IMG/VR virus record: IMGVR_UViG_3300024344_000002
Span: 9,325-73,324 of that record
Length of the DNA stretch: 64,000 bases
Strand: one strand, 5' to 3'
Source: a virus
Part shown: positions 1 through 64,000 of the stretch, one piece after another
How the letters are laid out: each line of letters opens with the position of its first letter
Position numbering within the stretch: position 1 is the stretch's first letter
Position numbers and translations under genes: made by a program
Notes under the pieces: generated by a model
Seen by the model: only the letters and a program-made list of their open reading frames with translations
Told to the model about the DNA's origin: nothing
The model's database searches: none

Positions 1-2
1 TT

Positions 3-1016
3 CACTCAGGAATCTATCAAATGGAGTTTGGCGCGTGTTTCTCTACTGATAGTAATGGTTTCTTCAAACGCTCTTTGATTGAGTCTTGTGTTGTTTCTCC
101 TCAAAAACCTGTCAATCTTCCAAGTGGAGAAGTCAATTTTAGGGCTATGTTAAGAGGTAATCCAAACTGTAGATACGTTTATGGCATTGACCCTGCTTCC
201 GAAGTGGACAACTTTTCCATCGTCATCATGGAGGTTCACGAAGACCATAGTAGAGTTGTATATTCTTGGACTACCAATAGGAGTAGACATAAAGAGCAAT
301 TAAAAGCTGGTGTAGCAGACGAAACAGATTTCTATTCTTATTGTGCTAGAAAAATTAGAGATCTAATGAAAGTCTTTCCATGTCAAGAAATAGCATTAGA
401 TGCACAAGGTGGTGGTATAGCAATTATTGAAGCCTTGCACGACAAAGACAAGATACGAGAAGGTGAATTACCAATTTGGCCTACTATCGACGATAAAAAA
501 GAAAAAGACACTGACGGCGAAGCAGGATTACATATTGTAGAAATGATACAGTTCGCTAAGGCTGATTGGGTATCAGAGGCAAATCACGGGCTTAGAAAAG
601 ACTTTGAAGATAAAACCGTATTGTTTCCCCATTTTGATACAGCGACTCTTGGGTTAGCTATATCTGATGACAAAATAAAAAATAGACTATATGACACACT
701 AGAAGATTGTGTAATGGAAATAGAAGAATTAAAAGATGAACTTTCTATGATTATTATTACACAGACAACTACTGGTAGAGATAAGTGGGATACTCCTGAA
801 GTAAAACTTCCCGGCGGAAGAAAAGATAGACTAAGAAAGGACCGTTATTCATCTTTAATAATGGCAAACATGTCTGCAAGAAGAATTCTTAGAACAGCTC
901 CACCTCCTGTATATGATACTATTGGTGGTTTTGCTGGTGGAATTAAAGGTGATATGTCTGGGCCTGAATACGTTGGTCCAGCTTGGTTTACCGAAGGAAT
1001 GAAAGATGTTTATTGA
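3..1016 (+). CDS. terL: Terminase large subunit, C-terminal RNase H-like nuclease domain (5' truncated)
   Basis: The frame is open back to the window edge (HSGIYQMEFGACF). Motifs YGIDPASEVDNFSIV, IALDAQGGG and KDRYSSLIMA. Directly upstream of the portal. Confidence 0.85.
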   Translation, partial: HSGIYQMEFGACFSTDSNGFFKRSLIESCVVSPQKPVNLPSGEVNFRAMLRGNPNCRYVYGIDPASEVDNFSIVIMEVHEDHSRVVYSWTTNRSRHKEQLKAGVADETDFYSYCARKIRDLMKVFPCQEIALDAQGGGIAIIEALHDKDKIREGELPIWPTIDDKKEKDTDGEAGLHIVEMIQFAKADWVSEANHGLRKDFEDKTVLFPHFDTATLGLAISDDKIKNRLYDTLEDCVMEIEELKDELSMIIITQTTTGRDKWDTPEVKLPGGRKDRLRKDRYSSLIMANMSARRILRTAPPPVYDTIGGFAGGIKGDMSGPEYVGPAWFTEGMKDVY

Positions 1017-1018
1017 TT

Positions 1019-1029
1019 TGGTGTATAAT
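1019..1029 (+). promoter_or_regulatory. Putative late promoter TGGTGTATAAT
   Basis: The same 11-mer recurs in intergenic gaps at 6527, 23904 and 59319, with a variant at 3357. Confidence 0.7.
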
Positions 1030-1080
1030 CAATTAGATTAATTCCCCGATCATTCTAATTGCAATTCAATAGGTATATAG

Positions 1081-3330
1081 ATGGCTAACGACAACCCAAT
1101 CAAAGATCAACAAAAGACTCAAGCGTTTGTCACTTGGTCTGATGATTCTGGAAAGAGACAAGCTCTTGCTGATACTTCAGATAATATAGATTCTTACGAT
1201 GGAATTCAAAAGGCCGCAGCCTATAACCGCAGATCCTTTTTAGACCTTGAGCCTAACCGTTCGGTAAGAACTGGATTTACCAGAGAAGACTATAACAGAT
1301 TTAGATCTACCGAATCTGTCCCAAAGCAGCAAAAAGACGCAATAAGAATGTGTATGCAGGCTTATGACAAAGTTGGGATAATTAGAAATGTCATAGATCT
1401 TATGGCCGACTTTGCTGGTCAGGGAATTACTATTGTTCATCCAAATAAAAGAATAGAAAAGTTTTTTAGAGCTTGGTTCAACAAAGTTAATGGAAAAGAA
1501 AGAAGTGAACGTTTTTTAAACACTCTATATAGATGTGGAAATGTAATTGTAAAAAGAAGAACAGCTAAAATTAACAAAAGAGCTGAAAAGAATCTTCGGG
1601 CTTCTGGCGATACGGACATGGACATAATTGACCTAAAAGTACCCAGAAGAGAAATACCTTGGAGATTTGACTTTCTTAATCCACTATCTGTAGAAGTTAT
1701 TGGAGATGAGCTAGCTACATTTGTTGGTCAACCTCGGTACGCTCTTAGAGTCTCTAAACTTGTAAGAAACCTAGCTAATAAGGGGATTGTTGGAGATAGT
1801 CCGCATCATAGAAACCTTACTGCGATGCTTCCTCCAGACATTTTGTCAGCAGTCAAAGATGGTCAGTCTGTTATACCTTTAGACCCAGAAAAGGTTTCTG
1901 TACACTTTTACAAGAAAGACGATTGGCTTGTTTGGGCTAATCCTATGATTTATGCGATCTTAGACGATATTATTATGCTAGAAAAAATGAAGCTAGCAGA
2001 TATATCAGCTCTTGATGGTGCTATATCGAATATAAGACTTTGGACTCTTGGTGATTTAGATAATAAGATCTTACCTACTAAATCTGCGATTAATAAGCTA
2101 AGAAACATTCTTGCTAGCAATGTTGGTGGCGGAACTATGGATTTAGTATGGGGTCCTGAACTTAACTTTACAGAATCTAGCACTCAAGTATTTAAATTCT
2201 TAGGAAAAGAAAAATACGAACCTGTACTTACCAATATATATGCGGGTCTTGGTGTTCCTCCTACTCTTACTGGCGCTGCTGGCTCAAGTGGTGGGTTTAC
2301 TAATAACTTTATAAGTTTAAAGACTCTTGTTGAAAGACTAGAGTATGGTCGTCAGGTTTTAGTTAATTGGTGGAACCAAGAGCTTGAAGTCGTACAAAAG
2401 GCTATGGGTTTTAGACTACCTGCAAAAATCCACTTCGACCAGATGGTACTATCCGATGAAGCCTCTGAGAAGAATCTACTAATACAATTGGCTGACAGGA
2501 ACATTATTAGTGCTGAAACTGTCATCGAAAGATTTGGAGAAATTCCTGAGATAGAAAAAATTAGAATTAGAAGAGAAGAAAAAGATAGAAAGGGAGAAGC
2601 TATGCCTCAAAAGGCTGGCCCATACCACAATCCTCAACATCGTAATGATCTTGAAAAGATTGCTTTGACCAAAGATTCTATGAATCCAGAGGATTTTGGT
2701 TTAGTTCCTTCTCCAGATACTGGTGATCATCCTTTCACAGACCCCAAAGATAGAAGGGATAAAATCAGTATTGACAACGAAAAAGAAGAAAAAGACGAAA
2801 AGAAGTTTGAGAAAGAACAAAAAAGAATGGAGTTGAAGAAGCAAGATGAACCAGCTCCAAAAGAGGATAAGTTTAATCCTACCGGAAGACCTGAAGATGG
2901 AAGACCTAAAAATTCAAAGGACAAGATGAAGAGAAAAGAAAAAGAAGTTAAACCTCGTCAAACTGTTAATAGTGAGTTTGTTGGTATATCTTTGTGGGCT
3001 ACTAAGGCACAAGAAGAAATTACCGAAGTGGTTAATCCCGCTATACTGGCTCACTTTCAAAAGAAGAGTATAAGGTCTCTAACAAAAAGCCAAATTGACC
3101 AATTAGAACATCTAAAACTATGCATACTATGCGGTATACAACCTTTTATTGATATAGATCCTTCAATGGTTGCGGCTTTACTTAACTCACCAGTTTCGGT
3201 CTCAAAAGAGGTGGCTTCTATCATAAAAAATCTGAAAGATGATTTTTCCGTAAGAAACGATAGACAACCAAACATAGATGAGCTTCGTCAAATCAATGTT
3301 TCTGCTTATGCTTTAAGTAAAACATCATAG
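1081..3330 (+). CDS. Portal protein with charged C-terminal extension
   Basis: Lies between terL and the protease. Portal-like segments VGIIRNVIDLMADF, LYRCGNVIV and IYAGLGVPPTL. GRPEDGRP tail. Confidence 0.8.
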   Translation: MANDNPIKDQQKTQAFVTWSDDSGKRQALADTSDNIDSYDGIQKAAAYNRRSFLDLEPNRSVRTGFTREDYNRFRSTESVPKQQKDAIRMCMQAYDKVGIIRNVIDLMADFAGQGITIVHPNKRIEKFFRAWFNKVNGKERSERFLNTLYRCGNVIVKRRTAKINKRAEKNLRASGDTDMDIIDLKVPRREIPWRFDFLNPLSVEVIGDELATFVGQPRYALRVSKLVRNLANKGIVGDSPHHRNLTAMLPPDILSAVKDGQSVIPLDPEKVSVHFYKKDDWLVWANPMIYAILDDIIMLEKMKLADISALDGAISNIRLWTLGDLDNKILPTKSAINKLRNILASNVGGGTMDLVWGPELNFTESSTQVFKFLGKEKYEPVLTNIYAGLGVPPTLTGAAGSSGGFTNNFISLKTLVERLEYGRQVLVNWWNQELEVVQKAMGFRLPAKIHFDQMVLSDEASEKNLLIQLADRNIISAETVIERFGEIPEIEKIRIRREEKDRKGEAMPQKAGPYHNPQHRNDLEKIALTKDSMNPEDFGLVPSPDTGDHPFTDPKDRRDKISIDNEKEEKDEKKFEKEQKRMELKKQDEPAPKEDKFNPTGRPEDGRPKNSKDKMKRKEKEVKPRQTVNSEFVGISLWATKAQEEITEVVNPAILAHFQKKSIRSLTKSQIDQLEHLKLCILCGIQPFIDIDPSMVAALLNSPVSVSKEVASIIKNLKDDFSVRNDRQPNIDELRQINVSAYALSKTS

Positions 3331-3356
3331 AGATATTAGTGATTTTTATTTGTATA

Positions 3357-3367
3357 TGGTGTATATT
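3357..3367 (+). promoter_or_regulatory. Late promoter variant TGGTGTATATT
   Basis: Shares TATATGGTGTATA with the 6523-6535 copy. Intergenic, upstream of the protease/decoration/capsid genes. Confidence 0.6.
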
Positions 3368-3383
3368 TTTTTAGAGGTGATCT

Positions 3384-4898
3384 ATGAAAATATATGAATC
3401 AGAGATTACTGACGGTTTAGAAGAAGTTATTTCTACTAATGCAAGTGTGGCTTATTCTACTCCCGTTAGTATTTATATACCTAGTAAAAAACAAAAGAAC
3501 GTTATTCAAAATTTGGTTGTTGCTAATGAAGCAGTTGCCGAAAACAAAGATCAATTTGATTTGTACTATTTGAATTCTGTTCTTGTTTCTACTGGATGGA
3601 ATAAAAACGATGATGTTTTTCACCCTCAAGAAACTTGGGCGGCAAAAGACACTCCAGTAGACAAACAATTTAACTTTATGCATGATGAGTCAGATATCAT
3701 TGGGCATATTACTGGAAGCTTAGTTGTTGATCAAGATGGCACTGAAATATCAGATACTTCTAACGCAGAAAAATTTGATATCATTACTAGCGCTGTTATC
3801 TACAACAGCTGGACTAATCCAGAATTAAAAGAAAGAATGACAAAAATCATTTCCGAAATAGAAGAAGGAAAATGGTTTGTGTCTATGGAATGCCTGTTTA
3901 ATGATTTTGATTATGCAGTTATCACACCTGATGATGAACATAAGGTCATCGCTAGAGATGATGCATCTGCATTTTTAACAAAACATTTAAGGGCGTATGG
4001 AGGAAATGGAAAGTACGAAGGATACACGGTAGGAAGACTTTTGAGGAATATTGCGTTCTCTGGGAAGGGCTTAGTCAGCAATCCCGCTAATCCGCGAAGT
4101 GTGATTCTTAATGATGTCGAATCTTTTGCTGGGACGCAAGCAGAAGAAATAACTAACTCTAATATATATATGGAGACTAATCATATGTCTGATGTTCTTA
4201 AAGAACAGGTTGAAGAGTTAAAGGCTGAATTAGCGACTGCTAAAGAAGAAGCCAAAGCTCTAGAGACCGAAATGACTAAACAGAAAGAAGAAGAAATTCA
4301 ATCCAAGATTGAAGCCTTTGAAGCTGTTGTTTCCGAAAAAGATTCAGCTATTGCTGAAGCTCAAGCTGCTGTTGAAGTTGCTGAAGCTAAAGTTGCTGAA
4401 CTTGAAGAAACTATTGCGAAAAAGGACGAAGAATTGTCTGAAGCTAAAGCCAAGATTGAAGCTCATGAAGCAGAAGTCAAGACTTTGGCAAGAAAGGCTG
4501 CTCTCGTTGAAGCTGGCGCTACAGAAGAAGAAGTTGAAGAAACTTTGGCTGCTTTCTCTGATGCTACAGATGAAATGTTTGAGCAAGTTGTTGCTCTCAT
4601 GAAGAAAAAGGGCAATTTTCCCTTTAAGAAGAAAGAAGATAAAGAAGAAGATGAAGAAGAAGCTTTGAAAAAACCTAAAGCCGAAGAAGTTGAAGCAGAA
4701 GAAGCCGAAGAAGCTGAAGCTGAAGAAACAGATGAAGCTGAAGAAGAAGCTGAAGCTGAAATTCTTGAGGAAGTTGAAGAAGAAGCAGAAGCAGCCTTAG
4801 CTGATGCTGGTGACGATTCTATTGAAGAATTACGAACTAGTGCTAGTGATTGGCTTGAAAACAACGTTCTTCGTTCCACTGCAAGTATCAATAAGTAA
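3384..4898 (+). CDS. Prohead maturation protease fused to coiled-coil scaffolding domain
   Basis: Protease motifs NKNDDVF, FMHDESDIIGHI, WFVSMEC and GLVSNPANP. The C-terminal half is an E/A/K-rich coiled coil. Confidence 0.8.
   Translation: MKIYESEITDGLEEVISTNASVAYSTPVSIYIPSKKQKNVIQNLVVANEAVAENKDQFDLYYLNSVLVSTGWNKNDDVFHPQETWAAKDTPVDKQFNFMHDESDIIGHITGSLVVDQDGTEISDTSNAEKFDIITSAVIYNSWTNPELKERMTKIISEIEEGKWFVSMECLFNDFDYAVITPDDEHKVIARDDASAFLTKHLRAYGGNGKYEGYTVGRLLRNIAFSGKGLVSNPANPRSVILNDVESFAGTQAEEITNSNIYMETNHMSDVLKEQVEELKAELATAKEEAKALETEMTKQKEEEIQSKIEAFEAVVSEKDSAIAEAQAAVEVAEAKVAELEETIAKKDEELSEAKAKIEAHEAEVKTLARKAALVEAGATEEEVEETLAAFSDATDEMFEQVVALMKKKGNFPFKKKEDKEEDEEEALKKPKAEEVEAEEAEEAEAEETDEAEEEAEAEILEEVEEEAEAALADAGDDSIEELRTSASDWLENNVLRSTASINK
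4185..4898 (+). CDS. Probable nested in-frame scaffolding protein (237 aa)
   Basis: GGAG at 4172-4175 after an AT-rich tract, then an in-frame ATG at 4185 exactly where the coiled coil starts. Confidence 0.55.
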   Translation: MSDVLKEQVEELKAELATAKEEAKALETEMTKQKEEEIQSKIEAFEAVVSEKDSAIAEAQAAVEVAEAKVAELEETIAKKDEELSEAKAKIEAHEAEVKTLARKAALVEAGATEEEVEETLAAFSDATDEMFEQVVALMKKKGNFPFKKKEDKEEDEEEALKKPKAEEVEAEEAEEAEAEETDEAEEEAEAEILEEVEEEAEAALADAGDDSIEELRTSASDWLENNVLRSTASINK

Positions 4899-4922
4899 TT
4901 TTATTTTTAAGGAGACATTCAA

Positions 4923-5423
4923 ATGGCTTTAAAAGCTGATAGAAATGAACTCGATGTCGATATTTCCTTTTTCTACAATGCTGGTACTGCTACTCGCGGT
5001 GGTGTTGTATGTTTATCGACCGTTGGTTCTGGTGCAGCAATGGACCAAGCTGGCGCAAAGGTAGCTTATTCGGCAGGTACTGATTCGACTATTCCAGTTG
5101 GTATTTTGCTCAATGATGTTGTTAACCTTGACCTTACTCGTCAACATATTAATTGGCACAAGGATGAGGTTCAAAAAGGTGGTAAGGTTTCTGTACTTAA
5201 AAAAGGTACAATCGTTACCAATATGATTAAGACCACTGGTGCGGGCTACGGCACGCCAGCAGCTGGTTCTATTGCTTACGTTGCTTCTGGAGATGCTGGA
5301 TACATTAGTTCAGTCGCTTCTAACGACAACAAAGCAAATCTCGCAATTGGTAGGTTCCTTTCCACGGCAGATGAAGACGGATACTATAAAGTAGAAGTCA
5401 ATCTTCCCGGAACCCAAGGTTAA
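4923..5423 (+). CDS. Head decoration/cement protein
   Basis: 166 aa, between scaffold and capsid. PVGILLNDV and AIGRFLS resemble beta-tulip decoration proteins. Strong SD (AAGGAG). Confidence 0.65.
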   Translation: MALKADRNELDVDISFFYNAGTATRGGVVCLSTVGSGAAMDQAGAKVAYSAGTDSTIPVGILLNDVVNLDLTRQHINWHKDEVQKGGKVSVLKKGTIVTNMIKTTGAGYGTPAAGSIAYVASGDAGYISSVASNDNKANLAIGRFLSTADEDGYYKVEVNLPGTQG

Positions 5424-5456
5424 TTAACTAACAATCCTTAATAGGAGATATAAATA

Positions 5457-6464
5457 ATGAGTAGAATGACCAAACCTGATGATCATTTTATCGACCTCAT
5501 TCAGCGCTCTGGTAGCTCTGAAAAAGAGGTTGCACTCGCTGCACAGCGAGAATTAGCTGTTGCTTTAGAGACTCCCTTGCGCAAGGGTGTTTTAGTTGGC
5601 GACGTTCTTGATGGAATCTTTGAAAAGATCCAGATGGCTCCCGGTTCAGCAGCTGAATTTCCACTAGACCTTCTTGCTCCGGGAACTGAAAATGAGCATG
5701 TTGCTTATACCAATCCCGGTCATGGTCGTATTCCAGAACGCGCAGTTGAAGGCGATTACGTCATGGTTCCAACCTATACGGTTGCTTCCTCGATTGATTA
5801 CCTTCTTCGCTACGCCCGTGAAGCCCGTTGGGATGTTGTCGGTCGTGCAATGCAAGTTCTTGAAGCTGGCTTTGTTAAGAAGATGAACGATGATGGCTGG
5901 CATACATTACTAGCTGCTGGTGTTGACCGAAACGTTTTGGTTTACGACGCCGATGCTTCTAATGGTCAGTTCACCAAGAGACTCATCTCTTTGATGAAAA
6001 CTGTTATGCGACGTAATGCTGGTGGTAACACTGGTTCTTTGAATCGTGGCAAGCTTACTGACCTTTACCTGTCACCAGAAGCTCTTGAAGATATCCGCAA
6101 CTGGGGTATTGATCAAGTTGACGAAGTTACTCGTCGTGAAATCTATCAAGCTGGTGACGATGGCGCAGCCATCACCCGTATCTTTGGTGTAAACCTTCAC
6201 GATATGGATGAGCTTGGAGAAGGTCAAGAGTATCAGTTGTTCTTCAGCAACCAACTTTCCGGTAGCCTTAATGGTTCCGATCCTGAATTGGTTGTAGGTA
6301 TCGACAGAACTGCTAATGACAGCTTTATCATGCCTGTCAAGCAAGATGTTCAGATCTTTGAAGACGATACTCTTCATCGCCAACAGCGCGCTGGATTCTA
6401 CGGTTGGGCTGAAGTAGGTTTTGCTGTTCTGGACAACAGACGCATCCTGCTCGGTTCTTTCTAA
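5457..6464 (+). CDS. Major capsid protein (HK97 fold)
   Basis: 335 aa, strong SD, high-expression-type codon usage, C-terminal GFYGWAEVGFAVLD, followed by a terminator. Confidence 0.85.
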   Translation: MSRMTKPDDHFIDLIQRSGSSEKEVALAAQRELAVALETPLRKGVLVGDVLDGIFEKIQMAPGSAAEFPLDLLAPGTENEHVAYTNPGHGRIPERAVEGDYVMVPTYTVASSIDYLLRYAREARWDVVGRAMQVLEAGFVKKMNDDGWHTLLAAGVDRNVLVYDADASNGQFTKRLISLMKTVMRRNAGGNTGSLNRGKLTDLYLSPEALEDIRNWGIDQVDEVTRREIYQAGDDGAAITRIFGVNLHDMDELGEGQEYQLFFSNQLSGSLNGSDPELVVGIDRTANDSFIMPVKQDVQIFEDDTLHRQQRAGFYGWAEVGFAVLDNRRILLGSF

Positions 6465-6488
6465 GAATTTTAAGCAACTTAGCTATAG

Positions 6489-6523
6489 AAACCGCCTCTA
6501 TGATTTTAGGGGCGGTTTTTTTT
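6489..6523 (+). terminator. Rho-independent terminator after the capsid gene
   Basis: Stem AAACCGCCTCTA / TAGGGGCGGTTT with a 6-nt loop, followed by a T-tract. Confidence 0.85.
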
Positions 6524-6526
6524 ATA

Positions 6527-6537
6527 TGGTGTATAAT
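6527..6537 (+). promoter_or_regulatory. Putative late promoter TGGTGTATAAT
   Basis: Exact motif immediately after the terminator, upstream of the fibre cluster. Confidence 0.7.
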
Positions 6538-6568
6538 ACAATAGAATATTCTACTAAATGGAGAACTT

Positions 6569-6853
6569 ATGACTAAAAGAACTAAGACTCAATTAGCTTC
6601 TGAAGTAAGCTCTCTATTACCCGATAATACATCTGCTTTGATAAGTCCAGATGATATCAGAAGTATATTTACTGATGTAGGTGATTCAGTTACTTTTTGG
6701 GATAATAGCGTACCTTCTAGTGCTAGTGATACTTGTACCAAGGGGGAAATAAAGTTTGGCTCTACTGATTACGGTGGAGGAACTATAATACATCACCTTT
6801 ATATTTGTGTAGATACTGATACTTGGAAAAGAGCAGAATTAGCAACTTTCTAG
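6569..6853 (+). CDS. Small fibre-like virion protein
   Basis: C-terminal GEIKFG...LYICVDTDTWKRAELATF is typical of phage fibre tips. The N-terminus resembles that of 19242..21458. Confidence 0.55.
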   Translation: MTKRTKTQLASEVSSLLPDNTSALISPDDIRSIFTDVGDSVTFWDNSVPSSASDTCTKGEIKFGSTDYGGGTIIHHLYICVDTDTWKRAELATF

Positions 6854-6872
6854 AAAGAGGAGACATAAAGAT

Positions 6873-7289
6873 ATGTCAGCTATGTCTAATTACTTAGAAG
6901 CAAAGTTGGTAAACCATGTTTTAAGAAACACGGCATTTACCACTCCCGGAGACAGCATTTATGTTGGCTTAATAAAATTTTACGAATCTAGTAAATTAGA
7001 AACTGGAGACGATGGTCAAGAAGCTAGTGGTGGATCATATGCTAGAGTTCAAGTTAATGGAACTAGTAACTGGGATGATCCAAGTGGCGGTGGAGCAACT
7101 CAGAATAGCAACGCTATTACTTTTCCAACTGCAACTGGTGATTGGGGAATGATCTCTGGAGTAATCGTTTCAGACGCTTCTACCGATGGTAATGTTTTAC
7201 TTCATGGCTCTCTGACTACTGCTAGAGATGTAAAGAGCGGCGACGTATTCAAGTTTAACGCTGGTGATTTAGATATCACATTTGCATAA
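6873..7289 (+). CDS. Virion structural protein (fibre-associated beta-sandwich)
   Basis: MSNYLEAKLVNH, EASGGSYARV, ITFPTATGDWG and FKFNAGDLDITF match a widespread phage tail-associated family. Confidence 0.65.
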   Translation: MSAMSNYLEAKLVNHVLRNTAFTTPGDSIYVGLIKFYESSKLETGDDGQEASGGSYARVQVNGTSNWDDPSGGGATQNSNAITFPTATGDWGMISGVIVSDASTDGNVLLHGSLTTARDVKSGDVFKFNAGDLDITFA

Positions 7290-7315
7290 TGACCTTTTAA
7301 CTAAAGGAGGTTATT

Positions 7316-10300
7316 ATGGCTCTAGTAATAAAAGATAGAGTAAAAGAAACGACTACCACTACTGGTACTGGCACAATTAATCTTGCTGGTGCTGCTAGTG
7401 GTTTTCAATCGTTTGTTAGTGGAGTTGGAGATGGTAATACTACATACTATGTTATCGAAGACGCTAATGGTACTGCATGGGAAGTTGGCATCGGAACGAT
7501 TACAGATGCTTCTCCAGACACACTTGCTCGAACCACTGTGCTTGCTAGTACAAATAGTAATAGCCAAATAAACCTATCTTCTGGTACACACACTGTTTTT
7601 GGTACTTATCCTGCTGGCAAAGCTGTATATCTAGATGCTAGTGGTAATTTATCTCATACCGTAGCTTTAACAACAGACACTAGCGGAAATTATGTTGCTA
7701 CTATCACTGGTGGAACTGGCATAACGTCAACAGGAGCTACTAGTGGAGAAGGAATTGCGCACAGCTTAAGTGTAGACGCTTCTCAGACACAAATTACTGC
7801 GGTTGGAACTATTGCTACTGGTACTTGGCAAGGAACCGCTATAGCTCAGGCTTATATAGCAAACGATGCTATCAATGGCGATAAGATTGCTGATGACGCT
7901 GTTAATAGTGAACATTATGCCGCAGGTTCTATTGACGAAGAGCATTTAAATGCTACCAATACTCCTACTGACAATTACGTTTTATCATACGATGATGCTA
8001 GTGGTGGATTCACTTGGGTCGCTGCTGGAGCTGGTGAAGCTAACGAATATTCTTTCAAAACTATATCAGTATCAGGGCAAGACGATGTTGTAGCGGACAC
8101 TACAACCGACACTTTAACACTGACTGCTGGTTCTAATGTTACCATTACCACAACCGCTGCTAGTGACACCGTAACGATAGCGGCTACCGACACTAATACA
8201 CAGTTATCTCAGGAACAAGTAGAAGACTTTGTAGGTGGAATGCTTGGAGGAACGGAAACTCTTATCACCGTTACCTATCAAGATGGTACTGGAGATATCG
8301 ACTTCGTAGTTGATAATGATCTTTCTAACTATGATAACTCTTCTTCTGGTTTCATTACAGCTACTCTTACAGAGGAGCAAGTAGAAGATTTTGTTGGCGG
8401 TATGTTAGGGGGAACAGAGACTGGTATTACCGTCACCTATCAAGATGGCACTGGCGATATAGACTTTGTTGTCTCAGATACAACGGTAGCGGGCGATAGT
8501 GGTTCTACTGGCATAACTCCCGGCGACACTTTAACAATTGCTGGTGGGACTAACGTTACTACAGCTATGTCTGGTGACACTTTAACAATCACAGCTACTG
8601 ACAACAACACAACTTATACCGGCGGAACAAATCTAACGCTAGATGGAACCACCTTTAATGTAGATGATGCTTTTCTCAAAAATGATGCTAGTGACAGTAC
8701 CACGGGTACAATTACCGCCGGTGGCTTTACTACTGCTGGCACTCTTACTGTAGATAGTGTTGGTATTTCTACCATTCAAAGTTCTGGTGAATCGTTTGCT
8801 GATAACGACACAAGTTTAATGACTTCTGCGGCCATTGATGACAGAATCAATTCTGCTGTAGCCAATGAAGACACTTTAGCTGAACTTAACGATACGAATA
8901 TATCATCTGCTGCTGCTGGTCATTTGATTATTTATGACAACACCGCGTCTGTGTGGGATAATGCCGCCTTAACTGCTGGCAGTAATATCAGTATAACAAA
9001 CGGTGATGGTTCTATTACTATTGCGGCTACTGATACCAATACCCAACTCACCACAGAACAAGTCGAAGACATTGTAGGTGGCATGGTAGCTGGAAACACA
9101 GAGACCGGAATTACAGTCACCTATGAAGATGGTGATGGTACTTTGGACTTTGTTGTTGGTACGCTTAATCAAGATACTACCGGAAATGCAGCTACGGCTA
9201 CAGCTTTGGAAACTGCCAGAACGATTAATGGAACTTCCTTTGATGGCACTGCAAACATAACCATAACTGCGGCAGGTAGCACTTTGTCTGATACTGTTAC
9301 GGTTGCTAAAGGTGGTACTGGAGCAACCTCTCTTACCGATGGCGGTATCCTCTTGGGTAGTGGCACGGATGCTATTACTGCAACAGCAGTTTTGGCAAAT
9401 GGAGAGTTGCTGATTGGTGATAACTCTACAGATCCTACAGTTGCCACGCTGACGGCGGGTTCTAATGTTACCATTACAAATGGTGCAGGCTCTATCACAA
9501 TTGCTTCTACTGATACCAATACACAGCTTACTACAGAGCAAGTTCAAGATATAGCTGGAGGCATGTTCAGTAGTAATACTGAGACTCTTATAACTGCTAC
9601 ATATCAAGATGCTGATGGCACTGTTGACTTAGTAGTAGACAACGATTTGTCAAATTATGATAACTCATCCTCTGGTTTTATAACTGCAACTTTGACTACC
9701 GAACAGGTTCAAGACATAGTTGGCGGAATGGTCACTGGCAATACAGAAACCGGGATTGCCGTTACCTATGAAGATGGAGATGGAACCTTAGATTTTGTCG
9801 TCGGGACTCTTAACCAAGACACGACTGGAAATGCAGCTACGGCTACAGCATTAGAAACGGCGAGAACTATTAATGGTACGTCTTTTGATGGTACTGCTAA
9901 TATAACTGTAACCGCCGCTGGCTCAACGTTGTCTGACACAGTTACTGTTGCAAAAGGTGGCACTGGACAGACAAGCTACACAAACGGTCAATTGCTAATT
10001 GGTAATACGACTGGTAATACTTTGGCCAAGTCTACACTAACCGCTGGTTCTAATGTCACTATTACTAACGGAACTGGCAGCATTACTATTGCTGCTGATA
10101 ATGACAACACTCAGCTGTCAGAAGAACAGGTCGAAGACTTTGTTGGAGGTATGGTTACAGGAAATACTGAAACTGGTATTGCTGTAACTTATGAAGACGG
10201 TGATGGAACACTAGACTTTGTTGTTTCTGACACAACAGTTGCTGGAGACAGTGGTTCTACAGGTATAACACCCGGTGACACGCTTACCATCGCTGGAGGC

Positions 10301-10819
10301 ACAAATGCAACCACCGCAATGAGTGGAGATACTCTTACAGTTAATGTAGATGATGCTTTCCTAAAAAACAATGCTGACGACACTACTAGCGGCACTGTTA
10401 CTATGGCTAATCTCATAATTGGAGATGGTGGAAACATTGGATCTGCTAGTGATACAGACGCAGTGGCTATATCTGCTGGTGGAGTTGTTACTTTAGCTAC
10501 AGCTCTTAAGACTACTCTTAAGTCAAATACTGATGCGTCTACTGTGACATTTGATCTAAATGTAGCTAACACACACACAGTTACTCTAGGCGACAATAGA
10601 ACCTTAGCTATATCAAATGAAACTGCTGGACAAAAGTTTATTATTAATCTGGTCCAAGACGGAACTGGTAGCCGAACAGTAACTTGGTTTGGCACAATCA
10701 AATGGGCTGGTGGATCTGCTCCAACCTTAACTACAACTGCTGACAAAGCAGATAGTTTTGGATTTTTATGTACAGGATCAGATGCTTATTATGGCTTTGT
10801 TATAGGTCAAAACATATAA
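7316..10819 (+). CDS. Long repetitive fibre protein (1167 aa)
   Basis: N-terminus MALVIKDRVKETTTTTGTGT, T/G/D-rich repeats, and a C-terminal QDGTGSRTVTW...WAGGSAPTLTT tip domain. Confidence 0.75.
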   Translation: MALVIKDRVKETTTTTGTGTINLAGAASGFQSFVSGVGDGNTTYYVIEDANGTAWEVGIGTITDASPDTLARTTVLASTNSNSQINLSSGTHTVFGTYPAGKAVYLDASGNLSHTVALTTDTSGNYVATITGGTGITSTGATSGEGIAHSLSVDASQTQITAVGTIATGTWQGTAIAQAYIANDAINGDKIADDAVNSEHYAAGSIDEEHLNATNTPTDNYVLSYDDASGGFTWVAAGAGEANEYSFKTISVSGQDDVVADTTTDTLTLTAGSNVTITTTAASDTVTIAATDTNTQLSQEQVEDFVGGMLGGTETLITVTYQDGTGDIDFVVDNDLSNYDNSSSGFITATLTEEQVEDFVGGMLGGTETGITVTYQDGTGDIDFVVSDTTVAGDSGSTGITPGDTLTIAGGTNVTTAMSGDTLTITATDNNTTYTGGTNLTLDGTTFNVDDAFLKNDASDSTTGTITAGGFTTAGTLTVDSVGISTIQSSGESFADNDTSLMTSAAIDDRINSAVANEDTLAELNDTNISSAAAGHLIIYDNTASVWDNAALTAGSNISITNGDGSITIAATDTNTQLTTEQVEDIVGGMVAGNTETGITVTYEDGDGTLDFVVGTLNQDTTGNAATATALETARTINGTSFDGTANITITAAGSTLSDTVTVAKGGTGATSLTDGGILLGSGTDAITATAVLANGELLIGDNSTDPTVATLTAGSNVTITNGAGSITIASTDTNTQLTTEQVQDIAGGMFSSNTETLITATYQDADGTVDLVVDNDLSNYDNSSSGFITATLTTEQVQDIVGGMVTGNTETGIAVTYEDGDGTLDFVVGTLNQDTTGNAATATALETARTINGTSFDGTANITVTAAGSTLSDTVTVAKGGTGQTSYTNGQLLIGNTTGNTLAKSTLTAGSNVTITNGTGSITIAADNDNTQLSEEQVEDFVGGMVTGNTETGIAVTYEDGDGTLDFVVSDTTVAGDSGSTGITPGDTLTIAGGTNATTAMSGDTLTVNVDDAFLKNNADDTTSGTVTMANLIIGDGGNIGSASDTDAVAISAGGVVTLATALKTTLKSNTDASTVTFDLNVANTHTVTLGDNRTLAISNETAGQKFIINLVQDGTGSRTVTWFGTIKWAGGSAPTLTTTADKADSFGFLCTGSDAYYGFVIGQNI
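8190..10370 (+). repeat. Internal module repeats in the fibre gene
   Basis: Six copies of EQV(E/Q)D..GGM..TET.I.(V/A)TY.D..G..D.VV. Two copies each of DNDLSNYDNSSSGFITATL, GTLNQDTTGNAATATALETARTINGTSFDGTANIT and VAGDSGSTGITPGDTLTIAGGTN. Confidence 0.9.
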
Positions 10820-10820
10820 G

Positions 10821-11459
10821 ATGAAACCTAAAAAGTGTGCTTTAGTAAGCACGCCTAGAGCGGGTACACATTATTTAAGAATGAGTTTGGACAACCATCC
10901 AAAAGTTAGATGGGGAGGAGAACTTTTTAGACCAGAAGTAAAGTGGTCAAAAGAAGAAGAGGAAATAAGAAGTTATATCTATGACGATGTATCTTTTGAA
11001 AATATAAATAGCTTTAATTATATTGGTTTTGTTTGGCATTTGTGTCTTGAGAGCGATTTATCGCCATCTAATGTAGACAAGTTCATTTTATTAAAAAGGA
11101 GAAACAGTTTACTTCAAATGGCATCACTTCTTATAGCAAGTGAAACTGGTAATTGGAGAGACACTAAAGCGACCGAAAAAATAAAGCTAAATATAGCACA
11201 ACTGGAATGGTTTATAGAACGTCAAGAAAACTATTACAAAAACTTTGAAAGTTGGCAAGTAGAACACAAAGTAGTTTTTTATGAAGATCTTTGTAATTCG
11301 TTTGAAGAAACAATAAGATCAATACAAGAATACTTGGAATTGGACTACTGTAGGTTAGAACCTGCTAAACTAATAAAACAGGAAACAAGACCGCTACAAA
11401 AAATTATATCCAACTACGAGGAAGTCAAATGGATTTTGCAAGATATGAATTTACTTTGA
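10821..11459 (+). CDS. PAPS-dependent sulfotransferase (Stf0-like)
   Basis: 5'-PSB loop TPRAGTHYL, 3'-PB motif RRNSLLQMAS, and VFYEDL. Confidence 0.8.
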   Translation: MKPKKCALVSTPRAGTHYLRMSLDNHPKVRWGGELFRPEVKWSKEEEEIRSYIYDDVSFENINSFNYIGFVWHLCLESDLSPSNVDKFILLKRRNSLLQMASLLIASETGNWRDTKATEKIKLNIAQLEWFIERQENYYKNFESWQVEHKVVFYEDLCNSFEETIRSIQEYLELDYCRLEPAKLIKQETRPLQKIISNYEEVKWILQDMNLL

Positions 11460-12049
11460 ATTGCGATCATCCTGAGTGGTTAACAGATATAAGACATATA
11501 AATATTATATATGAATTTTTGATGGCAAATGATTTCCAAAGAGTCCTTGAAATAGGTTCGTATTCTGGGGTTTCGACTGCTGCTTTTATTGAAGCTATGA
11601 ATCAAGGTAAAGATTTCAAGTTTCATATCTCTGAGCCTAACCCGACAAGACAATTACAAGCTTTGATTTCGATGTGCAAAAAGCCCGATAATATTATTCT
11701 GCACACACAGTCAGGTGAAGATGTTTTGAGCTACTGGAGAGACTTTAACTTTGTTTTTGTAGACGGTAGTCATGATTTAGAAGGCGCTGGTGCAGAACTG
11801 TTAATGATTCTCAGACATAGTATTCCAAACGTTATGGCTCACGATACAAACCTTTCTGAAATAAAAAGCGACTATTGTGGAAGAGGTACTGAGCTACTAT
11901 CTAGAGTATTTAAGTCACATAAAGATTACTACTGGATAGAAGATAAAAAAGAAAGACCCAACGAAAGAACAGATAGAGGATTTTTGTTTGCAACTAGAGA
12001 AAAAGAGAAATACAACAAAACAACAAAGATATTTGAAAAGCTATGTTAA
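11429..12049 (+). CDS. Class I SAM-dependent methyltransferase (Methyltransf_24-like)
   Basis: Motifs VLEIGSYSGVST, FVFVDGSH and MAHDT. Confidence 0.8.
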   Translation: MDFARYEFTLNCDHPEWLTDIRHINIIYEFLMANDFQRVLEIGSYSGVSTAAFIEAMNQGKDFKFHISEPNPTRQLQALISMCKKPDNIILHTQSGEDVLSYWRDFNFVFVDGSHDLEGAGAELLMILRHSIPNVMAHDTNLSEIKSDYCGRGTELLSRVFKSHKDYYWIEDKKERPNERTDRGFLFATREKEKYNKTTKIFEKLC

Positions 12050-12723
12050 TATATTTGACTGATATTAAACAGATGCCTAAGTGGACTAAAATACACGGAA
12101 CTTTAGAGGAGATTTTTGACTACGGCTCTAAACAAGGACATAAAGATATACAACACTTAAAACTTTTTGGTCTTCATAAAGATGAAAAGCGAGATGTAAG
12201 ACATAACATTTATCATCCGATAGATTACGTTTCTCATAATGTTAGGACAGTGATAGGAGAGTTTGACTCAATAGAACACTTAGATAAATTTAGACCAGAT
12301 AATTCAAGAGTAGTAAGGGAACTAGATAGAGAAAATAATGTCTCTATAATGAAAGTAAAATTTCCAATAATGCAACAGAAGCATAAAGATTATTGCGATG
12401 ATGCATATACAAATAAACTATTTAACAAATTAAGTAAAGACGAAAGAATACTTTTTTGTTATGTGACAACTAGCGGAAAGGGCATAAGGTTCGGTTTTAA
12501 GTTAAACGAAAGAGTAGAGAGTGATTTGGAGTACATTTCAAATTACTACTTTTACGGTAAGGAGTTCTTAAAGCACGATGAGGAAAACAGGTTTGGCATT
12601 GAGCATAATGCTAGTAGTACAGGTAGTTTTTATGAGCTTGGCAATGTCGCTAGCGTATATTGGTTCTTACCTAATACAGATAAGTGGCATGTTAGAAACT
12701 CTGTAGAACTTAAAAAATTATAA
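12043..12723 (+). CDS. Hypothetical protein resembling the VirE_N/BT4734 primase-polymerase domain
   Basis: VIGEFDSI and LSKDERILFCYVTTSGKGIRFGFKL resemble the VirE_N hhhDhD and F.SPSG.GLK motifs. Confidence 0.4.
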   Translation: MLIYLTDIKQMPKWTKIHGTLEEIFDYGSKQGHKDIQHLKLFGLHKDEKRDVRHNIYHPIDYVSHNVRTVIGEFDSIEHLDKFRPDNSRVVRELDRENNVSIMKVKFPIMQQKHKDYCDDAYTNKLFNKLSKDERILFCYVTTSGKGIRFGFKLNERVESDLEYISNYYFYGKEFLKHDEENRFGIEHNASSTGSFYELGNVASVYWFLPNTDKWHVRNSVELKKL

Positions 12724-13310
12724 TGGATTATAAATTTACGGAAGATTGGTTTTCTGAAAACAACCCAGAAAAAGTAGTTCGTCAATTTGACGAGTTTTTA
12801 TCTGAGTTCAAGGATAAACCTTCGACATTTCTTGAGATTGGATCTTTCGAGGGGATGTCAACTATATGGATGTTAGAAAATATACTAACAAACAAAGAGT
12901 CAAGACTTTTTTGTATTGATGCTTGGGCTGAATGGACTGAAGATGCCTTTGTAAGATTTGTAGAAAATATAAATAAAACAGGACTTAAAGACAAAGTCCG
13001 TATTGTCAAAGGAGATTCTTCAGAGGAGTTAAGAATATTTCCAAAAGAATACTTTGATTTCATCTATGTAGATGGAGATCATGACGAAAAGGCTGTTATC
13101 AAAGATGTGATAGGATCTTTTAGAGTTTTGAAAAAGGGAGGAATAATAGCTTTTGACGATTATTTATTAGGAATAAGGTATCCAAATAGTCCCGGATCAA
13201 AGGCTATGAATGGGTCAACAAAAAAAGCAATTGATTATTTTCTTGATGTATTTCAAGATGAACTTGAAATTATACACAAAGATTATCAGGTGTGGATCAG
13301 AAAGAAATGA
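12723..13310 (+). CDS. Class I SAM-dependent methyltransferase (Methyltransf_24-like)
   Basis: Motifs FTEDWF, FLEIGSFEGMS, FDFIYVDGDH and LKKGGIIAFDDY. Confidence 0.85.
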   Translation: MDYKFTEDWFSENNPEKVVRQFDEFLSEFKDKPSTFLEIGSFEGMSTIWMLENILTNKESRLFCIDAWAEWTEDAFVRFVENINKTGLKDKVRIVKGDSSEELRIFPKEYFDFIYVDGDHDEKAVIKDVIGSFRVLKKGGIIAFDDYLLGIRYPNSPGSKAMNGSTKKAIDYFLDVFQDELEIIHKDYQVWIRKK

Positions 13311-14071
13311 AGATAGCAATAGCACAACTATATACAGAAAGTCTTGACGATTGGGCTTATATAGCCGTAGATAATAAACAAAAATACTGTAGACTGCATG
13401 GATATGACTTAGTCAATAGAAGAGGACTTTATAATACTAAGCTTGATGTAAGACATCCTAGTTGGCATAGCGTCAAATTAATATTAGAAATTTTAGAAAC
13501 TTCAAATGTGGATTGGGTTTTTTGGTCTGATGTGGATGCGTTAGTAATGGATTACACGGTAAAGCTAGAAAGCTTTATTAAACCTAAATATGATATGGTA
13601 ATACCAGATCAAGGACAGGGGGAATACTGCGGAATAAAAACTAACAGTTGTCTTTGTTGCGGTCACTACTTTGTAAAAAACACAGAGTGGTCAAAACAAT
13701 TTTTAAAAACTCTTTGGCGATGGCCACAGGGAGAATTTGAAAAATATAAAGAAGAGAACTATTGGGAGCAATGTGGCATGAACTATCTCTATAATAAAAA
13801 TGAGATGGATTTTGATAAACATGTTTATATAGAGTCAAGAAACAGAGCATTTAACTCATTTTATTACCAGACAAAAGATGGAGATCCAATGGAGTTTTGT
13901 CAATGGGGTGAGGGATGGTTCAGAACAGAAAAATCACAAAAAGCTTTGGATGATGGCTTGGGGTCTTCCTATGTTAAAGGTGATTTCATAGTTCATTTTG
14001 CAGGAGCGCATTGCATCCCTCAAAGAAAAGAACTCATGGAAAAATATTCAGAGAAAGTAAAATGGAACTAA
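13307..14071 (+). CDS. GT34-like glycosyltransferase (GMA12/MNN10 type)
   Basis: Motifs NKQKYCRLHGY, HPSW, DWVFWSDVDAL (DxD), WEQ and DFIVHFAG. Start placed at the ATG overlapping the upstream stop (ATGA). Confidence 0.8.
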   Translation: MKIAIAQLYTESLDDWAYIAVDNKQKYCRLHGYDLVNRRGLYNTKLDVRHPSWHSVKLILEILETSNVDWVFWSDVDALVMDYTVKLESFIKPKYDMVIPDQGQGEYCGIKTNSCLCCGHYFVKNTEWSKQFLKTLWRWPQGEFEKYKEENYWEQCGMNYLYNKNEMDFDKHVYIESRNRAFNSFYYQTKDGDPMEFCQWGEGWFRTEKSQKALDDGLGSSYVKGDFIVHFAGAHCIPQRKELMEKYSEKVKWN

Positions 14072-14889
14072 TAGTAAAAATTAAATCCGATGGGTCTAAC
14101 CCGCGATATCAAGACGGCGACGTAGTTGATGCCATGTCTCTTGATCGTATTTATTTAGCTCATGCAGAGATGATATGCCATCCTAATAACTTTGGTTTTA
14201 ATACTAATGGGACTAGAGACTTAAATACTTTATTTCAGAAGTTTCAAGAGGCTACTCATATTTATAAGTTTGAGAGAGTTAATAGCAATGATGTTAAAAG
14301 AACTAATCTATTAACTAGTGAAGAAGATATTCTTAACACTATCCCAAATGCAGACGGCGAGGCTATCAATGCATACAAATATATATCTAGGAGACTTAAA
14401 AGCCCTAGACACAAAATATTTGGGCCTAGTGGTAGTGAAATATGGTATGGCAAAATGAGAAGTGACGCTGAGGTTTTTATTCCAGTAGTTTGGAATCATA
14501 TAGAGACCGAAAGCGATAATTTGCAAAGTGGTCATAATAGCTGGCCTTTTACAGACCTAGAAAAAAGACATTTTATCTGCATTAACACTTCGGGAAGAAA
14601 CTATGATGGCGATTCCTTTACTAGAGTTGAACTTTCTGGAGATACAGTCACCACTAGGGCTTTACCTGCTGTAGAAGATCCTCCAGAAGATCCCTCAGAA
14701 GATTATAGCCCTGTTATTCTAGCTAAAAGAAAGTGGTTTGTTCCATATTGGGACTTAAGCACAGAGCTTGGAAGTTCTGTAGATGATTTAAGAAATCCAG
14801 ATCATATGTGTGATTGTAGAAAAGCAATGGACGAAAGAGAGCATATTGATATTTTGACTTATGACAAAGTCTCAGAAGGAGTATTGTAA
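14062..14889 (+). CDS. Hypothetical protein
   Basis: Long ORF with normal codon usage, overlapping both neighbours. Start placed at ATG 14062 (MELIVK). Confidence 0.6.
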   Translation: MELIVKIKSDGSNPRYQDGDVVDAMSLDRIYLAHAEMICHPNNFGFNTNGTRDLNTLFQKFQEATHIYKFERVNSNDVKRTNLLTSEEDILNTIPNADGEAINAYKYISRRLKSPRHKIFGPSGSEIWYGKMRSDAEVFIPVVWNHIETESDNLQSGHNSWPFTDLEKRHFICINTSGRNYDGDSFTRVELSGDTVTTRALPAVEDPPEDPSEDYSPVILAKRKWFVPYWDLSTELGSSVDDLRNPDHMCDCRKAMDEREHIDILTYDKVSEGVL

Positions 14890-16010
14890 TGGCTACCGTA
14901 ACAAAAAGTATAGGAACAAGCTCCAGAGATTACTCTACTATTAATGCATGGGAAGCAGATTTAAATAGCGGTACTATATATTCAAACGGAGATACTGCTG
15001 TTGGTGAAATGTATGCAGACTCTACTTTTACAGGTGCTACTAGCACTATAGAAAACGGAAGTGCGATAGGTGGTAGCTCTGGACATGATCTTGCATTAAT
15101 TAAGCTCACCGTCCATGCAGACAGTAGGCATGATGGAACAGCGGAGAGTGGAGCGTTATTAAAACCGACAGCTGATTCTGGTCATAACCAAGGCATTATT
15201 AGAATAAATGTAGATAATGTAATAGTTGAATGGTTAGATATAAGCTTAGACAGTTTAGACTCTAAGAATACTAATAAGGCAATAGTCCTTACGGGGACTA
15301 ACGATGATTGCATTCTTAGGAATATACTGATTCATGACAAAGGAGGAAACCCCGGAGGTACTGGCCCATTCATGATCCATCTACTCGGAGCAGGTGCTTC
15401 TAGTGATACGCTGACTATTCAGAATAATATTATCTATAACATAGTTGAAGGTAGCGGCGATAATGCCGCCGCCATGCTTTTAAATCTATGGGCTGGTACT
15501 GTGAATGTATATAACAATACCATATATAATATAGAATCTCAGGGTGGTTCTAAAGTAGCTATTGGAATTAGAAGCGCCCACACTAGCGGTTCTACATCAA
15601 ATGTTAAAAACAATATAGTCGCAAAACTAGTTTCCGCAGCATCAAATGGAGAAAGAGCTTTTGAGGATGGAATAGCCAATGGGAGTGCTGGAACTTTCAA
15701 TGAAGCTTATAACCTGTCAGATGACACGTCGGCAACCGCATACGATGCCCGTGGAACAGGGTCTCTCGCAAATAAAACACTAGCTGAAATAAGTTTTGTT
15801 TCAACTACTGGCGGCTCAGAAGATCTTCATATAGATGCAGATTCGGATTGCGTGGACGCTGGAGTAGACTTAGGAACTACTAACGGCGTAGAGATAGATA
15901 TTAATGGGAGAAACAGAGACTCCAATGGAGACACTTGGGATATTGGCGCACATGAGTTTGTAGCAGATGCTGACACTACTGGCGCTGCATTCATTATGTT
16001 TGTGGACTAA
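14889..16010 (+). CDS. Right-handed beta-helix (pectin-lyase-fold) virion protein
   Basis: RDYSTINAWEADL N-terminus, IQNNIIYN / VYNNTIYN / VKNNIV stacks, and C-terminal DINGRNR...WDIGAHEF. Confidence 0.7.
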   Translation: MATVTKSIGTSSRDYSTINAWEADLNSGTIYSNGDTAVGEMYADSTFTGATSTIENGSAIGGSSGHDLALIKLTVHADSRHDGTAESGALLKPTADSGHNQGIIRINVDNVIVEWLDISLDSLDSKNTNKAIVLTGTNDDCILRNILIHDKGGNPGGTGPFMIHLLGAGASSDTLTIQNNIIYNIVEGSGDNAAAMLLNLWAGTVNVYNNTIYNIESQGGSKVAIGIRSAHTSGSTSNVKNNIVAKLVSAASNGERAFEDGIANGSAGTFNEAYNLSDDTSATAYDARGTGSLANKTLAEISFVSTTGGSEDLHIDADSDCVDAGVDLGTTNGVEIDINGRNRDSNGDTWDIGAHEFVADADTTGAAFIMFVD

Positions 16011-16808
16011 ATGGAAAAAAATATAACCATAATAATACAAGGGCCTCTTTGCGAAGATGGATTAAGACCAATAAAGCATTATCAAAGCTTTGGTAATGTG
16101 GTCGTTTCTTGCTGGAATACAGATCAACCTCACCTAACCACTAAAATACCTAAAGAAGCTAGACTTGCTATAAACAAATACAAGCAAAATATTGGCTATA
16201 ATTTTCAAAACATAAAATATCAAATACAAACAACACTTGCGGGCTTAGACCTTTGCAAAACAGGATATGCAATCAAAGTAAGATCAGATGAGTATTTTAC
16301 AGACATATTTAAAATTGTTGAGTCTATAAAAGAAAACCCAGACAAGCTTACTGTCTCAAACTTCTTTTTTAGAAAAGATGTTCTTTTCCATCCGTCAGAT
16401 CATATTATTGGGGGAAAGGCTGAAAACATAAGGCATATGTTTGAAAATGCTCTTGAGTTCATAAAAGACTTTGAAGCAAACCAAATAGTCACTATAGAAG
16501 AAATTGGATTAGATAGAGCCTACACTTTTTCTGTTTTAACTGCCGAGATAGTATTTTGTTTGTCTTACTTAAAAAGTAAGGGAGTTGATGTAATATCTGA
16601 TGTTAAGGGAATGAAGCCAGAAGAAGTGTATATATATCATAGAGAGATTGTCAAGGAAAACTACTCACTTGTAAGAGCTTCAGACTTAGGCCATTTTTTG
16701 ATGAGGTTTAAGAGCAACCCGAACCCATATGGGCCTACAGCTTTTACTAACGAAGACGACTTTTTAGGATATGAAATCGGTTCAATAAAATCCTTAGAAG
16801 AGTTGTAA
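16011..16808 (+). CDS. wavE: WavE-like LPS/glycan synthesis protein
   Basis: Motifs ITIIIQGP, QIQTTLAGL, YAIKVRSDE and FHPSDHIIGG. Confidence 0.7.
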   Translation: MEKNITIIIQGPLCEDGLRPIKHYQSFGNVVVSCWNTDQPHLTTKIPKEARLAINKYKQNIGYNFQNIKYQIQTTLAGLDLCKTGYAIKVRSDEYFTDIFKIVESIKENPDKLTVSNFFFRKDVLFHPSDHIIGGKAENIRHMFENALEFIKDFEANQIVTIEEIGLDRAYTFSVLTAEIVFCLSYLKSKGVDVISDVKGMKPEEVYIYHREIVKENYSLVRASDLGHFLMRFKSNPNPYGPTAFTNEDDFLGYEIGSIKSLEEL

Positions 16809-16809
16809 T

Positions 16810-18411
16810 ATGCTTAGTTTTCATGCTGTAAGTGAGCATCCTATATCCAGCATCCCCGCTGTTGGTGTAGAACGCACAGGTGCTAGTTCTCTAAGTGCAG
16901 CTGGAAGTGTTTCTTCTAGTGGCATAGTGCAAATTGCTGCTGTATCTTCTGCATCTTCTTCTGCTTCTACTTCTATCTCTCAAGAATTGCAGATAGCTGC
17001 CAAATCTTCTTTAAGCAGTTCGGTTTCTTTATCTGCATCGGGAATAAAGACTAGCACAGCATCTGCGTCTTTGTCTTGTTCTGGAGCAACTCTTTCTGTT
17101 GGCGTCAAAGATATATTTGGCTCTACGTCAATGAGTTGTTCTGCCTCTGTTTCTTCTAAGTTAGTTGGAACTTGCATACTAGAATCAAGAATGACAAATG
17201 GTTCCACTACGAGTGGATCAGGAGCTTTGGTACATCCGGGGCTTTCTTCTTTGTCAACTTCTTCTTCAGTTTCTGGTTCTTCCGTTATGGTGAACACTGG
17301 TGCTGCCAGCATAGAAACTGATGGAGCTATAGTTTCAGCATTGGTGGGTGATCAATTACTTGCCTCTATAATCAGCGGGCCATCATCTGTAACAGCATCG
17401 CCTTCTTTACATATTGGCGCAGTAGATGCTTTATCTGGAACTTGTTCTGTTTCTTCAAATGGAATTGTAGACAAGCTTGGTCAATCCTCTTTGTCATCAA
17501 GCATTTCTACTTCTGTATCTGGAATAGTTAATATAGCTTCCTTGTCTTCGCTCAGTTGTTCAGCGTCGATGACTTCTACATCTGTATCTGACCTTGTTGC
17601 CGCTTCTCTTACAATAGGATCTGCAAGTTTTAGTTCAGATGGATTTGTTGAAATAGGATCTACATCTTCTATTGCATGTGCTGGAACTACTCTAAGCGTA
17701 GGTGTAAATGAAACATCAGGATCTGCTAGTTTATCTTCTTCGGTTTCTGTAAGTGGAAAATTAGTAGGAACTGCACTTATAAAAAGTTCCCTTAGCTCTA
17801 GTGTTTCTACTAGCAATGCCCCAGAACTTACAATTAAATCTGTTTCTTCACTATCATCTTCTGGGTCTTTGTCCAGTGATGGTGTTGTAAATAAACTTGG
17901 ACAGTCGCATATATCCAGCGGAAATCCATATACGACAGGGTTTGATTTTGGGTTTAATGGAGGTACTTCTGTTATAGCCCACGCTACTGTTAGGCAGAAT
18001 CATTTAGATTGCTTTGCAACGCTTTCTTCTAGTGGTATGCTTGAACAGTCTAACAAATCATCACTATCAACTTCTGTGTCTGTAGATTTTAGTCATGCTT
18101 TAGTTGCTACTCTCAAAAGTACGGCATTTTTAACTGGAAACAGTGTATTATCTAATAGAGCAATTGCTCATTTGCAGGCTATTAGCAGTATACAGCCTAT
18201 ACTTTCTACGGATTATGATAATCCTGACATAGTATCAGTTACGTTGTATATTGATAAAGGATTACTCATAACTGGCAATATAAACAAGGTAAAAGATATT
18301 GCTGGCTATATAGATAAACAAAGATCAATAACTGCGACGATAGATAAAAGCAGCGGAATGACAGGCTATATAGATAAAATAGTAGAAAAAACACTTGTCA
18401 GAGAAAGATAA
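16810..18411 (+). CDS. Ser-rich repetitive virion protein
   Basis: MLSFHAVSEHPISS N-terminus, roughly 20-aa Ser-rich repeats, and five C-terminal I(D/N)K repeats at 10-aa spacing. Confidence 0.6.
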   Translation: MLSFHAVSEHPISSIPAVGVERTGASSLSAAGSVSSSGIVQIAAVSSASSSASTSISQELQIAAKSSLSSSVSLSASGIKTSTASASLSCSGATLSVGVKDIFGSTSMSCSASVSSKLVGTCILESRMTNGSTTSGSGALVHPGLSSLSTSSSVSGSSVMVNTGAASIETDGAIVSALVGDQLLASIISGPSSVTASPSLHIGAVDALSGTCSVSSNGIVDKLGQSSLSSSISTSVSGIVNIASLSSLSCSASMTSTSVSDLVAASLTIGSASFSSDGFVEIGSTSSIACAGTTLSVGVNETSGSASLSSSVSVSGKLVGTALIKSSLSSSVSTSNAPELTIKSVSSLSSSGSLSSDGVVNKLGQSHISSGNPYTTGFDFGFNGGTSVIAHATVRQNHLDCFATLSSSGMLEQSNKSSLSTSVSVDFSHALVATLKSTAFLTGNSVLSNRAIAHLQAISSIQPILSTDYDNPDIVSVTLYIDKGLLITGNINKVKDIAGYIDKQRSITATIDKSSGMTGYIDKIVEKTLVRER

Positions 18412-18413
18412 AC

Positions 18414-18722
18414 ATGGCCGCTAACGAAATTCACGTAAATGACATTGGAACACAGTTCTTAGTAACCGTACAAGATGGGTCTAGTGCTGTTGATATTTCA
18501 AGTTCTTCAACCAAGCAAATAATAATCAAGAAACCATCTGGAGCAAAGATCACCGGATCAGCGGTGTTTAGCAGCGACGGAACAGATGGAAAGATGTATT
18601 ACAACACTGTATCTGGAGACTTAGACGAAGCTGGGTCTTACAAGATTCAAGGAAAAGTCATCGTATCTGATGGTACTTTTTATACAGACATAACCAGCTT
18701 CAAAGTCCACAGAAATCTATAG
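18414..18722 (+). CDS. BppU N-terminal-like Ig-fold virion protein
   Basis: NDIGTQFLVTVQDG..AVDIS, IKKPSG, DGKMYY and GDLDEAGSY. Confidence 0.6.
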   Translation: MAANEIHVNDIGTQFLVTVQDGSSAVDISSSSTKQIIIKKPSGAKITGSAVFSSDGTDGKMYYNTVSGDLDEAGSYKIQGKVIVSDGTFYTDITSFKVHRNL

Positions 18723-18732
18723 GAGATGATAA

Positions 18733-19242
18733 ATGGCTTGGCAAAATGAAATGACAGTTATTGTTCGTCACCTAGTTAATGATTTAGACTCATCGAGCTA
18801 TGAATACAATGACGACAGAGTAGAAGAATCTATTTTAGTAGCGGCACAGCTATCTTCTTTAGAAATAGACTTTGAAAGTGTCTATACAGTAGATGTAGAT
18901 TCGCTTAGTTTGTCCCCTGATCCTACTGATTCAACAAACAAAGATGATTCTTTTATCAACCTTGTTTGTTTAAAAACGGCTCAAATGCTAATAGGTAGTG
19001 AATTAAAGACACATTCATTAAATGCTATTTCTTTGAGAGATGGCCCTTCTGCGTTAGATCTTAGAGGAATAGTTTCTGGTCTTAAAATTTTGTTTGACGA
19101 TATAAACAGAAGATTTGAAGAAGCTAAGACTCAATACAAACTAGATGGGGTTGTTGGTCAAGCTATACTTGGTCCATACTCTCCCGGTAGTGACGCCATA
19201 GCAAGAACACATATGAATCAAAGGTCAGGGTGGTTTGAATAA
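18733..19242 (+). CDS. Head-tail adaptor/connector-like protein
   Basis: Helical 169-aa protein (VRHLVNDLD, SLRDGPSALD) at the start of the neck genes. Confidence 0.5.
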   Translation: MAWQNEMTVIVRHLVNDLDSSSYEYNDDRVEESILVAAQLSSLEIDFESVYTVDVDSLSLSPDPTDSTNKDDSFINLVCLKTAQMLIGSELKTHSLNAISLRDGPSALDLRGIVSGLKILFDDINRRFEEAKTQYKLDGVVGQAILGPYSPGSDAIARTHMNQRSGWFE

Positions 19243-21458
19243 TGGCAGAATATAAAGAACAAGATTTAAAAGCAAAGATAGAAGCGGATTTAGCCGACAA
19301 TAGTAAAGGTCAAATAACAGCTAAGGTGCTACGAGACAGTATGTTGCATATTGTTGACTCTGTAGTACCTATCGTTGCTAGTGGAACTGACATGTATTTT
19401 GTCAACCCTATCAATATTAAAGATAGCGGTGTAGGCGCTGGAAATGCGCAGCTTGGTGTTATAAACGCTAAGTGGAATGACAATACTGTTTCTTCTGTAA
19501 AGTTTCATACTGGCGATGATGCTACACATAAGAAAAATGGTCATATTACTTTTCACACATCTGCTTCTGGAATAGATGTTGGCGGAGATGGCTTAAAAAG
19601 AAGAGTCTCTATAGAACCAGATGGACAATTTATTGTATATGGTAGTGGAACCAAACCTGCGTTTCGTTTGATAAACAACTACAGTCCTTCTGGTGTTGGA
19701 ATGCTCATAGAGCAGACGCACAAAACTTTGGCAGTTCCTAGTGGTCAAAACATAGAAATTGGTCACTTGGATACTAGAACAGAATTTTTCCATGAAAGAC
19801 TGACTTTAGACGATAGAGGATATCTTGGTTTAGGTGTAAGAAATCCAGCTGAACCAATGCATATTAGAAGTTCTGGAAATGCTATAAGGTTTGATGTTAA
19901 GTCTCGTCCGAACTCGGTTAAAAATACAGCTGATATTTTAATTTCTAAATACAGTGGTGGCGAAGCTTATTCACAGAACAATTTATTTTCTAGCTTTGGT
20001 CTCGGTGTCGATACTAATGCTAGTGGAGTTGGTAGGTTCTTTGTTGGTTATGATGACGACAGAAAGAACCAAGTTGACTTTGGAGATTCATTATTTGTCA
20101 TAGCTAGTGGCGGTAATGCTTCATTAGGATCTCTCTATCCACAAGAACGATTAGTCGTAGGTGATGATCTTGGTAAGCATACAGTCGCCAGTGGTGACAT
20201 AGCAGCTGTAGTAGGTGCTAATTACGGTGATGCCTCTATACTTGTTGGGTCGGGCAATGCAAATACAAACTTGTCCAACTTTGCTCAATCTAAGTGGGAT
20301 AGCTCCACAAAACAGTTTATTATCCAATCAAAATCAAATGGCATAACAAGAAGTAATCAGCTTGTTCTGGACTCTACAAATGGAAACGTAGGGTTTGCTA
20401 GTTCTGGCACAGCTTACGATACATGGAGACCACTCTTTAATACACATGTTTATGCGAGTGGCACTTCTACTGCTGGTGTAGAAACCCCGATGGGTAATGA
20501 GTCTGCTATTTATATTGGCAAGAATACTTCTGGTAGTGGCGATCCAACTATTGGACATTGGTCTTCCATTGGTTACAAAAGTGCTAGCGAAGTACTAAAA
20601 ATTAACAACTCTGGCTCATTGTCTCCAAACAATTTAACGATTGATAGAATTGGAAACGTAGGTATTGGTACAGACTCTCCCTACGACAATTTTGCCGCTG
20701 GCAATAATAGGCTTCATGTTTTTGGAAGCAATTCTTCTTTGCTGGTTGGAGAAATGGTAACTGATTCTGCAATTAGAATCTTTGGCTCAAGAAGTACTAC
20801 AAACACTGCGTACATTCAAGCTGGTACAAGTGCAGCTGATGCTGATGCTAAACTTGCAATTAGCAGAATGGATAGTGATACCAGTAATATTTCTGAACTT
20901 CATTTAAGATCTGACAAAACTACTGTTTATGGAAACATTGCTTTAAATGATAAGTGGCTGAGTAATGATGGTGGTGATGAAGGAATTAAGGTTACTAACG
21001 ATGGTAAAGTTGGTATCAATATTGGGTCTCCAACACACGAACTTCAGTTGAGTACTAACTCAGCTGGAAAACCAATTAGTTCTGTTTGGACTGTTGTTTC
21101 TGACTCTCGTGTTAAGGAAGACATAAGTGATATCACTGGAGCTTTAGACAAGATTGATGCGCTAAGACCAGTTAAGTTCAAGTATACACATGACTATTGC
21201 AATTGTGATCATTCTGGAAATATAGATGACGACACTTATTACTACAACTTTATAGCGCAAGAAGTTGAGACGCATCTTCCTGAAGCTGTTACGACAACTA
21301 ACATTGACGTACACAATCATGATACTGACGAAGTGTTGGTTGAAAACATAAAAACTCTAGATGCACATATTATTAACGTTTACTTAGTTTCCGCAATCAA
21401 AGAGCTTAAGGCAGAACTTGATGCGGCTAAAGCGAGAATAACTGAATTAGAATCCTAA
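19242..21458 (+). CDS. Tail fibre/spike with C-terminal intramolecular chaperone (peptidase S74)
   Basis: GNVGIGT-type repeats, then VSDSRVKEDI, LRPVKFKY, FIAQEVE and a terminal coiled coil LVSAIKELKAEL. Confidence 0.85.
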   Translation: MAEYKEQDLKAKIEADLADNSKGQITAKVLRDSMLHIVDSVVPIVASGTDMYFVNPINIKDSGVGAGNAQLGVINAKWNDNTVSSVKFHTGDDATHKKNGHITFHTSASGIDVGGDGLKRRVSIEPDGQFIVYGSGTKPAFRLINNYSPSGVGMLIEQTHKTLAVPSGQNIEIGHLDTRTEFFHERLTLDDRGYLGLGVRNPAEPMHIRSSGNAIRFDVKSRPNSVKNTADILISKYSGGEAYSQNNLFSSFGLGVDTNASGVGRFFVGYDDDRKNQVDFGDSLFVIASGGNASLGSLYPQERLVVGDDLGKHTVASGDIAAVVGANYGDASILVGSGNANTNLSNFAQSKWDSSTKQFIIQSKSNGITRSNQLVLDSTNGNVGFASSGTAYDTWRPLFNTHVYASGTSTAGVETPMGNESAIYIGKNTSGSGDPTIGHWSSIGYKSASEVLKINNSGSLSPNNLTIDRIGNVGIGTDSPYDNFAAGNNRLHVFGSNSSLLVGEMVTDSAIRIFGSRSTTNTAYIQAGTSAADADAKLAISRMDSDTSNISELHLRSDKTTVYGNIALNDKWLSNDGGDEGIKVTNDGKVGINIGSPTHELQLSTNSAGKPISSVWTVVSDSRVKEDISDITGALDKIDALRPVKFKYTHDYCNCDHSGNIDDDTYYYNFIAQEVETHLPEAVTTTNIDVHNHDTDEVLVENIKTLDAHIINVYLVSAIKELKAELDAAKARITELES

Positions 21459-21471
21459 AAGGGAGATAAAA

Positions 21472-21666
21472 ATGGCTGACGTAGCAACAAATATAAGTGG
21501 TTCAACTGAAAAGAATGGAACAGTTGTAACCGGAGTCGATAGATGTGGCAATTACAAAACTATAGATGCTGTTCAAAATGACGCTGCTGACGTAGCTGGT
21601 TTAGACAGTAAATATACAAACAGATTTGACGATCCTAGATACTATTCCGGTGATGCAATTGGTTAA
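21472..21666 (+). CDS. Small hypothetical protein (64 aa)
   Basis: Good SD (GGGAG) and fills the gap between neighbours. Confidence 0.6.
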   Translation: MADVATNISGSTEKNGTVVTGVDRCGNYKTIDAVQNDAADVAGLDSKYTNRFDDPRYYSGDAIG

Positions 21667-21676
21667 GGTGTAAAAA

Positions 21677-22168
21677 ATGGCTTTGAAATTACCCGCAAGT
21701 GCATTTACGAAATTGAACGAAGCTATACTTTTGTTCAACCGTACTTGTACTATAGTTTATCCAGAAAAAAAGGAAAAATGCGGAAATTGTGTTGCAAATA
21801 CAATAGGTGGAAGATCTACCAACTTTTATAGAAGTGGTGGTCCTGTGCCTTTTGAAAGAGGAAATAACTGTCCACTTTGTGGTGGGTCAGGGTTTAAGTC
21901 AATTGAAAGTACCGATTCAGTTGAGCTTAGGATTTATTACAACCGAAGAGATTTTATAGATGTTGGGTTTAACGCGGATATTCCTAACAATGTAGTTCAA
22001 ACGGTTGGATATGCTGATGATTATCAAAAACTTACAAAGTGCAAGGAATTACTTGTTGATGTAGGTAAGCATAATCAAGGAAGGTATAAAAGGATTTCTG
22101 AGCCATATAACCAAGGCTTCAAACAAAACCCTACACAATACATTGTTTTGTTTTGGGAAAGAGTTTAA
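21677..22168 (+). CDS. Neck/head-closure-like protein with CxxC...CxxC zinc finger
   Basis: CGNC and CPLCGGSG motifs. Position among neck genes. Confidence 0.5.
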   Translation: MALKLPASAFTKLNEAILLFNRTCTIVYPEKKEKCGNCVANTIGGRSTNFYRSGGPVPFERGNNCPLCGGSGFKSIESTDSVELRIYYNRRDFIDVGFNADIPNNVVQTVGYADDYQKLTKCKELLVDVGKHNQGRYKRISEPYNQGFKQNPTQYIVLFWERV

Positions 22169-22860
22169 TGTCTAAAGGTTTATGGGTTGAAATAAAAGAG
22201 AGTTCAAGCGATTTTGACAAAATTATAAGAGCAAGTATAGGAAGGGTTTTGTCAAAGGCTTTTAGCGCTGCTTATCCAGCGATAGTAAAAGAATTAAAAA
22301 CATTAGTACATCATCATGTTTCAAATGCAGATGTCATAAAAGATTTGATGTCTGGTGGAATGCTAAGAGGAGAACTTGGTTTATCATCAGGTTCTGCTAG
22401 CTCTGCTGCTAAAGCTATAGCTCAAGAAATAGGCAATAGCGTTGAAGCTGAGTTTACAGGATTTGATCTTACTCGTGGAAGTAGTCTGGGCGGCGGAGCG
22501 ATTAACCGTGGAGGCTTGACTATATATATTCAAAAGTCTGACTTTACTAATATACTTAGTTTAGCTCAGTCAAGTATTTCTTATTACTCTAAAAAGTATA
22601 AAACAACTGTCAAACTTGATTGGCTTAATTGGTTGTTGACTCAGGGTGATAAGATTATAGTTGCAAAATATCACTACGCTCCCAACAAAGGAAAAGGTAG
22701 ATCGGGACTTGGAAGAATGAAGAAAAAAGGTGCTTGGAGAGTAGATCCAAACTTTTCAGGTACAGTAGAAAACAATTTTATTACAAGAGCCTTAGATAAC
22801 GATACCTTCAAAAAAGATATATCAGATTTAATATCAAAAGAATTAACAAAGCATCTGTAA
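22168..22860 (+). CDS. Tail completion/neck protein
   Basis: TAATG overlap with the upstream stop. DWLNWLL and FSGTVENNFITRAL. Basic composition and position. Confidence 0.45.
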   Translation: MSKGLWVEIKESSSDFDKIIRASIGRVLSKAFSAAYPAIVKELKTLVHHHVSNADVIKDLMSGGMLRGELGLSSGSASSAAKAIAQEIGNSVEAEFTGFDLTRGSSLGGGAINRGGLTIYIQKSDFTNILSLAQSSISYYSKKYKTTVKLDWLNWLLTQGDKIIVAKYHYAPNKGKGRSGLGRMKKKGAWRVDPNFSGTVENNFITRALDNDTFKKDISDLISKELTKHL

Positions 22861-22861
22861 T

Positions 22862-23890
22862 ATGCAAGACCACACAAGATTAAACAAAATAGAAAATGTT
22901 GGCGATAGTACCCTATCACCTCTAATGCAAGACAATGTAATAGAGTTTTTTGATTGGGCTATTATAAACGCTGGTGGTTTTTACAACGTAGAAATACCAA
23001 CCTCCGGCCACTACGGAGGCGACAAACACAAATTAAGATTGGTAGACGATCCTAGATATAATTCTGGGCAAGTCTGGGAAGGCTTTAGATCTAATTGGGT
23101 TTGGCAAAGTGGGCTGGCTTCAGCTACGCAACCAAACACAATAACAAAAGTAAAGCCAGATGCTGGAACTTATCCTAATGCAAAAAACTATCCCGGAGTA
23201 TCTGGGATATTTGTAGATGGTAATTTTCAACCAGCTTCTGGTGCAGGCACTTATGCATATCACATAGACTATCCCAATGGGAGAGTAGTATTTGATACAG
23301 CTATTAGCACTACTAGTACTGTTACTGCTGAGTTTAGTCATAAGTGGGTTGATGTTATTAGAGCTAATAGTGATTTTTTTAGAGAAGTTCAATATAGATC
23401 TTTCCGAGCGGACGGAGACTTTACATTGACTGGATCTGGAGATTATTCACAATTAGCGGAAAATAGACTACAACTGCCCGTTATTGCTGTAGAAATGGTC
23501 CAAGGGAGGAATTTAGAACCTTACGCGCTAGGTACAATGACTCATTATGTTAATACAGATGTATTGTTTCATGTAATGGCCGAAGAGGATTATACAAGAG
23601 ACAAACTTCTTGACATTGTCTCTTTACAAGAGGAAAAAACTATCCTTATGTTTGATAGTGATAGAATCGGTAGAAATGATGCATTTCCGCTGGATTATAG
23701 AGGTATGGTCAAGAATGATGCTCTTAGGTATCCAGAATTGGTAAAACCTAGTGGAGAATCAGGATATAGATATGGCGGTGTTTCTGGCAGCGTTATGACT
23801 TTTAAGGAGGCTACAGTACAAGTTTCTGATGCATTTAACGAAAATCTGTATCATGGCGTTGTAAGGATGAACACAGAGGTAATTACTTAG
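22862..23890 (+). CDS. Tail terminator-like protein with inserted beta domain
   Basis: RLQLPVIAVE, DVLFHVMAE..TRDKLLDIV and an IDYPNGRVVFD insert. Immediately before the tail tube. Confidence 0.5.
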   Translation: MQDHTRLNKIENVGDSTLSPLMQDNVIEFFDWAIINAGGFYNVEIPTSGHYGGDKHKLRLVDDPRYNSGQVWEGFRSNWVWQSGLASATQPNTITKVKPDAGTYPNAKNYPGVSGIFVDGNFQPASGAGTYAYHIDYPNGRVVFDTAISTTSTVTAEFSHKWVDVIRANSDFFREVQYRSFRADGDFTLTGSGDYSQLAENRLQLPVIAVEMVQGRNLEPYALGTMTHYVNTDVLFHVMAEEDYTRDKLLDIVSLQEEKTILMFDSDRIGRNDAFPLDYRGMVKNDALRYPELVKPSGESGYRYGGVSGSVMTFKEATVQVSDAFNENLYHGVVRMNTEVIT

Positions 23891-23903
23891 TTTTTACCTT
23901 AAT

Positions 23904-23914
23904 TGGTGTATAAT
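23904..23914 (+). promoter_or_regulatory. Putative late promoter TGGTGTATAAT
   Basis: Exact motif in the gap upstream of the tail tube gene. Confidence 0.7.
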
Positions 23915-23952
23915 AACTTAGAAAACAAAACTCACTTTTGGGAGAGATTATA

Positions 23953-25080
23953 ATGGCAGCAAATAGAATTTACTGGGCTATTACTGCGCTTAGTACTGCT
24001 CCTGAATCTACTGGTGCAGCTGGTCCGGGTGGCGAAAAAGCCATTACCGCAGCCAACTTTGTGCCGGGCGTTCAGAGTGTCGGTATTACTACTACATTTA
24101 ATCTAGAACAGGTTTTTGAACTTGGTCAATTAGAATTGTACCAAGACGTTGAAGAAGTACCTGATATCGAAGTTTCTGTAGAGCGCGTAATAGATGAACA
24201 TATACTTTTATATACTAGGTGTGTAGATCCTGCAACACCAAGTGGCAATAAGACTATTTCAGCAATCCAAAACAATAAGGTGGATGTATTTATGAATGTA
24301 CATCCAGACTCAGCCGATAATGCTGGTGATAGTGTACCAGATGCTATCGTTCATTGTTCTGGTATGTATTTATCAAGTGTTTCATTTAACATGGCAACTG
24401 ATGGTAACTTAACTGAATCTATTACTCTTGTTGGAAACCACAAGAGATGGAGACAGGGTAAGGCGCACGAGACTGGTACAAATACTCACTGGAGTAGCAA
24501 AACTCCATTCGTAGTAACTGATGTTCCTCGTGGTATGCCTACAGCTACGAACATTGATGCTAAAGCAACTGGTGCTGTTGTAAAACGTCGTCAAAACGTT
24601 CACATCACACCTCCTGCTAGTGCTGGTGGTTCAGATGCAAAAGTTACAAGTGCTAGTGTAAGTTGTGACTTTGGTCGTGAACAAATTAATGTTCTTGGCG
24701 CTAGACTGCCATATCATAGATATGTTAGTTATCCTGTTGAAGTTACTTGTGATTTGGAAGTTGTAATTACTGATATTAATGATCAAGGTATTACAGCTTT
24801 GCCAGAGTCTGACAATCTTAGCGAAGAAACTCTTAAGTTTGAAATTAAAGACGACGCAGGAGTTGCAATTGCTACTATTGACCTTGGCACTAAAAACAAA
24901 CTTACATCTGTTACTTGGGGCGGTGGAGATACTGGTGGTGGTAATGCTACCTTTAGTTACTCATACCGTAACTTTAACAAGATGGATGTTCACAGTCATA
25001 AAACAACATATAGTATTGTTGAATGTGGCGATGACGCCAATAAGAATGTTACTGACTACACAAGTTCTATTAGTTGTTAG
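23953..25080 (+). CDS. Major tail tube protein
   Basis: GVQSVGITTTFNLEQVFELGQLE and a second domain with SASVSCDFGREQINVLG. Own promoter, SD (GGAGAG) and a downstream hairpin. Confidence 0.7.
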   Translation: MAANRIYWAITALSTAPESTGAAGPGGEKAITAANFVPGVQSVGITTTFNLEQVFELGQLELYQDVEEVPDIEVSVERVIDEHILLYTRCVDPATPSGNKTISAIQNNKVDVFMNVHPDSADNAGDSVPDAIVHCSGMYLSSVSFNMATDGNLTESITLVGNHKRWRQGKAHETGTNTHWSSKTPFVVTDVPRGMPTATNIDAKATGAVVKRRQNVHITPPASAGGSDAKVTSASVSCDFGREQINVLGARLPYHRYVSYPVEVTCDLEVVITDINDQGITALPESDNLSEETLKFEIKDDAGVAIATIDLGTKNKLTSVTWGGGDTGGGNATFSYSYRNFNKMDVHSHKTTYSIVECGDDANKNVTDYTSSISC

Positions 25081-25101
25081 TAGTCTGAAATCTGACTTGA
25101 T

Positions 25102-25127
25102 AAGGGGTTGGTTTTCCAGCCCCTTTT
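25102..25127 (+). terminator. Terminator-like hairpin after the tail tube gene
   Basis: AAGGGGTTGG-TTTT-CCAGCCCCTT with only a short T-tract. Confidence 0.6.
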
Positions 25128-25240
25128 GTCAGTTCACATAGCGATAGCCACAAAATTAGGATAGGCGAGTGAATGAGCTGACTTTTTATACGTATGGGAT
25201 TATAAGGATCGGGAAGCAAAAAACCCGATAGTAGAATTCT

Positions 25241-26275
25241 ATGGAATTTTATGAACGGGATTTTTTTGTATCAAGGCTACTAGCCGGATATGTAAAACTA
25301 GACTTCAAAAAGCTGAAGCTCTATGTTCATCCACCTACTCCTGAAGTTAATTATGAATCTCAGGAGATTTTTATGGAAGCTTACGAAGAAGCTTTTATGT
25401 CGGGTGTTTTCACAAGACAAGAAATGCGCAACTACATGCTTCAAAACGGCTTGTGGTCAAAAGCGGAAGAAAAAGAAAAAGAAAAAGTAAAAAAAGAAGC
25501 AGAAGATTTAAAAATACAGCTTTATAAAAACTTTGTAAACCCAGTAAAGAAAAAAGCAATAAGAAGCTTGATTAGGGAAGCTGAACAAAAATTATTGAAT
25601 CTAGCAATAAAGGAGTCAACGTATAATCATACTGACTGTGAAGGTTTAGCGACCTATGCAAGATTGAATTGGTTAACGCAGAATACAACAAAAAATCTAG
25701 ATGGTTCTTTGTATAGTTTTAATGAAATTGATGTATCAAGTGTATTAAAAAGATATCAAGCAGAACTGTTAGATGATTTAGAAGCAAGGGAGATAGCTAG
25801 GACTGAACCTTGGAGGAACAATTGGAATAGCTCCAAATATACCAACGGGTTATTTAATGTGAGTTCTCCAATACAGTTAAACCAAGAACAAAAGTCGGTT
25901 TTAGCATATTCTCAGATGTACGATAATATATCTGAATCTCATGAATCACCAGTTGATGACATTATACAAGATGATGATGCTTTAGATGGCTGGTTAATAA
26001 AACAAAGAAGAGAATCAGAAAAAAGAAAGAATCAAAAAGGAAACGAAGACAGACTTGGCGCACATAGTGGAGCTGACGAAGTCTACGTTATTACAGAAGG
26101 AAAAGAAGAGGCCGAAGCTGTATACGATATGAATGATGGCGAAGCAATGTACAATGTTTCTGAGCGATTTGCCACTTTGGAAAGAGATGGCGAAATTGAC
26201 TACACGGCTTTTGGGGATGTTAAAAGAAGACTAAATGAGCAAATGAATGACATGATGAAATCAAGGAGAGGTTGA
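25241..26275 (+). CDS. Putative tail assembly chaperone
   Basis: Helical charged protein between tube and TMP. IIQDDDALDGWL. Confidence 0.45.
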   Translation: MEFYERDFFVSRLLAGYVKLDFKKLKLYVHPPTPEVNYESQEIFMEAYEEAFMSGVFTRQEMRNYMLQNGLWSKAEEKEKEKVKKEAEDLKIQLYKNFVNPVKKKAIRSLIREAEQKLLNLAIKESTYNHTDCEGLATYARLNWLTQNTTKNLDGSLYSFNEIDVSSVLKRYQAELLDDLEAREIARTEPWRNNWNSSKYTNGLFNVSSPIQLNQEQKSVLAYSQMYDNISESHESPVDDIIQDDDALDGWLIKQRRESEKRKNQKGNEDRLGAHSGADEVYVITEGKEEAEAVYDMNDGEAMYNVSERFATLERDGEIDYTAFGDVKRRLNEQMNDMMKSRRG

Positions 26276-26676
26276 TGGAAGAATCATACGCAGAACTTGT
26301 CAGAAAATCTGATAAGTTTAAAACAGACAAAGATAAAAAGTACAAAGACGTTTCAAAAGATCGTCTTTTAAAAATATCCAAGAAAAAAGTTCAAACAACT
26401 ATGATTGGCGCTTTAAGCACAATCGAGCGAGTTTTTGGTTTTTTATGGGGTCATGGTTCTCAAGAAGAACTTACTCCAGAACAAGAACACATGAAAGAGC
26501 TTTTTGAAGAAGTTAGATCGGAAATATTGGACAGGGGCAACAATCAGTCTAGAAATCTCGAAGCTGAATTTGCTAATTATGAAATTAATTGGTTGAGGTA
26601 TCAAATGACGTTACCCGTTAAACCACTAAATACATTAGAAGGAGATAAAGATGGCCAAGCAGAAACAGCTGGATAA
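26272..26676 (+). CDS. Hypothetical protein (tail assembly region)
   Basis: SD GGAGAGG, overlaps both neighbours. Confidence 0.55.
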   Translation: MMEESYAELVRKSDKFKTDKDKKYKDVSKDRLLKISKKKVQTTMIGALSTIERVFGFLWGHGSQEELTPEQEHMKELFEEVRSEILDRGNNQSRNLEAEFANYEINWLRYQMTLPVKPLNTLEGDKDGQAETAG

Positions 26677-27592
26677 GATCGAAGTAAAAAGTGTTGACTC
26701 AAGAGGTAAAGACAGAACTGTTTATCTTAAACTACCTGACTCGAAAGTAAATAAGGAAGCTCAGTTAGCATACAACAAGGCTTTCCGAAATGCACTTCAA
26801 GACGGCGCAATACTCAGACAAAAACTGAACAGCGTCATGAGAGAGCAAGGAGTTTGGAGTGACAAAAAACAAGACGAATACGATAAAGTACTCAAAGAGA
26901 TTAATGATAGCGAACTAAGAATTAAAAAGGGTGGTATTTCACTTGCGGAAGCTAAAAAAGTGGCAATGTCCCTTAGAGATCTTAGAGACCGCTTCAGAGT
27001 GCTTATTGCAGAACGATCTTCGATGGATAGTAACACCGCAGAAGGCTTAGCAGATAATGAAAGATTTGGTTATCTAGTCTATGCTTGTTTGGTAAACGAA
27101 AAAGGTCATAGACTTTTTGATGATTATGATTCGTATCAAACAAACGAAGCAGAACCATTTGTGGTGGAAGCAGCTGGAGCTTTGGCAGAAAAGTTGTATG
27201 GATTAGATCCAGACTACGATAAAAATTTACCAGAAAATAAGTTTTTAGTTGATTATAGTTTTGCTGATGAAGAACTAAGACTTGTTAATGAAGAAGGCCA
27301 TCTAGTTGACAGAGAGGGTAGACTCATCAACGAAGACGGTAGATTCATTGCCTATAATGATGACGGTGAACCATATTTTATAGACAAAGACGGTAAACTA
27401 GTTACTGAAGATGGCGAATACGATATTGAATTTTCACCATTCTTGGACGACTCAGGAGATGCAGTTCCTGTACCCGGCCAAGAAGAAGAAAAGAAAGAAG
27501 AAGAGGAAGAAGTCGCTGTAGTAGAAGAAAAGCCTAAACCTAAAACTACAAGACGACGCAGGACAACTAAGCAAAAAGCAGATACCGAATAG
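26651..27592 (+). CDS. Putative tail assembly chaperone with (D/N)xxG hairpin repeats
   Basis: SD GGAG. The N-terminal half resembles 25241..26275 (AFxxALxxG...MRxxGxWS). NEEGHLVDREGRLINEDGRF repeats. Confidence 0.45.
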   Translation: MAKQKQLDKIEVKSVDSRGKDRTVYLKLPDSKVNKEAQLAYNKAFRNALQDGAILRQKLNSVMREQGVWSDKKQDEYDKVLKEINDSELRIKKGGISLAEAKKVAMSLRDLRDRFRVLIAERSSMDSNTAEGLADNERFGYLVYACLVNEKGHRLFDDYDSYQTNEAEPFVVEAAGALAEKLYGLDPDYDKNLPENKFLVDYSFADEELRLVNEEGHLVDREGRLINEDGRFIAYNDDGEPYFIDKDGKLVTEDGEYDIEFSPFLDDSGDAVPVPGQEEEKKEEEEEVAVVEEKPKPKTTRRRRTTKQKADTE

Positions 27593-27603
27593 TTAACTGG
27601 AAA

Positions 27604-27647
27604 GTGGGTATATCGTAGAACTGTCTAACGATATGCCCATTTTTTTT
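27604..27647 (+). terminator. Rho-independent terminator directly upstream of the TMP
   Basis: 13-bp stem GTGGGTATATCGT / ACGATATGCCCAT (two G-U pairs) followed by a T-run. Confidence 0.75.
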
Positions 27648-27657
27648 GAGGTAGAAG

Positions 27658-30600
27658 ATGTCCGACAAGTTTCTTTTAACAGCACAATTACACTTACAAG
27701 CCCCTACTAATACAAAACAGGTATTGAAACAGATTCAAAACCAGTTGAAAGGTGCTAATGTAAATGTTCAACTCAAAAATGCTAAGCAGACTGTTACTCA
27801 GTTAAAGCAGACAGCTAAACAACTGCAAACTGTACAAAAACAAGCTAAAGGTGCTGAAACTCAAATGGACCGGCTTGGAAAAGCTTTCGGTCAAACTTTA
27901 AAGTATATTGTTCGATACGACCTTGCTCGTAGAGTTTTTAGTCTATTTACAAATGCTATTGAACAAGGTACTAGAGATGCTATAGCCTTTGAAAGAGAAA
28001 TGGTAAAAGTTTCTCAGGTTACTGGCAAGTCAATGAGGCAACTTTCTGGCCTTACCAAAGAAATTGGAAACCTTGCTAAAGCATATGGTACTTCATCTGC
28101 TCAATTAGTAAAGACTGCTCGTGTTTTGTCTCAAACAGGTATGGCTGCTAGAGATGTAGAAATGGCTATGAAGTCTTTAGCCAAAAGTACATTAGCTCCA
28201 ACCTTTGACAATATTACAGATACTGCTGAAACTGCTATTGCAGCTATGAGGCAGTTTAGATTGGAAGCCAATCAGTTAGAGGGTCTCTTAAATAAGATCA
28301 ATGTTGTCGCCGGTAACTTTGCTGTTGAAGCTTCTGATATTGGTGCTGCTATTAAGCGTGCCGGTGGTGCGTTTGCTTCTGCTGGTGGACAAGTAGAAGA
28401 GTTCATAGCACTCTTCACTTCTGTCCGTGCTACAACGCGAGAAACTGCTGAAACGATTGCTACTGGTATGAGAACTATCTTTACCAGAATACAAAGACCT
28501 AAAACAATACAATTTCTAAAACAGTTTGGTGTAGAGCTGCAAAACTTAGAAGGTCAGTTTATTGGGCCTTACCAAGCTGTAGAACAATTAAACAAAGCTC
28601 TAGCTGGTCTAGACCCTAAAGATGTTCGTTATTCAATGATTATTGAACAGCTTGGTGGTTTTAGACAAGTTTCTAAAGTTATTCCACTTATTCAACAATT
28701 TGGTACTGCCCAAGATGCTTTGAATAAACAAATGTCTTCCCAAGGAAGTTTGTCCGCAGATGCTGCCAAAGCTCAAAAAACTCTTGCTGTTCAGATCGCC
28801 CAGTTAACTGAAAATGTTAAAGAGCTATTTAGAAATATAACTTCCTCTGCCACTTTTCAAGTCCTTGCTAAAGGCGCTGTTGCATTTTCTAATGCTATTG
28901 TAAAAGCCGCTGATGCTATCTCTGGATTGATACCTATTCTTGGAGCCTTGTTTGCTGTTAAAGGTATGAAGTGGTTAATGGGAGGAGGTATGTCAACGAT
29001 ACTGGGTTCTGGTGGTGGAAGACCTAGACCCTATGGACCTGCACCTCAAGGATTTAGTCAGGGTGGTTGGGTTCCCGGAACTGGTAGTGGTGATACTGTA
29101 CCAGCATACTTAGAACCGGGTGAATTTGTTATTCGTAAACGTTCTGCTCAAAAACTTGGTCCTAGATTAAACTCTCTTAACAAGTATGCTGGTGGCGGTG
29201 TTGTTTCTGCAAAACACACCGGGACGGTAGATGGCGATACTTATAGAGCAACTTTGAGAAATAGTGGAAAACCGTATAGTAGTCGTACTAGACTCAAAGG
29301 TTATGACGCTGCTGAAATGCCAATTGAGCGTGAGAAAGAAATATGGAAAGCGCATGGAATAAATCCTGATACTGATCATCCGGGTATCGTAGCTAAAGGC
29401 ATAGCAGAGAGTTATGCTAGCAAATTAACTCCTAAAAAATTCACAGCGATGTTTACAGGTAAAGATGGATCAGGGCATGGGATGGGTGCTTTTGATAGAC
29501 CTCATTATAAAGCTGACGATCTTGGTGAACAGCTAGTAGGTGCGGGAGTTGGTGCAAAAGGTAAGTTTAGTATTTATGACTGGCTTGTAAAAAATAAAGG
29601 GCAGAAGAAAGCAGACGCTATAGTGAAGGCGGGTAAAGCAACTAAGGATAAAAGTGTTCGTTCAAGAGGAGATAAGTACAACAGAGGCGGTAAAGTACGC
29701 GCTCCTAACTCTTTGTTAACTCCCGGTGAGTTTGTTGTTAACAAAAAGTCTGCTAAAAGAATTGGTTATGGCACGCTTGGCTCTCTGAATAGATATGCTG
29801 TTGGTGGTGTGGCAGGCGGTGGCTTAGGATTCGCAGGTGGTGGACTTAACGCAGAACAGGCTCAAGCGTTAATTGACGCAATAACAAAACTAGTTCCTTC
29901 TTTTGAGAGACTACAACTAGCTACTGGAAAAGTTGGTGATGTTTTTGAGGCCACAAAAAATGCAGGAAAAGAATTAACTAAATTTGCCGCTTCTACAGCT
30001 GAAGCTGGAGCTGAAGTTGGTCTACAGTACGCTAAGTTTAAGGCTTTTGGCGGTGCTGTTAATGCAGGTCTAGATTCTATAGGTTTGCAGAATACTGCTT
30101 TTGAATCTCTCGTAGATACTACGTTTCAAGTAAAAGCTAATTTAGCCGCTATGGGTGAAGCAGCCAATCAACTAAAAGGTGACTTCGGAGATGCTGCTCA
30201 AGGATTTTTTGAAACTTTAGCTGGTAGTGGAAAGCTAGGCAAAAAAGCTAAAGGGTTTGCAGAGGGTGGAGGCATTGGAAAGATTCGAGATAGGCTTACA
30301 CAAGATGCAGAAGCTGCCGGTAGGTTTGGTGTGGGTGGCAAAGGATCTAGAGATGCTCTAAAAATGGAGCAAGAAAAACTTCCACAGATGCGAAAACAGG
30401 TGGAATCAAAACAAAAAGAATTAGACGCATCAAATAAAGCGTTAGAAAAAGCTAAGCGCGCTCAAGCATATAAAGCTCCCGGTGACACTGGAAAGCTAGA
30501 CAGAGCGAGATACGAACAACAACAAGCTCAAGAAAGCTTAGGTAAAGCGAAAGGTCGTGTAGCTGGGGGAGAAAAATCAGTTAGAAAAGCGCAGATGAAG

Positions 30601-33600
30601 GGCATGGCCATTCAAGCTGCTGCTGCTTTAGCTACTAGTGTTGGTAAAAAACTTGAAGCTACAGGAATGGCCGCAGCAGAGGCGGGTGAAGGAACTGGTA
30701 TGCAAGCTGCTGCTGGTAGATCTTTAGGAATGGCTGGACAGGGTGCGCAAATGGGTGCTATGTTTGGTCCTATGGGTGCTGCTGCTGGTGCTGTTACCGG
30801 TGCGCTTATTGGTTTTGTCACAGGTCTTAGAGATGCTAAGTTAGCTCTCGCAAAAGCAAGACTTGGCGAAGTTATGGAAGACACTGCTGAAACGATGCAA
30901 AAGTTCCGTGATGGAACAGCAACAGCAGCTGAAGTGCAGGCAAAATTAAATACGCAATCTACTGCTATTGATGATTTTAAGGCTGAAGGAATGGGGGGAT
31001 ATGCTGGAAGCACTGCTGGAAATAATGCAACGAATATTGTTGCCGGAGCGACTTCTGGTGCAGCTATTGGTGCGGCTATTGGAAGTATCGTTCCTATCTT
31101 TGGAACTGCTGCTGGTGCAATTGTCGGTGGTATCACTGGTGCAGTTACTGGTTTCTTCGCGGATTGGGCAGGACCAGACACAGAAGCTGTCACTGCTGAA
31201 TGGGCTAAATCAACGCTAGAAATGCAGAAAAATATAAAAGAATTCCGAACTGGCGTTATTAATACCTCTAAGTCTTTTTCACAATTTGAATCTAATTTTG
31301 GAAGTGAAAATATAGATAGAATTGCCAAGATGGAGGGCAAGACTAGACAACAAGTAGTAAAAGAAATAACGAAAGAAATAAACGAAAGGAACAAACAAAG
31401 AGAAGCAGCTGAAAGACTAGTTGAAGCTCAAAATGAAGCAACTAAACAAATGATTAGGATGCAGCAATTGGGTCAAGTCTTTGATGAGCTGTCTTTTAGA
31501 ATGGAAGGTTTTGGTAATGTACTAGATGGATTATCTAACATCACCGGAAGTGTCAAAATAGGATCTATAGGTTCAGCTCTTTCTGACGAAAGAATGGCTT
31601 CTAGAGATCAAGCTTCAAGAGATAGATATACAGGCAACGTTGATGCACTCACTAATATGGCTGGTGAGGGCGACATGGGCTTAAAGAATTTTGCAGATAG
31701 TGCAAAGGGTGGCGCAATACTATCTCAAGAACTTGGAAGAGCCTTGACTATGAATCGAAAAGGCATTGGTGTTACAAGAAAGTTAGACGACGAAGGCAAT
31801 ATGTCTATCGTCGAAGGTAGCTTCGCTCAGAATGTAATGGACACCATACCTAAAGAGCTTGCCGATAAAATTCCACCGGATATGTACGATCAGGTTAAAG
31901 ACAACATAGCTGACATGGTTGTCGCTGAAGGTGGTTTAGAAAACCTACAGAAGAAGATACAAGAAGATCCAGATGCTCTAGTGAAAGAGCTTACAGGCGG
32001 ATTGACTGAATCTAATAAAGCGTTTGAACAAGCTGGTAAAATGCTTGATTCTCATAATGCTAAGCTCCAAGAAGCGTATGCTAAACGCAACTCAATGGAG
32101 ATGAGCTTTATAAAAACTCTACAAGATTTAAATACTCGTAGAGCATCATTAGTTGCCGATGACAGGGTGAGAAGAGGCGGTAAAGGAATGAGTACCGCAG
32201 AAGCTAGGGCTTTAGACGCTAAAAACAGAGGCGTAGCCATGAATGCAGTTTCTGCCGGTACTATGGCTTCAACTGGTTTAACAGCTGGTTCTGGACCAAA
32301 AGAAATTGCTAAAGCTATGGCTAAAGTTCGTGAAGACATAAAACAGAGCGATGAACAATTAGCAACCCAAGGAGTGACGGGCGTTGGTATGGACTCTTCG
32401 CAGGGGTTGGCTGATTCACAAAAAGATCTAATAAAAGCGAACGCAGACTTAAAATCTGATTATGAAAAACTGCAAGGGGTTATGCAGCAATATGCTTCTT
32501 CTCAACAAGAGATGATCGCTCTTAACAAAGAGTTAGAGCAGCAGCAAAAGAAACAAAAGACATTAGAGCAATTAGCTGAAGATATGGCTTTTGGTACTGC
32601 TGAGCAAAAAGGTGAAGCCGCCAAGGTGATGAATGAGCTTGCTAAAGCTAAGACTATGGGAATTGGCGCTGTAGATCCTGAATATCAAAGACAAATAGTA
32701 GGTCTTCTCAAACAAACTGGTAACGAAGACTTAGTTACTTCAACTATAAATCAAACCGCAGCAAATGCTGGAGTAATGTTAGATCCAAAGACTGGTGGTA
32801 TCAAAGGGGTGACAACCGCTAGCGATAAACGTAATGAAATTGCTGACAGGATGAAAGAGCTTGACGAACAAGGTCTAGCAGCCGCAGAAGGTTTAGCTTC
32901 TGAAGAAGGTCAGATACTAGCTGACTTCTCTGCTGGTATTGAGTCTCTTCATCAGAAGTTCTTAAGTGAACTCTTTAACATGTTAGCAGAAGCAAGAAAG
33001 AGAGAGTTAGAAGATAGAAAAGCCGACTTAGAAGCAGAACAAGAGGTTACACAAAAGCAGTTAGACTTCTTCGGAAAAGATGCAGCTGCTGCCTTGGGAA
33101 TAGAAGATATAAGCAAGCTCAAGTTCAAAGATGGAGATACAGAACTTACTGGAGCTGCTGCTATGGAAAGAATTATTCAAGGAGGATTTCTGGGGCAAGT
33201 CACTCAAGCTCAAAATATACAATCAAATATGGCAGGTAACCCTCTCGCAGCAGCTGTCATGGGAGGTATGGGAACCGAAGTATTAGATGACTTCCGTGAC
33301 GGAAGCCATAATGCCATTCTTGAACAGCTTGGAATTACGGCAGCGGATGTTTACTCCACAGGATCTGACGCAAATGAAGATACTGACTTAGATGCAGCTA
33401 ATACAGATATGGCGCAGCATATAGCAGCTAGAATGGGAGAAGAGCTAAGCAAAGCAGGTTTTGATATTGATGGTGATACGCTACAAAAAAGATTGCTGGA
33501 CAGACTTTCACCCGAAAAAATGGAATCTCTTGGCGGCTTTGACTTTGATGATTGGATAAGTGGTCAATTAGAAGCAATAGGTAGAGGCGCTAGAAATCAA

Positions 33601-35349
33601 GTAAAACTCACTGGCAAGAATCAAGAAGCTCTTCAAGCTTTACAAGGGGCTAATGCTACAAACTTAGGTTCAGGTGCGCAGTCCCAAATAGACAAACTGC
33701 AAGCAGAAGCTGGCATCGAAGCAGGCATACAATTTGACATAGGCAAAGCAAACGAAGAATTAGATAAATCTATTGAGAAGCTTGCTACTACAGTCAATGA
33801 AATGGCTGACCTTGATAAAAAGACAGGAGCCAAAAAAGTTGAACAAGCCGAAGCTGAAGCAAAGATTGAACAAAAGAGACAAGAAGAAAACAAAAAAGTA
33901 ACAGATCAAATCAAAGGTGATACAGGAGTTCCAGTAGCTTCTGTTGGTGGAAGTGCAGCACCAATAGCTGCTACAACATTTAATGCAAGTCCAATAGTAG
34001 GAATGAAACAGGATCTGCCAACTCCTATGTCATTATCAGACATGCCAGATGGAGAGTGGGTAGGGCCTTCATTAAGTCAAACTGGACCCGAAGCAGAAGC
34101 AAAAGTTATAGCTCAAGAAATGACTAAACAGCAGAGCATTGCTCCTAGTGCTGCAAGCGGAGGAGGAGCATCTTCGTTTATCAGTAATATGGGTAAAGGT
34201 TTATCTAATGCACTTTCAAAGGGTAGCGAGTTAATTTCCCAAGTAGACCCAACAAGCATGAAGAAGGCTATGGTAGCTGCTCAGTCATCAAGTAGACGCG
34301 AAAGATTAGCCGAACTCAAAGAACAGATAAAAGGTACTACAGAACAACAAAGTAGATTTAAATCCATTCACAAAGAGGGAACAAGCACGAATATGCTTGA
34401 AACTCTGAATAGCTATAATCCGATGACGGGGTTTGGCATGATAGGTCCGAATAGTGACTTCCAAAGCAAAACTGGCATGAGCAAAGATTTTGTTGAAAGA
34501 GAGATGGGTAAAGGTGCAGAACAATTAAAGGGTCTAAAAGCAGAACAAGCATCTTTGTTAGCTGAAGAAAAAATGGCAGCAGAAGTAGCTGCACAAGAAC
34601 AAGCAGCAGCAGACGAGGCTGCAAAGTTTGAACCTTTGATTCTAGCTATTACTGACGGTAGCTTGGCGATAGTAGAAGCGATTGAAAATTCTGCTATGAG
34701 CGCAGAGCAAAAAAGAGCTGAGGCTGAACAAGCAGCCCAAGAACAAGCAATCGCAGAACAGACAAAGACTCCAGAGCAATTAGCTCAAGAGGCGGCAAAG
34801 TCAGCATCAATGTCAACTGCGCAATCACAAGTAGATAGCTTGTCGAAATATGGACTAAACACTGGAATATCCACTGCTTCTAATACACTAAGAAGAGAAC
34901 AGGAAAGACAAGCAGCAGAAGCAGAAGCTGTTAAGAAACAAGAAGAACTAGCAAAACAATTAAAGAATGGAGCGGGAGATGCCTTAGCTCAAGCTGGTGC
35001 GAGTGATCTAACGCCTGATCAACAAAAACAACTTTCCTCAAAATTAGAAGCGCCGGGTTCAGAAGGGTTATTGTCAGCTCTAGGTGTTGAACCATTACAA
35101 GAGCAAGTAGAAAGACTTGGTTCTATATTTGAAAATGCGCTTCAAGTTGAAGTTGGTGGTACTATAGATGTAAACGTTAATATGAATGGTGCTGAAGCAT
35201 TAGCGAATGCTGAAAAAGCATTTGGATCATTAGCTTCTAAGAAAGCTACTGATGCAATAAATAACTTTATTAGTGAAATGAATAAAGGCGGCAATAACGC
35301 AAGACCTAAACAGAAGGAAAATTGGACTGGTAATGGAGAGGCAAGCTAA
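27658..35349 (+). CDS. Tape measure protein (TP901-type core) with embedded SNase-like domain
   Basis: Core motifs FEREMVKVSQVTG, AVEASDIGAAIKRAG and IATGMRTIFTRI. Long helical A/Q/E-rich body and glycine-zipper segments. Confidence 0.9.
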   Translation: MSDKFLLTAQLHLQAPTNTKQVLKQIQNQLKGANVNVQLKNAKQTVTQLKQTAKQLQTVQKQAKGAETQMDRLGKAFGQTLKYIVRYDLARRVFSLFTNAIEQGTRDAIAFEREMVKVSQVTGKSMRQLSGLTKEIGNLAKAYGTSSAQLVKTARVLSQTGMAARDVEMAMKSLAKSTLAPTFDNITDTAETAIAAMRQFRLEANQLEGLLNKINVVAGNFAVEASDIGAAIKRAGGAFASAGGQVEEFIALFTSVRATTRETAETIATGMRTIFTRIQRPKTIQFLKQFGVELQNLEGQFIGPYQAVEQLNKALAGLDPKDVRYSMIIEQLGGFRQVSKVIPLIQQFGTAQDALNKQMSSQGSLSADAAKAQKTLAVQIAQLTENVKELFRNITSSATFQVLAKGAVAFSNAIVKAADAISGLIPILGALFAVKGMKWLMGGGMSTILGSGGGRPRPYGPAPQGFSQGGWVPGTGSGDTVPAYLEPGEFVIRKRSAQKLGPRLNSLNKYAGGGVVSAKHTGTVDGDTYRATLRNSGKPYSSRTRLKGYDAAEMPIEREKEIWKAHGINPDTDHPGIVAKGIAESYASKLTPKKFTAMFTGKDGSGHGMGAFDRPHYKADDLGEQLVGAGVGAKGKFSIYDWLVKNKGQKKADAIVKAGKATKDKSVRSRGDKYNRGGKVRAPNSLLTPGEFVVNKKSAKRIGYGTLGSLNRYAVGGVAGGGLGFAGGGLNAEQAQALIDAITKLVPSFERLQLATGKVGDVFEATKNAGKELTKFAASTAEAGAEVGLQYAKFKAFGGAVNAGLDSIGLQNTAFESLVDTTFQVKANLAAMGEAANQLKGDFGDAAQGFFETLAGSGKLGKKAKGFAEGGGIGKIRDRLTQDAEAAGRFGVGGKGSRDALKMEQEKLPQMRKQVESKQKELDASNKALEKAKRAQAYKAPGDTGKLDRARYEQQQAQESLGKAKGRVAGGEKSVRKAQMKGMAIQAAAALATSVGKKLEATGMAAAEAGEGTGMQAAAGRSLGMAGQGAQMGAMFGPMGAAAGAVTGALIGFVTGLRDAKLALAKARLGEVMEDTAETMQKFRDGTATAAEVQAKLNTQSTAIDDFKAEGMGGYAGSTAGNNATNIVAGATSGAAIGAAIGSIVPIFGTAAGAIVGGITGAVTGFFADWAGPDTEAVTAEWAKSTLEMQKNIKEFRTGVINTSKSFSQFESNFGSENIDRIAKMEGKTRQQVVKEITKEINERNKQREAAERLVEAQNEATKQMIRMQQLGQVFDELSFRMEGFGNVLDGLSNITGSVKIGSIGSALSDERMASRDQASRDRYTGNVDALTNMAGEGDMGLKNFADSAKGGAILSQELGRALTMNRKGIGVTRKLDDEGNMSIVEGSFAQNVMDTIPKELADKIPPDMYDQVKDNIADMVVAEGGLENLQKKIQEDPDALVKELTGGLTESNKAFEQAGKMLDSHNAKLQEAYAKRNSMEMSFIKTLQDLNTRRASLVADDRVRRGGKGMSTAEARALDAKNRGVAMNAVSAGTMASTGLTAGSGPKEIAKAMAKVREDIKQSDEQLATQGVTGVGMDSSQGLADSQKDLIKANADLKSDYEKLQGVMQQYASSQQEMIALNKELEQQQKKQKTLEQLAEDMAFGTAEQKGEAAKVMNELAKAKTMGIGAVDPEYQRQIVGLLKQTGNEDLVTSTINQTAANAGVMLDPKTGGIKGVTTASDKRNEIADRMKELDEQGLAAAEGLASEEGQILADFSAGIESLHQKFLSELFNMLAEARKRELEDRKADLEAEQEVTQKQLDFFGKDAAAALGIEDISKLKFKDGDTELTGAAAMERIIQGGFLGQVTQAQNIQSNMAGNPLAAAVMGGMGTEVLDDFRDGSHNAILEQLGITAADVYSTGSDANEDTDLDAANTDMAQHIAARMGEELSKAGFDIDGDTLQKRLLDRLSPEKMESLGGFDFDDWISGQLEAIGRGARNQVKLTGKNQEALQALQGANATNLGSGAQSQIDKLQAEAGIEAGIQFDIGKANEELDKSIEKLATTVNEMADLDKKTGAKKVEQAEAEAKIEQKRQEENKKVTDQIKGDTGVPVASVGGSAAPIAATTFNASPIVGMKQDLPTPMSLSDMPDGEWVGPSLSQTGPEAEAKVIAQEMTKQQSIAPSAASGGGASSFISNMGKGLSNALSKGSELISQVDPTSMKKAMVAAQSSSRRERLAELKEQIKGTTEQQSRFKSIHKEGTSTNMLETLNSYNPMTGFGMIGPNSDFQSKTGMSKDFVEREMGKGAEQLKGLKAEQASLLAEEKMAAEVAAQEQAAADEAAKFEPLILAITDGSLAIVEAIENSAMSAEQKRAEAEQAAQEQAIAEQTKTPEQLAQEAAKSASMSTAQSQVDSLSKYGLNTGISTASNTLRREQERQAAEAEAVKKQEELAKQLKNGAGDALAQAGASDLTPDQQKQLSSKLEAPGSEGLLSALGVEPLQEQVERLGSIFENALQVEVGGTIDVNVNMNGAEALANAEKAFGSLASKKATDAINNFISEMNKGGNNARPKQKENWTGNGEAS
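29200..29676 (+). other. Staphylococcal nuclease (thermonuclease)-like domain inside the TMP
   Basis: TVDGDTY, TRLKGYDAAEM, AFDRP and LGEQLVGAGVG align by eye with SNase-family DGDT, RLxxxDxPE, xYGR and NxxLVxxGLA. Confidence 0.7.
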
Positions 35350-35355
35350 GACAAG

Positions 35356-37953
35356 ATGGCTACTTATATAGGTTCATCATTAATAAACGCAAGAGCAAGA
35401 ATGCTCAGCAATGTACATGCTAGCGGAAATCTTCCTGTTTCCGTTGGTACTGTAGGTACATTGCATAGACCCGGTGAAACTAATGACATTGGACTTGTAA
35501 TGTTTGGGGAGGTTGAAAGAGCGCCTCAAAGGTTTGTTGCACCAAGTGGTACAAATAGAGAGTATGCATATTGGAGAGGAAACCAAAACAAACAAACAGT
35601 TCAAAAATTTGATCAAGCTTATATGGCTTTAGAAGGTAGTGGAATATATGGTTCTGCACCTCAAGTGATAGTAGAAACAGGTGACTCTTCAGGCAGTGGA
35701 ACCTGTTCTGAAGGCAGTGGTCAGGGTGGCTGTACTTGGTTTTGGGATTTATATAGTGGTGGTTGGATATCTTATGGAAGCGTATGTCCCGATGGTTGTG
35801 GTTGTGGTAATCCACCATCTTACAATGGGTCAATGTATGGAGAAATAACTAACACTGATTGTACTGGCTCAACAGCAACCCAAACCGGACAAGGTGTAGG
35901 AGATGATGTCGGTTACGCTAGATGGTTCAAAGCCGGAGAAACAAAAGACTACCTTGGGGATGAAGCTATTACTCAAAGATCTCTTTATCTTAGTGAGAGA
36001 TCGTTCATCAATGTTGGCAGTGGTGTTGATATTGGGCAGACTTCAGGATACACAGCATTTGCTAAGTTTGTGCCTAGTGGAGACATGTCTAACACCGTCT
36101 TAGTATCTCAACATAAAGAAAATCCAGCCTTATTTGTTTTGGGTTGTGACTTTGATGGCAAATTTTACATCAGATCTGACAGTTCATCAACCGAGTTAGG
36201 CCGAGACAATATAGCCCAATTTGCTAAGTCAAGAGAAACATACGAACAATACAAGTATCCAGTACACTTGATGGGTGTATACGCTTCTGGAGATTCAAGA
36301 TTAAAGCTCTATGTTAATGGAAAGCTAGAAGGCGAATCAGAAACATTCACTAGAATCACAAATAAATCAGCTAACACTAATATGATTTTGGGCAAACGAG
36401 AGTTTGCTATGACTCAAAAAGGTTTTACTGGGTGGATAGATGAGATTGGAATATCTTCAAGATCTCTTGGTTCTACTGAAGTGCAGTCTTTTTATGATAG
36501 CACATTCTCAATATCAGATTTAATATTCAACGCTGATGTTACTCCAACAGGAGGTGCGTTAGAAGGTACTGCATTTGGTGACTCTGGTATAGACGCTTTC
36601 AATGAAACTTATGCAGAGTTACATATTGAATCTGGAAATCCTTATAACGCAAAAGGAGGAGCTTACGATTTAAAATCTTGGGGTGGTACTAACAATGCGG
36701 TATCATCAGTTCTTACATTTGATTTAACTCAAATAGACCCTAGATTTCATCAGTTAGAATCTCTTTCTGTTGACATGTGGGTGGAACACAACACCACGCA
36801 TCCAAGCGGAGCTGATGTGTCTGTTGTGGTAGAAAATCAGAAAACGCCGAATGTTAACTTAGCTTGGGCAGCATCTGGGATAAATATCCCGTCTGGTCAA
36901 AAAAGGCTATTATCTTTTAATAAACCTTTAAGTCAGAACTTGTATACTAAGACTGGTAAAGAGTCTTATAACTTGTCATTGGATAGACACAAGCTAAAAA
37001 TTATCGTTTCGTATCCTGCCTTAGATAGTTTGTACAATGCTGAGTTTAGAATTTTCTCCAGTAAATTAATGTATGACGGCTTTGACATACTTTCTAAGTA
37101 TAATAGTAAGGATGGATTGTCTATAGGTCCTACAATCTATGGGCATGGAGTTTTGGATGAAGATGGCTATTATGCATCATATGACACTGGCGATAAAAGC
37201 TTAACATTTTTCACTGAAGGTGGAACTCCCACTGCCGCAAGTGGAAACTTAGCTTTATTTGTTGACGCTGATACTGCTGCACAAAGCTTAAACTTAGTAT
37301 TGAATCATGATCCTCAAACAAGCCTTGGTAACACTGCTACCGGTTCTTTAGCAGCTAATGCTGGTGTTACAATGAACACCACTCTTGGTTTGTTTACTAA
37401 GTTTGGACCAGCTTCTGGAAACCTTAATTTATTCTTGAAGCAAAAAGAATTTAGAAAAGCAGTTCCCGGTACATTGAATTTTGACATTACCGGCTCTGAA
37501 TTTGTATATCCATACAATCAGAAAAATATGCCTTTGTTCCTTCTTTCTTCTGCTGGAACTGGGATACATGCAGCTGAAATGTTTTTGACTATGCCAAAAA
37601 CTATAGCTCCTCCTATATTCGATAAACGCTTACTGTTTATTGAAGGTAGGCAACCAGTAGCTGATATACCTTTATGGATACAAACAGCTTCTGGAATTAA
37701 TAGATTTTCCACTTTGTATGTGTTAGCTCCTAATGCTGCATCTACAAATACAAATATGAATCTATTTTTGAAAGATAAAAATATATTTTCTACGTCATCA
37801 TTGAAGGCTAATGCCGGTATTGTAATGAGTGGCGTTCCTCCATTGTTTGTCAGTGGTCTAGGACTTGGAAGCGGTTTATTAAATTTGAGTATACCAAACA
37901 CTATTGGTTCTGGTACTTCCAACACAACACTAACTACAAAAGGTATATTTTAA
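35356..37953 (+). CDS. Tail protein with LamG/concanavalin A-like domain
   Basis: HLMGVY...LKLYVNGKLEG and FTGWIDEIGISSRSLGSTEVQSFY. C-terminal (L/M)xLF repeats. Confidence 0.7.
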   Translation: MATYIGSSLINARARMLSNVHASGNLPVSVGTVGTLHRPGETNDIGLVMFGEVERAPQRFVAPSGTNREYAYWRGNQNKQTVQKFDQAYMALEGSGIYGSAPQVIVETGDSSGSGTCSEGSGQGGCTWFWDLYSGGWISYGSVCPDGCGCGNPPSYNGSMYGEITNTDCTGSTATQTGQGVGDDVGYARWFKAGETKDYLGDEAITQRSLYLSERSFINVGSGVDIGQTSGYTAFAKFVPSGDMSNTVLVSQHKENPALFVLGCDFDGKFYIRSDSSSTELGRDNIAQFAKSRETYEQYKYPVHLMGVYASGDSRLKLYVNGKLEGESETFTRITNKSANTNMILGKREFAMTQKGFTGWIDEIGISSRSLGSTEVQSFYDSTFSISDLIFNADVTPTGGALEGTAFGDSGIDAFNETYAELHIESGNPYNAKGGAYDLKSWGGTNNAVSSVLTFDLTQIDPRFHQLESLSVDMWVEHNTTHPSGADVSVVVENQKTPNVNLAWAASGINIPSGQKRLLSFNKPLSQNLYTKTGKESYNLSLDRHKLKIIVSYPALDSLYNAEFRIFSSKLMYDGFDILSKYNSKDGLSIGPTIYGHGVLDEDGYYASYDTGDKSLTFFTEGGTPTAASGNLALFVDADTAAQSLNLVLNHDPQTSLGNTATGSLAANAGVTMNTTLGLFTKFGPASGNLNLFLKQKEFRKAVPGTLNFDITGSEFVYPYNQKNMPLFLLSSAGTGIHAAEMFLTMPKTIAPPIFDKRLLFIEGRQPVADIPLWIQTASGINRFSTLYVLAPNAASTNTNMNLFLKDKNIFSTSSLKANAGIVMSGVPPLFVSGLGLGSGLLNLSIPNTIGSGTSNTTLTTKGIF

Positions 37954-40523
37954 TGCCAGTTACTATAACAGATACTAGAACAGACCGAAAAAACTATTTA
38001 ATTCCTGCACCTTTTGTCAATATAACAAAAAACTTTGACAAACAGGGTGATGGTGAAATTATAGGTGCTACGTACAGCATAACACTAACAGGTACTTTAT
38101 TAGCTGATAGAGGGTCTCCTTTAAATCACCTAGGAATTGACACTCTAGGTATTAAAGCGGACGTATTGGCCGGTAAAAGAACTGGGTTTATTGACGACCA
38201 AATTATGACCACCCTTGTTAGCCGTGCAGCGCCTTGTAACTACAAAGACTATATACACGGTCATTGCGGTGCTGCAAATTTGGGAGAAGAATATTACAGA
38301 GCATTGCAAGTAAAGCAAAAAGCTTTATTGAATATGTTCAGTAAACTTAATGAAGGTGCTTTGTTAGAAGTAAGTCCTCCAGAAGAATCTATGGATCCTG
38401 ACGTTGACGGGTTTAGAGCTTTTGTAAAATTTGAGTCTATAGACATACCAGCACACAATCCCGGAGACCCTGTTAAATCTCAATATACTATTAATCTTAA
38501 AGCTGATTATCTTGTAGGCCCAAATGGGCAGATAGACCAAGAAGACTGGGAAAATTTAGGTAGATGGCTAGTATCTTCAGCAAGCGAAACTTGGGATATA
38601 GCAGAGATTGATGGAAAACATGTTGTAGAAAGAGCAGATGGTACTAGTGGTTATGAAAGAAATGCTTTTAACAGAAATGATAATGCATATGAAGACATGT
38701 CAAGAGACATGCATAATGGAGAAGCTGTAGGTCATCATAAAGTGTATACTTTGACACATACTATTTCTTCAACTGGTAAATCTAAATTTGATAGAACAGC
38801 GAATAATGCAGCTGGAATACCCGGACATAAAATAATGGACGATGGTAACTATATTGAGAGTGGATCTATAGAAAATCAAAATGGAGAAAATGTAACAACT
38901 GGAACATCTAGCACAAAAAGTATAAAAGATGGATTCAGTTCTATGTATGCACCAAATGGAAGAGCTTGGCAGCAGGCAAGAGGTTTTGTATACGATGTAA
39001 TCAAATACGGAGAAAGGTTTTTAGCTGGTGATAATGGAGCTTTTGTTGACAATGCTGCTAGCACTACTTTAAAAGAAAATAGCACAAAAACTACTGAAGT
39101 TGATTATGACAATTATGACACATTTGGAATGAATCTACCTAAAAAGTCAGATGGAAGTCATATATACAAAGCATACAATTATAAAAGAACACAAAATGTA
39201 GACAAAAGAGGAGGATCTTTTAGTGTAACAGAAACTTGGACTCTTGCTCCAGAAGATTTTTTGGCGCTAGAAAGTTTTGATGTTAGCATTTCCGAGTCTG
39301 ACCAAGCAGGCGGAATCATTGAAGTGAGCATCAATGGAACAATAGAAGGTCTTTTAAACAACGCTGTAGATAACAGTGCGGCTGACAATAACACGACCGA
39401 CGATAAAGAAAAGTCAATGCTCACAGATACAACGCAAGACTCAAGAGAGACTAACGTTGATATAACTGGTAAGGGTACAGAAAAGGCCGTAGAACTTCCA
39501 GAGCCGCATCACGGGGTTATGGTTTATTCTAAGCATGAAAACGCAAAGCTGCATTACAACACTAAAGTGCAGCCTAATCTCTATAACACTGCCCAGAAGA
39601 TGATTGATGATTTGTTTGGTTATGAACAAATTGGATATGCAGGCGTAGAGGATGGAGATGCATGGACCGACAAAGGTCTTATTGTTAATCCTCTTCCAGT
39701 AAATAAGAGTATAACTCAGCAGCCCGGAACTGGAACAATAACGTATAATTTTACTTTCAGTACTAAACCAATTGGAAACATACCGTTTTGTAGTAATGAA
39801 ACTATATCAGTTTCTACTAACTATCCGGGAATGGTAGTTGCTCAACATCAAGTAATAGGTAGACCATTAGGTCCGGTTCTACAAAGTCTTGGAACTCAAA
39901 CGGCAGCAACAAGAAGTTTAAGCTTAAGTTGTAATGTTGATGTTAGAAGAAAATATTTGTGTATTGATAGTTTGTACTATACTGTACATCCATATTCAAA
40001 CTCAGATGCGTGTACTGCTGCTAAAGGACCAGAAGGTCAATCTTTAATATGGATAAAGAATCCTAACTATGTAAACACTAGAGCTTCTATTCATGGCACA
40101 GCTACTGCTGGAGCCAATTATGACGCATTGAGACCAAGAGCAACTGAAGCTATGTCTAGTGCTAGACCAAGCACTCAAAGAAATAGCTATTGGGGTACTA
40201 CTGCTGTTGAACCAAATGCAACTTATAAATTATCTCAACACAATGGAATAGCTCGAATAGTAAGTTCTTTTGATCCTTTTGCTTATAGAACTTTGTACGA
40301 TTCAGCAAACAAAAATTATACTGCTCATTATAGAGAGCATGGTGTTAGAAAATCGTACCATGATGCGCCTAGTGAAAGTTGGGATCCTACAACTGGAGCA
40401 TGGAGTTATAGTATTACTTGGACATACGAAATGGATGATCCATACACCCAACCTTCAACAACTTACTTGAACGGGGCAAATGCAGATGCATCGGCTTCGC
40501 CTTGGCCGGGAGATGAGATGTAA
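37953..40523 (+). CDS. Tail tip/distal tail-like protein
   Basis: YSITLTGTL, GSFSVTETW, GTITYNFTF and ESWDPTTGAWSYSITW beta-rich hub-like repeats. Position after the TMP. Confidence 0.5.
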   Translation: MPVTITDTRTDRKNYLIPAPFVNITKNFDKQGDGEIIGATYSITLTGTLLADRGSPLNHLGIDTLGIKADVLAGKRTGFIDDQIMTTLVSRAAPCNYKDYIHGHCGAANLGEEYYRALQVKQKALLNMFSKLNEGALLEVSPPEESMDPDVDGFRAFVKFESIDIPAHNPGDPVKSQYTINLKADYLVGPNGQIDQEDWENLGRWLVSSASETWDIAEIDGKHVVERADGTSGYERNAFNRNDNAYEDMSRDMHNGEAVGHHKVYTLTHTISSTGKSKFDRTANNAAGIPGHKIMDDGNYIESGSIENQNGENVTTGTSSTKSIKDGFSSMYAPNGRAWQQARGFVYDVIKYGERFLAGDNGAFVDNAASTTLKENSTKTTEVDYDNYDTFGMNLPKKSDGSHIYKAYNYKRTQNVDKRGGSFSVTETWTLAPEDFLALESFDVSISESDQAGGIIEVSINGTIEGLLNNAVDNSAADNNTTDDKEKSMLTDTTQDSRETNVDITGKGTEKAVELPEPHHGVMVYSKHENAKLHYNTKVQPNLYNTAQKMIDDLFGYEQIGYAGVEDGDAWTDKGLIVNPLPVNKSITQQPGTGTITYNFTFSTKPIGNIPFCSNETISVSTNYPGMVVAQHQVIGRPLGPVLQSLGTQTAATRSLSLSCNVDVRRKYLCIDSLYYTVHPYSNSDACTAAKGPEGQSLIWIKNPNYVNTRASIHGTATAGANYDALRPRATEAMSSARPSTQRNSYWGTTAVEPNATYKLSQHNGIARIVSSFDPFAYRTLYDSANKNYTAHYREHGVRKSYHDAPSESWDPTTGAWSYSITWTYEMDDPYTQPSTTYLNGANADASASPWPGDEM

Positions 40524-43500
40524 TGTCAACTGTCTATACTTATCCATTACGAGAAAGAAATATAAACGAATCCATCCTCCCTTACTATTCAGGAGATACG
40601 GGAGATGATGGTTTTGTTATTTTTCAACAGACTTTTCTTGGGGCTTCTATAAGTCAATTTGCATTAAATTTAGGTTTTAATGGAAATTCTTCCACCCTCA
40701 ATGTTAGTCTCGTAGAGGACGAATGGAATTTAGACAGTAAGATGACTGCTAATACTGTAAGAGATGCAATTACAGAAGGTTATCATCATTGGGATCCTAC
40801 TGCTTTTCCTGTAGGTCTTGTTAGAGACAATGGTAGGCAATTAGGCTTGGACCCTTTTGTTGCTGGTGATAGATCAAGCGTTGGTACTCATGTTTATAGA
40901 AATGGAAACAATCTAAATTTACCAGCCGGAGACTTATTCTGGGCGACAACACCCGGAGAGCCAGTTTATTTCAGGTATTATGATGGTGCTAGACTTTCCT
41001 CCGCTTGTGTATCAAATAGAACTTGTGCAAATTCTAATACTGGCGATGCTTCTACAAGTCCTCTAACGTTTGAGTTTAATGGAATATTAAAAAGCTATAA
41101 AAGAGATTGGAGTGGAAATGGTCAAACTTATAGCGTAGTTGTAGAAGACCCAAGAGTAATACTAGAGAATACTACTGTAATATTAGATTCTTTTCAGGGT
41201 CATACAGCACCAGCTGATGCTTGGTATATGGATCAACATTATCATCCAAACGAAAAAGCGATAACTCCTAAAGAAACGCTTGAAGCTCTTGGACAAGATG
41301 CAAAGTTTCAAAGAAAATTTGAAGAGGGTTATAACGGTTATTATAACGTAGTAAATGTATTTGGATATTATGAGGAAGCTGGAGGTTTTGGTCAGTCTGA
41401 CACGAATGAGCATGGGATACCTTGGTTCGCTGCAACGGCTGATTATATTAATGCTTGGGGTTATAAACATAATAAAGGCATATTGCCAGCATTAGATATG
41501 ATTCTTTCTGGAACTATGAAAGAGTATATAAAAGATGAAGAGCCTTATGGTGGCCCTCTTTACTATGGTTTAAATTCTAGACCTACTACTTTTGGCTCAA
41601 GTACTTCTTACGAAAATTCTCCAACTGGATTTCCCAATAACGCAGGAGTCCATAAGTACGCCATAGACCTTAGCCCGTTGTACAACTTAAACAACATTTA
41701 CAACCCAACACCAAAAGACGTTGACTATGGTGATAGTATTGGGATGGGTACTGTTGGTGATGATTTTAGAATAAAAGGTACAAAAAATTTATTGCAATTG
41801 ATACAAGAAATTTGTACAGCCGCTGGCGCTGACTTTTTTGTAGACTTGTACGTTCCTAGAAATGGAACTGGTAATCCAGCAGAACAAAAATTGTTTGATA
41901 TGCACAAACATAAAGCTGGAATCATAAGAGTTATACCAATACCAAAAAATGCAGACATACAACCGGGTATTATAAAAACAGTATTAGATCAGTCTCTCTT
42001 TCTAAAGATAGGTCCTTGGGCTGATAAAATAATTAGTGCTGATGTTGGTTATGAACATACAGATCCTACAACTGGAATGTTTACCATAGGCGCTCCATTG
42101 ACCAGAGTTATTGGAGTTTCAATGACCGGAGGTCAAAGATCTAAACCTTCTGACAATTGGAGAGGGAAGGGTAAGATACTAGGTAGTAGACGTAGAGAAG
42201 ACTTCTTCTTCAATAAAGATACTGAAAAGTATTTCGATGGTGATGTTGATCCAGAACGCGATGATGTTCTTATAGATTCAGGTCCTTTTTTAGAATTAGA
42301 TGGCGCTGCACTTCAAGGCTATGCAACCACTCTTTATGACGGTCATATGTGGGGCGTATGGCGACATCCTAGCAAGAGAGACGCAGATGGCGATTTTTCA
42401 CATTTCAAGGACTACAATGCTGATTGGGGTGGGAAAAAAGGAACTATTCCAAACTTCTTTGACGCAGTTGATGGCAGACCTATTCTAAAAGATGAAATAG
42501 CTGATTTAGTAGACAATGATTATTTTGATGCTAGGCCAGTTCCTATTGGTCGTTTGAAAATGGGAGCGGATAACAACAACAACGGCGTTATAGTAAATAA
42601 AGTTGATCCATTTATGTTCAACATACCTAACAATAAAGATGTTGACAAATGGTTCACAGAAAATAGCGGCGACTATGAAGGAGTACCAGACAAAAACCCA
42701 AGCCTATACGATAACGAGGGCAATGAACTTGAATGGCCTCAACATCCTATGGATGGTTATATAGATTTGTTTCCAGCTTGGGGATTTACTTCAAAAAGAT
42801 TTGTACAAAAGTCTGAATTTGGACAACAAATTGATATACAAACAAAAGGGGAACCTATCATGGGTATGTTCCATGATGATGACCCTTATAGAGACTTTCA
42901 TCCTTACGATGGTCTTTTTGGAGGTATAGCGTTTTTCAATCCCGGTTTAGGTAAATGCGTAAGTAAACCAAAATGTACTTATAGCGATGGGTCTTATGCT
43001 ACTAAAGAAGGCATAGAAAATGGCGAGCTTTGCAATACTAAAGAATCGTGTGAAGCTGGATACAATAATACAAGAAGTTATTGTGATAAAGGTCAATACA
43101 ATAATCAAGGTGATTGTGTAAACAATGGTGGTACATGGTACAGCAACGTAAAAGATCCGGGTTGCAATGGGCCTAATGAAAAAGCATCTACTTGGGATGG
43201 TGGTATGCAACCAAAAACAGCTTGCGATAACATGCCTGAAATTTGTCAGTGTGATCCAGAGCAGGAGTTTAAAGACAATGGAGGTGAAGATCCAGAAAAT
43301 GAATGTACTACAGCTAGAAATGGTCACCCAATAGGATGTGCTGGAATATTTAAATATGATTGTATTCCTTGGGCTAATTGTGTTACTTCGGCTGGAGACT
43401 CTATTACTGGAAGCATACCCGGTGCGCCTCCGTTAGGAGCTGGTTTATATTTGCCCGGTTCAGATTGGGGTCGTGACGAGTGGTCTTGTACGCAAGCTTG

Positions 43501-46500
43501 TTTTCAAGTTGAAAATCTAGAAGCTTTGACTCCAGCAGATAGGCAACAAAGAACAAATATAGACGTTAAAGGGGCGACTGTTGGAGATTTATTAGAGACG
43601 GCTCCTGTGCTTGCTGTAGATGAGAACGATGAACCAGCAGATTTAGGTGCTGAGGGTAGAAAGTTAATTAATAAGCCAAGCCTATGCTCCGCTTTGGAAG
43701 AAAAAGATTACACTGGTTACATAGACGGTGGTAGTTCAGGAGAAAGAGTTCCTGCTTGGGTAGGCGCTGTGATGTATATAGATTCTACCACAGGACATCC
43801 AAGCCCTAGTCAGTCAACAGCTAGATTAAATGGAACACAAGGAAATAGTTTTGAAGGGAATGACAATGGTCCATACGCTGAAGATTGTACTTGGAGAAAC
43901 TTCCGACAGCCTAACGGAGGTTGGTGTAAAGACAATGATACCAACGATCACGCTTTAGGTCATACTGGATCTCATAGGTATACAAGAGAAGATGTAGATC
44001 AAACTTTTAATACTAGAGCAGAATGTGAACAAACATTAGTAGATGAAACTATAGTAAATGATGATGGTAGTTCAGTTACTAAAGGTGTAAAAAGAGAAAG
44101 AAGCGAGAATCCGCAATTATATGGTAACTTTGAATGGATAACAAAAGTTTGGGATCCGTTATGCACAAGAGCAGAACCAAATACTCCCGATGCAGTAGAT
44201 CCAAAGAAAAATAACCCCGGTCCGGGATATATCAATCCAGTTGTAGCACTAGAAGGTTCATGTACAGATCCACAATGGACTAACAGACAAGACTGTGTTG
44301 GACTGGGAGAGACATGGGATCAAAAGAAAACAGCAGGCTCAAGAGACTTAAAAGGATTCCCTAAAATACCAAACACTGCTACTATTCCTGTAGATTTGAG
44401 TAGTACTCAGTTTGTTGGTTTTAAAGGAGGTCCATCTAGTATAAATATAGACAACGCTAGTGGTTACTATATGGCGACGGTCACAGAATTGAGACATGCT
44501 TCTATAGGTTTTGACAACTACTTCAACTATTTGAGAGTTTTCCAGCCTTTCTTGCCATGTTATTATTGCCAAGCTCAAGGTGGAAAATGGTGCAACTACT
44601 GCCCTACAGAAGCCAACATTGCAATGAACGGAATTACTCCTGAGCAAGCAGCAGGGTGGCAAAACCTAGCAGCTATGGGTAATGACAAGCCAATGAACCC
44701 AATTGAAGATGGTCTTTCAAGGGGTACAGACGAAAGAGAAGGTCAAACAGAAGCAGGCTTAGTTTGCGGAAGAAAGAAAATAAAATGGAACGAATACGAA
44801 GCATCTGGCGTGACAATGCAAGATGCATTCAAGAAAGTTCAAGACTTAGCAAATAATTTCTACGGCAGAAAGTATTTAATGCCACTTCCTTTTAATCCAC
44901 CTACAGTAGTTGGATGTGCCAATCCTTGGATTGAAACACAGGCAGAATGTGAAGAAACAAAAAGCACTTGCTTAGATGATATGGGAAACATAATTCATCA
45001 ACTAGACGATGACGGTGATTATATAGTGCCATTCGTACCCGTGACAGATGAGACTGAATGTGGACAACGGAATGGTGTATTCTCAGAAGTTGGTGGTTTT
45101 GATTGGGGCGCTCATGGATTGTTGAGTGAGTGGTTTAGAAAATTCGGAGTAGGTACTTGCAAGAAGGGGGCTGGTAGTGAAGAAGTTGTTGCTTGGGTTC
45201 CAGATAGAGCAGAATGTGAAAAAATCAAAGGAATTTGGATAGACCCATTACAAACAGAACAAAAATGGGATATCGTTGGTGCTGGATGGCCGGGAGAAGG
45301 TTATGACCCAGATTGGGAAAAACAGACATGGATGAATACTACTTACCCACAAGATGTAAACTTCTGGGAGGGTGGCAACTTAGCATCTTTTGTAGCTTTT
45401 CCTCATAAAGAAACAAGAAGACTGCAAGGAGACAAGGTAGATTTAAATTTTGGCGACATTGATCCAGAGAGAATGTCTAACCCAGACGAAAGGATGTTTA
45501 CCCGTGAGGAACTAGAAAAAAATAAACATCACAATAATATTCACAAAGGGTATACAGGTAAAGTTTTTGTTAGAGCTGATGTTGACCCTAAAACTTATTG
45601 GTTGAAAACTAGACCAATGTGGGAACTTTTACATGCTAAAACATATCCTATTAGAAGCCCCAAACACAGACAGCCAAGGCAAGCTCCTGAGTTTATTAAA
45701 GAAAGTAGGAAGTTACTTACTAGAGATACTCTTCATAAGTATATTCCTCAAGACGAGAAGTGGCGAGCAGACGAATTAACTGAGTTCGCATTTTATAAAC
45801 CTTATGCTTTGATTACCATCCCGAATGCTGTTAGATATGGTCATGTAGATTATGCAAAAGCTGTTGATGATATGGGTGAGGGTGAAATTTGTATACCATT
45901 AATACATCATAAAAATTCAAATTGTTTGCAAAGAGCTTGGGCTAGATCTAGTGGTGTTAGTCCAGAAATAGCTGCGTGGCAAAACTTGGCAGCGTTTGGT
46001 AATGACACTTTAACCCATCCAATGATAGCTCCTGATGGATCTAAGAGCCAGATTGCAGATGCTGCTTATAAACCTTTTTATGCTGGAGTTCCTCAACAAA
46101 GTACAAGATACACTTGGGGTCCTTGGGCTATAGGAACTGGATTTGGCAAAACAGAGTATAAGCAAGATACTTCTCTACATCCTGCTACGTTTGGTAGTGA
46201 AAGAGAATTGAACCGTTTTGCACTTGCTCAGGCTAAAAGAGCTTTAATACAGCAACAAAACACACTTGAAACTGGAACAGTTAGTTTAGCTGGTTTACCA
46301 ACTTATTTTGCTGGCACTCAGATAATGCTTACGATTGCTGACGGAACAGACGCTAATGGCAATCCTGCCTTTAAGCAGGTACAAGGTCCATATGTAACAG
46401 ATGTCAATGTGCAAATAGGATCTGGAGGTGTTACCACTACGTATAATCTTACTACTGCTAGAAAGTTTGGAGATCTTTCGCAAAGAAATGAAGAAAGAAT

Positions 46501-46600
46501 TAAAAACATGGAAGCAAAAATGTTTGCAAATGAGAAGGCTTTTGAGGACTTTATTGTGAGAATTCGCAGAGACTTATTATCAGAAACTGGGAAAAACTAA
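40523..46600 (+). CDS. Baseplate hub/Tal-like protein with Cys-rich insertions (2025 aa)
   Basis: QTFLGASI, STLNVSLVED, YSVVVEDPR and LLQLIQEICTAAGADFFV. C-terminal ETGTVSLAGLP and VTDVNVQIGSGGVTTTY. Confidence 0.6.
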   Translation: MSTVYTYPLRERNINESILPYYSGDTGDDGFVIFQQTFLGASISQFALNLGFNGNSSTLNVSLVEDEWNLDSKMTANTVRDAITEGYHHWDPTAFPVGLVRDNGRQLGLDPFVAGDRSSVGTHVYRNGNNLNLPAGDLFWATTPGEPVYFRYYDGARLSSACVSNRTCANSNTGDASTSPLTFEFNGILKSYKRDWSGNGQTYSVVVEDPRVILENTTVILDSFQGHTAPADAWYMDQHYHPNEKAITPKETLEALGQDAKFQRKFEEGYNGYYNVVNVFGYYEEAGGFGQSDTNEHGIPWFAATADYINAWGYKHNKGILPALDMILSGTMKEYIKDEEPYGGPLYYGLNSRPTTFGSSTSYENSPTGFPNNAGVHKYAIDLSPLYNLNNIYNPTPKDVDYGDSIGMGTVGDDFRIKGTKNLLQLIQEICTAAGADFFVDLYVPRNGTGNPAEQKLFDMHKHKAGIIRVIPIPKNADIQPGIIKTVLDQSLFLKIGPWADKIISADVGYEHTDPTTGMFTIGAPLTRVIGVSMTGGQRSKPSDNWRGKGKILGSRRREDFFFNKDTEKYFDGDVDPERDDVLIDSGPFLELDGAALQGYATTLYDGHMWGVWRHPSKRDADGDFSHFKDYNADWGGKKGTIPNFFDAVDGRPILKDEIADLVDNDYFDARPVPIGRLKMGADNNNNGVIVNKVDPFMFNIPNNKDVDKWFTENSGDYEGVPDKNPSLYDNEGNELEWPQHPMDGYIDLFPAWGFTSKRFVQKSEFGQQIDIQTKGEPIMGMFHDDDPYRDFHPYDGLFGGIAFFNPGLGKCVSKPKCTYSDGSYATKEGIENGELCNTKESCEAGYNNTRSYCDKGQYNNQGDCVNNGGTWYSNVKDPGCNGPNEKASTWDGGMQPKTACDNMPEICQCDPEQEFKDNGGEDPENECTTARNGHPIGCAGIFKYDCIPWANCVTSAGDSITGSIPGAPPLGAGLYLPGSDWGRDEWSCTQACFQVENLEALTPADRQQRTNIDVKGATVGDLLETAPVLAVDENDEPADLGAEGRKLINKPSLCSALEEKDYTGYIDGGSSGERVPAWVGAVMYIDSTTGHPSPSQSTARLNGTQGNSFEGNDNGPYAEDCTWRNFRQPNGGWCKDNDTNDHALGHTGSHRYTREDVDQTFNTRAECEQTLVDETIVNDDGSSVTKGVKRERSENPQLYGNFEWITKVWDPLCTRAEPNTPDAVDPKKNNPGPGYINPVVALEGSCTDPQWTNRQDCVGLGETWDQKKTAGSRDLKGFPKIPNTATIPVDLSSTQFVGFKGGPSSINIDNASGYYMATVTELRHASIGFDNYFNYLRVFQPFLPCYYCQAQGGKWCNYCPTEANIAMNGITPEQAAGWQNLAAMGNDKPMNPIEDGLSRGTDEREGQTEAGLVCGRKKIKWNEYEASGVTMQDAFKKVQDLANNFYGRKYLMPLPFNPPTVVGCANPWIETQAECEETKSTCLDDMGNIIHQLDDDGDYIVPFVPVTDETECGQRNGVFSEVGGFDWGAHGLLSEWFRKFGVGTCKKGAGSEEVVAWVPDRAECEKIKGIWIDPLQTEQKWDIVGAGWPGEGYDPDWEKQTWMNTTYPQDVNFWEGGNLASFVAFPHKETRRLQGDKVDLNFGDIDPERMSNPDERMFTREELEKNKHHNNIHKGYTGKVFVRADVDPKTYWLKTRPMWELLHAKTYPIRSPKHRQPRQAPEFIKESRKLLTRDTLHKYIPQDEKWRADELTEFAFYKPYALITIPNAVRYGHVDYAKAVDDMGEGEICIPLIHHKNSNCLQRAWARSSGVSPEIAAWQNLAAFGNDTLTHPMIAPDGSKSQIADAAYKPFYAGVPQQSTRYTWGPWAIGTGFGKTEYKQDTSLHPATFGSERELNRFALAQAKRALIQQQNTLETGTVSLAGLPTYFAGTQIMLTIADGTDANGNPAFKQVQGPYVTDVNVQIGSGGVTTTYNLTTARKFGDLSQRNEERIKNMEAKMFANEKAFEDFIVRIRRDLLSETGKN

Positions 46601-48402
46601 TGGCAAATACCAATAATCCAAGAAATGTTGACGCTGGCAAAAATGCCGAGAGCGATATTAGTCATATGTTTTTAGTCGGTGCTTATTACACCGAAGAAAC
46701 AAATATGAGAAACGCTAAAGGTATGCCCGTTAGCTATGGTACTGATCATCCAGTAGAAGGTAAACAGGGACAATTAAAAAGAATTGGCACTGGTAAAGCT
46801 GCTATTGCTACCACCCCAACTTCTAATCTTATGAAGAGTTTTCCTAGTAACCCAGCTTGGCAAAGAAGTGCTGGTGTTAGTCTAGATGGTTTGTTTGTTC
46901 CATTTTCAACTACTTTTAAAATTGTAAGTGAAGAAGGTAGTGACAAAGACGCAAACGTTGAAGTTGGAACTCATGAATACTTTCCAACCTTTGAACGTCC
47001 ATTTTCAACGTTAGATCCAAAAGGTGTAGTAAAAGATAGCATTGATAATTGGTGGCATAACGGTGGTAATGCTTTTGGGTCTTTGGCTGGCAATTTTTCT
47101 TATGTAACATCGGCTAGTTTAAATCCATATGCTTCTGGTCATAGTATTTCAGCAGTTGTAAAAAACAAAACCATTGGGAATCCTAGTATATCTGCGGGTG
47201 GTTACGCTGGAGATGCTCCGCAACAGGGAAGTGCCGAGGGAACATTTGAAAATGTTGCTAGACCTATGGGTTTAAGAGGGCCAATGGTCATGGCTGGTTG
47301 GGGCTATGATACTGATGGTATGCCTGTTCCAAATGCAAGGTTTGAAGCTGAGCGTAAAGATGCCGACCCCGAATCTCATACCTATGGTATGCCTGTAGGT
47401 GTTCATGCTAGCGAAAAATTCAAATCAACGTCTTCAAGTCCACCGCAAGACCATAAACACTTTTTGCCATATTATATGTCTAGGCAAGACCAATGGAAAG
47501 CTGGCCCAATCGACTTAAGATGGGATAGAGATAGAAAAGTTTGGGTTGGTGGTCAATTCAATCAAATATATCTCACAAAAGCTACTCGATGTATACTTCC
47601 TGAAACGGGCATGGATGGTGCAAACTCTTTTCATTTTGGTGTTGGAGGTCTTAGTAGTCCCGGAAGACTATATAGAAATCCATGTCCTACACAAGAATGT
47701 AAGTACACATCATACTTCCCTAAAAGTATGTATTATCCAGATATAGAAATATTTGACCCAGAGGATCATGCTTGGTGTGGTAGATGTAGAACATATGGGA
47801 GTATAACAGCCTGTTCCGACTTTAAAGATGGATGTCAACCATTTTATCATGGAATTTTATTAAGATCTGTTCATCATCAAGTAGGATCAAAAAATGCTCC
47901 TTCAAACTGCACAGACAAGTTTAGAAAAAGTTCTGGAGGATATCCCGGCAATAGAAGAGCTGGAAACCCTTGTCATGGATGGGGTGATAGCTATTTTGGA
48001 AATCCAGAAGGTATTGGAGAAAAAATAGCAGATGGAACAATGACAGAACGAGCAAGAAGTATGCTCTATCAAAAAGTCTTCCTAGAAAACCCACTTGGAC
48101 AAGGTTTAATGGTCGGAGATTCATTTTTTAGTTATGATACTGGTAAGAAGATAACTTATGAATATACAAGAACGGACGCTGCAACTTGCGGACAAAAAGT
48201 AGGAAAACCTATCACTGTAAAAGAGACTATACCTGTTCACATAATTTTACAAGGTGAATTTTACGGTATGGAAATTATATCTAATGCTGGATGTGAAAGA
48301 GGGTCTATGACAGCTTGCACTAGAAAATTCTTTGCTCAGGGTTTTGCTACCGCAGAAGATTGCGGACCAGATGATGATTATCCAAGAACAGCAGCATTAT
48401 AA
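46600..48402 (+). CDS. Tail tip protein with Cys-rich C-terminus
   Basis: RPMGLRGPMVMAGWGYDTDGMPVP and WKAGPIDLRWD. Coupled by TAATG. Confidence 0.5.
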   Translation: MANTNNPRNVDAGKNAESDISHMFLVGAYYTEETNMRNAKGMPVSYGTDHPVEGKQGQLKRIGTGKAAIATTPTSNLMKSFPSNPAWQRSAGVSLDGLFVPFSTTFKIVSEEGSDKDANVEVGTHEYFPTFERPFSTLDPKGVVKDSIDNWWHNGGNAFGSLAGNFSYVTSASLNPYASGHSISAVVKNKTIGNPSISAGGYAGDAPQQGSAEGTFENVARPMGLRGPMVMAGWGYDTDGMPVPNARFEAERKDADPESHTYGMPVGVHASEKFKSTSSSPPQDHKHFLPYYMSRQDQWKAGPIDLRWDRDRKVWVGGQFNQIYLTKATRCILPETGMDGANSFHFGVGGLSSPGRLYRNPCPTQECKYTSYFPKSMYYPDIEIFDPEDHAWCGRCRTYGSITACSDFKDGCQPFYHGILLRSVHHQVGSKNAPSNCTDKFRKSSGGYPGNRRAGNPCHGWGDSYFGNPEGIGEKIADGTMTERARSMLYQKVFLENPLGQGLMVGDSFFSYDTGKKITYEYTRTDAATCGQKVGKPITVKETIPVHIILQGEFYGMEIISNAGCERGSMTACTRKFFAQGFATAEDCGPDDDYPRTAAL

Positions 48403-48411
48403 GGTAGGAAA

Positions 48412-51400
48412 ATGGGCGTAGGAGATCCTTGGGATACATCGTATGATCCGACTAATCCGAAAAAAAGAAACAGAGCTTCTGGCAAGTTAGCTTGGGGTCC
48501 TGATGTTTCTGATGAGTATAGCTATACAGAGGCTCACGAACATCGAGGTGCGGGAAGATTCTGTAAAGAAGGGTGCGGGTGTGTAGATCTTAGCTGTAAT
48601 AGTATTACTGGTGCAACATGTTCATTACCACCGGAAATAGTCATTACGTTAGTGAAAGGTGAGACTGGAAGAGTAGAAGCAAGAGCTGGAGTTTCAGGTG
48701 GGGATGTATGGCACTTAAAATACACTAACGGTCTCTATAGAGGTAGAAAATGCTGCACTAGTGATGACACTAAAGTTACTGGTGATGTTGATAATTTTGA
48801 TGAGTTTGGTAATCAAAAAGAATTTGATGAATCTACTGCGCCATTTAGTTTAAGAACTCCAAGAAACTGTGACCCCTGCAAGGTTACAACTTTACCAAAC
48901 GGAAAAGAATCGCAATGTTGGCGTGGTCAGAACAAGTATTTGGGAGAAGTTAGCGCTAGTGAAGACGGGAATGGAACATCAGAATGGGAAGGTGAGTATA
49001 CAGGTAGACCAGATTATGAGAAAGCTCTTTCAGGAGAAGGCACATGGCCAAGATCATTTGAAGAACTTTCTCTAACCCCGGATGAATGGGGCCAAGCACT
49101 TAATTCCGATTCTAAGACCGATGTAGACCATGTGATAAATGAAGATGGAACTATAACCGTAACAGAAGAAGAAGATAGTCTACACAAAAACGACCTATAC
49201 ACTGGAAGTTCTTTAATAGAAGATGCTCATTATGTTTGTTATAACGAAGATGGTCATGTTATAACTGCAAGCAGTGGGCGTTGTGGTCGTGGTACTCCCG
49301 TCTTTGATGAACCAGCTCATAAACGTCAAATAACACATATAAGTAAGTGTTTTCATGACGGGCAAATTCCGGCTGCTAAAAAGCCTAAATGTAGAAACAT
49401 CCAAACCGGAAAAGACATCGAAGTTTCTGGCTACAACTATTGCACTGGCTCTATGCAATATACATACGCTTTTGCGCATTGTGTAAAAAAAGATACGCAA
49501 TTCGAGCCAACTGAGGCAGGTGTCGGTACTGACAAAAAATCATGTGAATCGGGTGGCGACAGATGGATAACTCTAAATGAAATAATAAATCATTGCCAGT
49601 CTAAATTTGACGAAAGTGGCGTTTCTTCTGTCTGGCTTGATAGTGAAGCCGGATGTCAATTGAGAGGTGTTTGTAAAGCTAAAAACACCGGAGAAATTAT
49701 AGAGGGTATTGATAACGAAAAAGAGTGTAGAGAAGAAGAACCAAAGAATCATTTTCTAGCTCACCAATGGGTAGACTGGGAAAGAGACCCTGAAAGTTGT
49801 TGCGGTGGCATGATGACATCTGAAAGTCATCCAAGTCATACACCTCAAGTTTCTGGTGGCTTTGCTAATACTAGAAAAAACAACGTTTGCTTTACACCTT
49901 ACAGGGAGTTAGTTCTTACTCCAGATGGCATTTCTGGTACTGATGCTCCTATACATGCTGAGGCTGGTTGTGTTGCTATACAGAACCAAGAAGAAAGAAT
50001 AACGATACATGCCGATACTGAGTCTTATTGGACTGTGACATTACGAGAGTGTGGTTTTTGGGCTGATTGCTTTAACGATCAAGGCGAAAGAAACACTAGT
50101 GTTTATGGCAAAAATCAAATGGGGTGTGGGGAAGAATTAATGCTTTACTTCCCTATGGATCAGTTCTTGAACTGTTCTGATTTTAATCTCACACTTAGCG
50201 ACAAAAACACTCTTAATAGTGGCTGGAGTGAAGTACAACAAAGATGGAACAGTAATATGTCCCATTACTTTGGTAATCCTGCTGGCTTTTTCCCCGGAAA
50301 CCCTGAAGACCCAGAAGATGGAAAACATTGGTGTGCTTGGCCTAACCCTCAATTTCTTGAAAGTAGTGAAGATGCTATTTGTGAAAGATACACGTATCAA
50401 GAAAGTGGAAAACCAATACCACGAAATCATAATCCACTAGGACATCTAAAACTAAAAGCTTTTAACTATAGACCTCAACCATTTAAAGCCACTGAAAAAA
50501 CACAAAATTATGCTAAAGGAGTAGAACAAGCAGTAAACGACCACAGGTATTGGCAAAAATGCGCCGCGCAAAAAGCAGGTGGTGGAGGAAAGTGGTTTAT
50601 AAATATGGGGTTGGACTATTGGTTCACCCATGACTTCCTCTATAAAAACGCTACTCCAGCCGTATGTGAATCAGTAAGTCAGGGAGTTAGAGATGCAATA
50701 GATGGATTGGAAGGTAGTCTCACTAGCCATGCTTGTGGGATTAGTCTAGGTTGGGATGCTTGGCAAAAATCAGAAGCTAATCTAGAAGCGTGCGACTGTG
50801 GCGGAGAGGCCGGAAAATCTCCAATACCCAGTAGATGCAAAACAGAAAATGAAGATAGTTCTACGTTTTCTTACAAGACTCTAAGCGATGAATTTACTGA
50901 AGACGATTGTAAAAGAGGTGGTGGAGAAGTACAAATATGTTGCGAGGATGAAAGAGGTTGTAGTCGTCCAATTACATGGACGTTAGACCTAGTAAAAGAA
51001 GGTTCTAAATGTAGAGTTCCTCCCGTGTTTAACGAGACTGTTAATACTGGAACATGTCGGTGTGTAGTCGAAGTTGAAGGCGAAGGTGACGTTCCTGAAT
51101 ATAGAGTAGAAGAGAGTCAATTACCATCACAGCCTGAGTCAGAAGACGATGAAGCCGAAAATTGCAAGTCTAAAGGTCTTGAAGAAGGAAAAACTTGTAT
51201 TTGGTTTGGAGATGAAATAATTGATGATGAAGGAAATGCTCTTCCCCCAACCGATGAAGACCTGTGTCGAGAGGTAGGAGAAAGCCAAGATACTGGAGGC
51301 GAAATATTTACAGCATCTGCACTAACCAGACCCGCTAATGATGAAGGCGAATGTACATGTACACTCAGTAAAGAATGCGCTCAAGGAGAATGGACAGAAA

Positions 51401-54400
51401 GAAGAAGTTTTTCTCAAGCAGTTTTGACGGTTGACGCTCATTGCGAACCAGTATTTCCTGTTCCTTCAAATATTGTGGCCGCAGCAACAGATTCAAGGAT
51501 TGTTGGAGAAAGAGGTATAACAATAAGTGGTCATACAGCTGATCAAGTAGGCCAAAATGATGGAGATAGAGTACACGCAATTCATAATGATTCTTTAGAC
51601 TATTGGGGAAAAACAGGTTTATTCCCAAAAGGTGAAGGTTTAATCAGCTTTGTTAATAATCATTGTATTGGAACTGGAAGAGAAGTATCAGTCCAAGATG
51701 CTAGTAACACATCTCCTATAACCGTAACCTCAAGAAATCACAGGCTGGTCGAAGGTACAAAGGTTATGACCTATGGCATCATAGGTAACTTTGCAGCTAA
51801 CGTGCTGTCAAACAGAGACTGGCAAGAGATGCAGTACCAAGACAAAATTTACACTCCTTGTACTGGAGACTCATGCGACGACATAATGTTTCCGGGGGCA
51901 AAATGTCCGGGTGTCTACAAAGAAGATGGAACGTATGAGTGTCCCGATGAATTTTTGGCTTGTTATGGTTCTGTAATAATGGGTAGAGACCCAGATCCAG
52001 CACCTTGGTTCGTGGCTAAAAATATTACGAGAGATACGTTTGACTTGTTTGCCTGCGACGGAAAGCCTATTGACGGAACAATAAACGCTTTTGCTAATTT
52101 ACCAGAACTAGAACGTCTTGGTTGCGATGACGGCGTTTGCATAATGGGTGATATTGAGCAAACGATACTACAAGAACAAAAGACTGAACTCACACTCAAA
52201 TATACAGATGGTACTATAGTTCCATTTGCCGAAGCAGATGAAGAAAAATTAAATGGGGAACTTCCAAAAATAACAAGCTTCCCAGATATTTGTGTATCGA
52301 AGAGAAACTTCTTAGAGAAGAAAGTTCGTGACAAAAAATTAGGCGAAGTTCGTTTAACTCCTGAGCAATTAAAAGAACAAGAATTTTGCAAAACAAAAAG
52401 AAATGAGGAAGATGAAGATCTTGAAGGACCTTTCAAGATAACAAATGTCATAGGTATTTATGACGATCCTGAAACACCCGAAAAAGAAGGCGGTGGAAGA
52501 CAGTCTTGTGAGCGTTATGGCTTTTGCAAAGTCATGAAAAAAACTGGTGAAAAAACCACTCATGAAATGTCTATGACTAAAGAAGAATGTTTTGAACTAG
52601 CTAAGCATTATAGGTTGTATCCTAATGAAGGTACTGCTTCTTGTGAACGAGATGATACTAGATGCGTACATCCAACGAAAAAATCTTGCATAATTGATAA
52701 TACAATTCAGGTTGAACCTTATGGGGATTGTGGGACATGTAGTGAAGGAGATCACAAACATAAAGCAGACTGTTTAGAGGAAAGTGGAGATCCAGTATGG
52801 ACTCCCGGAAAGCTAGTTGACTTTGAAATACAGCAAGAATTTAAAACCCAGTCAAATTGCCAAGTCGAAAAAGAAGGAACTTGGATTGAAGAAAAAACTT
52901 TATTACCACAAATAGATAAAGATAGCTGTACTGGAACTCAAAGGCATAACGGAAAAGATAGAATTCTTGCATGGTCTGAAGGCAACTATCATACCTGCGT
53001 TCAAAATAACGGCGAGGGAGATGGCGCATTTTCAGGATGTTGGGCGCAGCATAGATTTGGTCCTGCTCCTCCTGAGTCAAATATGGAAATTGACACTGAT
53101 GTAGATGCGCACAGCTTTATTTCTTACAAAACCTGTCCATACACTGGTGCTTTTGCAGTGATGTTAGACGATGAAGGAGTAAATGCTGGATATGTTTCTC
53201 ATTACACAAAAGAAGAGATAGATGAATTGTATCATCCGGGATGGGATGGCATTGGCTACAAGTATGAACATAGAGCGCAAGATTGGTATATGCAGGTTGA
53301 ACAAAAAGGAACATGTCCTGTTTGTTGTGACCATTTCTTGCCCCACACTTTAAATGCTACTTTAACTGCACAAGATAGTAGTTGGAATCGTGTTGGGTGT
53401 GGACGAGATATATGCAGACCAGAATTTGTAGGACATCAAGGTTATTGTTGTTCAGATACCTTTCATGGTTGTAATATTAGTGACATTCCACATTGTGAAA
53501 CTGGATTCTGTGATAAACCAGATAACCATAGTAAGGTTGAATGTGAAGCTGCCGAGGGAACATGGAAAGGAAACTGGGAAACTTATGGAAAATGTATACA
53601 TGGGGAAACCGGAGAAAGGTTAATCAGATATAGAAAAGATGACTGTGATAAAGTTGTTGACAGTGATGGCGAAATAATAGGTGAGTTTGAACCTCTTAAA
53701 CGTCCAGAAGACTGTGACATGTTTATTAGAAAACGCCCTAATGTAATGGGGACTACAAACTGTAGGGATTGTGGATGCATTTATAGAGATAGCCAGAATG
53801 CACCAATCAAAAATGATCCATGTTGTCCTAATTGTGAATGCATGACAAATGATCAAGATGTGCGACTGTTCGCAATGGACTATCCTTATTGGACATGTCG
53901 TGAAATAGAAGACTACATGATTAATGAGGGTATTGAATGTGGTTTAGATGAAGTAGGTGTAGAGCATAATTTTGGGCTAACAACAGCAACTTGCAAATTT
54001 TATTCTGGTAGTGATGATAACTGTGCGGGTGTTAGTTGTGGTAACTTTTTTGATGAAGCAAATTGTGTAGACGATGATGTGAATAACTGTTGTCAATGGC
54101 ACGGTTTTGACGCGCCAGAAGACGACGGGAAATGTTGTGTAACACATGATGGAGTGCCTGACTGTGCAGAAATATGTAGAAATGAAGATACACAAGCTAG
54201 AATAGGTAATTTTGTTACTGATGAAGCTACATGTTCTGCAAGCGGAGGTGTGATAGCATCTGGTGAAACTGGTAGCGATTATGACACTTGCGAAATTGAC
54301 GAAGATGGTGATCCTACGGGAAATTCGTGGACGACAGGGGAGTGTAAAAAAGCGCCAGCGGGTGAAGAAGATGGAAGATACGATTGGTCTTACGAGCCTT

Positions 54401-57400
54401 GTATTTGTTATCCCGAGAAAGTATCTCATGATTGTCATCCCGGACAGCTATGTACTGAAGGTTTTGAAGGAAGCTGTTTAAGAGATGGGATAAGCTCAAG
54501 CCCAAAAGATAATTGTTTAGGAGTTGGTGGAAAATGTGATTGTTCAAGTGCTTCTGATCCAACAGCTTGTGGAGATGCAGAAACTTCGACAGAAGAAACC
54601 TGTAAAGAGGCTGGTGGAAAATTTTATTATCCACAAGGTTGTGGACCAAGACACATATCAACTGATTTTCAACTTGATTGTTACGATCTAGCTAATAGTT
54701 GTAAACAGCTTGGCGCAGATGAAACAGTTCCCGGATTTGGAAGTATGTCAATGCCATTAGAATTTAATGGTGTAACATGGGCTTCTACTTGGCACAAAAT
54801 GAACAATGTGGGAATGAAGTCATGCCATATGATTACTTATCCTGAACATTGTTCAACTGGATGGGCGTGTGTTAATGTTGCTGGTAGTGTTGCTAGAGCT
54901 ACTTTAGCTATAAAAGGAGACTGTCTAAAGAAACTGAATCCTGACTGGGAAAAAAATCCAGACAAATCAATAGATCCAGATGAGTGGGATGCTTGCTTAC
55001 AAGATACCTGCAAAGCAAATAGTTGGTATGGTGAAGGCCCCGGAAGAATTGAAACAGCCCGAACGACTAGACCAGCTATTAATACAAAGTGTAATGGTTG
55101 TGATCAAGCTATATTCGGTCTTAGCGCTGGTCTTCACGATGTTGGACCACCAACAGAAGAACATGACGCATTCTTTACAAGGTTGTTGTTAGGCTGTGGA
55201 TCTACTATTGGAAGTGCCTCTGCACACGACGGAGACGCGATGATTCAGGGTGGATTTGACAACACTGATAGCTATAGACGTAGTGGCATGGAACTATGGA
55301 TGGAGATAATGAATTGCTCCTACTGGAACGCAGATGATACAGTCATTAATGAGCCAATGGAAATAGCTGGTATGCCACCAATATATCCCGGAGCTAACAG
55401 TGATGGATGCTGGAGTGGAAGAAAGGTAAACGATGAAAGAGATAAGTTAACTATAGGAGAGGGAAGATTTAAATATTATAAGGCTGGTAATATTTGTATT
55501 TTGGGTGGAGGTCCAGAATGGCCATGTACTGGTTGTTGCACTTACACTGGACCTACACAGCCAACAGCAGTAGCTAGAAGTGGTGCATCTGCTTTATATG
55601 GAATGGAAGTGTGTGCTACTGGCGGTGACGTTAAACAAGCAAACGACTGTCAGCAAGTTGGTATGAAATTGTATCCAGATAAACCAGCAGAAACATTTAA
55701 TGTTTATTATGTAAAAGACGTTCAGGAAGATGGTTCAGGCACTCTGGTAGTAGGTGCTTATGGACCAACCTTTGGTGGTCGTTATTGCGCTTATGAGGCA
55801 GGTGCTACTGTTGGTATAGGAATGGCAGATAAGGCTGAGGCAGAAGGAGGAGCAGTATATCATGAAAAGCAAGGAAGAGTCAGAAATAGGCAATCAAGAA
55901 ATCCATTCTTGCCATTTGGAGGAACAAAACTAACAGAAGCAATTCCAGACGGTAATCTAAATTACTCAGATATGAGTAGAGGGCGTGGCGATAAGCCATT
56001 TATGGAAATAAAGGTTGCAGATGTTACAAAACTAATAAGCGCCGCTCATAAGTACGATAGACATTTAGGAGACTACTCCAGAAGTCTCAATTCGTCAGGG
56101 GAGCTTTCAGGAATAGATGGTAAGAAACCTAAAACCCTTCCTAGCCCATACGGTTTACACCCTTGGCCTGTAGATACCGTTCAAGACACACGCGGTAGTT
56201 TGCGTAGGGGTCTTCCAGATAGTTCAATACAACAACACCCATTAAGAGTAGAAAGCCTTGCTTTAGATGAGCTTGGTCATGTAATGATTCCGGGAAGAGT
56301 CGGGCCTATACCAACAGCTGAATACTTAAATAAGTACAGTGAATACAAAGAAGTTAAAATGGGCGGAGGTCATGATGGAGCTACTACAAGTACTCCTATT
56401 CCAGTACACGACTCAAGAGAACCTGCCGGTATAAAATCCTATAGAAATGTCTATGACATACCTGACGAAAATGATCCAGACCCATCAAGAGGTTACTGCA
56501 CAAATGGATCTTACACAAGCAAAAAGGTATGTGAAAAGAACAATTCAAAGTGGATTTATCCTTTCTCACACACTGTAATAGAGACGGTACTAGATCATGA
56601 TTTAAATGATGGCGAAAAGGTTTTAGTTAGCGGCTCAATCATGTATAGAGCTACATGTAAGGGTGTCACGCTTGGTGAATGTTATGATTATAACAATCCA
56701 AATATTACAAAGAACATACAAAATCCTAACGATTGTATGGTAGGAAAATGTATTGATCCATTGACTGGAAATGAAGTTTATGACGCAAACAATGATCCTA
56801 TAAAATACGAAGATGCTTGTAGTCAAGCTGCACAATCAAATTCGGCTGATTATCAGTTCGTACCAAATGGCATATGGAGAACGGTGGCTGAAGATTCTGA
56901 GTTAGACGAATACTTGTGCGAAGATGTATTTGGAGGCGAATGGGTAATAGGAAGAAGAAACCTAGACAAAACTTCACGAGGCGAATTTGAAGATCCATTT
57001 AACAATGAACCAAAAATACTCCCAACAGGTCAGTACGAAGAAGGGTGTCCTATTGGCTGTAGAATAAACGCCTTTTATACAAACCAAGCTTGTCAGCCGC
57101 CAACTAAAGATAACCCAGATGGAAAGTGTTTGCTATGCCACGAAGTAGAGATAATAGAAAAAGATGCCAGCGGCGGAGAAGTTGTTAGGGAAGTTACAAG
57201 ATGTCCATACCATGATATAGATGATATGCACATTGTTAGATTAAGACATTGTCAAAATGCTCTATTCAACACAAAAGAAGACTGCGAATCAAATGGATGG
57301 CAATGGTATCCAATTCCTTTAGAATCGAATGAGTTCGCAATACATGGAGAGTTGAACTATGATGTTCATGAGACTCCATACTTAAAAATTGCAGAAGAAT

Positions 57401-58623
57401 ATACTTCTGGTAATTTTCGTTCATCAAATGTTTACGACCACGACTCAGATGTCTACCCGTTTTCAGGTTGCAACGAAACTGCTTGTGGCAATTCGCCAGA
57501 TTGTTATTTATACAAAGATCCTAGTAGTGATGAATTTACTTGTGTAAATCTAAAAAGCGCAACAGTAACATCTGGCGCTTCAATATCAATAAAAGATATG
57601 CATGACAATGGAGTTCCTAAATTTGGTGATGGAAAATTTGTAGCTCCAAACCTTCAAAAATCTTTATGTGAGCAATCAAGTAATTGTCAATTTGTTGAAG
57701 TTTACGGAAAATGTTATACGAAGGATAGATCTACGGTTGGAACTTGTGTATCTTCAGAAGGAGTTAGAACCACAACAAAACATGGAGCTTGTTCTGGAGC
57801 TTTCATACCAGAAGAAGTAGATGCAGACAGTGCTGATGAATGTTTAGAATCAAATGGAACAGTTCAAAATCAGTTCATTTGTATGGTAGATGATCAAGGT
57901 GGCACAATAAACACAACACATTCACAAGAGTGTCGTGTATTAGGTGGGACTCCAGTTTGGATAGGAACTCCTTTTGGTATAAGAGCCTCTTCGGAAAAAA
58001 CAAATATAGAAACTACACCCGAAAGAATTGTATCGCTTAGATCTCCTGAATCAATTTCTCTAGGTGGAACTGGAGCGATTGGAGAAGCTAGAAGGATGTA
58101 CAAAGGTGTTATAGCGGCTGGAGATCCTAAAGCAGAAGGCGCTGGAAAAGTAGAGCTTTGCTACGACCGAGAAGGAAAAATGTATGATAGACCCGAAGAA
58201 TCATGTGGCGCATGTAGTGATGCAAACAAGGTTACGAAAGAAGAATGTTTAGCGCAAAAAAATGATAAAGGTGAGCCGATAAATCAATGGGAGGCATATA
58301 ATTTTAGTAGAACAAGTTACACTGATCCATACGCAGAATTATATCCATCGTGGAGTAGGCATGGAGGCCAATTTAGTGTTATAGTAGGGTATCCACCCCC
58401 ATTAGATGATTGCGCACAAGGAAATAGTAGCACTCCTGTTAACATGGAATATTGGTTCTTTTTCCCTCAAAAATGTGTAAATGCAAGAGGTCCAATGACA
58501 GGGTATGAATGTGGAGACAAGTGCTACGACACCTATATAGGGCCAATGGCTACAAGTATCAAATATGACTTTGGTTTAGATATGGATGGAAATGCCCCGA
58601 TCAAGGTCAACATAACAGAATAG
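48412..58623 (+). CDS. Giant cysteine-rich protein (3403 aa), probable tail-tip/receptor-binding protein
   Basis: Uninterrupted 10.2-kb ORF with many C-x(8-11)-C-x3-GG-x-W-type repeats and two FCCH-like beta modules. Confidence 0.65.
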   Translation: MGVGDPWDTSYDPTNPKKRNRASGKLAWGPDVSDEYSYTEAHEHRGAGRFCKEGCGCVDLSCNSITGATCSLPPEIVITLVKGETGRVEARAGVSGGDVWHLKYTNGLYRGRKCCTSDDTKVTGDVDNFDEFGNQKEFDESTAPFSLRTPRNCDPCKVTTLPNGKESQCWRGQNKYLGEVSASEDGNGTSEWEGEYTGRPDYEKALSGEGTWPRSFEELSLTPDEWGQALNSDSKTDVDHVINEDGTITVTEEEDSLHKNDLYTGSSLIEDAHYVCYNEDGHVITASSGRCGRGTPVFDEPAHKRQITHISKCFHDGQIPAAKKPKCRNIQTGKDIEVSGYNYCTGSMQYTYAFAHCVKKDTQFEPTEAGVGTDKKSCESGGDRWITLNEIINHCQSKFDESGVSSVWLDSEAGCQLRGVCKAKNTGEIIEGIDNEKECREEEPKNHFLAHQWVDWERDPESCCGGMMTSESHPSHTPQVSGGFANTRKNNVCFTPYRELVLTPDGISGTDAPIHAEAGCVAIQNQEERITIHADTESYWTVTLRECGFWADCFNDQGERNTSVYGKNQMGCGEELMLYFPMDQFLNCSDFNLTLSDKNTLNSGWSEVQQRWNSNMSHYFGNPAGFFPGNPEDPEDGKHWCAWPNPQFLESSEDAICERYTYQESGKPIPRNHNPLGHLKLKAFNYRPQPFKATEKTQNYAKGVEQAVNDHRYWQKCAAQKAGGGGKWFINMGLDYWFTHDFLYKNATPAVCESVSQGVRDAIDGLEGSLTSHACGISLGWDAWQKSEANLEACDCGGEAGKSPIPSRCKTENEDSSTFSYKTLSDEFTEDDCKRGGGEVQICCEDERGCSRPITWTLDLVKEGSKCRVPPVFNETVNTGTCRCVVEVEGEGDVPEYRVEESQLPSQPESEDDEAENCKSKGLEEGKTCIWFGDEIIDDEGNALPPTDEDLCREVGESQDTGGEIFTASALTRPANDEGECTCTLSKECAQGEWTERRSFSQAVLTVDAHCEPVFPVPSNIVAAATDSRIVGERGITISGHTADQVGQNDGDRVHAIHNDSLDYWGKTGLFPKGEGLISFVNNHCIGTGREVSVQDASNTSPITVTSRNHRLVEGTKVMTYGIIGNFAANVLSNRDWQEMQYQDKIYTPCTGDSCDDIMFPGAKCPGVYKEDGTYECPDEFLACYGSVIMGRDPDPAPWFVAKNITRDTFDLFACDGKPIDGTINAFANLPELERLGCDDGVCIMGDIEQTILQEQKTELTLKYTDGTIVPFAEADEEKLNGELPKITSFPDICVSKRNFLEKKVRDKKLGEVRLTPEQLKEQEFCKTKRNEEDEDLEGPFKITNVIGIYDDPETPEKEGGGRQSCERYGFCKVMKKTGEKTTHEMSMTKEECFELAKHYRLYPNEGTASCERDDTRCVHPTKKSCIIDNTIQVEPYGDCGTCSEGDHKHKADCLEESGDPVWTPGKLVDFEIQQEFKTQSNCQVEKEGTWIEEKTLLPQIDKDSCTGTQRHNGKDRILAWSEGNYHTCVQNNGEGDGAFSGCWAQHRFGPAPPESNMEIDTDVDAHSFISYKTCPYTGAFAVMLDDEGVNAGYVSHYTKEEIDELYHPGWDGIGYKYEHRAQDWYMQVEQKGTCPVCCDHFLPHTLNATLTAQDSSWNRVGCGRDICRPEFVGHQGYCCSDTFHGCNISDIPHCETGFCDKPDNHSKVECEAAEGTWKGNWETYGKCIHGETGERLIRYRKDDCDKVVDSDGEIIGEFEPLKRPEDCDMFIRKRPNVMGTTNCRDCGCIYRDSQNAPIKNDPCCPNCECMTNDQDVRLFAMDYPYWTCREIEDYMINEGIECGLDEVGVEHNFGLTTATCKFYSGSDDNCAGVSCGNFFDEANCVDDDVNNCCQWHGFDAPEDDGKCCVTHDGVPDCAEICRNEDTQARIGNFVTDEATCSASGGVIASGETGSDYDTCEIDEDGDPTGNSWTTGECKKAPAGEEDGRYDWSYEPCICYPEKVSHDCHPGQLCTEGFEGSCLRDGISSSPKDNCLGVGGKCDCSSASDPTACGDAETSTEETCKEAGGKFYYPQGCGPRHISTDFQLDCYDLANSCKQLGADETVPGFGSMSMPLEFNGVTWASTWHKMNNVGMKSCHMITYPEHCSTGWACVNVAGSVARATLAIKGDCLKKLNPDWEKNPDKSIDPDEWDACLQDTCKANSWYGEGPGRIETARTTRPAINTKCNGCDQAIFGLSAGLHDVGPPTEEHDAFFTRLLLGCGSTIGSASAHDGDAMIQGGFDNTDSYRRSGMELWMEIMNCSYWNADDTVINEPMEIAGMPPIYPGANSDGCWSGRKVNDERDKLTIGEGRFKYYKAGNICILGGGPEWPCTGCCTYTGPTQPTAVARSGASALYGMEVCATGGDVKQANDCQQVGMKLYPDKPAETFNVYYVKDVQEDGSGTLVVGAYGPTFGGRYCAYEAGATVGIGMADKAEAEGGAVYHEKQGRVRNRQSRNPFLPFGGTKLTEAIPDGNLNYSDMSRGRGDKPFMEIKVADVTKLISAAHKYDRHLGDYSRSLNSSGELSGIDGKKPKTLPSPYGLHPWPVDTVQDTRGSLRRGLPDSSIQQHPLRVESLALDELGHVMIPGRVGPIPTAEYLNKYSEYKEVKMGGGHDGATTSTPIPVHDSREPAGIKSYRNVYDIPDENDPDPSRGYCTNGSYTSKKVCEKNNSKWIYPFSHTVIETVLDHDLNDGEKVLVSGSIMYRATCKGVTLGECYDYNNPNITKNIQNPNDCMVGKCIDPLTGNEVYDANNDPIKYEDACSQAAQSNSADYQFVPNGIWRTVAEDSELDEYLCEDVFGGEWVIGRRNLDKTSRGEFEDPFNNEPKILPTGQYEEGCPIGCRINAFYTNQACQPPTKDNPDGKCLLCHEVEIIEKDASGGEVVREVTRCPYHDIDDMHIVRLRHCQNALFNTKEDCESNGWQWYPIPLESNEFAIHGELNYDVHETPYLKIAEEYTSGNFRSSNVYDHDSDVYPFSGCNETACGNSPDCYLYKDPSSDEFTCVNLKSATVTSGASISIKDMHDNGVPKFGDGKFVAPNLQKSLCEQSSNCQFVEVYGKCYTKDRSTVGTCVSSEGVRTTTKHGACSGAFIPEEVDADSADECLESNGTVQNQFICMVDDQGGTINTTHSQECRVLGGTPVWIGTPFGIRASSEKTNIETTPERIVSLRSPESISLGGTGAIGEARRMYKGVIAAGDPKAEGAGKVELCYDREGKMYDRPEESCGACSDANKVTKEECLAQKNDKGEPINQWEAYNFSRTSYTDPYAELYPSWSRHGGQFSVIVGYPPPLDDCAQGNSSTPVNMEYWFFFPQKCVNARGPMTGYECGDKCYDTYIGPMATSIKYDFGLDMDGNAPIKVNITE

Positions 58624-58634
58624 TAGGAGCGAAA

Positions 58635-59318
58635 ATGGCAAAAGGATTCTTTAAAACAGAAGAAGAAGAGTACCATCAACAGATGAGTAATCTTCAAAAA
58701 GAAGTCGATAGGTTAAACCAGATCCCAAGTAGAAGGCCAGATATCAGGGATTCTGATACGCTATTAAAAAAATGGGACGAAGTAAGAGAACCGCCTAAAC
58801 ATGTAACACCATGTCAATGTGACTTTAAAAAAGAATTTATAAAATGCCCAAGGCATAAAGCAATAAAGACTAAACATTTACACACATTATGCCAAACTAG
58901 GCTAGACTATTTTAATATGTGGGAAGAGGGAATAGGACCTAATCAAGACCCGGTTATGAGATATAACTTTGTTAATGAATACCCTGTTACTGATACACAA
59001 GTTAAACGACGCGAGGAAAAGTGGCAGGCAGAAATGGATGGGATAATGGCAACTCAAGATAATAAAGAAAAAAGCAGAGAAGAAGAAGAAGAAAAAGCTA
59101 CCAAAGGATTCTTTATGGGTGACCCAGAAATACCTAAAGAATCTAGAGGTTTAGGTGATACTGTAGCAAAGATAACAAAAGCAACTGGTATAAAAAAGGT
59201 TGTAGACAGTGTATTTGGTGCTATGAATAAAGATTGTGGATGTAAGGAACGACAAAGTAAACTCAATAAGCTTTTCCCTTATGGTAAGCCCAAGAAAACA
59301 AAAGGCTTTTTTGAGTAA
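58635..59318 (+). CDS. Cys/His-containing hypothetical protein with GLGDT...CGC domain
   Basis: CQC..CPRH...HLHTLC and SRGLGDTVAKITKATGIK...DCGCKERQSKLNKLFPY. Three KGFF motifs. Confidence 0.6.
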   Translation: MAKGFFKTEEEEYHQQMSNLQKEVDRLNQIPSRRPDIRDSDTLLKKWDEVREPPKHVTPCQCDFKKEFIKCPRHKAIKTKHLHTLCQTRLDYFNMWEEGIGPNQDPVMRYNFVNEYPVTDTQVKRREEKWQAEMDGIMATQDNKEKSREEEEEKATKGFFMGDPEIPKESRGLGDTVAKITKATGIKKVVDSVFGAMNKDCGCKERQSKLNKLFPYGKPKKTKGFFE

Positions 59319-59329
59319 TGGTGTATAAT
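59319..59329 (+). promoter_or_regulatory. Putative late promoter TGGTGTATAAT
   Basis: Exact motif immediately after the upstream stop codon. Confidence 0.7.
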
Positions 59330-59365
59330 ATTATAGAAAACAACTCTCTCTAAGGGGATTTTGAT

Positions 59366-60049
59366 ATGGCATCAATTAACTTTTACGCTGGAGGTACATC
59401 CATTAATAACCTTTCAGGCTCTGGCTTGGGGTTTTTTGGAGGTTCTTTTGGCCAATCAGTTCAGTTGAATACTTTTCAGTCTACGACTTTTATAACAGAT
59501 GGTAATGGTACTACAAATGGTGGTACTGCTAATAACTGCAAATATTCAACAGACACTAAGTCTTTTGCAAACGGTATAGTACCAGCTACTGGCTTATTGT
59601 ATATACCAAATGAAAAAGCTACTTTAAATGTACGATTTACTAATGATAGCGCAGTTAGAACACAGAACTGCAAGCTTAGAATTTTTGACAGAGTAAACAA
59701 AGATCATCCTGCTAGTGGGGTCATAACAAGAGTCGCAGAACTACTTCATACTTCAAATTCCTATTTAATTGAGGGATCAGGAGATAGTACATGGTTTGGT
59801 AGTGCAACAGATAGCACAACTCCTAACCCAAGCACTAGACTCCCTACTGGTACTAACACTGTAGGTGGTAGCGGTGTCATTGTTTCTCTAGCTCAGTCTC
59901 CCGGCCCAAGCGGTATGTACGCTGGAAATGGTGCATCTAACACTGGACAGTACACTCAGCACGACTGGTACGTTGCTATTACGGCTTCTCCAGACAGTAT
60001 AGGTAGTAAGACCCAATACGGTCTTTATGTAGAGTTAGAATATCTCTAA
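59366..60049 (+). CDS. Probable abundant virion structural protein
   Basis: S/G/T/N-rich beta protein ending HDWYVAITASPDSIGSKTQYGLYVELEYL. Own promoter motif and terminator. Confidence 0.55.
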   Translation: MASINFYAGGTSINNLSGSGLGFFGGSFGQSVQLNTFQSTTFITDGNGTTNGGTANNCKYSTDTKSFANGIVPATGLLYIPNEKATLNVRFTNDSAVRTQNCKLRIFDRVNKDHPASGVITRVAELLHTSNSYLIEGSGDSTWFGSATDSTTPNPSTRLPTGTNTVGGSGVIVSLAQSPGPSGMYAGNGASNTGQYTQHDWYVAITASPDSIGSKTQYGLYVELEYL

Positions 60050-60071
60050 AGGCTACCTTTTTGTAAGCACT

Positions 60072-60103
60072 AAAAAACCCCGCCAGCAATGACGGGGTTT
60101 TTT
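60072..60103. terminator. Bidirectional rho-independent terminator
   Basis: AAAAAACCCCG...CGGGGTTTTTT between convergent genes. Confidence 0.85.
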
Positions 60104-60105
60104 CT

Positions 60106-60435
60106 TTACTCTTCTTTTTGAGTATCTGGGTTCCATTTAACCCATCCACCATCAGGAAGCCAATTGCCTTCTTTGTCTTTGCGTTTTGGAAATAATCTTC
60201 CACCCTTCTTCATCACGCCAAATGCTAGCTTTGCTCCGCAATCCACACATCTAGCTTCGTAATAAAGATTGTCATCTACATTTCTCACTTGAAATCTAAT
60301 GTTCTCGCTACCGCATTTACCACACTTAGTTTCAGCAAAAATTTCTTGGAAGTTAGCTAATTGCTGAAACAGTTCAATTTGAGTGTCTGCTTCAATTTCA
60401 ACGCTAATCTTGCCGCTTGTATAAGTTACTTTCAT
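60106..60435 (-). CDS. Zinc-ribbon protein
   Basis: CGKCGSEN and CVDCGAKL. C-terminal LFPKRKD...GWVKW. Confidence 0.65.
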   Translation of the reverse strand: MKVTYTSGKISVEIEADTQIELFQQLANFQEIFAETKCGKCGSENIRFQVRNVDDNLYYEARCVDCGAKLAFGVMKKGGRLFPKRKDKEGNWLPDGGWVKWNPDTQKEE

Positions 60436-61355
60436 TACTCTCTCCAGTTAGCTTTATAGCCTTTAATTTTTTCTGGTATTTCAGTTCCCTGCTGATAAGC
60501 ATTAAGGGCTTTGACCATTTTCTTAGCACAGTCTTTTGTTACTTCGCTTATAGTACTATACGTATATTCGCCCATGTTAATGAAGCCAAAAGCATCAACA
60601 TCCAAAGTGCTACATTTGTTATCAATGAACTGAATTTGTTGACTGCTAATTTGTCTGTCAGCTTCATAGTCTCCTGAAGTTGGAGATTTCTTAACTGACT
60701 CTTGCACTATGTTCACTATGTCTTTTTTGGCTAATTCTTCAGCAGCTAGACATCTGATTTTCAAAGCTTTTCTTAAAGCTCTCCCTTCAGCCCTTGTGCT
60801 AGCAGTAGCGACAGGATGAGCGCAGAACAAATCATCAGTATTACCATGCCACACATCCGCTACTTCCTTGAATGTCCTAACTTGTCCTGTATTCATCCAA
60901 TCAAAAACAACTTTAAATACTACGGTAGCTCTGTCAGGAGCTAATCCGTCAGTTGCTGGAAATACCTGTTCTGGGCCAGATTCAATAATGTCGCCAAGTA
61001 ATAATTCAGCGACTCTTCTCAGTCCTGCACAAATAGGATTGCCATCAATTAATTCGTTTGAATGAAAGTGAGCCATTACATACTCATTCCATTCATCGCT
61101 AAACATTGAAGGACGATTGCTTTCGCTTGAATCTTCTTTAATTACTGCTGGTTCTTCCAATGTTTCTTCGCTGTCAAAAATTTCAGCGTCATCAAAAACA
61201 TCTGAAGCTACTTGAGATGTTACAAAATCTTCGTCTTTAGCCATAACAGCCTCCACTAATTCAATTAGGTCACTCTTCTTGGCTCCGTTTGGAATAGCGC
61301 AGTTATGCTCTTCCAAAATTTGCCTCAATTCTTTTACGGTTTTATTATTGTACAT
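60435..61355 (-). CDS. SAP/HeH domain plus Rad52/Sak-like ssDNA annealing protein
   Basis: N-terminal KTVKELRQIL...AKKSDLIELV and core VATASTRAEGRALRKAL. Confidence 0.5.
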   Translation of the reverse strand: MYNNKTVKELRQILEEHNCAIPNGAKKSDLIELVEAVMAKDEDFVTSQVASDVFDDAEIFDSEETLEEPAVIKEDSSESNRPSMFSDEWNEYVMAHFHSNELIDGNPICAGLRRVAELLLGDIIESGPEQVFPATDGLAPDRATVVFKVVFDWMNTGQVRTFKEVADVWHGNTDDLFCAHPVATASTRAEGRALRKALKIRCLAAEELAKKDIVNIVQESVKKSPTSGDYEADRQISSQQIQFIDNKCSTLDVDAFGFINMGEYTYSTISEVTKDCAKKMVKALNAYQQGTEIPEKIKGYKANWRE

Positions 61356-61357
61356 AT

Positions 61358-62146
61358 TTAGGTTTCTATTTCAATAAGTCTTTTTGATGGAACAGGGAAT
61401 TTTTTCTGTATTTTTTTCAACTCAATAACAATGGCTTCAAGCGCATCCCTCATGTTTTTAGAGGACAAATTGCGAATTACGTTTTTCACTCGTAAAACGA
61501 CAAATCCTCTGTTGATTAGAAGACCTGCTTTTTGTGCATCTGCTCTGATGTGACGTTCTAAATTTTGTTGACCCCAGATTGGTAAGAAATGAGCTGGCCC
61601 ATCAATTTCAATAGCTGTTTTCATTTCTGGAAGGAACAGGTCTACTTCAAGCTTGTCATTGGCAATTAATCCCCTCTTATGAAAGATAACGTGATAACCT
61701 AGAGCTGTCAAACCCTCATACACAAATTTTTCAATTTTAGACCCTTCTTTACTGGCTTTTCTTACGGCCTCAGCCGCTAGCTTTCTAAGGTTTGCCTTGT
61801 CCGCATCAGACATTTCTGCCCATTGCTTCTTTGAAAGTTCTGAACGTCTTTTACGTTCACCGTCTTCCATTTCATCCCAATAACTAGCCATTCCATTACT
61901 GATAGCCACTTTTTCCGCCTCAGTTCTTTTCTTTCCTCTAGTTGGATGTTCATGCCTACCGCTGTTAATAGCTACAGTCTGAGCTGCACTCTTGTCTCTT
62001 AAAGGCACTCCTAAAGTGTTTAACGCCCTTCTGATTTTATTTGGGTAGGTCTTAAGCTCTTGAGCTATTTCGTATGTACTCTTTTCTTCATCTACATATT
62101 GCTCAATGATGTATTCTTTATGCTTGTTTATGAACGCGCTGCTCAT
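61358..62146 (-). CDS. HTH/NUMOD3 plus Vsr/DUF559-like PD-(D/E)xK endonuclease
   Basis: KSTYEIAQEL HTH, RGKKRTEAEKVAIS, and EVDLFLP..TAIEIDGPAHF...DAQK...GFVVLRV. Confidence 0.7.
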   Translation of the reverse strand: MSSAFINKHKEYIIEQYVDEEKSTYEIAQELKTYPNKIRRALNTLGVPLRDKSAAQTVAINSGRHEHPTRGKKRTEAEKVAISNGMASYWDEMEDGERKRRSELSKKQWAEMSDADKANLRKLAAEAVRKASKEGSKIEKFVYEGLTALGYHVIFHKRGLIANDKLEVDLFLPEMKTAIEIDGPAHFLPIWGQQNLERHIRADAQKAGLLINRGFVVLRVKNVIRNLSSKNMRDALEAIVIELKKIQKKFPVPSKRLIEIET

Positions 62147-62615
62147 TTTCTATAATCCTTTTGAAATTTTTTATGTTAAAATTTTGTACAATATGGTCTA
62201 CCTTTTTATTACAATAGTTTTCTATTGCTTTTGCGTGGCTTTTACTTCTAGCAACAAGTAGAACTTCTTCGTTGGTAAATGCTTTTATATTGTCTTCAAA
62301 ACTTTTTCCATGCCTTCTCGTCCATTCTAAATCCCATACATAGAATATTTTCTTAGCAGGGCTAAAAGCTTTTATCATCGACAAGGTGCTAGAAACAGAA
62401 GTTGCTATCAAAACACCATGAAAACTCCAAAGCTCATTTATAGCCATAGTGGAGAATTTTGGATTAACAATTGAAGAAGTTGAATTTTCAAAAAAGACAA
62501 CGTAGTCGTCTTTAGTATTATCTAGTTCTTCATTGAAATTGTTTATAATATCAAATGCTAACTGACTAGCTGTTAGCTCATCAATGACTACTCCTATTTG
62601 GTTAGTCTTTTGCAT
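62118..62615 (-). CDS. Hypothetical protein, possibly a glycosyltransferase-like Rossmann domain
   Basis: IFYVWDLEW and LVARSKSHAKAI. Start placed at MQKTNQIG, overlapping the upstream gene. Confidence 0.45.
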   Translation of the reverse strand: MQKTNQIGVVIDELTASQLAFDIINNFNEELDNTKDDYVVFFENSTSSIVNPKFSTMAINELWSFHGVLIATSVSSTLSMIKAFSPAKKIFYVWDLEWTRRHGKSFEDNIKAFTNEEVLLVARSKSHAKAIENYCNKKVDHIVQNFNIKNFKRIIENEQRVHKQA

Positions 62616-63555
62616 TTGCAGCCTCTCTGTTTGCAATATACCATTCAACAGTCCTTCTGATACCCTCTTGTACTTCTAGGCTATCAATTTCAATAATTTC
62701 TTGCATCTTGGTAGTATCAAGAAGTTTTTTCATTTGTCCATCTGGTTTTTCAGTATTCCAGAATACTTCACCTTTATAGTCAGTAGCACTAACAATATAT
62801 TCCACCAAAGTCTTGATGCTTATATCTTTACCAGTACCAATATTTAAAGGTGTTGTATTGTCCTCATAATTTTGTAGAGCCAAGACAATTGCTTCTGCTG
62901 CATCTTCAACGTACATAAATTCTCTCATAGGAGCGCCAGTTCCCCAACACTCTACTTGATCGTTTTCGTCTACAATAGCTTCTACAAATTTTCTTATTAA
63001 TGCCCCTACTACTTTTGTTCTAACTAGATTAAAAGTATCATGTGGACCATATAGGTTAGTAACACATACTGAAACTGAATTAAACTCATATTGTTCATTG
63101 TAAGCTTCAGACGCTGCTTGTAATATTCTTTTTGCAATACCATGCGCTCTAATAGTCTTGTTTGGAAGACCATTCCAGAATGTATCTTCTTTTAAGACTT
63201 CCATTCCGGTATCAGGATACGCACATGATGTCATAATGTTAATTAGTTTTTTAACGTTTGTATATTCACATGCATGATGTATGTTTAAAGCCATTATAGA
63301 ATTAGAATAAAGGATATCCGCAGGGTACATCCTATTGAACTCAATACCGCCATTGTAACCAGCAGCATGAATAACGTAGTCAGGTTTGTTAGAATCTAGA
63401 AATCCGATTAAGTCATAAAGATTAAGTATATTAACTTCTTCACTTCTTAATACAATTGGTGTAGCACCTGCGTCAGAAACTGCTTTTACCAAAGCTGTTC
63501 CTAAAAACCCTTGACCACCTGTAATTAAAACTTTTGAATCAGTAAGATCTATCAT
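62602..63555 (-). CDS. fcl: GDP-L-fucose synthase-like NAD(P)-dependent epimerase/reductase
   Basis: VLITGGQGFLG, VIHAAGYNGGI, TSCAYP, HGIAK, NLYGPHD, WGTGAPMREFMYVEDAA and KPDGQMKKLLD. Confidence 0.75.
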   Translation of the reverse strand: MIDLTDSKVLITGGQGFLGTALVKAVSDAGATPIVLRSEEVNILNLYDLIGFLDSNKPDYVIHAAGYNGGIEFNRMYPADILYSNSIMALNIHHACEYTNVKKLINIMTSCAYPDTGMEVLKEDTFWNGLPNKTIRAHGIAKRILQAASEAYNEQYEFNSVSVCVTNLYGPHDTFNLVRTKVVGALIRKFVEAIVDENDQVECWGTGAPMREFMYVEDAAEAIVLALQNYEDNTTPLNIGTGKDISIKTLVEYIVSATDYKGEVFWNTEKPDGQMKKLLDTTKMQEIIEIDSLEVQEGIRRTVEWYIANREAANAKD

Positions 63556-63998
63556 GAATATTGATGCCTTATTTGTAAGATTGGAGCTACTTTTATTAGT
63601 TCTTTAATTCCGGTTTTCATATCTACATCACATGAAAAACCTTCATCTTCTAATTTATCATAACTGACAGCGTAATCCCTTTGGTCTGCGTCAGTTCCAA
63701 TTTCTTCATAGTGAACAAAACATCCAGTTTGTTCTTTTACATACTCTGCCAATTCTCTTTTTGTCCAGTTAAGATGATTAGCTCCGCAGTTGTAAACTTT
63801 ATGCTGCCAATTACCCATGTGTTCAAAACCCATAGTAAATGCCTTAGCCATATCTCTGACATGGATAAAAGTTCTTCTGAAGTCTGCTTGGAAAATAGTG
63901 AGTATATTATTTGTCATTGCTTGGTAAACAAAGTCGTTCACAAGCAAGTTCACCCGCATACATGGGCTGACACCAAACCCAGTAGCGAACCGAAAAGA
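63552..63998 (-). CDS. NAD-dependent nucleotide-sugar epimerase/dehydratase (N-terminus outside window)
   Basis: The frame is open to the window end (SFRFATGFGVSPCMRVNLLVNDF). RTFIHVRDMAKAF and DQRDYAVS. Confidence 0.8.
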   Translation of the reverse strand, partial: SFRFATGFGVSPCMRVNLLVNDFVYQAMTNNILTIFQADFRRTFIHVRDMAKAFTMGFEHMGNWQHKVYNCGANHLNWTKRELAEYVKEQTGCFVHYEEIGTDADQRDYAVSYDKLEDEGFSCDVDMKTGIKELIKVAPILQIRHQYS

Positions 63999-64000
63999 TA

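Follow-up and report, generated by a model that had tools for sequence, protein, structure and literature searches.

A giant tape measure protein with a putative, probably exchangeable nuclease cassette

Tape measure proteins (TMPs) are mostly seen as rulers of the phage tail and as channel formers, and the enzymes known to be built into them are wall hydrolases, as in mycobacteriophage TM4, whose TMP carries a cell-wall hydrolase part, and one RNA polymerase. On the head side of the virion, MuF-fused polymorphic toxins have reportedly been described by Jamet and colleagues in 2017. The TMP of lambda, gpH (8iyk), is matured to gpH* and gpHC, of which gpH* exits the tail and forms a trans-envelope channel; pb2 of T5 is also cleaved, and its pb2C product is proposed to reach the periplasm (both according to the available portion of PMC12617516). 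For JBD30, a cut at residue 1066 is given as the authors' prediction (PMC11445458, in excerpt). In Thermus phage P23-45, the TMP gp96 is 5,002 aa long, and its N-terminal part is described, in the accessible text of PMC10770324, as a working virion RNA polymerase. Further virion proteins with fused domains include the MuF-VIP2 ADP-ribosyltransferase fusions of Microbacterium phages (PMC7302621, partial text) and the BtI1 homologue of 0305phi8-36 gp147, a baseplate hub protein with a domain resembling staphylococcal nuclease (SNase) (PMC2147016, partial text).

The window analysed here, a stretch of 64,000 nucleotides from an uncultured marine phage, encodes a TMP, the 'ruler' of the tail, as a single open frame of 2563 aa on the plus strand (27658..35349). 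Its Pfam match to PF10145 PhageMin_Tail, the phage minor tail/TMP domain (E 3.3e-27; aa 139–334, 28072..28659, plus strand), is accompanied by matches to the PHROG tape measure families phrog_28, 4211, 1533 and 4704, and by great length, hydrophobic and glycine-zipper segments and a position in the tail gene block. A tail-fiber-like gene lies upstream, very large ORFs follow downstream on the same strand, and the next gene begins only at 35356; none of the three ORFs that separate the 380-aa ORF from the TMP gene, and neither of the two that follow it, obtained a function from PHROGs. In a Kyte-Doolittle scan of the same strand, a hydrophobic segment (aa 407–444, 28876..28989) and then a Gly-rich stretch come shortly before the first of the two modules described below, and glycine-zipper and hydrophobic segments at aa 1032–1065 and 1124–1171 (30751..31170) are likely the membrane-inserting part of the protein. 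Glycine zippers in TMPs are treated in PMC10240207 (available in part). The gene product is a giant siphovirus-type TMP that probably holds an exchangeable putative enzyme cassette in its N-proximal quarter.

This cassette, a domain of ~130 aa, is flanked by two copies of a module of ~55 aa with the pattern FxxGG...PGEFV...YAxGG. Both copies, module 1 (FSQGG...DTVPAYLEPGEFV...LNKYAGGG; aa 464–521, 29047..29220) and module 2 (YNRGG...LLTPGEFV...LNRYAVGG; aa 668–720, 29659..29817), are read from the plus strand and are recognized, at E 2.5e-24 and 1.4e-15, respectively, by an HMM seeded with 415 module copies from 121 TMPs (that of the window and 120 homologues). Module 2 is a shortened copy, from which the 'G.GxxDTVPA' strand is missing (alignment A3). 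All motifs that a sequence-only reading had quoted are found in the 2563-aa frame at the positions it gave: FSQGGW begins at aa 466 (nt 29053), PGEFV occurs at aa 487 and again at aa 689, YNRGGK at aa 674, and LNRYAVGG of module 2 ends at aa 717 (nt 29808); in the insert, DGDT starts at aa 525, RLKGYD at aa 545 and FDRP at aa 612. A direct BLASTP comparison of the two modules (E 4e-8, 15/29 identical) places their kinship, which that reading had also proposed, well above chance. The duplication is an old one, since no DNA-level repeat between modules 1 and 2 was found.

The module extends well beyond this gene. Searched against the TMPs of solved tails, the module profile A3 matches Douge gp16 twice (E 1.2e-17), lambda gpH once (residues 728–786, E 4.3e-5) and JBD30 gp46 once (residues 1016–1088, E 1.6e-4), and giant TMPs hold between 2 and 6 copies each. 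At least 526 module-encoding stretches are present in IMG/VR. The model of a homologue (P0118) predicts a β-hairpin and a helix for the module, which is not resolved in any of the three solved tails, as far as the available portions of their descriptions go. To judge by these profile matches, the module is a widespread and general TMP joint rather than a peculiarity of this gene. The duplicated flanks noted at the outset are real and bracket the cargo, but the occurrence of the module in lambda gpH, JBD30 gp46 and Douge gp16 makes them one case of a general element and not a special feature of the locus.

Between the modules, invariant columns, a PDB profile match, AlphaFold (AF2), Foldseek, VIA-align and BFVD all point to an SNase-fold domain at aa ~517–647 (29206..29598, plus strand). 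The domain is narrower than the globular insert of aa ~515–673 proposed from the sequence: a globular part is indeed predicted, whereas aa 648–667 (29599..29658, plus strand) form a Lys-rich helix or linker, which is helical in the AF2 model with pLDDT falling to 55–69 and is the stretch least conserved relative to the nearest relative, P0003. The residues D525/G526/D527 (D525/D527 at nt 29230–29238, plus strand), R545 (29290), D550 (29305), E553 (29314) and R614 (29497) are invariant in 27/27 aligned inserts (alignment A1). A HMMER profile alignment sets them in register with D19/G20/D21, R35, D40, E43 and R87 of SNase, where D21, D40 and E43 act in Ca2+ ligation and catalysis and R35 and R87 bind phosphate, so that the catalytic residues the sequence-only reading had recognized are present as a complete set. 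The motif DGDT is found twice more in the TMP, at aa 1825 and 1938, and is therefore uninformative on its own; the weight lies on the invariance of all catalytic positions throughout the 27 inserts.

The relationship with SNase emerged only when the 27-sequence profile was used, single-sequence searches being near blank. Against 177,635 PDB sequences, the profile returned nine rows at E≤10, all nine of them SNase, and the best match (E 0.0031) spans SNase residues 16–110 with the catalytic residues in register. The insert alone retrieved from the PDB (phmmer) nothing beyond chance matches to aldolases at E>0.6, and from 1.84 billion representatives four matches, namely three TMPs or TMP fragments and one 200-aa protein. 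Pfam assigns no family to the window's insert at E≤1, and PF00565 is touched by 1 of the 27 family members, at E 0.053 and short of the gathering threshold. As the insert lies below Pfam detection and is 15–20% identical to SNase, it is assigned at superfamily level only, by fold and active site. A profile search for free-standing relatives of the cassette in the 'near' length band, the reach of which is limited by its word index, found one 155-aa fragment only.

Structure prediction agrees with this assignment. The AF2 model of the insert (mean pLDDT 90.6, pTM 0.83) shows the predicted strands of an OB-type barrel followed by helices, in agreement with the SNase fold of a five-strand barrel and three helices packed on it, and its best matches in both Foldseek and VIA-align are SNase, the outcome expected had the first reading of the insert been right. 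With the predicted structure as query, all 50 rows listed by Foldseek against the PDB are SNase (best E 2.6e-4, TM 0.45–0.55); the structural likeness is moderate, with r.m.s.d. values of 7.8–12.7 Å over ~150 columns, which are inflated by the trailing helix. In VIA-align, run with the same model against 48,161 chains, the best match is 1sta (Z 8.6, r.m.s.d. 4.6 Å over 110 residues), and rows 1–15 are SNase, Tudor-SN or Tudor/extended-Tudor entries. The named matches in BFVD rows 3–11 are viral thermonuclease-like proteins, and rows 12, 14 and 19 are baseplate hub proteins with an SNase-like domain. Taken with the alignment, the model identifies the insert as a divergent SNase-type fold that keeps all catalytic and Ca-binding residues, and hence, we infer, as a putative Ca2+-dependent nuclease.

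The slot between the modules is filled differently in other TMPs, as the sequence-only reading had anticipated. In a census of the best 120 of 564 matches among 8000 word-filtered candidates, an SNase-like domain occupies the slot in 25/120 homologous giant TMPs. A second, unrelated family with an E...D...(D/E)xK motif accounts for 69 slot-1 segments, that is, ~69/120 (a conservative count, taken at iteration 7, is 29), and the two families were never found together in one slot among the 120 TMPs. An ADP-ribosyltransferase-like domain is present in 11/120, always in slot 1, with Pfam PF03496 placed inside slot 1 of P0050, P0087 and P0103; P0103 is the sole case in which it occurs together with an SNase domain. 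P0078 and P0028 carry SLT (transglycosylase) and PG_binding_1 domains between modules. A tblastn candidate for a module with half an SNase domain, in the Synechococcus phage SynMITS9220M01, was rejected, as it has one module and then the cell-wall hydrolase PF07486.

The second cargo family is probably a PD-(D/E)xK fold, judging by its motif and one structural model. All 20 aligned members share the E and the D without exception and read D/E-x-K/R at the third position, and the order of secondary structure predicted for P0118 fits an αβββαβ core. Most of its 43 VIA rows are restriction-endonuclease-like nucleases as judged by their titles, with a best Z of only 4.2. For this family, Foldseek found nothing at E≤0.001 with the P0118 model, a domain-only profile gave noise only against the PDB (best E 0.66), and Pfam, run on each member, likewise gave nothing but noise. 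In 14 rounds, the local HMM behind the count expanded from 16 to 72 sequences, so that drift is possible, yet the printed members show the motif. Its free-standing relatives, in a profile search of the 'near' length band with reach limited by the word index, amount to two short proteins.

This range of cargos bears on the reading in which the domain serves the phage's own DNA, gripping or trimming the leading genome end in the tube or piloting DNA into the cell. The structural match list is filled with Tudor-SN and extended-Tudor proteins, in which SN-like folds act as binding modules; binding-only SN-like domains, however, usually lose their catalytic residues, which here are invariant in 27/27. 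In published tails the DNA end in the tube does touch the head-proximal part of the TMP (PMC11445458 and PMC12617516, each available in part). The alternative cargos, a nuclease-motif domain and ADP-ribosyltransferases, are nevertheless consistent with selection that favours an enzymatic action on the host, not a grip on a DNA end, and a role in handling the phage genome is quite unlikely.

The boundaries of exchange are sharp. P0026, with an SNase cargo, and P0089, with a cargo of the second family, are 92–100% identical over aa 1–520, 15–20% identical over aa 521–689 and again 92–100% identical from aa 690, and the breakpoints coincide with the modules. On a backbone tree computed from 114 rows of the N-terminal region, the label SNase versus second family requires 12 changes, and the SNase label must change at least 10 times on account of the starred branches; the tree was built with FastTree and carries long-branch warnings, so the pairwise identity profiles weigh more than the change count. 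These profiles indicate that near-identical TMP backbones carry non-homologous cargo swapped exactly at the modules, in line with the swappable slot that had been suggested.

Two unrelated nuclease-type folds alternating at one site with sharp breakpoints are also typical of homing endonuclease sites, and nuclease genes are reported at genetic-exchange boundaries between phages (10.1101/2023.03.23.533998, partial text). The cassette might accordingly be a selfish homing-type element that cuts cassette-free or other alleles in co-infection, with the modules as homology arms and any benefit to the phage secondary. Set against this are the in-frame position of the cassette in an essential structural protein, devoid of intein or intron features, and a Pfam search of the insert, the 27 SNase-family and the second-family members that found no LAGLIDADG, HNH or GIY-YIG family. 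Moreover, SNase is devoid of sequence specificity, and non-nuclease cargos (ADP-ribosyltransferase, SLT) occupy the same slots. A homing origin is very unlikely.

Because near-identical relatives hold an unrelated domain at exactly the same place, the tail probably acts as the carrier of an exchangeable, ready-made putative enzyme into the host. The domain, as a Ca2+-dependent nuclease, would be carried inside the tail lumen within the TMP chain, probably in an unfolded or staggered arrangement. When infection begins, it would be expelled together with the TMP, as one of the last portions to come out and immediately before the DNA; it might then cut host nucleic acid, serving host takeover or counter-defence. 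The modules would serve as flexible joints and may be cut sites of the lambda gpH to gpH* and gpHC type, freeing the cargo, although the lambda TMP has its module near the C terminus and that of the window has none there, which leaves the cleavage analogy indirect. Being strongly conserved, they could also provide homology arms for cassette swaps between co-infecting phages.

Several points count against this reading. SNase-type enzymes normally need millimolar Ca2+, which is absent from the cytoplasm. Holding a non-specific nuclease next to the end of the phage genome is hazardous and calls for an explanation, and a tail lumen of ~4 nm offers little room for three or six folded copies of a 130-aa domain. 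Taken whole, a TMP with an exchangeable nuclease cassette that is injected and acts on the host has a slightly better than even chance of being right.

The Ca2+ requirement would be answered if the nuclease acted outside the cytoplasm, in the periplasm or at the cell surface, at seawater-level Ca2+, clearing nucleic acid there or aiding envelope passage like the peptidoglycan hydrolase cargos. SNase-type enzymes are secreted and Ca2+-dependent, the relatives come from marine surveys (TARA names), and envelope-acting enzymes are found in like slots (SLT/PG_binding in P0078 and P0028, and PF07486 after a module in the cyanophage). The ADP-ribosyltransferase in the same slot, once together with SNase in P0103, requires NAD+, however, which speaks for the cytoplasm. 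The domain is moreover N-proximal, and in a TMP oriented as usual, its C terminus lying at the tip (PMC11445458, in excerpt), it would leave last, next to the DNA. Action outside the cytoplasm is unlikely, and injection into the host remains the preferred reading.

With regard to polymorphic toxins, the locus has a conserved carrier in which non-homologous domains are exchanged at a fixed boundary, but no C-terminal variable tip followed by a cognate immunity gene, the cargo being internal (aa 517–647 of 2563) and the next gene beginning only at 35356. A wider proposal, that the giant TMPs of many uncultured phages form a polymorphic effector-delivery platform like Rhs/CDI/T6SS, with cassettes swapped and cut at the joints and free enzymes entering the host before the DNA, is more tentative and for now rather doubtful. 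A literature search, narrow in wording and library, found no paper that places a nuclease or an ADP-ribosyltransferase within a TMP or describes a cassette slot there. If injection of such cargos is real, the tail lumen would join the head as a way for phages to bring fast-evolving, ready-made weapons into the cell, with a bearing on host takeover, counter-defence and the large size of some TMPs. The joint, now defined as a conserved element, also offers a handle on the old question of how and where lambda gpH is cut.

Compared with the SNase superfamily (PF00565; 1sta, 1sty, 1snc), the domain has the same predicted OB-type barrel and helices, with D-G-D, R, D..E and the later R aligned, but lies below Pfam detection at 15–20% identity and is embedded in a 2563-aa structural protein, with no free-standing relatives found in the searched band. 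The SNase-like hub proteins likewise combine an SNase-type domain with a tail protein that makes the first contact with the cell; there, however, it sits on the hub and not on a TMP, and the accessible part of PMC2147016 describes no cassette exchange. Among TMPs, lambda gpH has the same module at 728–786, close to the published maturation cut region, preceded by a hydrophobic stretch and a glycine-rich region as at aa 407–521 of the window's protein (lambda features from the available portion of PMC12617516); yet it has one module near its C terminus, free of enzyme cargo, and the window's TMP has two N-proximal modules bracketing a putative enzyme. P23-45 gp96 is a giant TMP with an N-terminal nucleic-acid enzyme at the start of infection and, as far as its available description goes, a precedent for cargo on the cytoplasmic side, but its RNA polymerase has ~1,200 residues and demonstrated activity, and the excerpts of PMC10770324 describe neither a swappable slot nor PGEFV-type modules. 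The wall-hydrolase TMPs (T5 pb2/pb2C, TM4) similarly hold an enzyme domain within the TMP, released on ejection in their case, and SLT/PG-binding cargo recurs in P0078 and P0028, but their target is peptidoglycan and not nucleic acid. The MuF toxins resemble the present system in joining a conserved virion protein to variable toxin-type domains, including ADP-ribosyltransferases; their cargo is C-terminal on a head protein, whereas that of the window is internal in a tail TMP, with a repeated module on both sides.

The insert lies within a tape measure protein (TMP) gene, a single open frame of 2563 aa (27658-35349, + strand) identified by Pfam and PHROG among a long series of structural genes on the + strand; the source record is 73 kb long, with an estimated completeness of 48%. 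The protein matches four PHROG tape-measure families and contains the Pfam domain PF10145 (aa 139-334, E value of 3.3e-27) together with glycine-zipper and hydrophobic segments (aa 1032-1065 and 1124-1171). The motifs that the sequence-only reading had quoted from it were all located, each at its assigned position.

Single-sequence searches with the insert yielded no Pfam family and no PDB sequence relative, and one further search only four relatives. Homologous inserts of related TMPs were gathered by a local iterative HMM search, which converged at 27 sequences (alignment A1). The invariant columns of A1, D525, G526, D527, R545, D550, E553 and R614 (window numbering), coincide with D19/G20/D21, R35, D40, E43 and R87 of staphylococcal nuclease (SNase). 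Searched against all PDB sequences at E≤10, the A1 profile returned nine rows, all of them SNase variants (best E value of 0.0031), with the best match aligned over SNase residues 16-110. An AlphaFold2 model computed with A1 as input (mean pLDDT 90.6, pTM 0.83) retrieves only SNase entries in the first 50 rows of a Foldseek search of the PDB (E values from 2.6e-4, TM 0.45-0.55), and a VIA-align comparison with 48,161 representative chains places SNase 1sta at the top (Z 8.6, r.m.s.d. 4.6 Å, 110 residues), followed down to row 15 by Tudor-SN and Tudor or extended-Tudor entries; extended-Tudor domains include an SN-like fold. In a comparison with viral models, thermonuclease-like proteins make up the best named matches, together with a small number of baseplate hub proteins that carry a domain of this type. 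Pfam speaks against the assignment: it gives no family for the window insert, and PF00565 is touched by one of the 27 A1 members (E value of 0.053). On fold and active site, the insert is filed in the SNase superfamily rather than in the Pfam family PF00565, with a predicted activity; the earlier proposal of an SNase-type fold with all catalytic residues is thus borne out by the agreement of profile, model, Foldseek and VIA-align. In P0003, the nearest relative of the window TMP, both modules and the N-terminal region are 98-100% identical to the window TMP and the insert only 52-82%, the catalytic half being kept best.

The two elements flanking the insert, module 1 (aa 464-521, E value of 2.5e-24) and module 2 (aa 668-720, 1.4e-15), were scored with a local module HMM whose 415 seed copies were taken from 121 TMPs, namely the window TMP and 120 homologues. 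They are related to each other, as had been read from the sequence (BLASTP E value of 4e-8), and no DNA-level repeat was found between them, which makes the duplication an old one. The consensus reads FAxGG - (PGxGxx)DTVPAMLTPGEFV - xxxAAxxxGxxxLxxxN - xxYAxGG, with the DTVPA strand missing from module 2 of the window. A structure model computed for a homologous stretch shows the module as a β-hairpin with a helix after it (pLDDT ~70-80). The window TMP has seven [FY]xxGG boxes, four of them at module edges, and over aa 407-521 a hydrophobic stretch, a glycine-rich stretch and the module follow one another.

With aa 441-760 as query, 564 of 8000 word-filtered candidates proved to be homologous TMPs at E≤0.001. 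In the best 120 of these 564, each of which carries 2-6 modules, the between-module segments were excised and sorted with local HMMs. The SNase-like domain occupies the segment between the first two modules (slot 1) in 25 of the 120 and no other slot. A second, unrelated family accounts for 69 slot-1 and 3 slot-2 segments (29 at a conservative iteration) and never shares a segment with the SNase-like domain. An ADP-ribosyltransferase-like domain is present in 11 segments, all in slot 1, 8 of which also hold the second family; the slot of the homologue P0103 (aa 511-789) combines an SNase-like domain with the ADP-ribosyltransferase domain PF03496 (aa 689-780), which Pfam also detects in slot 1 of P0050 and P0087. 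Twenty-four slot-1 segments of this set were assigned to no cargo family, and in P0078 and P0028 the stretch between modules contains, by Pfam, SLT and three PG_binding_1 repeats. Homologues therefore do vary at the slot, as the sequence-only reading had anticipated. Independently of these homologues, 79 IMG/VR loci were retrieved by module pattern, and their 79 module-bearing ORFs include 2 SNase-like, 27 second-family and 6 ADP-ribosyltransferase-like cargoes. In the T4-like cyanophage SynMITS9220M01 (MT408532.1), a protein (2044-4020 of locus L002) that adjoins baseplate hub genes and presumably sits where T4 has gp29 carries one PGEFV module and, after it, the cell-wall hydrolase domain PF07486; the module is thus not limited to siphovirus TMPs.

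The second family (alignment A4) displays an invariant E, an invariant D and then a (D/E)-x-(K/R) position, corresponding to the PD-(D/E)xK signature. The model of one member, P0118 (aa 468-741, pLDDT 72.7, core 80-90), shows the order helix, three strands, helix, strand, and its 43 VIA-align rows are, judged by their titles, mostly restriction-endonuclease-like nucleases, including FAN1, Hjc, tRNA-splicing endonuclease, CdiA-CT and FokI, with a best Z of only 4.2. Foldseek, Pfam and PDB profile searches gave no match for this family. It is probably a nuclease of PD-(D/E)xK fold, a prediction to which we give even chances or slightly better, and it clearly shares no homology with the SNase cassette.

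A backbone tree was computed with FastTree, with long-branch warnings, using only the N-terminal residues that precede module 1 (114 rows). Seven rows were left out because their first module lies ahead of aa 400 or beyond aa 720, namely N-terminally truncated forms together with P0028, P0078 and P0114. The distribution of SNase and second family requires 12 changes on this tree, against a mean of 20.6 (range 17-23) for shuffled labels, and the starred branches make at least 10 switches of the SNase label unavoidable. Pairwise identity profiles are clearer evidence of exchange than the tree. Between P0026 (SNase) and P0089 (second family), identity is 92-100% across aa 1-520, falls to 15-20% across aa 521-689 and returns to 92-100% from aa 690, remaining mostly above 80% up to ~aa 2000; the drop between modules recurs in the pairs P0011/P0086, P0007/P0113 and P0047/P0075. 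The protein sequences P0026 and P0089 were obtained from separate sources and represent 6 and 14 member sequences, which argues against an assembly chimera. The same two proteins differ in a second mosaic block (aa ~2048-2290, 8-32% identity between flanks of 98-100%) with no module at its edges, so that the TMP has at least one further exchangeable segment, with boundaries of another kind.

Alignment A3 of the modules also matches TMPs of solved tails: Mycobacteriophage Douge gp16 in two copies (aa 961-1028 and 1409-1472, E value of 1.2e-17), lambda gpH (aa 728-786, 4.3e-5) and JBD30 gp46 (aa 1016-1088, 1.6e-4). Only the last 30-40 TMP residues are built in lambda (PMC12617516), JBD30 (PMC11445458) and Douge, and the module lies outside them. 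The lambda report describes a maturation cut of gpH whose site and catalyst are not known, and a product, gpH*, that exits the tail and makes a periplasmic channel (PMC12617516). The order of stretches described there is comparable to that of window aa 407-521, and the cut predicted for JBD30 gp46 by its authors, at residue 1066 (PMC11445458), falls within the module-matching stretch. By position, modules may therefore mark processing sites, at which cutting would free the cargo.

SNase chemistry is Ca2+-dependent, which favours a cassette acting outside the cytoplasm, in the envelope or extracellularly. Pointing instead to the cytoplasm is the ADP-ribosyltransferase cargo of the same slot, which requires NAD+. 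By published accounts, the TMP fills the lumen of the tail, where its C-terminal end lies at the tip (PMC11445458), and it is expelled on infection to become a DNA conduit (PMC12617516); from its position in the N-proximal quarter, the cassette would depart late from the tail, directly before the genome. An N-terminal TMP enzyme is able to act at the cytoplasmic face, as indicated by P23-45 gp96, described in PMC10770324 as a virion RNA polymerase transcribing pre-early genes. On the N-proximal position, this precedent and the NAD+-requiring cargo, we favour a putative virion-borne nuclease that would attack the nucleic acid of the host as soon as infection begins, with the modules as joints, possible cut sites and recombination arms. 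Besides the Ca2+ dependence, two problems remain for such an attack: three or six folded domains would have to fit in the narrow lumen, and the phage's own DNA end would be endangered. Handling of that DNA end by the cassette is itself a rival explanation, as are action outside the cytoplasm and a selfish homing-type element.

Several neighbouring genes deserve mention. Three ORFs of 344, 134 and 313 aa (25241-27592, +) separate the TMP gene from a 380-aa ORF (23938-25080); the latter two overlap in different frames (26272-26676 and 26651-27592), and a PHROG search of all three gave no match. The position just before the TMP gene is the usual place of tail assembly chaperones with a programmed frameshift. 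Giant ORFs of 2025 aa (40523-46600) and 3403 aa (48412-58623) lie 3' of the TMP gene on the same strand (+). Within the structural block, modification-type genes (10821-16808, +) encode a sulfotransferase-like protein (PF13469), two methyltransferases (PF13578), a glycosyltransferase (PF05637) and a WavE-like LPS synthesis protein (PF07507), a run that may serve virion protein glycosylation or modification, or host surface remodelling. A 138-aa protein (6873-7289, +) matches PF23140, 'Podophage GP4 fiber I protein gp80' (E value of 1.8e-37), whereas the presence of a TMP implies a long-tailed phage.

Enzymes known to reside in TMPs are wall hydrolases and the P23-45 RNA polymerase. Our literature search turned up no account of a TMP containing a nuclease or an ADP-ribosyltransferase, nor any of cassettes being exchanged at a conserved joint of TMPs. 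A tail hub protein bearing an SNase domain was reported in 2007 (PMC2147016), and fusions of variable toxins to MuF, a head protein, have also been described (PMC7302621).
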